From assembly GCA_038087875.1 (NCBI GenBank), contig CM075989.1, positions 3,100,001 to 3,164,000 of the forward strand: a stretch of DNA of 64,000 bases, written 5' to 3'. The notes below the pieces were generated by a model. It was not told the DNA's origin, searched no databases, and saw only the letters and a list, made by a program, of their open reading frames with translations. This document shows, in pieces, positions 1 to 64,000 of the stretch. The stretch comes from Malacoraja senta (taxonomy: Eukaryota). How positions within the stretch are numbered: position 1 is the stretch's first letter; every line of letters starts with the position of its first letter. The position numbers and the translations under genes were made by a program.

Positions 1-118
1 CGCACGCACACACACACACACACACCATCTCACACCCACCCACCATCTCTCACAAACTCACACATAAGCACACCCTCCATCTCACACACACAAACACCCT
101 CCATCTCACACACACACA
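1..118. repeat. Degenerate (CA)n microsatellite
   Basis: cacacacaca... interspersed with ccatct; directly visible. Confidence 0.9.
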
Positions 119-167
119 TCCGGGACATATGACAGTAAAACTCTCTTGATTATACTCAGGTCCGATT

Positions 168-370
168 TCTGGACTGAGAGCGACCTCTGGACTGAGCTCA
201 TCCTCTGGACTAAGCGCGACCTCCGGACTCAGCCACGGCTTGTAGCCTCACAGTTCACTTACTAAGGGCTCGTAGACTCACAGTTCAGTCACTCACGGCT
301 TGTAGACTCACAGTTCACTCAGCAGGGCTTGTAGACTCACAGTTCTGGACACAACTCACTCACGGCTTCC
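168..370. repeat. Two adjacent minisatellite arrays (18-bp and ~30-bp units)
   Basis: ctctggactgagagcgac-type unit about 3.5 times (168-230); ggcttgtagactcacagttcac... unit about 4 times (237-370). Confidence 0.8.
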
Positions 371-556
371 AGGCTGACTGACTCACGCCCGGCCTCCGGG
401 GCTTTATTCTCCTTGCCCCCGGAAGGGTCGTCACCTTCATGGTGACTGACAGGCGAGAAGACCAATCTGCTGATCTCACGATTTTTTAAACCTTCGTAAC
501 AAGCAGGGCCCAGTACGATGGGCAAATATCCACCCCATTATCCACCCCTCAGCATG

Positions 557-1300
557 AGTTTAGTTTATTGTCACGTGTATCGAGGTGAAGTGAAAAGCTT
601 TTATTTCATGCTATCCAGTCAGTGGAAAGACAATATATGATTACAATAAGGCCAAAATGTCACCCATTCCTTCTCTCCAGAGATGCTGACTGTCCCGCTG
701 AGTTACTCCAGCATTTTGTGTCTACCTTCGATTTAAACCATCACCTGCAGTTCCTTCCCACACATTACAATCAAACCATTAGATATAGATACAGGATAAG
801 GGAATAACGTTTAGTGCAAGGTAAAGCCAGCAAAGTCTAGTCAAGGATATTCTGAGGGACATCAAAGAGGTAGATAGTAGTTCAGCACTGCTCTCTGGTT
901 GGTAGGATGATTCAGTTGACTGATAACAGCTGGAAAGAAACTGTCCCTGAATCTGGAGATGTGCATTTTCACACTTCTGTAACTTTAGCCTGATGGGAGA
1001 GAGGAGAAGAAGGAATGTGCTGGTGGCCTTGCCGAGGCAGCGTGATGTATAGATGTAGTCAATAGAATGGAGATAGACACAAAATGCTGGCGTAACTCAA
1101 CGGGACAATAGAAGGGTCTCGACCTGAATCGTCACCCATTCCTTCTCTCCGGAGATCTCTGGAGAGAAGGAATGGGTGACGCTGAGTTACTCCAGCTTTT
1201 GTCCCGCTGAGTTACTCCAGCTTTTTGTGTCTATATTCGGGACAATAGAAGGGTCGGATTGTGTGTTGGTCTGGGCTGCGCCTACAATTCGCTGCAATTC
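557..1300 (-). mobile_element. Rex1/Babar LINE 3' fragment interrupted by Penelope pLTR pieces (~650-760, ~1070-1255)
   Basis: Reverse-complement tail tttattgtcacgtg; body matches the Rex1-type C-terminus copies at 5550-6172 and 11420-12670. Confidence 0.7.
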
Positions 1301-1782
1301 TCTTCACTCTGGCTGATAGAAATCCAGAGAATGTGACAATTTCCAGACCAAAGTGCTTTTAAAAATTGTCTTGACGTGATACAAATTAATTTCCATTTGT
1401 ATCTGCAGATTATCCAAAGCATCCTGCTTAAATAAACTGTTGTCACAGTCAGGTCCCTGACTGCGCAATAATTATTTATTCACTTTAATCCTATCTTTTT
1501 TGAGAATGTTTAACCAGAGCTTTAATGAATTGTGAGCTGTATTGGGTTTAAGTTTTTTAAAAAATTGCATTTTCCCATTGAGCAGATTTAAGCAGAAATG
1601 ATTATAAATCACTTCTGATGCAGGCTCGGGAGTCTAAAGAGAGATGATCTCACTAATCCAATCACTTTCACCTTTCCCCAGGCGACCTTCTACAATGCAC
1701 AAACAACGCACACACTGAATATCAGCCAGCTCATTCTTGTATTCACATCCACATGCTCCTCTCCCAAAGGTGTCAATTCCAG

Positions 1783-2396
1783 ATCAGTTCTGGGCACCGT
1801 GTTGTGGGAAAGATGTTGTCAAGCTGGAAAAGGGTGCAGAGAAGATTTACGGGGATGTTGCCAGGACTAGAGGGTCTGAGCTATAGGGAGAGTTTGAGCA
1901 GGCTGGGACTCTATTCCCTGGAGCGCAGGAGGATGAGGGGTGATCTTATAGAGGTGAACAAAATCACGAGAGGAATAAATCGGGTAGATGCACAGAGTCT
2001 CTTGCTCAGAGTAGGGGAATCGAGGACCAGAGGACATAGGTTTAAGGTGAAGGGGAAAAGATTTATTAGGAATATGAGGGGTAACATTTTCACACAAAGG
2101 GTGGTGGGTGTATGGAACAAGCTGCCAGAGGATGTAGTTGAGGCTGGGACTGTCCCAACGTTTAAGAAACAGTTGGACAGGTACATCAGACGATACTGCC
2201 TGTCCTGCTGAGTAACCCCAGCTTTTTGTGTCTATCTTTGGTTTAAACCAGCATCTGCAGTTCCTTCCTAGACAGGTCCATGGATAGGACAGGTTTGGAG
2301 GGATACGGATCAAATGCAGGCAGGTTGGACTAGTACAGCTGGGACATGTTGGCCGGTGTGGGCAAGTTGGGCCTGTTTCCACACTGTATGACTCTA
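1783..2396 (+). mobile_element. CR1 (HER1-like) LINE ORF2 3' end, with a Penelope pLTR insert at ~2188-2270
   Basis: ORF 1753-2211 contains VQRRFTGMLPGLEGLSYRE...RRRMRGDLIEV...SRTRGH...FTQRVVGVWNKLPE; tail ctgtatgactctat. Confidence 0.9.
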
Positions 2397-2432
2397 TCCC
2401 TACTTTTGCACATAAAAGAAACTGCTGGAGAA

Positions 2433-3090
2433 TGGACAAAAAATGCTGGAGTAACTCAGCGGGTCAGGCAGCATCTCTAGAGAAAAGCAATAATTGATGT
2501 TTTGAGTCAAGTCCCTTCTTCAGACTGAGAGTCAGGGGGGTGGGAAACAGGAGATATGATAATGTGCAGAACAAATCAGAGCCGGCACTGATGGCCAAGG
2601 AGCCCACAATGGTCCATTGTTGGCTGTGGAGGAGGTGATAACGAAGGGATACGAACAGTGAAGCTAGCAGGACGACTAGGGTGGGGGAGGGACGGAGGGA
2701 AAGCAAGGGTTACTTGAAGTTAGAGAAACCAATATTACACTGGGGTGTAAGCTGCCCAAGCGAAATATGAGGTGCTGGTCCTCCAATTTGCGTGTGGCCT
2801 CACTCTGACAATGGAGGAGACCCAAGACAGAACGATTAGTATGGGAATGGGAAGGAGAGTTGAAGTGTTTAGCAACCGGGAGTTCTCCATCGATGCTGGC
2901 TCTGATTTATTCTGTACCTTTTCATATCTCCAGTTTCTCTCTCCCCTGACTCTCAGTCTGAAGAAGGGTCTTGACCCAAAACGTTGGCTATTCCCTTTCT
3001 CCAGAGATGCTGCCTGTCCCGCTTGAGTTACTCCAGCATGTTGTGCCTCTTTTCAGTGTAAACCAGCATCTGCAGTTCCTTCCTGCACAA
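2433..3090. mobile_element. Penelope-like 3' fragment with inverted pLTR arms
   Basis: Minus arm 2433-2885 includes the GIY-YIG C-terminal coding remnant; plus arm ~2893-3090 is its inverted partial copy; degenerate ctgaaga..aaaacg motifs in both arms. Confidence 0.75.
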
Positions 3091-3301
3091 ACTGCTGGAG
3101 GAACTCAGTGGTTCAGGCAGCATCTGCGGAGGGAATGGGCCGACAGTGTTTCTGTCTGAGGAAGGGCCCCATCGCAAAATGTGGAAAAGAACTTATTGCA
3201 ACATATAAAAGAACATTTAAAGGAACAAGTACATATCAGGAACAAGTTCTTCAGCCCACAATGTCATGCAGAACATGATACCAAGTTAAAGTCATTTCAG
3301 A

Positions 3302-3506
3302 GAAAAAATGCTGGAGTAACTCAGCAGGTTCGGCAGCATCCGTGGATAAGATGACGTTATCCAGTGATAAGTGACGTTTCGGGTGGAGATCCTTCCTCAG
3401 ACTGGTTCCAGGAGGAGTGGGAAAGAAAGCTGGAAGAGAGGAGGGCAGGACAGAGCACGGCCAGTAATAGATGAACACAGGCAAGGGTGGCTTCCGATAG
3501 GAAGAT
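3302..3506 (-). mobile_element. Penelope-like pLTR fragment, split by a CR1 insertion and resuming at ~5111
   Basis: gacgtttcgggtggagatccttcctcag (reverse-complement hammerhead core); continuation ggagattgttggagaaagg at 5111 resembles 23346-23395. Confidence 0.65.
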
Positions 3507-5110
3507 TAGACAATAGACAATAGATGCAGGAGTAGGCCATTCGGCCCTTCGACCCAGCACCACCATTCAATGTGATCATGGCTGATCATCCCCAATCAGT
3601 ACCCCTTTCCTGCCTTCTCCCCATATCCCCTGACTCCGCTATCTTCAAGAGGTCTGTCTAAAGGCTCTGTCTTACCTGTTTGCGGTCATCGGCGGTGAAG
3701 CGCGGCGTCGCCGGTAGCGAGGACCGCGCGGCAACGGCGAGAGCGTCGAGCCTATCCACCGGAGCGCCGCACGGATGTTGCGCGGGGGCCGAGTTAATTC
3801 AAACACGGCGGGTCCCACGTGCTTGCGGTAAGTAAAAAAAGGGCGGGCCGACTGCGATGACATCGGCCCGCCGCACGTGACTCACCCGCGGCGGCTGTGG
3901 CGGCGGCCATCCTGATCGCGGCGCTGTAGCGGTGGCTGTGACAGCGGCCGCGCAGCACACGTGCCTCACTGGCGGCGGCACGTGCCTCACTGGCGGAGGC
4001 TGTGGCAGAGGAGGTTTGACGCACGGCGCTCGACCCACACTGGCGGCGGCCCGTGCGAGCGGCCGTGCGCACTCGTGCATCACTGGTGGAGGTTGTGCGG
4101 TGAGTATTTTGTTTTGGACATTGTCGTTTTTATTTTAGCACCACCGCCGCACGGCCCGGGAATTGTACTTTCTCACGAGTGCGCGGTCTATGGCGGCAGA
4201 TTCCTCCCGTTTCGCCGCCATAGACCGCAGACTCGTGAGACAGGCCTTTAACTCTCTCTTGAAAGTATCCAGAGATCTGGCCTCTACCACCTCTGAGGCA
4301 GAGAATTCCACAGACTCACGACACTCACACAACTGTTAAAAAGTGTTTCCTCATCTCCGTTCTAAATGGCTTACCCCTTATTCCTAAACTGTGGCCCCTG
4401 GTTCTGGACTCCCCCAACATCGGGAACATATTTCCTCCCTCTAGTGTGTCCAAACCCTTAATAATCTTATATGTTTCAATAAGATACCCTTTCATCCTTC
4501 TAAACTCCAGAGTATACAAGCCCAGCCGCTCCATTCTCTCAGCATATGACAGTCCCGCCAACCCGGGAATTAACCTTGTAAACCTACGCTGCACTCCCTC
4601 AATAGGAAGAATGTCCTTCCTCAAATTAGGGGACCAAAACTGCACACAATACTCCAGGTGTGGTCTCACCTGGGTCCTGTACAACTGCAGAAGGACCTCT
4701 TTGCTCCTATACTCAACTCCTCTTGTTATAAAGGCCAACATGCCATTTGCTTTCTTCACTGCCTGCTGTACCTGCATGCTTACTTTCATTGACTGATGAA
4801 CAAGGACCCCCAGATCCCGTTGTACTTTCCCTTTTCCCAACTTGACACCATTTAGATAGTAATCTGCCTTCCTGTTTTTGCTACCAAAGTGAATAACCTC
4901 ACATTTATCACCATTAAATTGCATCTGCCATGCATCTGCCCACTCACCCATCTTGTCCAAGTCACCCTGCATTCTCATAGCATCCTCCTCACAGTTAACA
5001 CAGCCACCCACCTTTGTGTCATCTGCAAATTTGCTAATGTTACTTTGAATCCCTTCATCTAATTCATTGATGTATATTGTAAATAGCTGCAGGTCCCAGC
5101 ACCGAGCCTT
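3507..5110 (-). mobile_element. 5'-truncated CR1 LINE (RT C-terminus to (ctattgt)n tail), with a MITE inserted at 3662-4248
   Basis: ORF 4325-5011: WQMQFNGDKCEVIHFG...RPHLEYCVQFWSP...; 3' tail tagacaatagacaatag on the plus strand. Confidence 0.92.
3662..4248. mobile_element. CpG-rich non-autonomous PIF/Harbinger-like MITE
   Basis: TAA on both sides (3659-61, 4249-51); imperfect TIR aggctctgtcttac / gtgagacaggcctt; removing it restores the CR1 sequence gtctaactctctcttgaaag. Confidence 0.75.
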
Positions 5111-5217
5111 GGAGATTGTTGGAGAAAGGCGAGTGAAAAGACAGGTGTCAACCCAAAAGGATAAAGAGTTTCAAATTGTGAAACTGAAAGATAGAGAAGT
5201 TTAGGTTAGTTTAGTTA

Positions 5218-5545
5218 AAGCCCTGTCCCACGGGTACGAGTTCATTCCAAGAGCTCTCCCGAGTTTAAAAAAAAATCAAACTCGTGGTAAGCACGGAGAA
5301 TGAACGTAGCGGGTACGTCGGAGCTCGGGGACGTCTCTTAGCGGCTCATAACGCTAACGGCAGGTACTCGGGAAGACTCGCTAACGGTAAGCACGGGAAG
5401 ACTCGTGAAGATTTTTCAACATGATGAAAAATGTCCACGAGAGCCCCGAGTACCGACGAGCGGCCATTACCGTAAATCTCCGAGTTCGAATCAGGGCTAA
5501 CTCAAGAGAACTCTTGGAATGAACTCGTAGCGTGGCACAGGGCTT
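5218..5545. mobile_element. Harbinger-like MITE
   Basis: Long imperfect TIR aagccctgtcccacgggtacgagttcattccaagag / ctcttggaatgaactcgtagcgtggcacagggctt; TTA/TAA flanks. Confidence 0.8.
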
Positions 5546-5549
5546 TAAG

Positions 5550-6172
5550 ATTAGTTTATTGTCACCTGTACCGAGGTGCAGTGAAAAGCTTTTGTTGCTT
5601 GCTAACTAGTCAATGGAAAGACAATGCATGATTACAATCAAGCTATCCACAGTGTATAGATACACGATAAAGACAATGGAGTGACTCAGCTGGACAGGCA
5701 GCATCTCTGGAGAGAAGCTTCTTGTGTCTGTCTTCGGTTTAAACCAGCATCTGCAGTTCCTTCCTACACGATGAAGAGAATAACGTGAATAATGTTTACA
5801 GCAAGATAAAGTCCAGTAAAGTCCAATCAACTATAGTCTGAGTGTCTCCAATGAGCTAGATAGTAACTCAGGACTTCTCTCTAGTTGTTGGTAGGATGGT
5901 TCAGTTGCCTGCTAACAGCCGGGAAGAAACTGTCCCTGAATCTGGTGTGTGTTTTCACACTTCTGCACCTATTGCCCGATGGGAGAGGTGAGAAGAGGGA
6001 GTGGCCAAGGTGCGACTCGTCCATGATTATGCTGCTGGCCTTGCCGAGGCAGCGTGAGGTGTAAATGGAGTCAATGGAAGGGAGGTTGGTTAGTGTGATG
6101 GTCTGGGCTGCGTCCACAATTCGCCACAATTTCTTGCGGTCTTGGATGGAGTTGTTCCCAAACCATGCTGTG
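5550..6172 (-). mobile_element. Rex1/Babar LINE 3' fragment (Penelope insert ~5675-5770)
   Basis: ORF 5881-6309: SHLGHSLFSPLPSGNRCRSVKTHTRFRDSFFPAVSRQLN; tail gtgacaataaac. Confidence 0.8.
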
Positions 6173-6649
6173 AAAAGTTGTGCAAAGTTGTGAAAAGCCA
6201 GTGCAAGGCCTTCAGGGGGTGAGGAATGGGGGGGGGGGGAAGAAGGGGGACTGGGCCAGGACACATGGGTCGATCTGGGACTGGGAAAGATAGTTATATT
6301 GATTAGCAACAGTGAGATCCAGCAAGCTCGTGGTGCGTTTTGTACTGTTTAATGTTTGGTTGCTCATACATTGTTGGCATTTTGTTCAAGTGTGTCGAGG
6401 AGGATGAACATATCAAGCTGGAGGTAGAACTACTTCACTTGCAATAAACACACAATTTTCAGCTCGAACGGTCAGGTTAATCTGCATCAGGAACCAGTTT
6501 TCAACTCAGTGAACAGAGCTGGAAACAATACTGTCTGATCCTATTTGATCTCGGTCTGGGTGGGAAACCTGCAAAGATAGTAATCACAGCTACAAACAAA
6601 TGGTTCAACGCATTCTTGGAGTGAATGTTATACATCTAGATGCACATCC

Positions 6650-7208
6650 GGCAGCACAGAGGCGCAGCGGTAGAGTTGCTGCCTCACAGCGCCAGAGACC
6701 CAGGTTCGATCCTGACTACAGGCGCTGTCTGTACGGAGTTTGCACGTTTTCCCCGTAACCACCGTGGGTTTTCTCAGGGCGCTCCGGTTTCCTCCCGCAT
6801 TCCAAAGACGCACAGGTTTGTAGGTTGTGTAGGAAGGAACTGCAGATGCTGGTTTACACCGAAGATAGACACAAAATGCTGGTGTAACTCAGCGGGACAG
6901 GCAACATCTCCGGAGAGAAGGAATGGGTGACGTTTCGGGTTGAGACCGTTCTTCTAAGAATGGTTACACCAGCATTCTTCTAAGACCCAAAACGTCACCC
7001 ATTCCTTCTCTCCAGAGACGCTGCCTGTCCCGTTGAGTTACTCCAGCATTTTGTGTCAATTTTTCAGATCTGTAGCTTCGGTAAAATTGTAAATTGTCCC
7101 TAGTGTGTGTGTGTAGGATAGTGTCAGTTGAGGGGATCGTTGGTCAGCGCAGACTCAGTGGGCAGAAGGGCCTGTTTCCATGCTGTATCTCTAAACTAAA
7201 CTAAACTG
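6650..7208 (+). mobile_element. HE1-like V-SINE interrupted by a palindromic Penelope pLTR element (~6826-7060)
   Basis: ggcgcagcgg A box, ggttcgatcc B box, V-domain, (taaac)n tail. Confidence 0.85.
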
Positions 7209-7829
7209 AATGAGCTTCAATATAATTCAGTTACGAAGTACAGATCCCACAAAATGCCAGTGTTCACAAGTGTGGGTCTACAAGTTGTTCTACAAGATGT
7301 AGATATGAATTGATTGACAAAAACTCAAAGGGTAATGTGTGAAGCAGACTCAATGGGACGAAAGGCCTATCTCTTATGGTCTTATGGAAATTCTGTTCTA
7401 ATGAAACATAGAACATAGAACAGCGCAGCAGAAGAACAAGCCCTTTGGCCCATAATGTCTGGGCCGAACATGGTGCCAAGACCATCGCTTATCCACCTAC
7501 AATATCATCCATATTCCTCCACTCACTGCATATCCATGTGCCTATCCAAAAGTCTTTTCAATGCCACTAACAAATCCGTTTCAACCATCACCCGTGGCAA
7601 CCTATTCTGAGCCCCGCACATCACCTTTAAACTTTGCCCCTCCAACCTTATTGCTATTTTTTTTAGATACAAACACACACAGAATGGATTCGAACTGGAA
7701 TGCACTGCTTGAAAGTGGATTGGGTCACGTTCATGCATGGTTTGTAAAAGGGAATTGGGCAAATATTTAAAGATAAAACATTCAAAGAGCAGCAAGGGAG
7801 AAGCAGAGGAATGAGATTACCCACATCTC

Positions 7830-8470
7830 ATAACGAGGATTTCAGTATCGGAGTAGAGAGGCTCTTCTGCAGTTGTATAGGGCTCTGGTGAGACCACATC
7901 TGGAGTATTGTGTACAGTTTTGGTCTCCTAATTTGAGGAAGGACATCCTTGTGATTGAGGCAGTGCAGCATAGGTTCACGAGATTGATCCCTGGGATGGC
8001 GGGACTGTCATATGAGGAAAGATTGAAAAGACTAGGCTTGTATTCACTGGAGTTTAGAAGGATGAGGGGGATTCTTATAGAAACATATAAAATTATAAAA
8101 GGACTGGACAAGTTAGATGCAGGAAAAATGTTCCCAATGTTGGGCGAGTCCAGAACCAGGGGCCACAGTCTTAGAATAAAGGGGAGGTCATTTAAGACTG
8201 AGGTGAGAAAAAACATTTTCACCCAGAGAGTTGTGAATTTATGGAATTCGCTGCCACAGAGGGCAGTGGAGGCCAAATCACTGGATGGATTTAAGAGAGA
8301 GTTAGATAGAGCTCTAGGGGCTGGTGGAATCAAGGGATATGAGGAGAAGGCAGGCACGGGTTATTGATTGGGGATGATCAGCCATGATCGCAATGAATGG
8401 CGGTGTTGGCTGAAAGGGCCGAATGGCCTCCTCCTGCACCTATTTTTTATGTTTCTATGTTTCTATGTTT
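7830..8470 (+). mobile_element. CR1 LINE 3' end
   Basis: ORF 7873-8367: YRALVRPHLEYCVQFWSP...; (tttctatg)n tail. Confidence 0.92.
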
Positions 8471-8599
8471 TGCAAAGGGTTAGTAGAGGCTAGATGGGCC
8501 CAATAGCCTCCCCTGTAAATGATTCAATGAATGCATCATCAAGGTATACCATAAATCACAAGTAGTGTAAGTTCCTGTTATGGTTCAATCAGTAAGTCA

Positions 8600-8793
8600 T
8601 TTTAGTTTAGTTTAGTTTAGTTTAGAGATACAGTGTGGAAACAGGCCCTTCGGCCCACTGAGTCCATGCTGACCAGCGATCCCTGTACACTAGCACTATC
8701 CTACACACAATTTTTTGCTGAAGCCAATTAGCTTACAAACCTGCACGTCTTTGGAGTGTGGGAGGAAACCGGAGCACCCGGAGGAAAACCCAC
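8600..8793 (-). mobile_element. HE1-like V-SINE 3' part, cut by the gap
   Basis: (tttag)n followed by agatacagtgtggaaacaggcccttcggccc. Confidence 0.85.
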
Positions 8794-8993
8794 NNNNNNN
8801 NNNNNNNNNNNNNNNNNNNNNNNNNNNNNNNNNNNNNNNNNNNNNNNNNNNNNNNNNNNNNNNNNNNNNNNNNNNNNNNNNNNNNNNNNNNNNNNNNNNN
8901 NNNNNNNNNNNNNNNNNNNNNNNNNNNNNNNNNNNNNNNNNNNNNNNNNNNNNNNNNNNNNNNNNNNNNNNNNNNNNNNNNNNNNNNNNNNNN
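8794..8993. other. Assembly gap, 200 N
   Basis: Run of N; a round length suggests a placeholder of unknown true size. Confidence 0.99.
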
Positions 8994-9267
8994 ATAGGTG
9001 GAGGAGCAGGCCATTCGGCCCTTCAAGCCAGCACCGCCATTCAATGTGATCATGGCTGATCATCCACAATCAGTACCCCGTTCCTGCCTTCTCCCCATAT
9101 CCTCTGACTCCGCTATTTTTAAGAGCCCTATCTAGCTCTCTCTTGAAAGCATCCAGAGAACCTGCCTCCACCGCCCTCTGAGGCAGAGAATTCCACAGAC
9201 TCACCACTCTCTGTGAGAAAACGTGTTTCCTCGTCTCCGTTCTAAATGGCTTACTCCTTATTCTTAA
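8994..9267 (-). mobile_element. CR1 LINE 3' end
   Basis: ggccattcggcccttc...tgtgatcatggctgatcat; matches the other CR1 tails. Confidence 0.88.
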
Positions 9268-9443
9268 TTTCCACGACTTCGCCTACCATTTCCCCATAAC
9301 CTTTCTTTCCCTTACCGATTAGAAATCTATCTCTCACTTAAATGCCAGATAGTGTGGTGACTCTTTACATGCAGGTCCCAGAAGATGATATACTCTCATA
9401 GAGATAGGGTCATCCAGCACAAGGCGGGCCCTTCCACCCAACC

Positions 9444-9687
9444 GTGTAGGAAGGAACTGCAGATGCTGGTTTAAATGGAACATAGACCCAAAATGCTGGA
9501 GTAACTCAGCGGGACAGGCAGCATCTCTGGAGAGAAGGAATGGGTGACGTTTCGGGGCAAGACCATTCTTCAGACTGTTCAGTCTTGACCCGAAAGATGG
9601 GTCTCGACCCGAAACGTCACCTATTCCCTTCTCTCCAAAGATGCTGCCTGTCCCGCTGAGTTACTCCAGCATTTTGTGCCTACCTTC
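9444..9687. mobile_element. Palindromic Penelope pLTR-derived short element with TSD
   Basis: Inverted arms around cagactgttcagtct; ccttccacccaacc duplicated at 9430-9443 and 9683-9696. Confidence 0.8.
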
Positions 9688-9844
9688 CACCCAACCTGTC
9701 CATGCCGATAAAGATGCCCCATCTATGCTATTCCCCAACTGCCCGCGTTTGGCCCATATCCCTCGAAACCTTCTAAACCTCTAAACCTTTAATCGCTCTT
9801 CACTTTTAAATCTCTTTCCACTTGCAAATCCATCGGTGTTTCTA

Positions 9845-10087
9845 TGTATAGGAAGGAACCGCAGATGCTGGTTTATACCAACGATCGACACAAGGTGCTG
9901 GAGTAATCCAGTGCGGCAGGCAGCATCTCTGGAACAAAAGGAATAGGTGGTGTTTTCAGATTGGAACCCTTCTTCAGATTGGCTTCTTCAGTCTGAAAAA
10001 GACTTCTGACCTGAAACGTCACCTATTCCGTTAATCCAGAGATGCTGCCTGACCCACTGGATTACTTCAGCACCTTTTGTTTATCAT
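9845..10087. mobile_element. Palindromic Penelope pLTR-derived short element (diverged)
   Basis: Inverted arms gtgctggagtaatccagtg...cactggattacttcagcac; ctgaaa...gaaacgtc motif. Confidence 0.7.
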
Positions 10088-10780
10088 CTGTATTTCTAGC
10101 TGTTCGACAATATTCTCTTTAATTTAGTATTTATTTCTTTGCTCTGCCTGATATGCTTGTGAGAACGTTGCTTGTATTCACGTGTCATCTGGTAACACAC
10201 AAGCTAAAGCTTTTCTCTGTAAACCCATGATAAACACATACCAATACCAAATATACTCTGTGCTTGTAACCCTATGTGTAGACGCTCCAAATACTCAACC
10301 TTCTGAGAGAAAGAATTCTTTCTCATCTCAGTCTTAAATGGATCTACCCTGATTCTGAGACACTTTGGTTTTGGCCGTGAGGAGAAATATCCTCTCAGCT
10401 TTTACACTGTCTAACAACAAAAAAATCTTATGCTTCACATAGGATCACCTCTCATTCTTCTAAACTTCAATGAGCGGATGGCAGCTTGCGTAAACTTTTC
10501 TCGTAAGACAATCCCTCTCCACACAAATTCTTCCTGCTGATCCTTTTTTTGAGCTGTGACCATTGTTCATTGTCCATTGTTCCGTTAGACTTCTCTATTA
10601 TTTGTTGCGAGTGTTAACTACAGTTTTCCACACTTTTTCTGCATTTCAATAGTTCAATGGTGCTTTTGTTGTCACAAGCGCAAAGTGCAAATGCACAGTG
10701 GAATTCTAGTCTTGCTTGCCCTCCAGTAGAGTAGTGCCATACCCAATTACATCCCCGATGAGCAAGTGTACAGAAGTAGT

Positions 10781-10808
10781 CTGAAGAAGGGTCTCGACCT
10801 GAAACGTC
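10781..10808 (+). ncRNA. Minimal type I hammerhead ribozyme motif within a Penelope pLTR (representative copy)
   Basis: CUGAAGA-A-GGGU(CUCG)ACCU-GAAA-C-GUC: conserved core, short stem II, palindromic ACGU stem III; activity untested. Confidence 0.65.
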
Positions 10809-11419
10809 ACCCATTCCTTCTCTCCAGAGATGCTGCCTGTCCCGCTGAGTTACTCCAGCTTTTTGTGTCTATCTTCAGTTTAAACCAGCATCTGCAGTTC
10901 CTTCCTACACAGAAATAGTCCACTGATCCCGTATGCAAGAGATGCCAACTCTGGCACCATTTTCATAATCCAGTCCAGTCTCTAGTTATGACTAAAATGA
11001 AACATCTTTAAAGACACAGAAAGAGGAAGGAAATAAATAAATGTCTGATGGGGTGGATTGAGACTTATTTAGCTTTAGGTTTAATTTTTAATGTGGGGGA
11101 TGGTAGTGGTAGTGCAAAGTGAGCAATAGAGGTCATGTTTTATTATTAATGTTTAATGTTTAATGTGTCATTCCTAGCTGTCACTGTATGTCATGTTGTC
11201 ACTTGCGGGCGGAGCACCAAGGCAAATTCCTTGTATGTGAATACTTGGCCAATAAACTTATTCATTCAATAGATTAGAGCACAGAAGGTCACTCTGCAGG
11301 ATGTGGAACTATTTGAGGTAGGTGGAATGAAAACTGGAAATCTAACTTTAAAAAGACTGGAATCCACATTGGATAAATATTCCAAGATGTTGGAGTGAAA
11401 CACTCAAGGCAATGTGCCG

Positions 11420-12670
11420 TAGTTTAGTTTAGTTTATTGTCATGTGTACCAACACGCAGTGAAAAAGGTCAAACCAGTCAGCGGAAAGAGTATACATGAT
11501 TACAATCGAGCCATCCACAGTGTACTGATACCTGGTAAAGGTAATAACATGAATAATGTCTAGTGCAAGGTGAAGTCTAGTCAATTCAGATCAAAAATAA
11601 TCTGTGTCTCCAATGAGGTAGTTAGGACTGTTCTCTAGTTATTGTGATGGGCCTGTCCCAATTAGGCATTTTTTAGGCAACTACAGGCGACTAGTTAGAC
11701 GCCACATGTTCGCCGGTGGTCGCCGGGAGTCGTCTCCTCAGTCGCGCAAAATGTTGTAGCGTCTTTCTGGTCGCCGCTAAATTTTCAACATTGAAACATT
11801 TTCGGCGACAGTGGGTTTGACGCCAGTGAGCGTAGCTTGACGTAGGTGCTGTCGTAGGTTGTTGCCAGAATGACAGAGGTTGTCGCTGGCAGTTGCCTCA
11901 AAAATCGGCAAGTGGGACAGGCCCATTAGGACGGTTCAGTTGGCTGATAACACCTGGGAAGAAACTGTCCCTGAATCTGGAGATGTGCATTTTCATACCA
12001 TTATACCCTTTCCCAAATGGGAGAGGGAAAAAGAGGGATTGGCTGGGGTGCAACTCATCCTTAATTATGCTGCTGGCCTTGCCGAGGCAGCGTGAGATGT
12101 AAATGGAGTCAATGGAAGGGAGGTTGGTTTGTGTGATGGTCTGGTCTGCGTCCACAATTCTCTGCAATTTCTGGCGGTCTTGGATGGAGCTGTTCCCAAA
12201 CCATGCTGTGATGCATCTCGATAAAATGCTTTTGACAGCGCAACTGTCGAAGTTCATGAGAGTTGTTGGGGACATGCTGAACTTCCTAAACCTTATAAGG
12301 AAGTAGAGGCCTTGATTGTTGCCTCAATATGGGTGGTCCAGGCCAAGTTGCTGGTGATATTTACTCCAAGGATATTAAAGCTTTCAACCATGTCTACTTT
12401 GGCACAGTCAATGCAAACTGAAGTCGATCACTATCTCCTTTGTCTCGCTGACATTGAGATAAAGGTTGTTGTCTCGACACCAGGACACGAAGTTCTCAAT
12501 CTCCTCCCTGTACTCCGTCTCATCATTATTTGACATCCGGGTGACAACGGTGGTATTATCTGCGAATATGTAAATTGAATTAGATTTGTACAAGGCTACG
12601 CAGTCATGGGTGAACAAGGAGTGAAGAAGGAGGCTGAGAATGGCTCCAGTGTTGAGGATTATTGTAGAGG
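11420..12670 (-). mobile_element. Rex1/Babar LINE RT to 3' end, degenerate, with a MITE at 11648-11925
   Basis: ORFs 12408-12755 (FTHDCVA...FADNTTVV...ETEYREEIE) and 11898-12275 (SILSRCITAWFGN...DSFFP). Confidence 0.85.
11648..11925. mobile_element. Harbinger-like MITE
   Basis: TIR tgggcctgtccca / tgggacaggccca; flanks tga/tta. Confidence 0.75.
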
Positions 12671-13214
12671 GTTTAACCGCAATGCTGTCCAAAATAATCC
12701 ACATTTTCCCCATACACCGACTTATTTCCCCTGCACTTAAGTTATCAAACAACATCTCTCTGTAAAAAAAGACAAAGTGCTTTCAACGAGTCAGCCAGAA
12801 TCTCTAGAGAACAAGGATAGGCGACGTTTTGGGCCAACACCCTTCTTTACAATCAAACCCGAATCATCACCTATCCATGTTCCCCAGAGATGCTGTCTGA
12901 CCCGCTGAATTATTCTAGCACTTTGTAAACCAGCATCTGCATCTCCTTGTGTTCACATCCCTCAGTGTTGATCTCTCTTCACCCTTATAAAGATGGGACC
13001 CGACCCAAGACGTCACTTATCCATGTTCTCCAAAGAAGCTGCCTGACCCGCTAAATAACCTCAGTACATTGTGTCTTGTTTTCAATCTCTTTAAGCTGTT
13101 TGTATCTTCCTCACGATTTGATATCCCACCTATGGATTGTGCCACTCTTGAATCCGGTCACCATTCGCTTCCTCCTTCCAGATTGTTACTACACATTGTA
13201 CCTTCGCTCAGCCC

Positions 13215-13630
13215 GCCTTCTCCTTCCCATACAGACCTTTCTGTCCTCGGTCTCCTCCATTGTCAGAATGAGGCTAAACACAAATTGGAGGAACAGCATC
13301 TCATATTTCACTTGGGCTGCTTACACCCCAGTGGTATGAATATTGATTTCTCTAACTTCAAGTAGCCCCGGCATTCCCTCTCTCGCTATCCCTCCCCCAC
13401 CCAAGTCGCAACAGCTTCTCGTTTTCATCCAACACACAGATGTTTCCTTTATCATCGTCACTTTTTTGCATATCTTTCATTCATTGTCCTTTATCTCTCT
13501 ATATCTCTTGTTTCCCTTTCCCCAGACAAGTCTAAAGAAGAGTCTTGACCTTAAACATCACCCGTTCCTTCTCTCCAGAGATGCTGCCTGTCCCGCTGAG
13601 GTTACTCCAGCTTTTTGTGTCTATCTTCTT
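13215..13630 (+). mobile_element. Penelope GIY-YIG C-terminus plus pLTR fragment
   Basis: ORF 13069-13365: SPSHTDLSVLGLLHCQNEAKHKLEEQHLIFHLGCLHPSGMNIDF. Confidence 0.8.
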
Positions 13631-13884
13631 GTAAACAACGTGGTCCTAGCACTGATTCCTGTGGTACTCAATAGGCTACAAGTTGCTAAACAGTAAATTT
13701 ACCTCTTAATCCTACTTGCTGCCCCCTTTGGCCCATTTGTCAATCCTCTATCCAGATCAAAATATTACATCCAGTACAACGTGGTCATGTGAATTAACCT
13801 TAGTGAGGCTTCTTGGTGAATACAACACTTCTGAACATCCACTATGATACATCTACTAGTTACCTCTGGTCAAGACTTTAGACT

Positions 13885-14182
13885 TTAGACCTTAGAGATA
13901 CAGCGCAGAAACAGGCCCTTCGGCCCACTGAATCCACGCCTACCAGCAATCATCCTGTACACTAACACTATCCTACACACTAGGAGCAATATACAATATT
14001 TTACCAAAGCCAATTCACCTGCAAACCTGTACATCTTTGGAGTGTGGGAGGAAACCGGACCACCTGGAGAAAACCCATGGAGAACGTACAAACTCCGTAC
14101 AGACAGCACCCGCAGTCAGGATGGAACCCGGGTCTCTGCCACTGTAAGGCAGCAACTCTACCGCTGCACCACCATGCTGCCA
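13885..14182 (-). mobile_element. HE1-like V-SINE
   Basis: Reverse complement of the consensus seen at 31938-32259. Confidence 0.85.
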
Positions 14183-14221
14183 GACAAACATTATAACCAG
14201 GGCTCTATTTACAATGGGAGC

Positions 14222-14980
14222 CTCCTGCCCACCATAGCCATATGTTTTGGACTTTCCCTAAGCTAGCAGCCTTTTGGAGGAGTGCTTTCGAATTGACAAG
14301 CAGAGCTTACGACCAGACTATTCCTCCAAACCCAATGTCAGCTATTTTCGGTACCCCTCCCAACACCAACCTCTCTGTTGCGGTGAAACGGGTCCTAGCT
14401 TTTACAACCTTGTTAGCCCGGAGACTGATCTTGCTTACCTGGAGGCTCACCTGTCCCCCGACACATGCCCGTTGGATTAAGGAGGTGCTTTACAATTTGA
14501 AACTTGAAAAACTTAGGTTCTCTCTCAAAGGCTCTACCAAGACATTCCTAGATACATGGAACCCTTTCTTTGAACTGGTTAACTCTCTTAACATGTCCCC
14601 GGACTCGGAAGAGGACTGAGTGTTCTCCACCATTGTTTTGTTCTACAGCAGCTGCTTTCCCCTTAATCCCCCCCTCCCCACAATATTTATTTAATTTTTT
14701 TTTTTTTTTTTTTTTTTTTAATTTTTAATTTTTAATTTTTTTAATTTATATATAGCACATTTTGTTTCGTTTATTTTACCATTTGTGTGTGGACGTGTAC
14801 GTATGTGAGTGTTGTTTGTCCCCGTTTGGTTCTGACCTGACTTGGGTGGGTTGAAGGTGGGTAAGGGTAAGGGTTTTGAGGGTCGCTTACATACTGTTGT
14901 ACAATTATGCCTTGACTGTCACTGTTTGTTATTATAGTATGTATGCAAATTGCTGCGAAATTCAAATAAAAAGATTTAAA
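14222..14980 (+). mobile_element. 5'-truncated L1-clade LINE (ORF2 C-terminus, 3' UTR, AATAAA) with a 16-bp TSD
   Basis: ORF 14242-14619: (H)MFWT.PKL..FW...LLARRLILLTW...LKLEKL...F..TW.PF; TSD tatttacaatgggagc at 14206-14221 and 14981-14996. Confidence 0.9.
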
Positions 14981-15305
14981 TATTTACAATGGGAGCTACT
15001 TTTATGAACCCCTTGTAAACTGCATTGTAATCCTGTTCACACAGACTTCAAGCACTGAGTTGTCTTTCATGTACCTTGGCATCAATAGCAACAAAGGTTT
15101 TTGAGTTTCATGTAAATAAGCTGCAATCAATTTGCACCACAGATTCACCACTCGAGCATGTGCTCCCACGCGGGCAAATACCTTCTCCGTTCCCCTGTCA
15201 TTTATTTTCAAACAGATGTTTGTATTTCTCAATCTGTTCGAAGCATCATAAAGGTCTGTCAGCTTCCTGAGTGTCACTGTGAAGCCGAGCTAAAAGCAGA
15301 TGAAA

Positions 15306-15985
15306 TGTGCAGGAAGGAACTGCAGGTATTGGTTTAAATACAATATAGACACAAAAATGCTGGAGTAACTCAGCGGGTCAGACAGCATCTCTGGAGAGAA
15401 GGGATGGGTGGCGTTTCGGGTCGAGACCCTTCTTCAGACTGAGAGTCAGGGGAAAGGGAATCAAGAGATTTAGACGGTGATGTAGAGAGATGTAGAACAA
15501 ATGAATGAAAGATATGCAAACAAGTAAGAATGATAAGGGAAACATTGTTAGCTGTGGGCCAGGTGAGAGCGTGTACACACAATAACACTCAACAAAACGA
15601 CTGAAGCTGATATGCAAAAAAGTAACGATGATAAAAGGTTCTCTAACTTCAAATAACCTTTGCAACCCTCTCTCTCCATCCCTCCCTCACCCAGGTCGTG
15701 TACCAGCTTCCAAGTTGTCTTGTTGAGTCTCATTGTCTGTAAATAGTTTTCACCTAGACCACAGCTAACAATGGCCTGTTTCCTTGATCATCGTTACTAT
15801 TTTGCATATCCATCATTCATTTGTTCTATACAGTATCTCTCTATTTCACCGTCTGCATCTCACGATTCTCTTTCCCCTGACTCTCAGTCTGAAGAAGGGT
15901 CTCGACCCGAAACACCACCTATTCCTTTCCTCCAGAGATGCTGCCTGACCTTGCTGAGTTACTCCAGCTTTTTGTGTCTATCTAA
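15306..15985. mobile_element. Penelope-like 3' end with inverted pLTR arms
   Basis: Minus arm ~15306-15635 and plus arm ~15640-15985 are reverse complements; hammerhead-like motifs at ~15410 (-) and ~15888 (+). Confidence 0.8.
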
Positions 15986-16339
15986 AGGCAGATAAAGCTG
16001 CTCCACATGATGTCTCATTCTATCGCCCTGATGCAGTCAAGATGAAAAAAAAATGTTATGTGTGGAAAAGAACTGCAGATGCTGGTTTATACCGAAGATC
16101 AACACAAAGTGCTGGAGTAACTCAGCTGCTCAGGCAGCATCTCTGGAGAAAAATGGATGGGTAAGATTTTGGGGTCTGAAGAAGGGTCCTGAGACGAAAC
16201 GTCACCCATCCATTTTCCCCAGAGATGCTGTATGGCGTGCAGAGTTGCTCCAGCACTTTGTGTCGATCATCCGTTATTTTACACAGATTTGGTGAACTGC
16301 CCAGACCTGCAGCCAGCCATACAAAGCAACAAAAGCGTG

Positions 16340-16630
16340 GCATGGTGGTGCAGCGGTAGAGTTGCTGCCTCAGAGACCCAGGGTTCGATCCTGACTACGG
16401 GTGCTGTCTGTACGGAGTTTTTACCTTCACCCTATGTCTGGTTTGCTCTGTGTGCTCCGGTTTCCTCCCACACTCCAAAGATGCACAGGTTTATAGGGTA
16501 ATTGGCTTTGGGGAAATTGTAAGTCGTCCCTAGTGTGTAGGATAGCGCTAGTGGACGGGGTGATCTCTGGTCGGTGAAATTTCGGTGGGCTGAAGGGCCT
16601 GTTTCTGCACTGTATCTTTAAAGTCCACAG
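16340..16630 (+). mobile_element. HE1-like V-SINE
   Basis: A/B boxes, V-domain and CR1-type tail. Confidence 0.8.
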
Positions 16631-16715
16631 TCTGGTAAAGTGAAATAAAGTGAATTTAAACAGCGCCCTTCATGTGTTGGGGATGCCAAAAGACTTTGAT
16701 TTGGACAAAACACCA

Positions 16716-17345
16716 ATAGACAACAGACAATAGGTGCAGGAGGAGGCCATTCGGCCCTTTGAGCCAGCACCACCATTCACGTGATCACGGCTGATCATCC
16801 ACAATCAGTACCCCGTTCCTGCCTTCTCCCCACATCCCCTGACTCCGCTTTCTTTAAGAGCTCTATCCAACTTGTAAAACGTGAAGCGTATTAACCGCAG
16901 CACTGACCCTTGTGGAATTCCGCTCGTCACTGGCAGCCAACCAGTAAGAGCCCCCTTTATTGCCACTTTGACTTTTGCCATCCAGCCAACCTGTTCTTCA
17001 TGTCAGTATCTGCCCTATGATACCATGGGCTCTCATTCCCTAGCCGCCTCACGGGTGGCACCTTATCAAAGGCTTTCTGAAAATCTAGGTAAACAACATC
17101 AAGAGATTCTCCTTTGACTGTCCTACTATTTACTTCTTCAAATAATTCCAGCAGATTAATCAGGCAAGATCTCCCCTTCACAAAACCCTGCTGACTTTGG
17201 CCTATTTAATCATGAACGTCTAAGTACTCCACAACCTCATCCTTTATAATGGACTCCAAAATCTTGCCAACCACTAAAGTCAGATTAACCGGCCTCTTGT
17301 GCCCACTATTCTGGTTTGCTCCCTTCTTGTACAGCGGGGTAATGT
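16716..17345 (-). mobile_element. CR1 fragments (3' tail 16716-16870; RT N-terminal part 16875-17345)
   Basis: ORFs with GRSCLINLLELFEEV...DVVYLDFQKAFDKVP and ANITPLYKKG...RPVNLT. Confidence 0.85.
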
Positions 17346-17740
17346 TGGCATGGGCTGGTTCTGCAACTTGGATGCCCAGGAAACTACGGAGGGTGGTGAG
17401 CATTGTCCAATCCATCACAGGTGCTGACCAGCGACAGGATCTATCGGAGGTGCTGCCTCAATATCATCAATGACCAATACCACTCTGACCACAAAGTGTT
17501 TTCGCTGCCGCCATCAGGAAGAAGATACAGGTGCCTGAAAACTGTGACCACCAGATTCAAGAACAGCTTCTTCCCAGCAACCTGTTAAACACAGCACGAC
17601 ACTATCCTCAGCAACTATGATCTTCTGTGGACTGTGACTTTGGTTGCACGATGGGCTTCAGTGCCTGCACCACTATGGTTAGCTGGTATCACTATTATTA
17701 ATTGTATTTTATTTATGATTTCATGTTTACCCATGCGTTA
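17346..17740 (+). mobile_element. Rex1/Babar 3' fragment
   Basis: HKVFSLPPSGRRYRCLKTVTTRFKNSFFP. Confidence 0.75.
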
Positions 17741-17744
17741 TTAT

Positions 17745-18032
17745 TTCAGTTTAGCTTGGTTTAGAGATACAGAGCAGAAACAGGCCCTTCAGCCCACCGA
17801 GTCCACACCGACCAGCGATCCCCGCATATCCCACACACACCAATTAACCTATAAACCTGTATGTCTTTGGAGTGTGGGAGGAAACCAAAGTTCTCAGAGA
17901 AACCCCACACAGATCACGGGGAGAACGTACAAACTCCGCTCAGACAAGCACCCATAGTCGGGACCAAACCCGGGTCTCTGGCGCTGTAAGCGGTGTAAGG
18001 CAGCAACTCTACAGCTGCGCCACCGTGCCGCC
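17745..18032 (-). mobile_element. HE1-like V-SINE
   Basis: Reverse-complement head ctgcgccaccgtgccgccc and tail. Confidence 0.85.
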
Positions 18033-18559
18033 CTTGTGTTTACGTTATTTTGGCTTGACATTGTTATTGTTATTTGAGGCAACAGTGCTTTAATGTAACA
18101 TGTACCTAAGTACAGTGAAATGACTTTTTTGCATTCAGTTCAATGACAATCTTACTTTACATCAGACACAATCATACCAAGTATAAGAGTGTAAGATAGT
18201 GGACCACACTGAGTCTGTACACGCAAATCACCACGTTTCAGGCTCCATCTTCTACCCTTCGAGTTCGATTTTTTCCTTAAAGATAATGTTAGAGTCTTAA
18301 CTTGACCATAAAGGCCCATTGTCCTGGCGGCAGCACTGGGTCGGAGTTGAAGGGTCGGCCTGGCCTGGCGATGTGTCGATGTCCTCCACCGCTGCTCCGC
18401 TACTCTGTGCCGCTGCAGGCCACATCCGATCCCTGAGCTGGGCCACTCAGAGTGGCACCCGATCTAATGGAGCCCCAGGCTGCTGCAGGGCCTCCAGCGG
18501 CCCACTTCACTGAAGACCAGCAGTTAATGACTCTCATGTCAATTCCAAACGTCTTCAAA

Positions 18560-18950
18560 TATGTCTCATATTTCACTTGGGCAGCGGTATGAATATTGAC
18601 TTCTCTAACTTCAATTACCCCTTGCTTTCCCTCTCTCTCCATCCCTCCCCGTCCTAGTTTTGCGATCAGTCTGATTGTCCTCCTGATTAAAATTTGCATT
18701 GTCACCTTCCCCAACTAACAATCTATTCAACATTTTCCATGGTCTTCATCCCCTTCAATCTTTCGTTATCACACCTTATCCTTCCGTATCTCTTGTTTCC
18801 CTCTCCCCTGACTCTCAGTCTGAAGAAGGGTTTCTACCCGAAACGTCACCCATTCCTTCTCTCCAGAGATGCTGTCTGTCCCACTGAGTTACTCCAGCAT
18901 TTTGTTTCTATCTTCGGTGTAAACCGGCATCAGCAGTTCCTTCCTACACG
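18560..18950 (+). mobile_element. Penelope 3' end/pLTR with hammerhead motif
   Basis: ctgaagaagggtttctacccgaaacgtc at 18820; GIY-YIG terminal remnant atgaatattgacttctctaacttc. Confidence 0.8.
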
Positions 18951-19139
18951 TCTTCTCATTTCTGCCTTTATTTCCCAACACTGGAACTTTCTGATCTATT
19001 AATTTATTATATTATAGATTGGTTACCTGCATTTTCTGTGTGTAATTGCACTTATAGGCCTGTTAAACTGCTGCAAGTAAGAATTTAATTGTTCTATTGC
19101 TGGTATGGTCATGATATGACATGGGGTGGTATGACCATC

Positions 19140-19550
19140 AATGTTCAGGAAGGCTGGCTCCTTCCTGGTGGTCTTGGAGGGGAGGATGCTCCTCAAACTG
19201 CGGAGCATCTTGGACAATACAGCTCACCCCCTCCATCACACACTGGTCAACCTGAGGAGCACCTTCAGCAACAGACTGGTTCCACCAAGATGCAGCACAG
19301 AACGCCACAGGAGATCCTTCTTCCCAGTGGCTATCAAACTGTACAACTCCTCCCCCTTCTGTCGTGGGGTAGACTGAGACTGACTCCCCCATGCCCCCCC
19401 CCACCACCACTCAGTCCATTGCACATCCCCAATCCTTTCCACCTGTCTCTTTAATTTAGTGTTTCATGTACCTTGTGTGTTTATGACTGTTGGCAGATCA
19501 ATTTCCCTCCTGGGATAAATAAAGTTCAATCGGATCGGATCGGATCGTAT
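19140..19550 (+). mobile_element. Rex1/Babar LINE 3' end with (gatcg)n tail
   Basis: ORF 19141-19377: ILDNTAHPLH...RLVPPRCSTERHRRSFFPVAIKLYNSS; aataaagttcaatcggatcggatcg. Confidence 0.8.
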
Positions 19551-19569
19551 ATGCGGCAATCAAACACTC

Positions 19570-19858
19570 TTTAGTTTAGTTTAGTTCAGTTTAATTTGGT
19601 GATACGGCGTGGAAACAGGCCCTTCGGCCCACCGAGTCCATGCTGACCAGCAATCCCCGCACATTAACACTATCCTACACACACAGGGACAATTTACAAT
19701 TTTACCAAACCAATTGGCCTACAAACCTGAATGTCTTTGTCATGTGGGATGAAACCGAAGCTCCCAGAGAAAACCCACGCAGGTCACGAGGAGAACCTAC
19801 AAACTCCGTACAGAGAGCACCCGTAGTCAGGATCGGACTGGTGCTGTAATGCCACCGT
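19570..19858 (-). mobile_element. HE1-like V-SINE
   Basis: Matches the consensus in reverse. Confidence 0.85.
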
Positions 19859-20847
19859 TATCTCTTATCTCCCATCTTTATTGTTTATATCTCAGCAACA
19901 GATCACCATGGACCACCATTTCCACTAACATAGACTAGTTTTTCTAATTGAGTTCGCACCAACTAACTGTGTATGCACCTATATACACACACACACACAC
20001 AAGATAGACACAGAATACAGGAGCAACTCAGCAGGACAGACAGTATCTCTGAAGAGAGGAATGGTTGACATTTCTAGTCAAGACGTCTGAAGAAGGGTCT
20101 TGACCCGAAACATTCCTTCTCTCCAGAGATACTGCCTATCCTGCTGAGTTACTCCAGCTTTTTGTGTCTATCTTTGGGTCCAAATGCATCTCCCAAGGCT
20201 GTTATCAGTCTGATGCAATCTGGTGACTTTAATGGCTCCAGCCTGCATTGCCATTGTGTAATCACAGTTTACAACTCCTGGCAAGCGGCTTGTTAAGGCT
20301 CTACTGCCTTGGAGGGACCATCAGTCATTACCCTCATTACCCTGGTATCCCAGGGACGATGTTGGTCTTGTTAGTCCCACTGCGGCATCCTTAAATCAAA
20401 GGAGTGTTGAAAGTGTTCAGATGCAGTTGGCTCCTGACTGTCTGATTGCTGTGTATCAAAGGCACAGGCTTTAACCTTGAACTTGCTTGTCGAATAAAGC
20501 ATCAACCCCTTACGCGAAAGATAGTGAGAATCCTCCAGAGCATGAAAACAACACCCAATGTCTTTGAAGGATGTCCCTTTCATGGACGACAATGGGGAGA
20601 TTCAACACAGGACTAACAGATTGGTTTATGTCACTGTTAAACTCACAAACAGGAAAACCTGAAAGAAATGCTTACTATATTTCTGGCGCAATGACATTTT
20701 CAAGCCTCTGGCTCTTGGTTCTGCTACAGAGTTTGCGTACGTCTCCGTCATGCTGTGACTTATTGTTGAAGATGTGATTTTTCATGTGTGACCTCTGATG
20801 TGTTGTGGAGCAAAGAATTACTCACTGAGACTGATCTTGGGTAGAAC

Positions 20848-21870
20848 AGTCATAGAGTGATACAGCAGGGAAACAGGCCCTTCAGCCCAACTTGCCCACA
20901 CCGACCAACATGTCCCAGCTACACTAGTCCCACCTGCCTGTGTTTGGTCCATATCCCTCCAAACCTGTCCTATCCATGTACCTGTCTAACTGCCCTTCTA
21001 CGTTGGGATAGTCCCAGCCTCAACTACCTCCTCTGGCAGCTCATCCCGTACACCCACCACCCTTTGTGTGAAAAAGTTATCCCTCAGATTCCCATTAAAT
21101 CCTTTTTCCTTCACCTTAAATCTGGTCCTCGATTCCCCATCGCTGGGCAAGAGTCTCTGTGTATCTACCCGATCTATTCCTCTCATGATTTTATACACCT
21201 CTATAAGATCACCCCTCATCCTCCTGCGCTCCAAGGAATAGAGACCCAGCCTACTCAACCTCTCCCGGTACCTCAGACTCTCGAGTCCTGGCAACATCCT
21301 TGTACATCTTCTCTGTACCCTTTCCAGCTTGACAACATCTTTCCTCTAACATGGTGCCCTGATGAAGGTCAATGTGCCAAAAGCCTTTTTGAGCAGCCTA
21401 GCTACTTGCGACTTCACGTTCAAGGAACCATGCACCAGTACTCCTAGATCCCTCTGCTCTACAACACTCCCCAGAGGCCTACCATTCACTGTGTAGGTCC
21501 TGCCCTTGTTAGACTTCCCAAAATGCAACACCTCACACTTCTCTGTATTAAATTCCATCAACCATTCCTCAGCCCACCTGGCCAATCGATCAAGATCCTG
21601 CTGCGTTTTTTCACGACCATCTTCACTATCGGCAAAACCACCCACTTTCGTATCATCTGCAAACTTGCTAATCTTGCCGTGCACGTTATCATAATAATAA
21701 TTGATGTAGATGGCAAACAGTAACGGGCCCAGCACCAAACCCTGAGGCACACCACCAGCCACAGGCCTCCAGTCCGAGAAGCAACCTTCCTCCATCACCC
21801 TCTCCTTCCTTCCTTGAAGCCAATATTCTATCCATTCAGTTATCTCTCCTTGGATGACATGCGATCTAAA
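20848..21870 (-). mobile_element. CR1 (HER1-like) LINE, RT to 3' end
   Basis: ORFs 21346-21798 (GVPQGLVLGPLLF...SKFADDTK) and 20998-21297. Confidence 0.92.
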
Positions 21871-22329
21871 GATTTATTGGAGCAGTATTGCACCTGCAAG
21901 TGTTAGAGGGCCCATTCACCACGTGGGTTGTCTACCCAATTAACAGTCTGGTCGAGGCTATAGTCTTGTGATCAAGTACAATGATGTACAGGTACAGTAA
22001 AAAATCTTGTATGTAGCAACATCATAGACTCATTGACTCAGACAACATACAAAACATCAATTATACCTAACTTAGACATTATACAAGCCTGTGAAAAGAG
22101 AAGGAGTGTGCAAAAATATATATTGGTGGCCCCCACCTCTCTTTCACCGTGCTCCCCCCATTATGACCAGTCTGAAGGTTAAGATGCACGGCACTAACAG
22201 TGACAATGGATTCCAGGTTGGCTTACTGTTAGAAGACAGAGGGTTTTGGTGGAAGAACAATATTCAGACTGAAAGTCTGTGAGCAATAGATGAGGTGGGA
22301 GGAAGTGCTAAGTGAAATCAGGTCGGTTT

Positions 22330-22762
22330 AGGCGACCTCATCTACTGCAACTTCCAACCTCATCAACTGTATCCGCTGTTCCAAGTGTGGACTCCTGTTA
22401 TATCAATGAGACCAAGCGCAGACTCACCGATCATTTCGTTGAACAACTCCGCACAGTCTGCCTAAACCTACCTGATCTCCTGGTTGCTAAACACTTCAAC
22501 TCCCCCTCCCATTCCCACACTGACCTTTCTGTCCTGGGCCTCCTCCACTGTCAGAGTGAGGCCCAGTGTAAATTGGAGGAACAGCACCAGCTTACAACGC
22601 AGCTGTATGAATATGGACTTCGCTAACTTCAAGTGACCCTTGCCTTCCCTCTCTCTCCATCCCTCTCCATTCCTAGTTCTCCGACCAGTCTGACTCTTCC
22701 CCTCATTACATTTTATCTCTGTTTACTTTGTTGTCACCTTCTCCCAGCTAACAATGATCTAT
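22330..22762 (+). mobile_element. Penelope GIY-YIG endonuclease remnant
   Basis: ORF 22312-22626: YINETKRRLTDHFVEQLR...VAKHFNSPSHS...KLEEQH. Confidence 0.85.
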
Positions 22763-22764
22763 TA

Positions 22765-23135
22765 ACACAGAAAATAGGTGCAGGAGGAGGCCATTTGGCC
22801 CTTCAAGCCAGCACCACCATTCATTGTGATCATGGCTGATCATCCACAATCAGTAACCCGTGCCTGCCTTTTCCCCATATCCCTTGATTCCGCTAGCCCC
22901 TAGAGCTCTATCTAACTCTCTTTTAAATTCATCCAGTGAATTGCCCTCTACTGCCTTCTGCGGCAGGGAATTCCACAAATTCACAACTCTCTGGGTGAAA
23001 AAGATTTTTCTCATCTCAGTTTTAAATGACCTCCCCTTTATTCTTAGACTGAGGCCCCTGGTTCTGGACTCCCCCAACATTGGGACCATGTTTCCTGCAT
23101 CTAGTTTGTCCAGTCCTTTTATAAATTTATATGTT
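22765..23135 (-). mobile_element. CR1 3' end inserted in the Penelope remnant (Penelope resumes ~23140-23332)
   Basis: ORF 22850-23089: FFTQRVVNLWNSLPQ. Confidence 0.88.
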
Positions 23136-23395
23136 TATTATATTCTACATTTTCCTTGAGCCCCATCTGTTTTGGTCTCGTTTTCACACCTTACACATCC
23201 TTATCTCTGTTCCTCATTCTCCCCTGACTCAAAGTTTGAAGAAGGGTCTCGACCCGAAACATCATCCATTCCTTCTATCCAGAGATGCTGCCTGTCCCGC
23301 TGAGTTACTCCAGCATTTTGTGTCTATCTTCAGATGAGGTATCATGGATACGCAGATGGTTGGACAATAGCCAGAGATGAAAAGACAAAAGGAGA

Positions 23396-24362
23396 TAATA
23401 ATGAATAATAATTCATTTTATTTACTGCCGCCTTTCTAAAACCCAAGGACACCTTACAAGGCATAGAATCACAAAAATACAAAACGCATAATCGGAGTAA
23501 ATTAAATATAAAAACACCACAGTACACAAATCAAGGACAGAATTCAATTATAAAAGCACAAAAAGAAAATAAGAAACACAATTTGAGGAGAGAGCAGTGG
23601 CAGCTAAACCGCGCCAGCGTCCACTCTCCCCTCCGACCGCCATCTTGCACACAGACTAACAGGCACAGCACACAAAATCATCCCCCCACAATGACCACCA
23701 CTGTGGGGGAAGGCACAATGTCCAGTCCCCAACCCAGTTCTCCCCAGAGTCAGGCCCATCGAGGCCACCACAGTTGCCTCTACGGAGGCCCGATGTTCCC
23801 GGCCGTCGGGAGAGTCCTCGCAGCGGCTGGAACGGCCGGTTTCCCAGCGGAGTCGATGGCACCTGAAGCCGACAGGGCCGCGCCGATTTGGAGCCACGAG
23901 GCTCCCGATGTTAAAGTCGGCGCCGCCGCCCGCGGCTGGTCGCTCCGCAGACCCGCAGCCCGGAGGTGTTGGTGTCGGCGGTCACCGCATACCGGAGCTC
24001 CACCGCGTCGACCCAGCGTGGCGACCCAGGCAAGGCATCGCCCGCTCCGCTCCACAATAGCGCCCCAGCGCTGTGCCGCCGACCGAAGCTGAAGGTGCTG
24101 GGCGGCCCCCGTCAGGAAACGGCGCTCCATGCCCGCTGGTAGGCCACGAGGACGGGTCGACGAGGCAGCCTGGAGAAAAAGCTGCCTCACCGACCAGGTA
24201 GGGACCCAGAAATAGTTTCCCCCTTACCCCCCCCCCCACATTAAAAGTCAAAATCCCCCAAACAAACAGAGAAATAAAAATAGCTAAAACTAAAGAACAA
24301 GTGAATTTGACGGACGGCTGCTGTTTATTCTGTTTAGCAGCCGTTCCTCCAAGATGGCGGCT
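23396..24362 (-). mobile_element. GC-rich non-coding, non-autonomous retroelement-like sequence with an L2-type 3' tail
   Basis: Minus-strand tail tgtaaggtgtccttgggttttagaaaggcggcagtaaataaaatgaattattatt resembles L2 tails; CpG-rich body; no recognisable ORF. Confidence 0.5.
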
Positions 24363-24394
24363 CCTCCGAGGTTCAAATATGAAGCCAAAGCAAG

Positions 24395-24720
24395 GGTTGA
24401 GATTTAGCTTTATTATTGTCATGAGTACTACGGGAAGGTGAAAAGCATAATATCCATTCAAACCAGGTAATATTATACATAAATACAATCACATCAAACT
24501 CAACAACAATAAGTAGAGCAAAGGGGAAGATACAGAATATAGTTCTCAGCATCGTAGTGCTACAGTTCCAGAGACAAAGTTCAATGTCCATGGGATGGAG
24601 GTGAATCGGCCGGCACTCTAGCTTATGGAAGGACCGTTCAGAGGTCTGATAACAGAGGGGAAGAATCCGTGCTTTCAAGCTTCTGTATCTTCTGCCTGAT
24701 GGCAGCGGGGAGGAGAATGA
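24395..24720 (-). mobile_element. Rex1/Babar-type 3' tail fragment
   Basis: Reverse-complement tail ttattgtcat; remnant of the SFFP..IR.LN coding end. Confidence 0.6.
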
Positions 24721-25534
24721 ATGAGCCGATATAGGTGGAAGGGGATGGGGGAGGGGGTGGGGGCTAAAAGGTGGTGAGATGGTCGCTGAACTAGGTGCAT
24801 ATCCAGATGAGGCACAGGTGCAGTCACAGCAAGAGTGGACAAAAGCCTTTCACTGTACCTCGGTCCACGTGACAATAAGCTAAACTAGCAAAACGATATT
24901 CAGCCCCTCATGCCAGCTTCAACGTTCACTAACTTCATAGCAGCTGTTCTATCTCACCACCTCTTTCCTGCTCTAACCCCATATTCCTTGATCCTCTTGA
25001 ATTCTTCATTAGTTCATAAGTTCTTGGAGCAAAATTAGGCCATTTGGGCCACGGTCTACTCCGCCATTCAATCATGGCTGAGCTATCTCTTCCTCATAAC
25101 CCCATTCTCTTGCCTTCTCCCCATAACCCCTGACACCCGTACTAATCAAGAAACAGTCCATCTCTGCCTTAAAAATATCCCTTGACTTGGCCTCCACAGC
25201 CGGCTGTGGCAATGAATCTAAAATATTTGTCTTCTGTCCCGGCTGTACCCAATGAGTGAACTTGCATTTCTCTCATAGGTGGCAACTTTCAAAGATTAAT
25301 CAGCTTCTGGAGCAAGATGTCCTGGAGCAAGATTCATTCTTATGTCCTGAATCTGTGACAGTAAGAGTTTCATTGTTCCATTGTCCGTACAAATGACAAT
25401 TAACAATTCTTGACCCTTGACTCCTGGTTCCAGGGTAAACACCAATCCTGCGCTTTCCTCATTAACTCCCATAAGAATCTTGCACCATTCACCCCATCTC
25501 TACAGTCTTCATACCCAGTCTGCCTAATCTCTCA

Positions 25535-26160
25535 CCACGGTGGCCTAGCAGTAGAGTTGCTGCCTTAAGGGCCTGTCCCACTTTCCTGAGCTGCTCACGA
25601 ATTCTCCCGAGTTTTCTCCTTGATTCAAACTCGGAGAATGTTCGAGCCGTAGGTACTCAGGGCATCAGGTAAGTTGGGACGTTTTTTCCAGCTTGACAAA
25701 AGATGTCCACGAGTAAAAAGATAGTCGGGAGGAGAACAATTGCAACATTTAATGACCCGAGTACCTATGGCTGACATAACGAGCCGCTACGTTATATCTA
25801 CGGACTCCTACGGCCTCCTACGGACCCGTTACGAACATTCTCCGAGTTTGGGAAAGTGGGACAGGCCCTTTACAGCGCCGGAGACCCGGGTTCGATCCTG
25901 ACCACGGGTGCTGTCTGTACAGAGTTTGTACGTTCTCCCCGTGACCGCATGGGTTTTCTCTGAGATCTTCGATTTTCTTCCACGCTCCGAAGACATACAC
26001 GTTTGTAGGTTAATTGACTTGGTATAAACGTAAAATTGTCCCTAGTGTGTGTAGGGTAGCGTTAATGTATGGGGATCACTGGTCGGTATGGACTTGGTGG
26101 GCTGAAGGGCCTGTGTCCGTGCTGTATCTCTAAACTAAACTAAACAATAAACTAAACCAA
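25535..26160 (+). mobile_element. HE1-like V-SINE with a Harbinger-like MITE inserted at 25568-25869
   Basis: SINE head tgcc-tta|MITE|tta-cagcgcc; TIR agggcctgtcccacttt / aaagtgggacaggccct; TTA TSD. Confidence 0.88.
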
Positions 26161-26793
26161 ATCAATTCAACCATTGCAGTTATATTCTTCCTTTGAAGAC
26201 CGACACAGAATATACACTGCTTCTCCAAGGCCCAATATAATTAGACCAAGATATTCTTGACCTAATTATTCTTGGATATAAATTCCCTTGCAATAAAGAC
26301 CAACATATTGTCTTTAAAAAGACGTGCAGATGCTGGTTTACAAAAAAAGGACTCAAATTGCTGGAGTAACTCAGCAGGTCAGCCAGCATCTCTGGAGAAC
26401 ATGGATAGATGACGTTTCAGAATGGGACCCTTCTTTGGTCTCAACTCAAAATGTCACCTATCCACGTTCTCCAGAGATGCTGCCTGAGTTACTCCAGCAC
26501 TTTGTGTCCTTTTTTTGTAAACCAGCATCTGCTCCATGTTTGAAAGCATTTAGCAGTGTCGTTACAATAGCTGGAAATGGAGGAATAGTCACGGTCTTGT
26601 CAGCAACATCCATATCCCATGGACACACAATGAACTGCAGATGGTTGAATCTTGTACAAAACACCAAGTGCTGGAGGAACTCAAAGGGTCAGACAGCATC
26701 TGCGGAGGGAGGAGAGAAACAACGTTTTGGTTCAGGACCCTTCTAAGGGTCCCGACCCAAAATGGCACCTGCTTTTCTCTCCAAAGATGCTGA

Positions 26794-27040
26794 GTTTAGT
26801 TTAGAGATACAGCATGAAAACAGGCCCTTCAGCCCATTGAGCCCACACCGACCATTGATTAACCTAAAAAATTCACACGTCTTTGGAATGTGGGAGGAAA
26901 CCGGAGCACCCGGAGGAAACCCATGTGGTCAGAGGGAGAACGTGCAAACTCCACACGGACAGCACCCGAGGTCAGGATTGAACCCAGGACTCTGCCATTG
27001 TGAGGCGGCAGCACTACCAGCAGCGGCACTCTGCCGCCCC
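26794..27040 (-). mobile_element. HE1-like V-SINE
   Basis: Matches the consensus in reverse. Confidence 0.8.
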
Positions 27041-27280
27041 TGCCTACTGTGCCAGATACTGCCAGACCCATTGAGTTCCTCCAGCACTTTGTGTTTGGAG
27101 ACATATCCTTTGACTAAAGCAAAAATCTGGACACTATGATGAGACTTGGGTGTGTTGGGGGAGAAATTCTTAATGGTCAACTTCTAGAACCACAGTGTCG
27201 TAAGTCCTGCTTGTGTAGCCATTCACTGAAGCAGTGGATGAATGTATGCAGAAAGCTAGTGTTTTATTGTTCATAACAAA

Positions 27281-27640
27281 GACAGACACAAAAAGCTGGA
27301 GTAACTCAGCGGGACAGGAATGGGTGACGTTTCGGGTCAAGACCCTTCTTCAGACTGAGAGTCAGGGGAAAGGAAATCGAGAGATATAGATGGTGATATG
27401 GAGAGATATAGAACAAATGAAAGAAAGATATGCAAAAAAGTATCGATGATAAAGGAAACAGGCCATTGTTGGCTGTGAGCTAGGTGAAAATGAGTTACAG
27501 ACAATGAGACTCAACAAGACAACTTTGAGGCTGGTACGACTTGGGTGGGGGACGGATGGAGAGAGAGGGGATGCAAGGCCTACTTGAAGTAAGAGAAATC
27601 AATTTTCATACCACTGGATGTAAGCTGCCCAAGCGAAATA
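27281..27640 (-). mobile_element. Penelope pLTR/3' end with intact hammerhead motif
   Basis: gacgtttcgggtcaagacccttcttcag at 27326. Confidence 0.8.
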
Positions 27641-27987
27641 TACATAGATACATAGATACATAGAAAATAGGTGCAGGAGTAGGCCATTCGGCCCTTCGAG
27701 CCTGCACCGCCATTCAATATGATCATGGCTGATCATCCAACTCAGTATCCCGTACCTGCCTTCTCTCCATACCCCCTGATCCGTTTAGCCACAAGGGCCA
27801 CATCTAACTCCCTCTTAAATATAGCCAATGAACTGGCCTCAACTACCCTCTGTGGCAGAAAGTTCCAGAGATTCACCACTCTCTGTGTGAAAAAGTTTTT
27901 CCTCATTTCGGTCTTAAAGGATTTCCCCCTTATCCTTAAGCTGTGACCCCTTGTCCTGGACTTCCCCAACATCGGGAACAATCTTCC
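27641..27987 (-). mobile_element. CR1 3' end
   Basis: ORF 27742-28002; (catagata)n tail. Confidence 0.88.
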
Positions 27988-28182
27988 GTGGTGTTCCTCC
28001 AATTCTGTTCATGTTCGTTCCACTTCCACCAAACTACATCTATGATTTTTTTCTTCCCACCAACCACCCCCTACCACACCATACATCCTCTATCCTCTTC
28101 AGGCCTAGATCCAATTAATGACCAGAAATGTATTTTACCAGGATTGTACACACAGACATTGAACAAGGACCTCCAGGGAAGC

Positions 28183-28424
28183 GTGTAGGAAAGAACTGCA
28201 GATGCTGGTTTAAATCAAAGGTTGACACAAAATGCTGGAGTAACTCAGCGGGACAGGCAGCATCTTAGGAGAGAAGGAATGGGTGACGTTTCGGGTCAAG
28301 ACCCTTCTTCAGACTGTTCAGTCTCGACCTGAAAGAAGGGTCTCAACCCGAAACGCCACCCATTCCTTCTCTCCAGAGATGCTGCCTGTTCCGCTGACTT
28401 ACTCCGGCATTTTATGTCTACCTC
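28183..28424. mobile_element. Palindromic Penelope pLTR-derived short element with TSD
   Basis: Same central junction as 9444-9687; acctccaggga duplicated at 28169-28179 and 28420-28430. Confidence 0.8.
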
Positions 28425-29277
28425 CAGGGAGGTTTATGTCTCTGGGATGGGAGAGAGCAGAACTGGATGGGGAAATAAGAGTTGATGTAAAAATGTTCCT
28501 TTACATAAATTTTTTTTCTCTCAACCACCTCGTTCTTTCTCAGTTGGAGCTTTCTTTTTGATGAAATGAGATTGAGATAAAAAGTTGATAGAACGGAAAC
28601 GTCAATGAGCATATATGATCTGATGTTGTAGATATTTGGGGCCGTGGATGGCACTATATCCAGAGGATCAAGGTGGCCCAACTCATTCACACTGATGGTG
28701 AAAGTGTTTGATGAAATTGGATTTAGAAACATAGAAACATAGAAAATAGGTGCAGGAGGAGGCCATTCGGCCCTTCGAGCCAGCACCGGCATTCATTGTG
28801 ATCATGGTCGATCGTCCCCAATCAATAACCCGTGCCTGCCTTCTCCCCATATCCCTTGATATATATCTTTTCAAATATAGTTTAGTTTAGTTTATTTTGC
28901 AGATACAGCGCAGAAACAGGCCCTTCAGCCCATGAGGCCGTGCTGACCAACAATACCCCGCACATTAACACTACCTTACGCATAGTATGGACAATTTTTT
29001 ACATTTCTAACCAAGCCAATTAACCGTCGAATAATCTAGGTTATTGTCAAAGATCAGCATGATTTTACTTCGGAGTCACGTGAGTGACTACGTGAAGAAG
29101 ACCCGTCAGGGCGCATGCGCGTCATTACGTCTGACGCATTGGCGCACGGACAGCGGGAGGACAGAGCTCCTCCTGTGGTGAGTACTTTAAAAACTCCAGC
29201 AAAGTTGGGAAAACGTTGGTGGAGTTAGGAGTATTGTGTTTTGTTGGTGCTGTGTATTTTCTCGATTTACAGGCACT

Positions 29278-30210
29278 ATGGAAAAATCGACCAGGGGCAG
29301 GCGAGCTGCGGAGAAAGTGAGAGAGAGCTGTGGGAGTGCGGTCTCTGAGCGGCTGCCTGGCACCCCTGTAGAGTCGCCAACCGGTAGCGGAGCGACGGCA
29401 GACTTGGGACCTCAAGGCACACAGCCAACGCCAGTCGGGCGGAAGGCTAAGGCCAAGTCTGTCAGGCCCACGGACTCAGCTGAGTCGGGCCATGATGAGT
29501 CCCATGTGGGACAGGATACCGTTTCACAACGGTTATCCCAGATGGAGCAACTCATCCAGGGGTTGCTCCAGAAATGCACACTCCAGAAGGAGTTGTGTGG
29601 GCAGCAGGCCGTGGGGAAGGCTCCGCCGGCAACACCTTGTAGAGGGCTGCTTGACGGCACCCTCTTTGATGAGGTAAGTGCTGAGGGTCAGCTTAGCTCT
29701 GACCCTGACCCTGGAATACGAGCTAGGCGAAGAACGGCCGTTGCCAGAGCTACCACCTCTGGCAGCATGATTTGCTGTCGCATCAGAGTCGGGAGAGCCT
29801 CTGGGTGAGGAGCTGGCAACCAGCATAAACTATCTGGTCTCCCATCAGCTGCAGGAGCTGACTATTGACGAGACATTGAGAAAGCATGAAACTCCAGTAA
29901 ACTGTGGGCTGCTGAAGGTGCCAGTAGTCAACAGAATGATATGGGGCCAGATGGGGATAACCATGAGAGCCCAGGAAATGAAGCTGCAGTGCATTTTAAA
30001 ATTGCTAGGTTCTGGAATTACGAGTTTTGCCAGAATGGGGTATGGAGAGGAAATTTCCAACTTACAACAAGAGGTGCTGGGGCTACTCTGTAGTGCTCAT
30101 TTTTAAATCAATTGTCTCCGTAAAAGCGCCATTCGGCCAACAATCAACCCAAAATACGCATCACTCTGCCAGCCTGGGAGCGTACAACCGGCAAATCTAA
30201 TCTTCGGCGA
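29278..30210 (+). pseudogene. DIRS gag-like ORF1, frameshifted with a stop
   Basis: ATG at 29278 (MEKSTRGRR...); ORF 29876-30106 TPVNCGLLKVPVVNRMIW resembles DIRS gag; position between left ITR and YR. Confidence 0.65.
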
Positions 30211-30399
30211 GGATTTCCGGTAGGCAGCGCGACCCACGTCGCAGCGGCCTCTGCAGTCTGGGGCGAGGACTTTCTGGGCGAACGGTGGACATGCTCACTG
30301 CAGCCTGGAGAAAGAGTACTCAAAAGCAGTATATTACTTATGTAAAAAAATGGGAACAATATTGTGTTAAAAATAATATTGAATATACTACTGTAGTTA

Positions 30400-31212
30400 T
30401 TGAGTGTTTTAGAGTTCCTATCCACACTCTATTATGATGAGGGTCTCGGTTATAGTGCTATCAATACAGCTAGAAGTGCTTTGTCCTCATATCTTTTAAT
30501 GGGGTCACGGACAGAACATATTGGTTCTCATCCTCTCATATCTCGATTGATGAAAGGAATCTTTAATTCCAAACCTCCTAAACCTAGGTATATGGTTATC
30601 TGGGATGTAAGTGTTGCTCTTAACATGCTTCGTCATTGGGTTCCTGTCACGTCTCTGACTTTGTCAAAATTAACCATGAAGTTGGTTATGCTAATGGCAT
30701 TGGGTTCAGCACAGAGAGTGCAGACTTTGCAAAAACTTCAGTTAGACAGAATGGAAGTGACTGCAAAAAATGTTATGTTCTATATTTACGACCTGCTCAA
30801 ACAAAGTAGGCCAGGTGTGACAGGTTTTAAGATTGTGTTCTCAGTATATCCTACAGATCCATGTTTATGTGTAAGGACACATTTGTTACATTACATTGAA
30901 GCTACAAGGGCTTTAAGACATGAAGAAACAGGACTATTTATCAGTTACAAGAAACCACACAAGAGAGTGTCAGTACAGACTATCTCAAGGTGGTTAAAGC
31001 AAGTGTTGGTTCAGGCAGGAATTAACACTGATGTGTTTACATCTCATTCCACTAGGGCAGAAGCAACATCGGCAGCCAGGGCGATGGATGTTCCCATCGA
31101 CCATATTCTAAAGGCCGCAGGGTGGCAAAATGAACTGATGTTTGAACAATATTACCATCGGCCGATTGCCGATGGAGGGCTGTTTGCCAATTCAATCTTA
31201 AGTTCTGTTTAA
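30400..31212 (+). CDS. DIRS tyrosine recombinase (phage integrase family); the N-terminus at ~30260-30400 is frameshifted
   Basis: GLGYSAINTARSALS, HPLI.RLMKGIFN, WDV, SAQRVQTL (R), HSTR (HxxR), AAGW (W), FEQYY (Y). Confidence 0.88.
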   Translation: MSVLEFLSTLYYDEGLGYSAINTARSALSSYLLMGSRTEHIGSHPLISRLMKGIFNSKPPKPRYMVIWDVSVALNMLRHWVPVTSLTLSKLTMKLVMLMALGSAQRVQTLQKLQLDRMEVTAKNVMFYIYDLLKQSRPGVTGFKIVFSVYPTDPCLCVRTHLLHYIEATRALRHEETGLFISYKKPHKRVSVQTISRWLKQVLVQAGINTDVFTSHSTRAEATSAARAMDVPIDHILKAAGWQNELMFEQYYHRPIADGGLFANSILSSV

Positions 31213-31937
31213 TTCTGTTTAATTTTGCCCCTAGGATAGAGGGCTTATTGTTTGTTTGATGATTCAAATAAAACTGTTACTGCATGATATTCAGTGTCAT
31301 GTTTACAGCATTATTGATTATTACTCATCTGGAGTCAATCAATGCAGTGAGAAGCCGGGATTGTAATCTGCAGCATAAAATCACAGAGCTTTGAACTCTT
31401 CACGTAGTCACTCACGTGACTCCGAAGTAAAATAGTAAGATTAAACGAGAACTTACCAGTTTGAAGTTTGATCTTTATTTTATGAGGAGTTACGTTGGTG
31501 ATTACGTGCCCGCCACGCCCAACCCACTCTCATAAAAAAAGGTCATATTGTAGTTCTCATGTTGCTTATCTTATTATGTTACTTCAAATACTGTGTTGTC
31601 TGTGATTTCATACCGCTGCTTTGAAGATTGACGCGCATGCGCCCTGACGGGTCTTCTTCACGTAATCACCAACGTAACTCCTCATAAAATAAAGATCAAA
31701 CTTCAAACTGGTAAGTTCTCGTTTAATCTTACTATTATAATTTAGAAGAGGCATTGTCTCACACAGCAGCTTCACAGACTAACCTGTGAGGGGATAGTTA
31801 TTTCCTTTGTATGCAGGGCAGAATAAGGGTAGAAAATACAACAATATAGCACAGTAACAGGCCCTTCGGCCCACAATGTGTGTGCTGAACATGATGCTGA
31901 GAGAATTGAAGTGGAATCTAAATTCTTCACGTTATTA

Positions 31938-32259
31938 GGGGCGGCACGGTGGCGCAGCGGTAGAGTTTCTGCCTTACAGCGCTTGCAGCACCAGAGACCC
32001 GGGTTCGATCCCGACTACGGGTGCTGTCTGTACGGAGTTTGTACGTTCTCCCCGTGACCGCGCGGGTTTTATCCGAGATCTTCGGTTTCCTCCCACACTC
32101 CAAAGACGTGCAGGTTTGTAGGTTAATTGGCTTGGTGTAAATGTAAAATTGTCCCTACCGTGTGCGTGGGATAGTGTTAGTGTGCGGGGATCACTGGTTG
32201 GCGCGGACTCGGTGGGCCGAAGGGCCCGTTTCTGCGCTGTATCTCACAACTAAACTAAA
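31938..32259 (+). mobile_element. Full-length HE1-like tRNA-derived V-SINE (reference copy)
   Basis: A box tggcgcagcgg 31950-60; B box ggttcgatccc 32002-12; V-domain gagtttgtacgttctccccgtg...tttcctcccacactccaaagac; CR1-like tail gggccgaagggcc...ctgtatct(aaact)n. Confidence 0.92.
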
Positions 32260-33044
32260 TAATAAAAACATCAGGAGGAATAGTCTGAGGAATTGTGACG
32301 CAGAATATATCAAATAAAGTCGGGTATCAAAAAGAGTTGGTTTAACTTTAGGTATGAATGCAAATTTTGCTTTCAGCATTTGCACCCAAATTTAAATGTT
32401 GTCAGTCAGGAAAAGTTTTATGGCAATCCGTACAAAGGCATCAAAAAGCATCATTTATGTTTCCTACAGTTTTTCAATCAAGATGTGTAGGAAGGAACTA
32501 CAGATGCTGGTTTACACTGAAGATAGGAGCAAAATGTTGGAGAAATTCAGCGGGTCAGGCAGCATCTCTGGAGAGACATTTTGAGTCGAGATCCTTCTTC
32601 AGACTGAGAGTCAGGGGAAAGGGAAACTAGAGATATGAAGAGGTTCTTTCAATTATTTCACATTTCATTCAAGATGTCAGATATTGGTGATTATGGGAAA
32701 TTCTTGAGTGTAAAGGGTAGACCACTGTGTTAGTGCGGTCCTTTATTCAATTGAAGAGGCATTGCAAAGAACTTTTGCTTTGAACTGAAGTTGTACCTTG
32801 CACAAAGGAACACTTGATAACTGATATTTTAAGCAGAGCATAAATTATTTCTGTCATGTATTCCAGACATTTGTGTCTCTGATATTAATTTTTTTCAGCA
32901 GTGGAAAACAATGAAAATTAATATCACTTCAGCATTTCAAGTAGGTACATAAAAGAGAAAAAAGCTCAGCATTTTCATCAATGCACTGTTTCTCCACTCC
33001 ACTCTTGCCTTTTGGTATAATCACAAATGCTTTTCAATTTCATT

Positions 33045-34045
33045 TCCACACAGAGTGTGGTGGGTATATGGAACGAGCTGCCAGAGGAAGTAGATACAAG
33101 TGCTGGAGAAACTCAGCGGGTGCAGCAGCATCTATGGAGCGAAGAAAATAGGCAACATTTTGGGCCGAAACCCTTCTTCAGACTGATGTAGGGTGGGGGT
33201 AGGGGGGGGGTGGGGAGAAGAAAGGAGAAAGGAAGAGGAGGAGCCCTAAGGGCTGAGGGAGAGCTGAGAAGGGGAGGAGACAGCAAGGGCTACCGGAAAT
33301 TGGAGAAGTCAATGTTTATGCCGCTGGGGTACTTGAGACAGGTACTATAACAACATAGAAACATAGAAAATAGATGCAGGTGGAGGCCATTCGGCCCTTC
33401 AAGCCAGTACCGTCATTCATTGTGATCATGGCTGATCGTCCCCAATCAATAACCCGTGCCTGCCTTCTCCCCATATCCCTTGATTCCACTGACCCCTAGA
33501 GCTCTATCTAACTCTCTCTTAAATCAATCCAGTGACTTGGCCTCCACTGCCCTCTGTGGCAGGGAATTCCACAAATTCACTACTCTCTGGGTGAAAATGT
33601 TTTTTCTCACCCTAGTCTTAAATGGCTTCCCTTTTATTCTAAGACTGTGGCCCCTGGTTCTGGACTCGCCCAACATTTAAAAGACATTTGGACAGAAAAT
33701 GCTGGAGTAACTCAGAGGGACAGGCAGCATCTCTGGAGAGAAGGAATGGGTGACGTTTCGGGTCGAGACCCTTCTACAGAATTGGCCCAAAACGTCGCCC
33801 ATTCCTTCTCTCCAGAGATGCTGCCTGTCCCGTTGAGTTACTCCAACATTTTGTGCCTCTCTTTGGTTTACGCCAGCATCTGCAGTTCCTTCTGACACAT
33901 TTAAACAGGTACGTGGATAGGAAAGGTTTGGAAGGAGATGGGCCAAACATCGGCATGTGGGACTAGTGAAGATGGGCCATCTTGGTTGGCATTGGCAAGC
34001 TGGGCCGGGGGGCCTGTTTCCACACTGTATGACTCTATGACTCTA
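33045..34045. mobile_element. Nested cluster: plus-strand CR1 3' end interrupted by Penelope (33093-33330), minus-strand CR1 (33353-33675) and a palindromic pLTR element (~33690-33895)
   Basis: CR1 text gagtgtggtgggtatatggaacgagctgcc resumes at 33331, 33676 and ~33900. Confidence 0.75.
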
Positions 34046-34827
34046 TTTGCACTACTGAAATAGAATGGACATCAATGGAAATACAGAAGATAGACATAAA
34101 AGAACACATCTGAAGAAGGGTCTCGACCCGAAATGTCACCTATTACTTCTCTCCAGAGATGCTGCCAGTCCCGCTGAGTTACTCCAGCTTTTTGTGTCTA
34201 TCCAAGATCAGAAAAGCAGGCCACGTTTTCCAGAGTCTCGTTAAATGTCAATGTCAGAGGACAACGTGGTACAGTGGGGGCAGGTTGATAGAGGACTTGT
34301 GCCTCGTGAAGGTTAATTACAGGGACCATTTTCTCCCTTGCGTCAGTGGACAAATTGGCAACCGTTTGGATCAAGGATGAGCCGAAAGCAGCTCTAAATG
34401 GATGGAATTTCTCAAACTGTTAGTTCAAATTAATGAAAAGGTTAGAGAAAACGAACAAAATCTCCAGACATTTATACTTGGAATTCTGTCAAAATCAATT
34501 TCACAGTAAGTAGCAGTAAGCAACAGCCATAAAGCTGAGGTAAACAGAAAGAATAAAGTACCTGTTGATGTTTAAATATTACGTTGAGTTATTGCTTTCA
34601 AGCCCTTGGCTGGACAAAAAAATAATATTTTATGCCTATTAGTGGAATCCACAGCTATTACTTACAGCCAGAGGACAATGTAGAGCTAGACCTGAATAAT
34701 GATTATATGGGCAAATAATTGGTCCCATTATCCCTGACGCTGGTTAGCAAGGACACAGCATTGTTCATAGTATTTAGCGGTCCAATTCAGTCATTGTCCG
34801 GAACTTTGCTTCACTAAAGCTACGTGA

Positions 34828-35920
34828 GAGTCCTAGAGTCACACAGGCCCGTCAGCCCAACTTGCCCATGCCAACCAAGATGCCCCATCTACACTCCTCC
34901 CACCTGCCCACATTTGGCCCATTTCCTTCTACACCTTTCCTACTCATGCACCTGTCCAAAGGCCTTTTAAATGCTGCTGTTACCTGCTGTTAAATGCTGC
35001 TTGCCTCAACTACCTCCTCTGGAAGCTCGTTCCATACACCCAGGTGTGATAAGATTGCCCCTCAGTTTCCTATTAAAACTTTCCCCTCTCACCTTAAACC
35101 CATGTCCTCTGATTCTTGATTCTCCTACTCTGGGTAAAAGGCTATATCTATTCCTCTCATGATTTTATACGCCTGTGCATGATCACCCCTCATCCTCCTG
35201 CATGCCAATGAATAATGTATTAGCGTGCCCAACCACTCCCTGTGCTGCCTTCCCCCACAGTGGGAACCATTGTGGGGGGATGTTTTTATGTTTATTGTTA
35301 AATTCTTTAATGTTATCTTTATTTGTGTGCTGCATGGCAAGTCAAATTTCACTACACCAATTGGTGTACGTGACAATAAATGTCCTTTGTCCTTTGTTTG
35401 AAGCTCAGGCCCTCACGTTCTGGCAAATCCTTGTGGATTTCTACAGTCTTTCCAGCTTAACAACGTCCTCCCTGGAAGAGGGTGACCAAAACTGAACACA
35501 ATATTCCAAACGTGGCCTCACCAATGACTTGTGCAACTGTAACAGAACATCCCAAGTTTCTACACAACATCCTGGCTGATGATGACCATTGCACCGAAAG
35601 GCTTCTTGCCCACCCTATCTACTTATGGTGGCACGTTCAAGGAACTATGAACCTGCACTCCTAGATCCCTCTGCTGCACAACACTCCCCAGGTCCTGCCC
35701 TGGTTTGACTTCCCAAAATGCAACACCTCACACGTATCTGCATTAAAATCCATTCACCAAATCCTCAGCCCACTTGCTCAACTGATCAAGATCCTGTTGT
35801 CATTTTTGATCACCATCTCCTCTATCTAGGATATCACCGACCTCAGTGTCATCTGCAAACTTACTAATCATGCCTTGTACATTCTTATCCAAATCGTTCA
35901 TGTAAACCACAAACTGCAAC
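34828..35920 (-). mobile_element. Degenerate CR1 LINE with a small insert at 35243-35400
   Basis: Homology to 20848-21870 (tcatctgcaaacttactaatc; cccaaaatgcaacacctcacac). Confidence 0.8.
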
Positions 35921-35921
35921 G

Positions 35922-37027
35922 GAGGATGCGATCTCATTGGCTCTCCACTCCGCACTGGACCACTTGAACAATAAAAACACTTACGTCAGACTGTTGTTTA
36001 TAGACTACAGCTCGGCGTTTAATACCATCATCCCCTCCCAGCTGGTTACACGGTTTGAATAAATATTTTTTGATTTTTAAATAAATACATACATTTTAAA
36101 AAGCTGGTTACCAAGCTCACGGAACTAGGTCTCTGCACATCCCTCTGCAATTGGACCCTCGACTTCCTCATCCACAGATCACCGTCTGTTCGAATTGGCA
36201 GAAATACTTCTTCCTCATTAACAATCAGTACGGGAGCACCTCAAGGCTGCCTGCTCAGCCCCCTGCTCTACTCATTCTATACTTATGACTGTGTAGCCAG
36301 ACATAGTGTGAACTCCATCTTCAAGTTGGCCGACGACACCACCGTTGTTGGACGAATTACAGATGGTGATGAATCAGAGTATAGAAGTGAGATCGACTGA
36401 CTGACCAAATGGTGCCAGCACAACAACCTGCCTCTCAATATCAGTAAAACCAAACCACAGATTGTGGACTATGAAAGAGGAAAGTTGAGGACCCGCAATC
36501 CTGTTTACATCAATGGGACGATGGTGGAGAGAGACAAAAACTTCAAATTCCTGGGCGTGCTTACTTTCAAAGAACTTTCCTAGACCCAGCACACTGATGC
36601 AATTATAAATAAAGCAAATCAACGCCTCTACTTCCTGAGAAGATTGCGAAGGTTCGGTATGTCAGAGAGGATTCTCTTGAACGTCTACAGGTGTACAGCA
36701 TACTGACTGGTTGCATCGTGGCCTGGTACGGCCATGAACGCCCAGGAGCGGAAAAGACTGCAAAGCGTAGCGACCACTGCCCAGCCCATCACCAGCTCTG
36801 ACCTCCCCACCGTGGAAGGGATTTACCGGAGTCGCTGCCTCAAAAAGGCAGCCAGCATCATCAGAGACCCACACTACCCTGGCCACACACTCATTTCACC
36901 CCTGACATCGGGAAGAAGGTACAGGAGCCTGAAAACTGTAACGTCCAGGTTCAGGAACAGCTTCTTTCCTGCAGCCATCAGGCTATTAAACATGATAACC
37001 TCAAATAAGCTCTGAACTACAATAGAC

Positions 37028-37061
<34 letters not shown>

Positions 37062-37130
37062 GCATTACTATTGGGTTTGTGTTGCTGCAAGTAAGAATTT
37101 CATTGTTCTATCTGAGACATATGACAATAA
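35922..37130 (+). mobile_element. Rex1/Babar LINE RT to 3' end
   Basis: Translates as [15 protein letters not shown]...[16 protein letters not shown]...GAPQGC.LSPLLY...[11 protein letters not shown] 36734-37015; (tat)n and tgacaataaa tail. Confidence 0.9.
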
Positions 37131-37789
37131 AACACTCTTTATCCCTGAGGCACACCACTAGTCACAGACCTCCAGTCCAAAAAAGCAACCTTCCACCATC
37201 ATCCTTTGCTTCCTTCCATGAAGCTAATGTATCCAGTCAGCAACACAAAATGCTGGAGTGACTCAGTGGATCCGACAGCATCTCTGGAGAAAATGAATAG
37301 GTGCCATTTTGGGTGAAGAACCTTCTTCAGACTGCGAGTCATAGGAGAGGGAAACTAGACACATGAAAAGGTATCTCTGCATCCCCTGCGTTTCTAACCT
37401 TCCTGAGCAGCCGACCATGTGGAACCTTATCAAATGCCTTGGTGAAGTCTATACAGACTGTGATTATGGCTTTGACTCCGTCAACTTTTTTGGTTACTTC
37501 TTCAAGTGGAGAAATACTGGGGAGAACTTCAACTGAATGGTGCCCAAGATTTCAGTGTAAAATCAGTACAAGACCTCTGAATCTTACAGCGCAATTGATC
37601 TGATTCCGTCTGTGCCTGAAGTAGTCCAGATGTCACATTCATCCACATAAATGTATTCAGAACACAAAGCGCTGGAGGATCTCACTAGGTCAGGCTGCAC
37701 CTGTGGAGGGAATTGTCAAGCAACATTTTGTGTAGGGATTTTGTGGTAGTAGGTAGATATTCTGGCTGGAGGTCTGTGACCGGTGGAAT

Positions 37790-38830
37790 TCTCATAGTCA
37801 TGGGCATAGAGTAATACAGCATGGACACAGGCCCTTCGGCCGACCAACGTGTCCCATCTACACTCGTCCCACCTGCCTGCTTTTGGCCCATATCCCTCTA
37901 AACCTGCCCTATCCATCAACCTGTCGAAATGTCAACCTTCAACATTGCAACATAACCTGCCTCAACTACCTCCTCCGGCAGCTCGTTCCATACACCCTCC
38001 ACCCTTTGTGTAAAAAAGTTACCCCTCAGGTTCCCATTAAATCTTTCCCCCCTCAACTTCTGCAGGGTCCGTGCTGGGCCCTCTGCTGTTTGTGATATAT
38101 ATATATAAATATAAGGGCTTGGATGTAAATGTAGATGGGTTGGTGAGTAGGTTTGCTGATTACACCAAGATTGAAGGAGTGGCAGACAGTGACGAAGGCC
38201 GTCAGAAGACACAGCGGGATATACCTGTAGATCAGCTGCAGAAATGGGCGGACAAATGACAGCTGGAGTTTAACCCAAGCAAGTGTGAGGTGCTGACAGG
38301 TTAAATGTAAGGAGAGAGTCTACAGTTAATGGCATGACCCTTAACAGCATTAATGTGCAGAGGGATATGGGAGTCCAAGTTCAAAGCTGACTAAAGGTGG
38401 CAGCACAAGTAGATAGGGTGGTTAAGGCCTGAAGAAGGGTCTCGACACAAAACGTCACCCATTCCTTCTATCCAGAGATGCTGCCTGTCCCGCTGAGTTA
38501 CTCCAGCATTCAGTGTCTATCTTTAGTTAAGGCCTATAGCATGCTTGCCTCCATTGCTAGATGCAATGAATATAGGAGTGTGATACAGTTCTATAGGACT
38601 GTGGTTAGGCCACATTTGGAGTATTGCATGCAGCTCTGGACACCCCATTACAAAAGATGTGGAGGCTTTGGAAAGAGAGTAGAGGAGATTTACCAAGATC
38701 CTGCCTGGTGAGAGGGTCTCAGCTACATTAGGAGGTTGGACAGACTTGGATTGTTTTCCCTGGAATGTCGGAGATTGAGGGAAGACTTGATAGAAGTATA
38801 TAACATTAAGAGAGGCACAGATAAGGTTCA
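37790..38830. mobile_element. CR1 fragments: minus 3' end 37790-38050 and plus RT fragment 38060-38830
   Basis: LGPLLFVIY...SRFADYTKI; RPHLEYCMQLWTP. Confidence 0.8.
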
Positions 38831-38835
38831 ACTTT

Positions 38836-39118
38836 TGTCGTTGCCAGGTTTCTAAAAACAACCAGGGAACTTTCCAACTATAACTAATTTGTTCATTATG
38901 GTGGGCGAATAAGCAAGCCATGCATGGTGAATCAAAGAGATCTTTATTGATGAAGCAGAGATCAACACACACGCGAATGGGGGAAGGCTGACTGGGGGCT
39001 CTATATTTATACTAGGGCGTACCCCTAAACCCTGTGACAACTCCTTCCTGCCATTACCCAGTCACGTAACCCTACCCCCGACTGCCGATGGTTCGCCTAC
39101 CCACCAGGTGGCGCCACA
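38836..39118 (-). mobile_element. Possible LTR fragment or solo LTR
   Basis: Minus strand begins TG(tggcgcc), has tataaatatag and aataaa in order, and ends in CA; no TSD found and the left boundary is uncertain. Confidence 0.4.
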
Positions 39119-39580
39119 TCATCCTTATTCATCATTGAAAGAACATGGATGTAGAACATAGAACAGTACATCACTGGAACATGCACTTTGGTCCCTAATA
39201 TCTGTGCTGCACATGCTACCGTTAATGTAATCTCCTTTGCCCGTGTGTGATCCACATTCCTCCATCGTCTGCATATCCGTGTGCCAATCTAGACCACTAT
39301 CGTATCTGCCTCCACCCCCACTCTGCCAGGCACTTCTGCAACCAACACCATCATTCCTTCCAAACTCATCTCCAAATGGCGGCACCTTGGAACCTGCACC
39401 CCTTCCTCCAGTGGATCCTCGACTCTCTGGCCCAGACCACAATCAAGGAGCAGAGACGACAGTTGTACTTGTTGTGTTAACGTACAGTATTATCTGGTCT
39501 GTGTGGGTAGCATGCAGAACAAAACCTTTCTCGGTGCCTTAAACCTAAACCTTTGTTGGATTTATCATTTCCATTTTGAA

Positions 39581-40965
39581 AGGCAGCACAATGGCGCAGT
39601 GGAGGAGCTGCTGCCTCACAGCGCCAGAGACCCGACTTCGATCCTGACCTCGGTCGGGTGCCGTCTGTGTGGAGTTTGCATGTTCTCCCTATGACCGCGT
39701 GGGTTTTCTCCTGGTGCTCAGGTCTCATCCCACTTCCTCAAGACGTGCGGGTTTGTAGGTTAATTGGCTTCTGTAGAAGATTGCCCCTAGAGTGAAGGGA
39801 GTGGATGAGCAAGTGGGATAACATAGAACTAGTGTGAACGGGTTTACTGATGGTCGGTGTGGATTCGCTGGGGCCTAAAGGCCTACTTCCATACTGTATC
39901 TAGCAATGTTACAAAATTTTGAGATTTTAAAAATAAAGTCTGCAATTTATCCCATCAGATAAAGCATAAAAAGAAGTTTAATTTGACACTTAATTCACTT
40001 TCATATCTTCAGTATTAAAAAAGTTATGGCCATTATCATACTCAGAAATTAGCATCTAGTTCCCTATTGCTTTTCCATTGACTTAACACAAAAGCTGTGA
40101 TCGAGGACAGTTAAAAGCCCATAACTTTCTTAAAAATTATGGTAACTGAAAGAAATTTTCAGGTATTATAGATTGAAGCATTCTGAAACAAATATGAAAC
40201 AATCTTACTTCGAAGACATGAAAGTAAAGCATATAATTAGTTAGTTACCTAATTGTAGCTAATTACAAAATTCAATTACTAGATCTAAACATCTATCAAT
40301 TTCTTAAGAATAGATTAACATTTTTAAATAGCCTAAGTGTCCAAATAACATTCACACAATAATTCACAATATAACATAATTTTTAAATCTAATTTTCATG
40401 AATTTACAGGCCAAATGGAAGGAATTGAATGTTTAATACCTGTAAATTAATGGGGATTTAATTCATCTTGTGAGTGAGGATTTGCTGGAACGCGATCATT
40501 TGGAACGTTGATTTGCGGAGAATTTAACCCCGTATTGGCATGAAAAATACTGCCGTTAATTCGGGGAATAAAATCACCGTGTCGCATGACAAAATGTGAA
40601 TTAAAGTATTCTTAAGAAGCACTTTTATACATTTAAAGAAAGCACTTTCGTTTACCTGTCCATTGTGTGAAATCCGTCCCCGTTATCGGCGTTGACGCTT
40701 CAGGAGCTGGTTTTAAAATGACTGTAGCGCTGACATTGACGATTTAATAAAAATAAAAAATTCACAAAACGCTGATTTTATCAGCGAAGGTTTGTACTCC
40801 AACAAAATATTTCCAGGACAAGGGAGGAGAAACCGCGTTTTAACCCCGCCCCCCCCTTAAAGGCGCCAAAATCGCGCACACGGCCAGTGGCAGAATTACA
40901 GCGCGACTGAAGGTAAGTTTTGTAACATACCTACTGTATCTCTGAAACTAAAACAAAAACTAAAG
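39581..40965 (+). mobile_element. HE1-like V-SINE whose tail is split by the 1.03-kb TIR element
   Basis: Head at 39581; tail ctgtatc|insert|ctgtatctctgaaactaaa. Confidence 0.8.
39901..40933 (+). mobile_element. Non-autonomous DNA transposon (hAT-like termini, 7-bp TSD), copy 1
   Basis: TIR tagcaatgttacaaaa / ttttgtaacataccta; TSD ctgtatc at 39894-39900 and 40934-40940. Confidence 0.88.
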
Positions 40966-41679
40966 TTTTCACTCTGAACAATAATGTTATTTCTCACTCC
41001 ACAGCTGCATTTTTTTGTTTCCATTTGGATTTCTGACTCTTGTATTTTTGTTACTTTTTGATTTTATCAATCTGGTTAAATCCCACCAGCCTTCTGATAA
41101 ATGAGCATTGCCAACATTAGCAAACCTGACCTGTAGAGGTAAACTTTACTGATTGAAATTCATTTTATTAATAAGGATTACCTGTACTCAACAATAACTC
41201 ATAAACCAGGTCGTGTCGATCAGGATTGTAGCAACAATGATCGTTCGCAAGCATTGTGTAGATGCTGATTGGGAGAGGGAGGAAAGGGCAAAGGGATTAA
41301 CGGCCACATTGGCATCATGGCCACGTTGGTTCTGGGGTAAATTTGGGTATTACAAGCCAAATCTTGCGAGTGGGTGGGACCGTATTTCATTGCATGATGG
41401 AATTAGAGCCCCAAGTGAATCAGGGGACACAAAGAATTACAGGTGTTGGAATCACAAAGGAAGGGTCCCAAAACACAAAGTAACTCAGCACTTCAGGCAG
41501 AGTCTGTGGAGGGAATGGACAGGGAACGTTTCAGGTCAGGACCCCTTCTTCAGACTAATTGTCGTCGAGGGGAGTAAACTGGAAAAGAGACAATGTGGAA
41601 GAACAAAGTTGGTAAGAGATAGTTTATTTTGGGTGATTATTGTCACGTGCATTGAGATACAGTGAAAAGCTTTTGTTAT

Positions 41680-43364
41680 CAGTGCCCTCCATAATGTTTG
41701 GGACAAAGACCCATCATTTATTTATTTACCTCTGTACTCAACAATTTGAGATTTATAAAAGAAAAAAATCACATGCGGTTAAAATGCACATTGTCAGATT
41801 TTAATAAAGGCCATTTTTATACATTTTGGTTTCACCATGTAGAAATTACAGCAGTGTTTATACATAGTCCCCCCATTTCAGGTCACCATAATGTTTGGGA
41901 CACAGCAATGTCATATAAATGAAAGTAGTCATGTTTAGTATTTTGTTGCATATCCTTTGCATGCAATGACTGCTTGAGGTCTGCGTTTCATGGACATCAC
42001 CAGTTGCTGGGTATCTTCTCTGGTGATGCTCTGCCAGGCCTGTTTAGCTTATGCTTGTTTTGGGGGCTAGCCCCTTCATTTTTCTCTTCAGCATATAAAA
42101 GGCATGCTCAATTGGGTTCAGATCAGGCTATTGAATTGGCCACTCAAGAATTGACCAATTTTTAGCTTTGTTTGGGATCATTGTCCTGCTGTAGAATGAA
42201 CCACCGGCCAATGAGTTTTGAGGCATTTGTTTGAACTTGAGCAGATAGGATGTGTCTATACACTTCAGAATTCATTATGCTACTACCATCAGCAGTTGTA
42301 TCATCAATGAAGATAAGTGAGCCAGTACCTTCAGCAACCATACATACCCAGGCCACAACACCCCCACCACTGTGTTTCACAGATGAGGTGGTATGATTCA
42401 GATTCAGATTCAGATTCAACTTTATTGTCATTGTGCAGTGTACAGTACAGAGACAACGAAATGCAGTTAGCTTTAGATCTTGGGCAGTTCCTTCCATCCT
42501 CCTTACTTTGCTCTTGCCATTGCTCTGCTATAAGTTAATCTTCATCTCATCTGTCCACAAGACCTTTTTCCAGAACTGCGGTTGCTCTTTGTAAGTACTT
42601 CTTGGCAAACTGTAACCTGGCCATTCTATTTTTGCGGCTAACCAGTGGTTTGCATCTTGCAGTGTAGCCACTGTATTTCTGTTCATGAAGTTTTCTGCGG
42701 ACAGTGGTCATTGACAAATCCACACCTGACTCCTGACGAGTGTTTCTGATCTGTCCGACAGGTGTTTGGGGATTTTTCTTCATTACAGAGAGAATTCTTC
42801 TGTCATCAGCTGTGGAGGTCTTCCTTGGCCTGCCAGTCCCTTTGCGATTAGTAAGCTCACCAGTGATCTCTTTCTTCTTAATGATGTTCCAAACAGTTGA
42901 TTTTGATAAGCCTAAGGTTTGGCTGATGTCTCTGACAGTTTTATTCTTGTTTCTCAGTCTCACAATGGCTTCTTTGACTTTCATTGGCACAACTTTGGTC
43001 CTCATGTTGATAAACAGCAATAAAAGTTACCAAAGTTAATGGAAAGACTGGGGGAAAGACTAGATGCTGAGAGCTCTCTTATACCTGCATTAAGGAGGCA
43101 ATTAAACACACCTGAGCAATTACAAACGCCTGTGAATCCATGTGTCCCAAATATTATGGTGTCCTGAAATGGGGGGACTATGTATAAACACAGCTGTAAT
43201 TTCTACATGGTGAAACCAAAATGTATAAAAATGGCCTTTAATAAAATCTGACAATGTGCACTTTAACCACATGTGATTTTTTCCGTTACAAATCTCAAAT
43301 TGTGGAGTACAGGGGCAAATAGATAATTGATGGGTCTTTGTCCCAAACATTATGGAGGGCACTG
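41680..43364 (-). mobile_element. Tc1/mariner transposon of IR/DR type, inactive
   Basis: ~225-bp TIRs (cagtgccctccataatgtttggg...); 17-bp DRs at 41689, 41886, 43143 and 43339; TA on the right flank. Confidence 0.93.
41960..43005 (-). pseudogene. Tc1 transposase with frameshifts, deletion and a Rex1-tail insertion at 42396-42470
   Basis: HTH domain with GRPRKT; VKHSGGGVVAW; QQDNDPK; PDLNPIEH motifs in different frames. Confidence 0.88.
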
Positions 43365-43913
43365 TACATGCTATCCAGTCAAAAATACTATACACGATTA
43401 CAATAAAGCTGTCTACAATGTAGAGATAAAACATAAACGGACACTTTAATAACTGGCACTGGCCACTCAAATCAGCTGCCCCGGACATGTTTATGATTGG
43501 TTTTACTGTATTTTAACGCTGTTGTTTTACCTACTTTTTTAACTATTTATACTGTTCCATCAGGGACTGGATTGTATTTAGTGTTATTATGTGTGGAATG
43601 TTTTAAATTTCATGTGCGATGCTCCGGTATTCCCTGGGAAACGTCTTTTCATTTTGTACAACTGTTGCTTGCAAGATGACAATCAAGGTTGATTGATTGA
43701 TAAAGAGTACAACATTTTGAACAAGATAAAGTCTAATAATGTCCGATTAAAGATAGTTCAAAGGTGGCTGGTGAGGTAGCTGGGATGTCTGGACTGCACT
43801 CGAGCTGCTGAGAGAATGGTTCAGTTGCCTGATAACAGCTGGCAAGAAACTGTCCCTGAATATGTTGGTATGCGTTTTGATAAGTAGGTACAGGTTAGGG
43901 TGGTTTGTTTGTA

Positions 43914-44310
43914 ATAGAAACATGGAAACATAGAAATAGGTGCAGGAGTAGGCCATGCGGCCCTACGAGCCAGAACGGCCATTCAATATGATCATGACTG
44001 ATCATCCAAAATCAGTACCCCGTTCCCGTTTTCTCCCCATATCCCTCGATTCCATTAGCCCTAAGAGCTATATCTAACTATCTCTTGAATACATCCAGTG
44101 AATTGGCCTCCACTGCCTTCTGTGGCAGAGAATTCCGCAGATTCACAACTCTCTGGGGGAAAAAGTTTTTCCACATCTCAGTCCTAAAAGGCCTACCCTT
44201 TATTCTTAAACTGTAACGCCTGGTTCTGGACTCCCCCAACATCGGGAACATTTTTCCTGTCCAATCCCTTAAGAATTTTATATGTTTCTATAAGATCCCC
44301 TCTCATCCTG
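43914..44310 (-). mobile_element. CR1 3' end (followed by a SINE 3' half at 44310-44450, plus strand)
   Basis: catagaaataggtgcaggagtaggcc... Confidence 0.85.
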
Positions 44311-45074
44311 TAGGCTAATTGGCTTGGTAAATTTGTAAATTGTCCCTAGATTGTGTATGATGGTGTTAGTGTGCGGGGATCGCTGGTCGGCGCAGACTCG
44401 GTGGGCCGAAGGGCTTGTTTCCGCACTGTATCTCTAAACTAAACTAAACTATATTCATTGCCTGAAGAATAGGATATGGTAGGAGAGGTTTGGAGGGATA
44501 TGGAGCATGTTGGTCGGTGGGGGCAAGTTGAGCCGAAGGCCCTGCTTCCACACGATACGACTCTCTGAAGTCTGAAGAAGGGTCCCAACACAAATCATCA
44601 TCTGTCCATTCCCTCCACAGATGCTGCCCGACCCGCTGAGTTCCTCTGACACTTTATATTTTTCTCAAGAATCCAGCAACCTTGCCTGGTGTCACTTTGC
44701 CTGGGCAGCAGCTACAATCACAGCAATCGTGAGTAGATTTTTCTACTCAAGCCTAAATCCAAAGCAAATTAGCCAGAAGGAGTTCAGTCCAGGGGCATGG
44801 AGTTCCATCAGGCTAATGTCACACCAAGCACCCACTCACTAAACCAATGGCAAACTCATCAAAACATGAAATATAAAAACACAAAATACTGGATACACTC
44901 TGCAAGTCAGGCAGCATCCTAGGAAAGGATTCACATTAAAGGTTAACGTGCTGGGAAAGATAAGAAAACAAGTTTGTTTTGAGTTGCAGAAAAGATAGTG
45001 AGGTGGGTAGGACCTCAAAATATTTGTTGGGGGAAGTCAGCGATGCCTTGGAGATAAGTTGCATCCTTTTGAAT

Positions 45075-45622
45075 TTACTTTGGAGATATAGAACGTAAAC
45101 AGGTCCTTCACCAGCGATCACCTACTAACACCATCCGACACACTAGGGACAATTTATAATTTTACCAAAGTAAGTTAACCTCCAAGCCTGTACATCTCTG
45201 GAGTGCGGGAGGAAACCGGAGCACCCGGAGAAAACCCACGTGGTCACATGGAGAATTTACAAATTCCATACTGACAGCACCCATAGTCAGGATCGAACCC
45301 GGGACTCTGGCGCTATAAGGCAGCAACTCTTGCACTGTAAAGGGCCTGTCTCACTTGGGCGTCATTTGCGCGTCACGCAGATGGCGCGCGAAGATTTTGA
45401 ACATCCCAAAATCCTGGGGCGCCGCGCGCAACCGCGCGTCACTGCCTACGTCACCACGCCCCATGCGCGTGTCATGCGCACCACGCGCGCATCAGGTGCG
45501 CGTCACGACACGCGCGCGTGCGTCGTGACGCATAAACGATGTCACGTAAATTACGCGCAAATGACGCCCAAGTGGGACAGGCCCTTAAGGCAGCAACTCC
45601 ACCGCTGCACCACTGTGCTGCC
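45075..45622 (-). mobile_element. HE1-like V-SINE with a Harbinger-like MITE at 45341-45585
   Basis: TAA TSD; TIR agggcctgtctcacttgggcgtcatttgcgcg / cgcgcaaatgacgcccaagtgggacaggccct. Confidence 0.88.
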
Positions 45623-45912
45623 CTCGATGCGACCGTCATTTGGTCAATGGGTTAGTAAGTGGCTGGGAGGTGGTGAGAGAGTGAGAACACAAAGAAACAT
45701 AAGACGTTGCAACCATAAGCGTGTGGAAAGCACCAGGAGATCAGGCTTCACTCATAGAGGGGGGCACAGACAATGCACAGACAGGTGACACAGCAGAATT
45801 GGACCGTTCTGAGGCAGATGGAGAACTCAGTGCTTAGTCCTGAAGACTGCGGCATGATCTGACAGAAGATGAGGTGCTGTTCCTCAAACCTGCAACAAGC
45901 CTCTTTACTCTG

Positions 45913-46225
45913 TGGGCGGCCACAGTTGCGCAGCGGTAGAGTTGCTGCCTTACAGCGCTTGCAGCTCCGGAGACACAGGTTCGATCCCGACTGCGGGTGC
46001 TATCTGTACGGAGTTTGTACGTTCTCCCCGTGCCCGTGTGGGTTTTCTCGGAGATCTTCAGTTTCCTCCCACACTCCAAAGATGTACAGGTATGTAGGTT
46101 ACTTGTCTTGGCGTAAGTGTAAATTGTCCCCAGTGTGAGTAGGATAATGTTAATGTGCGGGGATCGCTGGTCGGTGCGGACTCGGTGGGCCAAATTATTC
46201 CGCGCTGTATCTCTAAACTAAACAA
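45913..46225 (+). mobile_element. HE1-like V-SINE
   Basis: Consensus match. Confidence 0.88.
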
Positions 46226-46646
46226 TAGTGCAGAAGGCCATAGACAACAGGATTGGAATGGGTTAAAGGAACTGTAGATGCTGGTCGACACCACAGATAG
46301 ATACTGTACTGGAGTAACTCAGCAGCTCAGGCAGAATCTCTGGTGATAAAAGCGTGGGTGATGTCTTGGGTCGGAAACCTTCTTCAGATTGGAATGGGAG
46401 TTGGAGTGGGATGGAGAATTAATATGACAAGCAAGTGGAAATTCAGGGTCGTTCTTACCATTGAACGCATAAGCTCAGCAAAACAATCCCTTAATATGGA
46501 AAATCCAGCACTTTAGGTCTTTTTTTGTAAACCAACATCTGCAGTTCATTGTTTCTACTGCCAGAGGAGATAGTTGAGACAGGTACTATAACAACATTTC
46601 AAAGATTTTCGGGCAGTTACATGGATAGGAAAGATTTGGAGGCATA

Positions 46647-46970
46647 GGGGCGGCACGGTGACGCAGTGGTAGAGTTGCTGCCTTACAACGCCAGAGACCT
46701 GGGTTCGATCCTGACTATGAGTGCTGTCTGTATGGAATTTGTATGTTCTCCCCGTGACCTGTGTGGGTTTTCTCCAGGAGCCCCGGTTTCCTCCTACACT
46801 CCAAAGACGTACAGGTTTGTAGGTTAATTGGCTTTGGTAAAATTGTAAATTGTCCCTTGCGTGTGTGTAGGACAGTGCTAGTGTGCGGTGATCGCTGGTC
46901 GGCGCGGACTCGGTAGGCCAAAGGGCCTTTTTCCACGCTGTATCTCTAAACTTAATCTAAACCAAACTAA
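46647..46970 (+). mobile_element. HE1-like V-SINE inserted in a CR1 tail (46560-47080)
   Basis: Consensus match; CR1 tail resumes ggcccaaac...gggccgaagggcctg. Confidence 0.85.
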
Positions 46971-47785
46971 AGGCCCAAACACCAAGTTGCCCAAGGATGG
47001 GCCACAGCGTAGATGGGACATCTTGGTTGATGGGCAAGTTGGGCCGAAGGGCCTGTATCAGTGCAGCATGATTCTATGACTCCCTAAAACAATGCTTTCT
47101 TGCAATAAAACGTTCATTGTCAACAAGTGGTTCAGGAATGCTTCTTAGCTACCGACTTTTACAGACTATGTGACCAGAACATGCGGTGGTGGTTAATTGT
47201 ATTGTTTTAATGGCCATTTACTAGTTCCTGTTGCTTGCGGAACCGTGAAGTCTTATTGAGTTACTTAGAAAATGGACTGACAAACATCTGTAAACTGGAG
47301 TTGTCAGATTGTCAGAAGCGTGAGATAGCAACACAAACAACTAGGGGGCCAGCCATTGTCTGCTTGACAGCTCACTGCTCGTAAACGGACAGAAAACAAG
47401 ATTAACTTTGCTGTCTGCTGTGGAGAGTGGTTGATTTCTGCAGTTGTTTGAAAGCCACAGATTGCACCGTTTTCAAGCTCATTGTCCTTCAGTGTGTCTG
47501 CTCTGTACAGGCCAGCAAGCTCGGGAATGGCAACCCAGGGATCTGCCGCAAGTTAGCAATTCGCTGCGTTGGCAGCCTAATCTGTCCAAGATATTGCACA
47601 GATTACTGTTTTGGCGCCTTGAGAAAGCGACTCTCTGGAGGTCAAACCTCGTTATGGTGCATGTAGCTTGTAATACTGCTGCCTGAGATGGTGTGGCCTC
47701 TGTCAGCAGCTTGCCAAGGCCGGGGGTCCCAGCGTCACATCAGATGCCCAAACCCCCAGCAACCTGCCCTCAGAGTACATGGCCC

Positions 47786-48095
47786 AACCAGGGGCCACAG
47801 TCTGAGCATAAAGGGGAGGCCATTTAAGACTGAGGTGAGAAAAAACTTTTTCACCCAGAGAGTTGTGAATTTGTGGAATTCCCTGCCACAGAGGGCAGTG
47901 GAGGCCAAATCACTGGATGGATTTAAGAGAGCATTAGATAGAGCTCTTGGGGCTAGTGGAATCATGGGATATGGGAAGAAGGCAGGCACGGGTTATTGAT
48001 TGGGGATGATCAGCCATGATCACAATGAATGGCGTTGCTGGCTCGAAGGGCGGAATGGCCTCCTCCTGCACCTATTTTCTATGTTTCTATGTTTC
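47786..48095 (+). mobile_element. CR1 3' end
   Basis: TRGHSLSIKGRPFKTEVRKNFFTQRVVNLWNSLP; (tttctatg)n. Confidence 0.9.
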
Positions 48096-48957
48096 TCTGT
48101 AACTCTTTTTATGTTTAGGGAGGAACTACAGATGCTGGTTTAAAGATGCTGGTCTGAAGAAGTGTCTCGACTCGAAACGTCACATATTCCTTTTCTCCAG
48201 AGATGCCGTATGACCTGTTGAGTTACTCCAGCATTTTGTGTTCTATCTTCTTTTTGATGTTTGTTTCTCAATGTCCAGTTAGTCTTGTTGGACATTTGGA
48301 TGGGATGAAACGAGCTGCCAGAGTCCAGAGAGTCAAGAGTGTTTTATTGTCATATGTCCCAGACAGAACAATGAAATTCTTACTTGCACAGGGAAGAGGT
48401 GGGTGCGGCTGTTACGATAACAATATCTTGACTGTTATCTTATGAAGAGCTTAAAGGTGTTCAATTGTCATACTGTATGTACCAACAATGGAACAATGAA
48501 GTTCGTGCAGCAGCATACAGGTAACAGGCCTGTGAACACAATACACAAATATATAATAATCAAAAATTCAATACATTAATAACCGCAATACTAGTGCAAA
48601 AATCCCAATCAAAGACAATCCATAGTTCATAGTTGAGATTAGTGTTTTGCAGTGTTCAAGAGCCTGATGGTGGCTGGGAATAAGTTATTGGTCATGATTG
48701 TCAGACTCCTGCACCTTCTTCTCAATGTTATGGGTGAAATGAGAGCGTAGCCAGGGTGGTGTGGGCCATTGATGATACTGACTTCCCTTTGGGGATGACA
48801 GTACCTGTGATGGATCATTAGTGTCCACCATTCTCTGTAATCATCTGGCCACTCCCTCTTCTCCCCTCTCCCATCGGGCAAAAGGTATAGAAGTGTGAAA
48901 AGGCACACCTCTGGATTCAGGGACAGTTTCAGCTGTTATCAGGCAACTGAGTCCCTT

Positions 48958-49430
48958 TGATGGCGGGACTGTCATATGAGGAAAGATTGAAAAGACTAGG
49001 CTTGTATTCACTGGAGTTTAGAAGGATGAGGGGGATCTTATAGAAACATATAAAATTATAAAAGGACTGGACAAGCTAGATGCAGGAAAAATGTTCCCAA
49101 TGTTGGGCGAGTCCAGAACCAGGGGGCACAGTCTTAGAATAAAGGGGAGGTCATTTAAGACTGAGGTGAGAAAAAAACTTTTTCACCCAGAGAGTTGTGA
49201 ATTTGTGGAATTCCCTGCCACAGAGGGCAGTGGAGGCCAAATCACTGGATGGATTTAAGAGAGAGTTAGATAGAGCTCTAGGGGCTAGTGGAATCAAGAG
49301 ATATAGGGAGAAGGCAGGCATGGGTTATTGATTGGGGACGATCAGCCATGATCACAATGAATGGCGGTGCTGGCTCGAAGGGCCGAATGGCCTCCACCTG
49401 CACCTATTTTCTATGTTTCTATGTTTCTAT
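48958..49430 (+). mobile_element. CR1 3' end inserted in a Rex1 fragment (48590-49675)
   Basis: Near-identical to 7995-8470; Rex1 text aggcaactga...ccaccacaacc resumes after it. Confidence 0.88.
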
Positions 49431-49739
49431 CCCACCACAACCAAAGAGCAGTGCTGAACTACTATCTACTTCATTGGAGACCCTCGGACCATCTTTGAAC
49501 GGACTTTACTGGGCTTTATCTTGCACTAAACGTTACTTACGTTATTCCCTTCATCATGTATCTGTACACTGTAATGGCTCGGTTGTAAACATGTATTGAC
49601 TTTCCGCTGACTGGTTAGCACGCAGCAAAAGCTTTTCACTGTACCTGGGTACATGTGACAATGAACTAAACTGAAACTCATCTTCATTCCTGGGTGTTCA
49701 GGAGAGTATTTGTTGACAGACTGAATCTCCTCTATCTAC

Positions 49740-50185
49740 TAAAGAATATGAGGTGCTGTTCCTCCAGCTTTTTGTGTGGCTCTCTCTGGCAATGGAGGAG
49801 GCTCAGGACTGAAAGGTCAGTAGGAGAATGGGAAGGGGAGGTAAAAATGGTTGGAAACCAGGATCCAGCAGGCATTGGTGGACCGAGCTCAGGTTTTTAG
49901 GGTAATGGACGCCGAGTCTAAGCTTGTTCCCGCCACTATATAGGAGGCCACATCGGGAACATCAAATGCAATAGTTGAGGTTGCAGCAGGTACACGTGAA
50001 CCTCCGTCTCACCTGGAAGGATCGCTGGGGTCCTTGGACGGAGGCGAGGGAGAAGATACAGGAGCAATTGTTACATCTCCAGCGGTTGCAGGGGAAAGTA
50101 CCTGGACAAGGTGCAATGTGGACGGGAAGGGATGAGCAAAGTTGCAAAGGGAGTAGTCACTGTAGTAAACGGAAGTGGAACGGGA
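49740..50185 (-). mobile_element. Penelope GIY-YIG region remnant
   Basis: ORF 49962-50147: PGTFPCNRWRCNNC...GPQRSFQVRRRFTCTCCNLNYCI. Confidence 0.8.
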
Positions 50186-50796
50186 GGTGATGCATGGCTC
50201 AGTCCTTCCCGAGGTGCCACGGCCACCGTGCTTGGCCAGAAGGCTGGCGGTTCAGCGGTGCCCACCAGTAAGGCCTGAAGGCTCGTAACCGGGAGGAAAG
50301 TCGGGCGTGAGGAGCAAGGGCCTGTAGGAGGGTGAACGGGGGTAAAGTCTCCAACGCCTTCTGGTCGGCTGCAGGAGGCGCCCACGGGACACAAAGATGA
50401 CAAGGCGGGGAGAGGAGAGGGGCGTCAGTTCACGGGAACTGCTCCAGTACATTGCGCGCACGGGCCCACGGAGTTTGGACTTTGAATAATGGCGCCAATA
50501 TATGGTAGCACCTGCATATGTAATATATGTAACATGAATTTCTCTGTGCAGTTGCGATGTGACATAAACCACCGTTGAACCACTGGGATAGGAATGGGAT
50601 AGAGGGAATTGCATTTGGATGATTGGTAATGAACAGCTGAGGATGGTTAAGTTGCCCACGCTCCTATTAGTTTTAATAGTTCACTGAGTCAGGGAAATTC
50701 TCTACAATGCCCGCCCAATATATATATCCTTTATCCAGCATCCCCAACCTAAGATTACTTAACCATTGTCATATTACTGTGCATATTGCTTTTTAT

Positions 50797-51051
50797 GTTT
50801 AGTTTAGAGATACAGCGTGGAAACAGGCCCTTCGGCCCAACGAGTACAGACCAACCAGCGATCCCCGCACTCTCACACTATCCTACACACACCAGGGACA
50901 ATTTTACATTTATACCAAGCCAATTTACCTACAAACCTGTACATCTTTGGAGTGTGGGAGGAAACCGGAGATCCTGGAGAAAGCCCACATATGTCACTGG
51001 GAAAACGTACAAACTCCATACAGACAAGTACCCGTAGTCAGGATCAAACCC
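50797..51051 (-). mobile_element. HE1-like V-SINE (head truncated)
   Basis: Consensus match in reverse. Confidence 0.82.
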
Positions 51052-51486
51052 GAAGCTTCAACAGATAACTGCATTTTAGAATATTCTTATTGAAAATAGA
51101 TGAAGATATAATCTCGACAAGGAGAGTCGTTCTGGACTAATGGGGTGAACTGTTGCAAACCAATTACAATCATAGGATTGTACATCAGAGGAAGAGTCCA
51201 TTTGGCCCATCAAACCTGTGTTCACTCTCTCCAAATCATCCCCTCCTCTTCCCCATCTTTAATAAAAACAGAATTATACTCGTATATTTTGTCACCTGTG
51301 GATGGTCAGGTAGAACCTGTGGGAAGAGAAGGGTGGTAGCATTCTAGTTGAAGCCTCTTCTGTTCTTCCTCAGAGTTGTAGAAACATTGATTTAACAGGT
51401 AGCTACAATCAGCAGAGAGGGAGACTAGATGGAGAGGACAGAGGGAATGTCTTTGATAAGAGAAGGCCAATGTGGCAAAGGGGGTG

Positions 51487-51783
51487 TTTAGTTGAGTTTA
51501 GTTTAGAGATATAGCGCAGAAACTGGCCCACGGAGCATGCACTGATCAGCGATCCCCGCACACCAACACTATCCTGCACACACTAAGGACAATTTAAAAT
51601 GTTGCCAAAGCCAATTAACTTAGAAACCTGCACGTCTTTGGAGTGTGGGAGGAAACCGGAGCACCCGGAGAAAACCACGGGGAGAATGTACCAACTCCGT
51701 ATACACAGCACCCGTAGTCAGGATCGAACCCGGGTCTCTCGCACTGTAAGGCAGCAACTCTACCGCTGCTCCACCGTGCCACC
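51487..51783 (-). mobile_element. HE1-like V-SINE
   Basis: Consensus match in reverse. Confidence 0.85.
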
Positions 51784-51849
51784 TGTAGATAGTCAGCTGG
51801 TCTAATGGGTTGTGAAGTTGGGGGCAGGGAAGGAGGAAGGAGGATGGTT

Positions 51850-52145
51850 GAGGGAGGGGGAGGGGGGAGGGGGAGGGGGAGGGAGAGGGGGGAGGGATGG
51901 GGAGGGGGGAGGGGGGAGGGGGAGAGGGAGAGGGAGAGGGAGAGGGAGAGGGAGAGGGAGAGGGAGAGGGAGAGGGAGAGGGAGAGGGAGAGGGAGAGGG
52001 AGAGGGGGAGGGGGAGGGAGGAGGGAGGAGGGAGGGGGAGGGGGAGGGGGAGGGGGAGGGGTGAGGGAGGGGGAGAGGGAGAGGGAGAGGGAGAGGGAGA
52101 GGGGGGGAGGGGGAGGGGGAGAGGGGGAGGGGAGAGGGAGGGAGG
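51850..52145. repeat. Polypurine (GGGAGA)n/(GGGGGA)n tract
   Basis: About 295 bp of almost pure G/A. Confidence 0.95.
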
Positions 52146-52299
52146 CATTCAGTCTGGGTGTGATAACAGAGTGGTTAAATGCCAATAACAGGGACGTGGG
52201 ACATACCCAGAAGATCAGATTGAACCAATGCACGGACACAAAGCAGAGCCAATAGACATATTGAGATGTACAGTTAAAAGACCATTTCAAGCCACACTG

Positions 52300-52780
52300 T
52301 TTATGAAAGAACTGCAGATGCTGGAAAAATCGAAGGTAGACAAAAATGCTGGAGGAACTCAACAGGTGAGGCAGCATCTATGGAGAGAAGGAATAGGCGG
52401 CGTTTCGGGGCGAGATCCTTCTTCAGACTGATGTGGGGGCGGGAAATAGAAAGGAAGAGGTGGAGACAGTGGGCTGTGGGAGAGCTGGGAAGGGGAGGGG
52501 AAGGAAGGAGAAAGCAAGGGCAATCTGAAATTAGATAAGTCAATGTTCAGACCGCTGGGGTGTAAACTACCCAAGTGAAATATGAGATGCTGATCCTCCA
52601 ATTTGCGCTGGGCCTTACTCTGGCAATGGAGGAGGCCCAGGACAGAAATGTCAGAGTGGGAATGGGAGGGGGAGTTGAAGTGCTGAGCCACCGGGAGATC
52701 AGGTTGTTTAGTGCGAACTGAGCGGAGATGTCGGGCGAAGCGATCGTCGAGCCTGCGCTTGGTCTCGCTGATGTATAGAA
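52300..52780 (-). mobile_element. Penelope GIY-YIG to pLTR fragment
   Basis: LYISETKRRLDDRFARHLRSVR...VAQHFNSPSH...; hammerhead-like motif at ~52400. Confidence 0.87.
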
Positions 52781-52802
52781 CTAAGTCTTTTGGAGATTTC
52801 CC

Positions 52803-53755
52803 AGATAGACATAGACATAGACATAGAAAATAGGTGCAGGAGGAGGCCATTCGGCCCTTCGAGCTAGCACCGCCATTCATTGTGATCATGGCTGATCGTC
52901 CCCAATCAATAACCCGTAAATTCACAACTCTCTGGGTGAAAAGTTTTTTCTCACCTCAGTCTTAAATGACCCCTTTATTCTAAGACTGTGGCCCCTGGTT
53001 CTGGACTCGCCCAACATTGGGAACATTTTTCCTGCATCTAGCTTGTCCGGTCCTTTTATAATTTTATATGTTTCTATAATATCCCCCCTCATCCTTCTAA
53101 ACTCCAGTGAATACAAGTCTAGTCTTTTCAATCTTTCCTCATATGACAGTCCCGCCATCCCAGGGATCAATCTCGTGAACCTACGCTGCACTGCCTCAAT
53201 CACAAGGATGTCCTTCCTCAAATTAGGAGACCAAAACTATACACAATACTCCAGATGTGGTCTCACCAGAGCCCTATACAACTGCAGAAGAACCTCTTTA
53301 CTCCTATACTGAAATCCTCTTGTTATGAAGGCCAACATTCCATTAGCTTTCTTCACTGCCTGCTGTACCTGCACGCCAACTTTCAGTGACCGGTGTACAA
53401 GGACACCCAGGTCTCGCTGCACCCCCCCCTTACCTAACCTAACCCCATTGAGATAATAATCTGCCCCCTTGTTTTTGCCACCAAAGTGGATAACCTCACA
53501 TTTATCTATATTATACTGCATCTGCCACGCATCTGCCCACTCACTCAACCTGTCCAGGTCACCCTGCAACCTCCTAACATCCTCTTCACAGTTCACACTG
53601 CCACACAGCTTTGTGTCATCCTCAAACTTGCTAGTGTTGCTCCTAATTCCCTCTTCCAAATCATTAATATATATGGTAAACAGTTGCGGCCCCAACATCG
53701 AGCCTTGCGGCACTCCACTCGCCACTGCCTGCCATTCTGAAAAGGACCCATTCAC
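52803..53755 (-). mobile_element. CR1 LINE RT to 3' end
   Basis: ORFs 53237-53755 (SGVPQGSMLGPQLFTIYINDL) and 52922-53221. Confidence 0.92.
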
Positions 53756-53937
53756 AGGTCAAGGGCATAATTACATTGGACCCTCACCTCTTTGCGGGAT
53801 GCCAGACTTGAAGCTTTCTCCTTTTAAAGCACATGCAATTATTTTTCTAACTGTATCCAAATAAAAATAACTTGTAGGAAAGAACTGCTGATGCTTTTTT
53901 AAATCGAAGGTAGACACAAAATGCTGGAGACTGCAGA

Positions 53938-53965
53938 CTGAAGAAGGGTCTCGACCCGAAACGTC
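53938..53965 (+). ncRNA. Minimal type I hammerhead motif (consensus-perfect core) in a pLTR element at ~53873-54030
   Basis: ctgaagaagggtctcgacccgaaacgtc. Confidence 0.65.
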
Positions 53966-54374
53966 ACCCATTCCTTCTCTCCAGAGATGCTGCCTGTCCC
54001 GCTGAGTTACTCCAGCCTTTTATGCCCACACTTCGTAAAAATGTACTTGCTGTTTCAAAAAAAAGTTTCTGGTTTCGATTTTTCATCATCTACTATAACT
54101 CCACTTTCAATCCACCTTTACGTGGAGCGTGGAGACACTCCACGGAGTGTGGTGGTTTACAAAAAGTGCTGGAGTAACTCAATGACCAAGAAACATCTCT
54201 AGAGAACGTTGATAGGTAACGTTTCAGGTCGGGATTCTTCTTCAGAATCTTCATGTTCATTAGTCATGGGAGCAGAATTGTGCCATAAAGCCCATCGAGT
54301 CTACTCTGCTATTCAGTTAATATCTTTCCCTCTAAAACCCTATCTCCTGCCTTCTCCCAACCTTGACACCCTAA

Positions 54375-54613
54375 AGGGCCTGTCCCACTTGGGCGTTATT
54401 TGCACGTCATTTACGCGATATCATTTACTCGTCACGATGCACGACGCGACATCATTTACGCGTCACGCATTACGCACGCATGGCGTGCGGTGAGACGTGG
54501 TGGCGTAGGTAGTGATGCGCGGTCACGCACTGCGCTCCAGGATTTTGGGTTTCACAAAATCTTTGCGCGCCACCTGCATGACGCGCAAATGACGTCCAAG
54601 TGGGACAGGCCCT
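54375..54613. mobile_element. Harbinger-like MITE (same family as 45341-45585, opposite orientation) inside a CR1 tail
   Basis: TIR agggcctgtcccacttgg / ccaagtgggacaggccct; taa/tta flanks. Confidence 0.85.
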
Positions 54614-55814
54614 TTACCAATCAACAATCTCTCAATCTCAGTCTTAAAAATACCCAATGACTTGGCCTCCACAGCTGACTGTGGCAATGAATGCCACAGA
54701 TTCACCGACCTTTGACTAAAGAAATTCTTCCTCATCTCCTTCTTTGCAGAATGCTGCAGAATGCTTCAGGCCTCCGGAGCTGCTGCCAGACCCGCTGAGT
54801 TACTCCAGCACTTTGTGTCTTTTCCCAGTTGAGAGTGATTGACCTGTTAATTGCAAACGCCTCAATTAAAACAAGGACAAAGGACTTGTCCAGTCGACTG
54901 CCACAGCAAACTCCTATTCACATCCTTCCTCGTACCGAGAATTCATTTCAAATTGTATTCATGGTGCAGGATCCAATTATTCTGGAATAGGTCACTGTGA
55001 GATAATTAACAAAGACAGTGTTAATCCAGTGCTTTAATTAGCTTTACAATCCATTTGTCTGGACTGAAAGCTGCTGCCAATTGCTCTAAAACCATTACTA
55101 AGAGTCAAATGGATTTCTTTAAATTCTGTTGTTAAAACATTTAAGTCTATCGGAGATGAGTGCCCACAGTCAATTAAAATGTTTCAAATGTATAAATTCC
55201 ACACATTAAAAAAGGCTGCAATAGTTATTAGCAAGGGGGAACCCGGTGCAGATACTTGTCACTTTCTCAGCACCCATTATTGGGCGACTATTTGCATATC
55301 TTGGGTATGCAAGCAAAGAATTTCACTGTAACTTGTCACGACAATAAAGGATTCATACATTCATTCAATTTGAGCAATATGACGGCTGCAAGGTTGTAAT
55401 GGTGGTGAAGTCACAATGTCTTTCATTGCAGATCTGACCTGACATATTGACATATGGCCCAAACAGAACAATGAAATTCATACTTGCAACAACACCACGG
55501 AATATGTAAATATGGTAGATTATATTTCATTACATTTATATATATAGAAGAAAGATAGACACAAAAAGCTGGAGTAACTCAGCCGGTCAAACAGCATCTC
55601 TGGAGAGAAGGAATAGGTGACGTTTCAGGTCATATATATATATATGTTGTAAGATCATGTGATAGGAGCAGAATTAGGGCATTCAGCCCATCAAGTGCAC
55701 TCCGCCATTCAATCATGACTGATTTATCTCACCCTCTAACCCCTCTCTCTCTCTATATATATATATGTATAGATATCTATATATACAGTATATATATATG
55801 GGTCTCGACCCGAA

Positions 55815-58800
55815 ATGGCAATTCTGGATTTAGTGTTGTGTAATGAACCGGATTTGATAAGGAAACTCGAGGTAGTGACCATAATATGGTAAGTTATCAT
55901 CTACAATTTGAGAGGGAGAAGGGTAAATCGGAGGTGTCAGTATTACAGTTGAACAAAGGGGACTATGGGACCATGAGGGGGGAGCTGGCGAACGTTGACT
56001 GGAAAGATACCCTAGCAGGGATGACAGTGGTACAACAATGGCAGATATTTCTGGGAATAATACAGAAGGTGCAGGATCAGTTCATTCCAAAGAGGAAGAA
56101 AGATTCCAGGTAGCAATGTTACAACATTTTGAGATTTGAAAAATAAAGTCTGCAATTTATCCCATCAGATAAAGCATAAAAAGAAGTTTAATTTGACACC
56201 TAATTCACTTTCATATCTTCAGTCTTAAAGAAGTTATGGCCATTTTCATACTCGGAAATTAGCATCTTGTTCCCTATTGCTTTTCCATTGACTTAACACA
56301 AAAGCTGTGATCGAGGACAGTTAAAAGCCCATAACTTTCTTAAAAATTATGATAACTGAAAGAAATTTTCAGTTATTATAGATTGAAGCATTCTGAAACA
56401 AATATGAAACAATCTTACTTAGAAGACATGAAAGTAAAGCATATAATTAGTTAGCTACCTAATTGTAGCTAATTACAAAATTCAATTACTAGATCTAAAC
56501 ATCTATCAATTTCTTAAGAATAGATTAACATTTTTAAATAGCCTAAGTGTCCAAATAACATTCACACAATAATTCACAATATTACATAATTTTTAAATCT
56601 AATTTTCATGAATTTACAGGCCAAATGGAAGGAATTGAATGTTTAATAACTGTAAATTAATGGGCATTTAAATCATCTTGTGAGTGAGGATTTCTGGAAC
56701 GCGATCTTTTGGAACGTTCATTTGCGGTGAATTTAACCCCGTATTGGCATGAATAATTCTGCCGTTAGTTCGGGGAATAAAATCACCGTTTCGCATGAAA
56801 AAATGTGAATTAAAGGCTTCTTAAGAAGCACTTTTATACATTTAAATAAACCACTTTCGTTTACCTGTCCCGTGTGTGAAATCCGTCCCCGTTATCGGCG
56901 TTGACGCTTCAGGAGCCGCTTTTAAAATTACTCCAGCGCTGACATTGACGATTTAATAAAAATAAAAAATTCACAAAACGCCCCTAGGAACGATTTTTCA
57001 GCAAACGCTTGTACTCCAACGAAATATAATTCAGGACAAGGTAGGAGAAACCCGTGTTTTAACCCCGCCCCCCCTTAAAGGCGCCAAAATCGCGCACACG
57101 GCCAGTGGCAGAATTACAGCGCGACTGAAGGTAAGTTTTGTAACATACCTAATCCAAGGGGAGTAAGGGGCGACCGTGACTGACAAGGGAAGTCAGGGAC
57201 AGTATAAAAATAAAAGAGAAGAAGTACAACATAGCAAAGATGAGTGGGAAGCCAGAGGATTAGGTAATGTTTAAAGAGCAACAGAAGATAACTAAAAAGG
57301 CAATAAGGGGAGAAAAGATGAGGTACAAAGGTACGCTAGCCAAGAATATAAAGGAGGATAGTACAAGCTTCTTTAGGTATGTGAAGAGGAAAAAAACAGT
57401 TAAGTCCAAAGTTGGACCCTTGAAGACTGAAAAAGGAGAACTTATTATGGGGAACAAGGACATGGCAGATGAGTTGAACAGGTACTTTGGATCTGTCTTC
57501 ACTAAGGAGGACACAAACAAACTTCCTGATGTACTAGTGGCCAGAGGATCTGGGGTGACGGAGGAACTGAAGGAAATCCACATTAGGCAGGAAATGGTGT
57601 TGGGTAGACTGATGGAACTGAGGCTGAAAATCCCCAGGGCCTGATGGTCTGCATCCCAGGGTACTTAAGGAAGTGGCTCTAGAAATCGTGGACACATTGG
57701 TGATCATTTTCCAATGTTTTATAGATTCAGGATCAGTTCCCGTGGATTGGAGGGTAGCTAATGTTATCTCACTTTTTAAGAAAGGCGGGAGAGAGAAAAC
57801 AGGGAATTATAGACCAGTTAGCCTGAAGTCGGTGGTGCGGAAGTTGCTGGAGTTAATCATTAAAGATGAAATAGCGGCACATTTGGATAGCAGTAACAGG
57901 ATCGGTCCGAGTCAGCATGGATTTACGAAGTGGAAATCATGCTTGACTAATCTTCTGGAATTTTTTGAGGATGTAACTAGGAAAATTGACAAGGGAGAAC
58001 CAGTGGATGTAGTGTACCTGGACTTTCAGAAAACATTTGATAAGGTCCCACATAGGAGATTAGTTGGCAAAATTAGAGCACATGGTATTGGGGATAGGGC
58101 ACTGACATGGATAGAAAATTGGTTGGCAGACAGGAAAGAAAGAGTAGGGATTAACGGGTCCCTTTCAGAATGAGTGGCAGTGACTAATGAGGTACCATAA
58201 GGCTCAGTGCTGGGACTGGAGCTATTTACAATATACATTAATGATTTAGATGAATGGATTAAAAGTAACATTAGCAAATTTGCAGATGACACAAAGCTGG
58301 GTGGCAGTGTGCACTGTGAGGAGGATGCTATGAGAATGCATGGTGATTTGGACAAGTTGGGTGAGTGGGCAGATGCATGGCAGATGCAGTTTAATGTGGA
58401 TAAATGTGAGGTTATCCACTTTGGTAGCAAAAACAGGAAGGCAGATTATTATCTAAATGGCGTCAAGATGGGAAAAGGGGAAGTACAACAGGATCTGGGG
58501 GTCCTTGTTCATCAGTCAATGAAAGTAAGCATGCAGGTACAGCAGGCAGTGAAGAAAGCGAATGGCATGTTGGCCTTCATAACAAGAGGAGTTGATTATA
58601 AGAGCAAAGAGGTCCTTCTGCAGTTGTACAGGGCTCTAGTGAGACCACACCTAGAATATTGTGTGCAGTTTTGGTCTCCAAATTTGAGGAAGGACATTCT
58701 TGCTGTTGAAGGAGTGCAGCGTAGGTTTACAAGGTTAATTCCCAGGATGGCGGGACTGTCATATGCTGAGGGAATGGAGCGGCTGGGCTTGTACACTCTG

Positions 58801-59196
58801 GAGTTTAGAAGGATGAGAGGGAATCTCATTGAAACATATAAGGTTATTAAGGGTATGAAGACAGGAAACATGTTCCCGATGTTGGGGGGAGTCCAGAACC
58901 AGGGGTCATAGTTTAAGAATAAGGGATAAACCATTTAGAACGGAGATGAGGAAACACTTTTTCACACAGAGAGTTGTGAGTCTGTGGAATTCTCTGTCTC
59001 AGAGGGCGGTGGAGGCCGGTGGAGGCCGGTTCTCTGAATACTTTCAAGAGAGAGCTAGATAAGATCGCAGTCAGAGGATATGGGGAGAAGGCAGGAACGG
59101 GGTACTGATTGGCGATGATCAGCCATGATCACATTGAATGGCGGTGCTGGCTCGAAGGGCCGAATGGCCTACTCCTGCGCCTATTGTCTATTGTCT
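55815..59196 (+). mobile_element. Long CR1 LINE ORF2 fragment (post-endonuclease region, RT, 3' tail), disabled, with the TIR element at 56111-57151
   Basis: ORFs 55886, 57267, 57673 (YRPVSL...DFQKTFDKVPH) and 58207 (SKFADDTK...). Confidence 0.93.
56111..57151 (+). mobile_element. 1.03-kb TIR element, copy 2
   Basis: Co-linear with copy 1; degenerate TSD ttccagg/atccaag. Confidence 0.88.
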
Positions 59197-59226
59197 AATC
59201 TTCCTATCGGAAGCCACCCTTGCCTG

Positions 59227-61400
59227 CGTGGGAGTGGATGAAGTCGGTGATGGTGCTGGAGATGGTGGCCTGGTGCTCGTCAGTGGGGTCATGGTCCAGG
59301 GGTAAGTAGGAGGAGGTGTCCGAGAGTTGGCGCGTGGCCTCAGCTTTGTAGAGATCGACGCGCCAGACTACCACGGCACCTCCCTTGTCGGCGGGTTTGA
59401 TAACCCAATCTAGGTTGTTGCGGAGTGAGTCGATGGCAGTGCGTTCAGGGGGGGAGAGATTGGAGTGAGACAGGGGAGTGGAGAAGTTGAGGCGATTGAT
59501 GTCACGGCGGCAGTTTTGAATAAGGAGTTCTAAAGCCGGAAGGCTACGAGGGGGGATCCATGAGGATGGGGTGCGTTGGAGACGGGAAAATGGGTCATCA
59601 GTGGGTAGCGAGGACTCCTTCCCATGGAAGTGAGCTGTGAGGCGGAGGCGACGGTAGAAGCGTTCCAAGTCATGGAGGGCACGGAACTCATTGATATGGG
59701 GACGGAGGGGGACAAAGGTAAGACCTCTGCTGAGGACAGACCGTTCGATGTCGGAGAGGGGGAGGTCAGGGGGGATGGTGAACACCCGGCAGGGATGGGG
59801 GTTGGGGCCGGAGGAAGGCAGGTGGGTGTAATGGGGACGAGGCGATGTGTGGTGGGGGGGTGGTGGGTGGTCAGCGGGTGGGGTGGTGAGAGGGCTGTAG
59901 TGTGGGTGGGGAAGAGAAGTGGTCCCATAGTTGGAGAGGGATGGGGAAGAATCAGTGGAACTAACACTGAGATAACCAGGGCTAGGCAGACTAGCGCTAG
60001 GACCCAGTGGATTCAAACCCCGGAGAGTGGGAGTGAACAGCGTGGAGGCCTCAGGCCCAGTACACAGACCAGTCTGCAGGTGAGGCGACGGCTGCGGGCT
60101 GCTGGAGGGAGGTGTAATGGCGAGGGTCGACGGACCCGACGGTAGGAGTCTTCGGGCAGTGGAGTCAGGGTCGGGGGGGGGCTGGGGGGCGTTGCAGTGG
60201 CGAGGGCCGGCGGACCCGATGGTAGGAGTCTTCGGGCAGTGGAGTCAGGGTCGGGGGGGCTAGGGGGCGTTGCAATGGCGAGGGCCGGCGGACCCGATGG
60301 TCGGGGTTCTCGGGCAGTGGAGTCGGTGGGGCTGGAGGGCGTTGCGTGGGAGGTCCCGGTAGGCGGATGGTCGGTGGGGCGGCGCGGTTCGACCAGCCCA
60401 GTGAGGCGACGGGGTGAGTAGGGTGCGGGGAGCCCCGGTCCGGCGGTCGTGTAGAGTAGGCCCGGTCCGGCGGCGATGCTGGATGGGCCCGGTCCGGCGC
60501 CGATGTTGGGAGGACCGGGTGCGGCTGTGATGTTCGGCGGGCCCAGTGCGACGGCGATGTCGGATGGGCCCGGTGCGGCGATGATGTTAGGAGGTCCCGG
60601 GGGGCGGCGAGGGGAAGGAAGTCTGAGTTACCGTAGAAGCGGCGAGGCTGGGCGTCATCGGTAGGCAGGTGAAGGTCGGCGGCAGCATCGACGTGGAGGT
60701 CGGTGAAGGCGGTGTCCTGGTGAGTACTGGAGGCGCTCCCCGTGGACAAGATGGCGTCCTGGTGAGTACTGGAGGCGCTCCCCGTGGACAAGATGGCGTC
60801 GCGGGACCGGGGCAGGCGATGGGGGCCGGAGTAGGGGCCCGGAGCCTGCGGGCGGTCGAGCCGCGGAGAGTCGGCGGCGGGAGCGGCCTGGAGGCGGGCT
60901 AATTTAAGGTCCTTGGTGGAGTTGAGGTGGGCCAGGAATCTTTTATTGAAGAGGTGGATCTTCCGGCGGATAAAGTATAGTTGAGGACCGTTGCAGGTCT
61001 GGGTGAGTGAGGCCCGAAGTTCCGGGAGGGTCAATGCGAGGTCCTGCTGGTGCCGGCGCATCGCAGTCAGAGTGGATCTCAGAGCCCGGGTGGAGAATTG
61101 TTGGGTATGCCGGTAGATAGCAAGTCGGTACCGATAGTCCGGCTGAGGTCCGAACTGTGAAGTAGGGAACTGGAGCTGGAAGCCATGAGGTATGAGATGG
61201 AGGCGCAGGCATGCCCCGAGGAAGCAGATGTGGCTATGGTATCGAGTTTGGGTAAGGATGTGGTCGTAGAGTTGGAGGGCAGGGGGGATCACAGAGATGG
61301 GGCAGTTAGAGAGTTGGTTGTGGAACAGTCTCCGGAGAGAGGAGGAGAACTTCTTCAAAGTAGGCATACCTTGACGAGATTTCGCAGTGGAGTAGACAAA
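59227..61400 (-). mobile_element. 5' half of a Penelope-like element ORF (N-terminal domain, Pro-rich tandem repeats, start of RT), truncated
   Basis: ATG at 61367 (MPTLKKF...); ORF 59204-60016: LSDIERSVLSRGLTFVP...FYRRLRL...NLSPPERTAIDSLRNN...IKPADKGGAVVVW...LSDTSSY. Confidence 0.88.
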
Positions 61401-61659
61401 GATTTCGCAGTGGAGCAGACAGCACCCGTAGTCAGGATTGAACCCGGGACTCTGGCACTGCAAGGCAGCAATTCTACCGCTGCGCCACCTTGCCGCCCAC
61501 TAATACAAAGTTAACATTAATTTGAGTGGATTTGAATCTAAAAGCAAGCATGTAATGCTGAGACTACATAAGATGCTAGTGAGGCCACATTTGGAATATG
61601 ATGAACAGTTTTGGGCCCCATATCTGAGGAAAGATGTCCTGGCGTTGGAGAGGTTGGAG

Positions 61660-61980
61660 GAAACCTTTTTTTATCTCCTTCCTCGACGGAGATGCGACTT
61701 TTCAGTATCGCATCTCCGTCCGCGCTGCGGCCTAACATCGTGGAACTGGCGATCCCTTGGTTAGGGACCGACTTCGGGAGCTTCACCATGGGTGCCTGCT
61801 GACTTAACATCGTGGAGCCCGCGGTCCCTTGGTTAGGGACCGACTTCGGGAGCTTCACCACGGGTGCCTGCTGACTTAACATCGTGGAGCTCGCGGTCCC
61901 TTGGTTAGGGACCGACTTCGGGAGCTCCAACCGCAGGAGCTTCGACCGCCCCGACGCGGGAGCTTCGATCACCGGCTGCG
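61660..61980 (+). repeat. GC-rich element with a 72-bp tandem repeat (about 2.7 units) and hairpins
   Basis: Units start at 61734, 61806 and 61878; each contains ggtccct-tggtt-agggacc (gatccct in unit 1); 13-bp stem at 61685-61720. Confidence 0.8.
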
Positions 61981-62700
61981 TGAGATGAGAGCGTGGCCTG
62001 GGCTGTGTGGGTCTTTGATGATATTAGCTGCCTCCTTGAGGAAGTGGTTCCTGTCGATCCATTTGATGGTGGGGTGGTCAGTACCAGTGATGGACTGGGC
62101 AGTGCCCACCACTTTCTGTGACCGCTTTCATTCCTGGGCGTTCAAGTTACCAATCCATGTCGTGATGCAACCAGTCAATATGCTCTCTACCGTACACCTG
62201 TACAAGTTTGATAAAGTATTCATGACATGCCGGATCTTCATAGAAACATAGAAACATAGAAACATAGAAAATAGGTGCAGGAGTAGGCCATTTTTTTCTC
62301 ATCTCGGTCCTAAAAGACTTCCCCCTTATCCTCAAACTGTGACCCCTTGTTCTGGACTTCCCCAACATCGGGAACAATCTTCCTGCATCTAGCCTGTCCA
62401 ACCCCTTCAGAGCTACATTGGACTATAGAGATAGAGCTCGGAAACAGGCCCTTCGGCTCACCGAGTCCGCGACAACCAGCGATCACCCTATACACTAGCA
62501 CTATCCTACACACCAGGGAGGATTTACCGAAGCCAATGAACCTACAAACCTGCACGTCTTTGGAGCGTGGGAGGGAACCGGAGCACCCGGAGAAAACCCA
62601 CGTGGTCACAGGAAGAAGGTAAAAACTCCATACAGACAGAACCCTTAGGCAGGATCAAACCTGGGTCTCTGGCGCAGCAAGGCAGCAACTCTACAGCCTT
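61981..62700 (-). mobile_element. Cluster of Rex1 fragment (61981-62238), CR1 3' end (62239-62405) and V-SINE (62425-62700)
   Basis: Each matches other copies in the window. Confidence 0.78.
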
Positions 62701-62762
62701 GGTGAACTTTCTCTGTGACTGCTTCAATGTGCTGGCCACAGAGCAGATCTCTGGGCTCTGCT

Positions 62763-63802
62763 TAGGTATGTTACAATACTTACCTTCAGCCGCGCTGCAA
62801 TTCTGCCACTGGCCGTGTGCGCGATTTTGGTGCCTTTAAGGGGGGGCGGGGTCAAAACGTGGTTTCTCCTCCCTTGTCCTGAATTATATTTCGTTGGAGT
62901 ACAACCTTTTGCTGAAAAATCGTTCCTAGTGGCGTTTTGTGAATTTTTTATTTTTATTAAATCGTCAATGTCAGCGCTGGAGTAATTTTAAAAGCAGCTC
63001 CTGAAGCGTCAATGCCGATAACGGGGACGGATTTCACACACGGGACAGGTAAACGAAAGTGGTTTCTTTAAATGTATAAAAGTGCTTCTTAAGAAGCCTT
63101 TAATTCACATTTTTTCATGCGAAACGGTGATTTTATTCCCCGAACTAACGGCAGTATTTTTCATGCCAATACGGGGTTAAATTCACCGCAAATGAACGTT
63201 CCAAAAGATCGCGTTCCAGAAATCCTCACTCAGAAGATGATTTAAATGCCCATTAATTTACAGGTATTAAACATTCAATTCCTTCCATTTGGCCTGTAAA
63301 TTCATGAAAATGAGATTTAAAAATTATGTTATATTGTGAATTATTGTGTGAATGTTATTTGGACACTTAGGCTATTTAAAAATGTTAATCTATTCTTAAG
63401 AAATTGATAGATGTTTAGATCGAGTAATTGAATTTTGTAATTAGCTACAATTAGGTAACTAACTAATTATATGCTTTACTTTCATGTCTTCTAAGTAAGA
63501 TTGTTTCATATTTGTTTCAGAATGCTTCAATCTATAATAACTGAAAATTTCTTTCAGTTATCTTAATTTTTAAGAAAGGTATGGGCTTTTAACTGTCCTC
63601 GATCACAGCTTTTGTGTTAAGTCAATGGAAAAGCAATAGGGAACAAGATGCTAATTTCCGAGTATGCAAATGGCCATAACTTCTTTAATACTAAAGATAT
63701 GAAAGTGAATTAGGTGTCAAATTAAACTTCTTTTTATGCTTTATCTGATGGGATAAATTGCAGACTTTATTTTTAAAATCTCAAAATTTTGTAACATTGC
63801 TA
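62763..63802 (-). mobile_element. 1.03-kb TIR element, copy 3 (inverted)
   Basis: TSD ctctgct at 62756-62762 and 63803-63809. Confidence 0.9.
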
Positions 63803-64000
63803 CTCTGCTCCAGGGTGGCTCCAGTAACACACAATTCTGTCATAACACAAGCAGAAAGGACTTTGCAAACATCATTAAGCATGTGTAGTAAAGAGGGGGA
63901 TTGGGGGGAGATATCCGTTTTATTGCACACAGCTGAAATTCCTCCATGTTAATGATGAATGATGCACATGATAAATGGTAAAGCACTATTAGTGCCTGTG

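Follow-up and report, generated by a model that had tools for sequence, protein, structure and literature searches.

Insertions of EN+ Penelope-like elements (PLEs) are described in Arkhipova et al. 2013 (PMC3846280) and Craig et al. 2021 (PMC8557442) as carrying a head-to-head, 5'-truncated inverted copy, a tail of 30-40 nt at one end, a TSD of about 8-10 bp and palindromes at the inverted junction. The former source also gives pLTRs whose 5' ends bear palindromes of 18 and 38 bp and a pLTR sequence that was by itself mobilised in trans in Adineta, and both state that the mechanism behind PLE inverted structures is unresolved. For Poseidon_Ac of Anolis, Frangieh et al. 2024 (PMC11167929) report two internal reverse transcription (RT) start sites that bound the tail, and nicking and extension of both target DNA strands. 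Metazoan PLEs carry minimal hammerheads with palindromic positions 15.2-16.2, and dual min-HHRs about 100-700 bp apart on opposite strands are known (Cervera and De la Pena 2014, PMC4209133). Non-LTR retrozymes (bioRxiv 10.64898/2026.07.22.740005) and MRC1 (PMC8557442) are pLTR-derived, non-coding and thought to be moved by PLE proteins.

In a 64-kb window of the skate Malacoraja senta, the whole stretch of DNA that was analysed, two elements at 9444-9687 (copy 1) and 28183-28424 (copy 2) each consist of skate PLE pLTR arms paired head to head, as a sequence-only reading had claimed (Table 1). They resemble EN+ insertions in their inverted arm, tail and variable TSD (11-14 bp), and this overall shape is PLE anatomy already published; they differ in that the insert comprises only two pLTR arms and that one complex junction stands at two loci, a kind of sharing that the excerpts of PMC3846280 and PMC8557442 do not describe. 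Two RT start sites like those of Poseidon_Ac account for the two end types of the skate family (positions 1 and about 36-43), although Poseidon_Ac belongs to a different clade and the relatives of the skate family carry a CX2-5CxxC linker. The layout of the hammerhead core is that of PMC4209133, but in these copies the core survives on a single strand and would be buried in the modelled hairpin. Whereas non-LTR retrozymes and MRC1 are arranged head to tail, the retrozymes as tandem units each with a type I hammerhead, the skate arms are head to head, with one core and a low copy number; a retrozyme reading was rejected because of this arrangement and because the core lies on one arm only. Our literature search turned up no non-autonomous PLE family that is palindromic and has a fixed junction; Dfam/Repbase or the supplements of the retrozyme preprint, which concern retrozyme families of one chondrichthyan, could hold the repeat.

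Anatomy and parentage of the two foldbacks

Table 1. Features of the two foldbacks, of sister foldbacks and of the parent PLE ORF in the window
Positions	Strand	Feature
2432..3088		Longer foldback of the same family; long arm enters 3' end of GIY-YIG ORF; 12-bp TSD
6827..7063		Sister foldback; different templated 29-nt centre
9430..9443	+	Copy 1 tail-end TSD, 14 bp
9444..9577	-	Copy 1 long pLTR arm and tail (sense is minus strand); hammerhead core with damaged stem II
9578..9593		Copy 1 junction, 16 nt of re-copied arm pieces
9594..9682	+	Copy 1 inverted arm (short), lacking both tail and hammerhead core
9683..9696	+	Copy 1 second TSD; first 5 nt agree with pLTR continuation
9846..10091		Older sister foldback; different 7-nt centre
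28169..28179	+	Copy 2 tail-end TSD, 11 bp, followed by 3-nt filler (28180-28182)
28183..28316	-	Copy 2 long pLTR arm and tail; minimal hammerhead core and stem II intact
28317..28332		Copy 2 junction, 16 nt, as in copy 1 bar 2 differences, both at CpG-type sites
28333..28419	+	Copy 2 inverted arm (short), lacking both tail and hammerhead core
28420..28430	+	Copy 2 second TSD; first 4 nt agree with pLTR continuation
33691..33898		Sister foldback lying the other way round; another centre, of 5 nt
52530..52700	-	Part of the parent PLE ORF (C-terminal GIY-YIG), with pLTR 52299-52430 downstream; served for family identification

Copies 1 and 2 align with 89.8% identity across 246 nt (1 indel and 23 substitutions within 237 nt), and because the differences are evenly spread over the segments (7/78, 2/35, 7/62 in the centre, and 7/62), no younger homogenised tract is present, the centre included. 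In both copies the first family position covered is 1 in the long arm and 35-41 in the short arm, so that the tail measures 35-40 nt, which confirms the extra stretch noticed earlier on one arm. The foldback RNA is computed to form a 90-bp hairpin of -166.7 kcal/mol.

The arms at 2954-3088 and 52299-52430 continue into a C-terminal GIY-YIG ORF piece, and the earlier attribution to Penelope pLTRs is thereby borne out. The best matches of this piece are skate proteins (up to 77% identity); one relative, P0076 (816 aa), matches RVT_1 and GIY-YIG, both under the Pfam cut-off. The CX2-5CxxC linker between RT and EN, which together with RT phylogeny defines the Neptune/Nematis clade (PMC8557442), is visible in relatives P0002 and P0076. 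The best explanation of both elements is that they are dead foldback insertions of an endonuclease-bearing skate PLE with a probable Neptune/Nematis-type linker.

The window has 13 matches to a minimal hammerhead motif, and both copies carry one on the minus strand; there, copy 2 retains an intact stem II, while in copy 1 two of the five stem II pairs are broken. On the plus strand the motif search found the core in neither copy, and Rfam at gathering scores returned no matches. The description of the elements as double hammerheads with motifs in both polarities had allowed for a disrupted plus strand, and in this it was right; as the core is confined to one strand, the term overstates the case. 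A protein search with junction-crossing frames matched its single candidate, P0001, a foldback with a different centre, and a second such search matched none of one; the collection holds almost none of the repeat.

The TSDs of 14 bp (copy 1) and 11 bp (copy 2) agree with the differing direct repeats first reported; among 19,841 random flank pairs, exact matches of at least 11 nt occurred in 8 and of at least 14 nt in 1. Both overlap the pLTR continuation at the tail-less end by 4-5 nt, and this microhomology blurs the tail-less boundary. Between the copy 2 filler and the copy 1 flank 3 of 4 bases agree, a likeness too weak for assigning a direction. MITEs and other cut-and-paste DNA elements have terminal inverted repeats that reach both ends and a TSD of fixed length; such a reading was rejected because the 35-40 nt tail is at one end only and the TSDs differ in length. 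The flanks of the two copies are unrelated. The 3' end of a LINE, from a family with over a dozen matches in the window, lies about 180-240 nt upstream of each, and these two pieces are 79.6% identical, differently truncated and resemble each other no more than they resemble other members, which, with the unrelated flanks, rules out the local segmental duplication that the sequence-only reading had named as its alternative. An assembly artefact is unlikely, given the 10% divergence between the copies and the contigs of X1, the best-matching run, which cover copy 2 on either flank with single-copy depth.

The shared centre and its copy number

With up to 3 mismatches allowed, a 37-nt centre pattern matches only 9568-9604 and 28307-28343 in the 64-kb window and nowhere in 100 shuffled sequences, so the odd centre ascribed to both elements is indeed common to them. 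The window holds 17 head-to-head pairs of the family, and the centre is absent from the other 15; in 78 pairwise comparisons of 13 short centres, the shared one scores 0.82 and the next best 0.24. It requires three identical breakpoints in both copies, the junction consisting of pieces bounded by 2-4 nt microhomologies. Both long arms carry the same non-consensus bases at 2 sites, and they differ at one subfamily-type site, 28221. One of the 2 shared sites, a CpG 18 nt away from the junction, has the other base in about 83% of contig depth. The 10% divergence between the copies is the sum of the 5-7% that separates each from the consensus. Given a centre unique among the 78 comparisons and the exclusion of a flank-including duplication, common descent of the junction is the most likely reading.

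The related palindromes with other centres that had been pointed out are present (Table 1), and the centre of the 9846 foldback has the same first motif as the shared one. In most of the other 14 pairs a flank match above 9 nt is absent. All four runs show peaks of loose ends at 28183 and 28224, and since 13 of the 17 pairs show the same tail and no-tail end types, a unit cannot be argued from the outer ends that the two copies have in common. Foldbacks being this routine, a palindrome of such a type is unremarkable without a genome-wide junction count. Thirteen of 62 arm matches halt at family positions 130-134 and are followed by non-body sequence.

Copy number was bounded from contig depth and simulation, not counted in an assembly. 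In X1 contigs, depth was 3,006 across the centre, 30 over single-copy flank and 2x10^7 over the arm, the centre thus reaching about 1.4x10^-4 of arm depth; spanning depth was 2,012 in X3 and 9,758-10,008 in X4. The runs of the two other species are equally low. The density of the junction in the window extrapolates to about 69,000 copies, and a simulation of 60,000 copies, with the seed rule at its strictest, gave a depth of 6x10^5 or more, at least 200-fold above that observed. A distinct, amplifying non-autonomous unit, as proposed earlier, is therefore unsupported at any abundance. A depth of 3,006 fits roughly 30-500 copies even if all spanning contigs are counted as family, and by this modelling the shared junction would be bounded at a few hundred copies genome-wide at most. 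Four junction-spanning pieces listed carry 10-14 gaps each, and the spanning depth may come wholly from other centres aligned with gaps; several variants listed at 28327-28332 we read as those expected of ordinary arms extended leftwards. More than 2,000 different joints are listed among the contigs, a simpler one (28316 to 28358) recurring in several. A T-to-C change at 28330 (6, 13, 24 and 0 contigs) was discarded as a junction count, as ungapped ordinary arms yield the same change. Metagenome and viral contigs gave no junction match, a blank that is uninformative for the metagenome contigs because an ordinary-arm control was empty there too.

How one junction could come to occupy two loci

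We favor, with a probability of about 0.5, the explanation that a foldback insertion already in the genome served as template for one or a few further rounds of reverse transcription, perhaps locally. Two cDNAs, one from each RT start site, would be joined head to head by templated end-joining, which would usually give every insertion a centre of its own; one foldback would then be transcribed and reused as a template by PLE protein acting in trans, the least certain step. One cDNA would begin at the tail, cross the junction and continue along the inverted arm, and the other would start at the tail-less site; as the two are complementary and can anneal, the junction would be inherited while the ends and the TSD are made anew. 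Such re-use may have left between two and, at most, a few hundred copies, perhaps close to the locus of origin, and no abundant family. Re-copying is supported by a centre unique to 2/17 pairs, its three identical breakpoints, the separate TSDs and unrelated flanks, as well as by the shared non-consensus bases of the long arms and a divergence that is even and sums that of each copy; the trans mobilisation of a pLTR sequence reported in Adineta is in keeping with it, and the spanning depth leaves room for a small family. Against it, the difference at 28221 fits independent insertions slightly better, and RT must displace the 90-bp hairpin. No third junction copy was identified, whether in the 64-kb window or elsewhere, and contigs cannot split true junctions from gapped other centres. 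In a dispersed family of 10-100 copies, the probability of a second copy within 19 kb is 0.0002-0.002, so a local bias must be assumed; we know of no report of local hopping of PLEs.

Proximity, rarity and distinct TSDs are also accounted for, without a new element, by ectopic gene conversion, which the earlier reading had not considered and which we regard as possible but rather unlikely. Here two independent foldbacks of one young subfamily, 18.7 kb apart and alike in orientation, would have come to share the junction when a break at one centre was mended shortly after insertion with the other as template, the junction being copied and both TSDs kept. This fits the facts cited for common descent and the unlike long arms at 28221, and Alu quasi-palindromes do undergo breakage in yeast (PMC3855049). 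Conversion between neighbouring Alus works best at 89-100% identity and falls with distance over about 10 kb, clear cases being rare (98; PMC8230782); 18.7 kb exceeds this range, and the foldbacks at 6827 and 9846 are nearer. As the centre, with 7/62 differences, resembles the outer parts and no tract of higher identity exists, any conversion must be about as old as the insertions.

Arms that so often end just before the hammerhead core (13/62 stop at positions 130-134) could instead mark a hotspot, at which snap-back and slippage over a few microhomologies made the same joint twice. The 2-4 nt microhomologies flanking the junction pieces, the first motif at 9846 and the recurrent simpler joint are in keeping with this. 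The remaining centres nevertheless all differ (top score 0.24), over 2,000 different joints are listed and this joint is very rare genome-wide, which makes two independent formations within 64 kb improbable. Hardly credible is an abundant palindromic retroelement amplifying as a unit, for which two copies with distinct TSDs in 64 kb would speak: its density would imply some 69,000 copies, far above what the depth in X1 and in the two other species can accommodate, even though the Logan k-mer abundance ceiling of 50,000 and SPAdes-like graph simplification could hide paths (PMC12424806), depth came from 88% of X1 and some differences went uncounted.

Foldbacks as possible templates

Re-copying may extend beyond this pair, although we hold the generalisation to be doubtful: PLE foldback products would be templates, and skate genomes would hold many small junction-marked lineages of hairpin retroelements, each with tens to hundreds of members, and some of these lineages would spread locally by way of nascent RNA. 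If so, palindromic RNA would let twin-priming cDNAs anneal over the whole arm and thereby pass on the junction, junctions would serve as lineage barcodes of source loci, and the PLE foldback mechanism would become testable from genomes alone. Should conversion be the cause, the pair would be a small example of a palindrome repaired from its neighbor. Either way, foldbacks are routine in this skate family, and if junctions are inherited, they would be active templates whose centres trace their source loci.

Two palindromic insertions with a common centre

The sequence-only reading described two palindromic elements, each built of two head-to-head pseudo-LTR (pLTR) arms of a Penelope-like retroelement (PLE), with a common centre and their own TSDs, and pairwise alignment, pattern scanning and flank comparison confirmed them as described. 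Copies 1 and 2 are 89.8% identical over 246 nt, their 23 substitutions being evenly spread. Scanning the window for the 37-nt centre gave two matches, against none in 100 shuffled sequences, and the looser 16-nt pattern added just two more, both ordinary arms. The flanks of the two copies are unrelated to each other; among 19,841 random flank pairs, TSD-like matches arose once for the 14-bp type and eight times for the 11-bp type. Shortly upstream of each copy lies a LINE 3' end (the two pieces are 79.6% identical and belong to a common family). The long arms, which carry a 35-40 nt tail, have two non-consensus sites in common (a subfamily polymorphism and a CpG change near the centre) and differ at a further site of subfamily type (28221).

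Features of the window, by position
Positions	Feature	Details
1071-1240	Scrambled foldback	Several re-copied arm pieces at centre
2432-3135	Foldback	12-bp TSD; sits in older same-family pLTR, at that pLTR's tail-less end
2954-3088; 52299-52430	Arms	Run on into 3' end of an ORF
8794-8993	Assembly gap	200 bases (N run); 450 nt upstream of copy 1
9444-9687	Copy 1	TSD 14 bp
11647-11926; 45340-45586; 54372-54616	Three short MITE-like elements	Related terminal inverted repeats of 34-45 nt
28183-28424	Copy 2	TSD 11 bp + 3-nt filler
30397-31212 (+)	Tyrosine-recombinase ORF	Pfam Phage_integrase, E 9.5e-11
31425-31742	Region of 84-nt inverted repeat	98%; adjoins recombinase ORF
30397-31212; 31425-31742	Recombinase ORF and inverted repeat	Resembles a DIRS-type element
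59237-61400 (-)	5' part of PLE ORF	Single occurrence in window; 42% identity to P0076 residues 80-272; long proline-rich repeats; no adjoining pLTR match

The expectation that the element RNA forms one long hairpin was borne out by the predicted fold (-166.7 kcal/mol, z = -20), which leaves the tail single-stranded, outside the hairpin. A motif scan found the minimal hammerhead pattern at 13 places in the window. Hammerhead-derived motifs had been proposed in both polarities, with the plus-strand core noted as disrupted in these two copies; both copies carry the pattern on the minus strand, where copy 2 has an intact stem II and copy 1 a damaged one, and neither carries it on the plus strand. 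Since the predicted hairpin would bury the motif, ribozyme activity in these two copies appears unlikely.

Foldbacks in the PLE family

As a repeat the arm is very common: the 64 kb window has 62 matches, and 253,456 to 327,129 contigs align in three genomic runs, which represent three organisms. The ORF-end peptide adjoining it has its best relatives, by protein search, among skate proteins, and a full-length relative, P0076 (816 aa), shows RT and GIY-YIG matches, both below Pfam's cut-off, and a CX2-5CxxC linker. By the definitions in PMC8557442, the family is an endonuclease-bearing PLE, probably of the Neptune/Nematis type, judging by the linker motif of its relatives.

Head-to-head pairs number 17 in the window, with the tail on one arm in 13, on both in 2 and on neither in 2. 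Loose contig ends peak at the tail end (28183) and 41 nt inside (28224) in all four runs, and older pairs show 2-11 non-consensus sites common to both arms, as expected if both stem from one template type. The same anatomy is described in PMC3846280 and PMC8557442, where PLE insertions have a truncated copy in inverted orientation, palindromes at the junction, a TSD, and a tail of 30-40 nt on one end; PMC4209133 notes opposite-strand hammerhead pairs 100-700 bp apart. For an anole PLE in vitro, PMC11167929 reports cutting and extension of both strands and two internal RT start sites, which match the two end types seen in the skate family. Because the one-tail foldback is routine here and a published PLE structure, the identical outer ends are no sign of a unit element, and copies 1 and 2 represent an insertion type already known for PLEs, here in a skate family.

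The top joints in run contigs connect opposite strands, tail end to tail-less end (68-71 contigs per genomic run), which, together with the foldback nested within a pLTR, suggests self-targeting. The scrambled foldback shows this family to form templated junctions with multiple jumps.

Structure and abundance of the shared junction

The junction can be parsed as a hairpin apex, nearly perfect, after which the sequence jumps forward and then back, with 2-4 nt microhomology at each jump. Among 13 short centres (78 pairwise comparisons; four long-centre pairs, excluded from scoring, differ by inspection), the copy 1/copy 2 pair scored 0.82 and the next best 0.24. Common descent of the junction, dating to about insertion time, fits best. 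Of the 62 arm matches, 13 break off at their inner ends at family positions 130-134, immediately ahead of the hammerhead core, and continue into non-body sequence; this break could be an RNA 5' end, with an initiator-like motif, or an RT stop. At a simpler foldback joint, 28316 to 28358, the second arm begins at the predicted hammerhead cleavage site. This joint, found in 7 contigs of run X4 (depth 1,256, or 1,000 where a single A intervenes), in 6 of X3 and in 2 of X1, may mark a cleaved RNA as template or another small lineage.

Contigs of four runs were aligned to 28160-28459 at 80% likeness. Depth in the best-matching run, X1, possibly the source of the window (depth there resting on 88% of the run, with some differences uncounted), was 28.5-31.6 in the flank, 2.15x10^7 in the arm (28300-28309) and ~3,006 across 28327-28330; across the junction it was ~2,012 in X3 and ~9,800 in X4. 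As depth is not copy number, it was calibrated by unitig simulation (30x, k-mer abundance ceiling 50,000, three ancestor states, four seed lengths). Window density implies ~69,000 copies; for 60,000, simulated depth was 6x10^5 to 1.8x10^7. The observed 3,006 corresponds to roughly 30-500 copies if all spanning contigs belong to the family. This is an upper bound, since the four spanning pieces listed, with their 10-14 gaps, are other centres. Logan graph simplification, as outlined in PMC12424806, lies outside the simulation and could remove moderate-abundance paths. An abundant junction-bearing family is unlikely; 2 to a few hundred copies are compatible with the depth, sizes within that range being inseparable. 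The earlier interpretation is partly supported: common descent of the junction fits best, and the low junction depth argues against an abundant palindrome amplifying as a unit. A literature search, its scope excluding Dfam, Repbase and most subscription papers, found no fixed-junction palindromic PLE family. The sharing of the junction is a genuine anomaly, though a small one.

How the junction came to be shared

For 10-100 dispersed copies, the computed probability of a neighbour within 19 kb is 0.0002-0.002, which points to a local process or to a chance draw from many small lineages. We favour, at a probability of about 0.5, the renewed retrotransposition of an existing foldback. We infer that RT could start in the single-stranded tail, and that the first cDNA would cross the junction and be complementary to a second, primed at the tail-less site; so paired, the cDNAs would keep the junction, and the insertion would gain new ends and a new TSD. 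The 4-5 nt microhomology at the tail-less ends of both copies agrees with each insertion having been primed anew.

Gene conversion from one neighbouring insertion to the other would account for the same anatomy and also for the proximity of the copies, but the event would have to be as old as the insertions, and the distance is greater than the range of approximately 10 kb that PMC8230782 gives for Alus; we regard it as possible, though clearly less probable than re-use of a foldback. That the same joint was made twice, as a junction hotspot would favour, is improbable given the more than 2,000 different joints among those listed, and causes outside those considered are very improbable. At its broadest, in a picture we hold to be rather doubtful, PLE foldbacks would themselves act as templates, and skate genomes would harbour many small junction-marked hairpin lineages.
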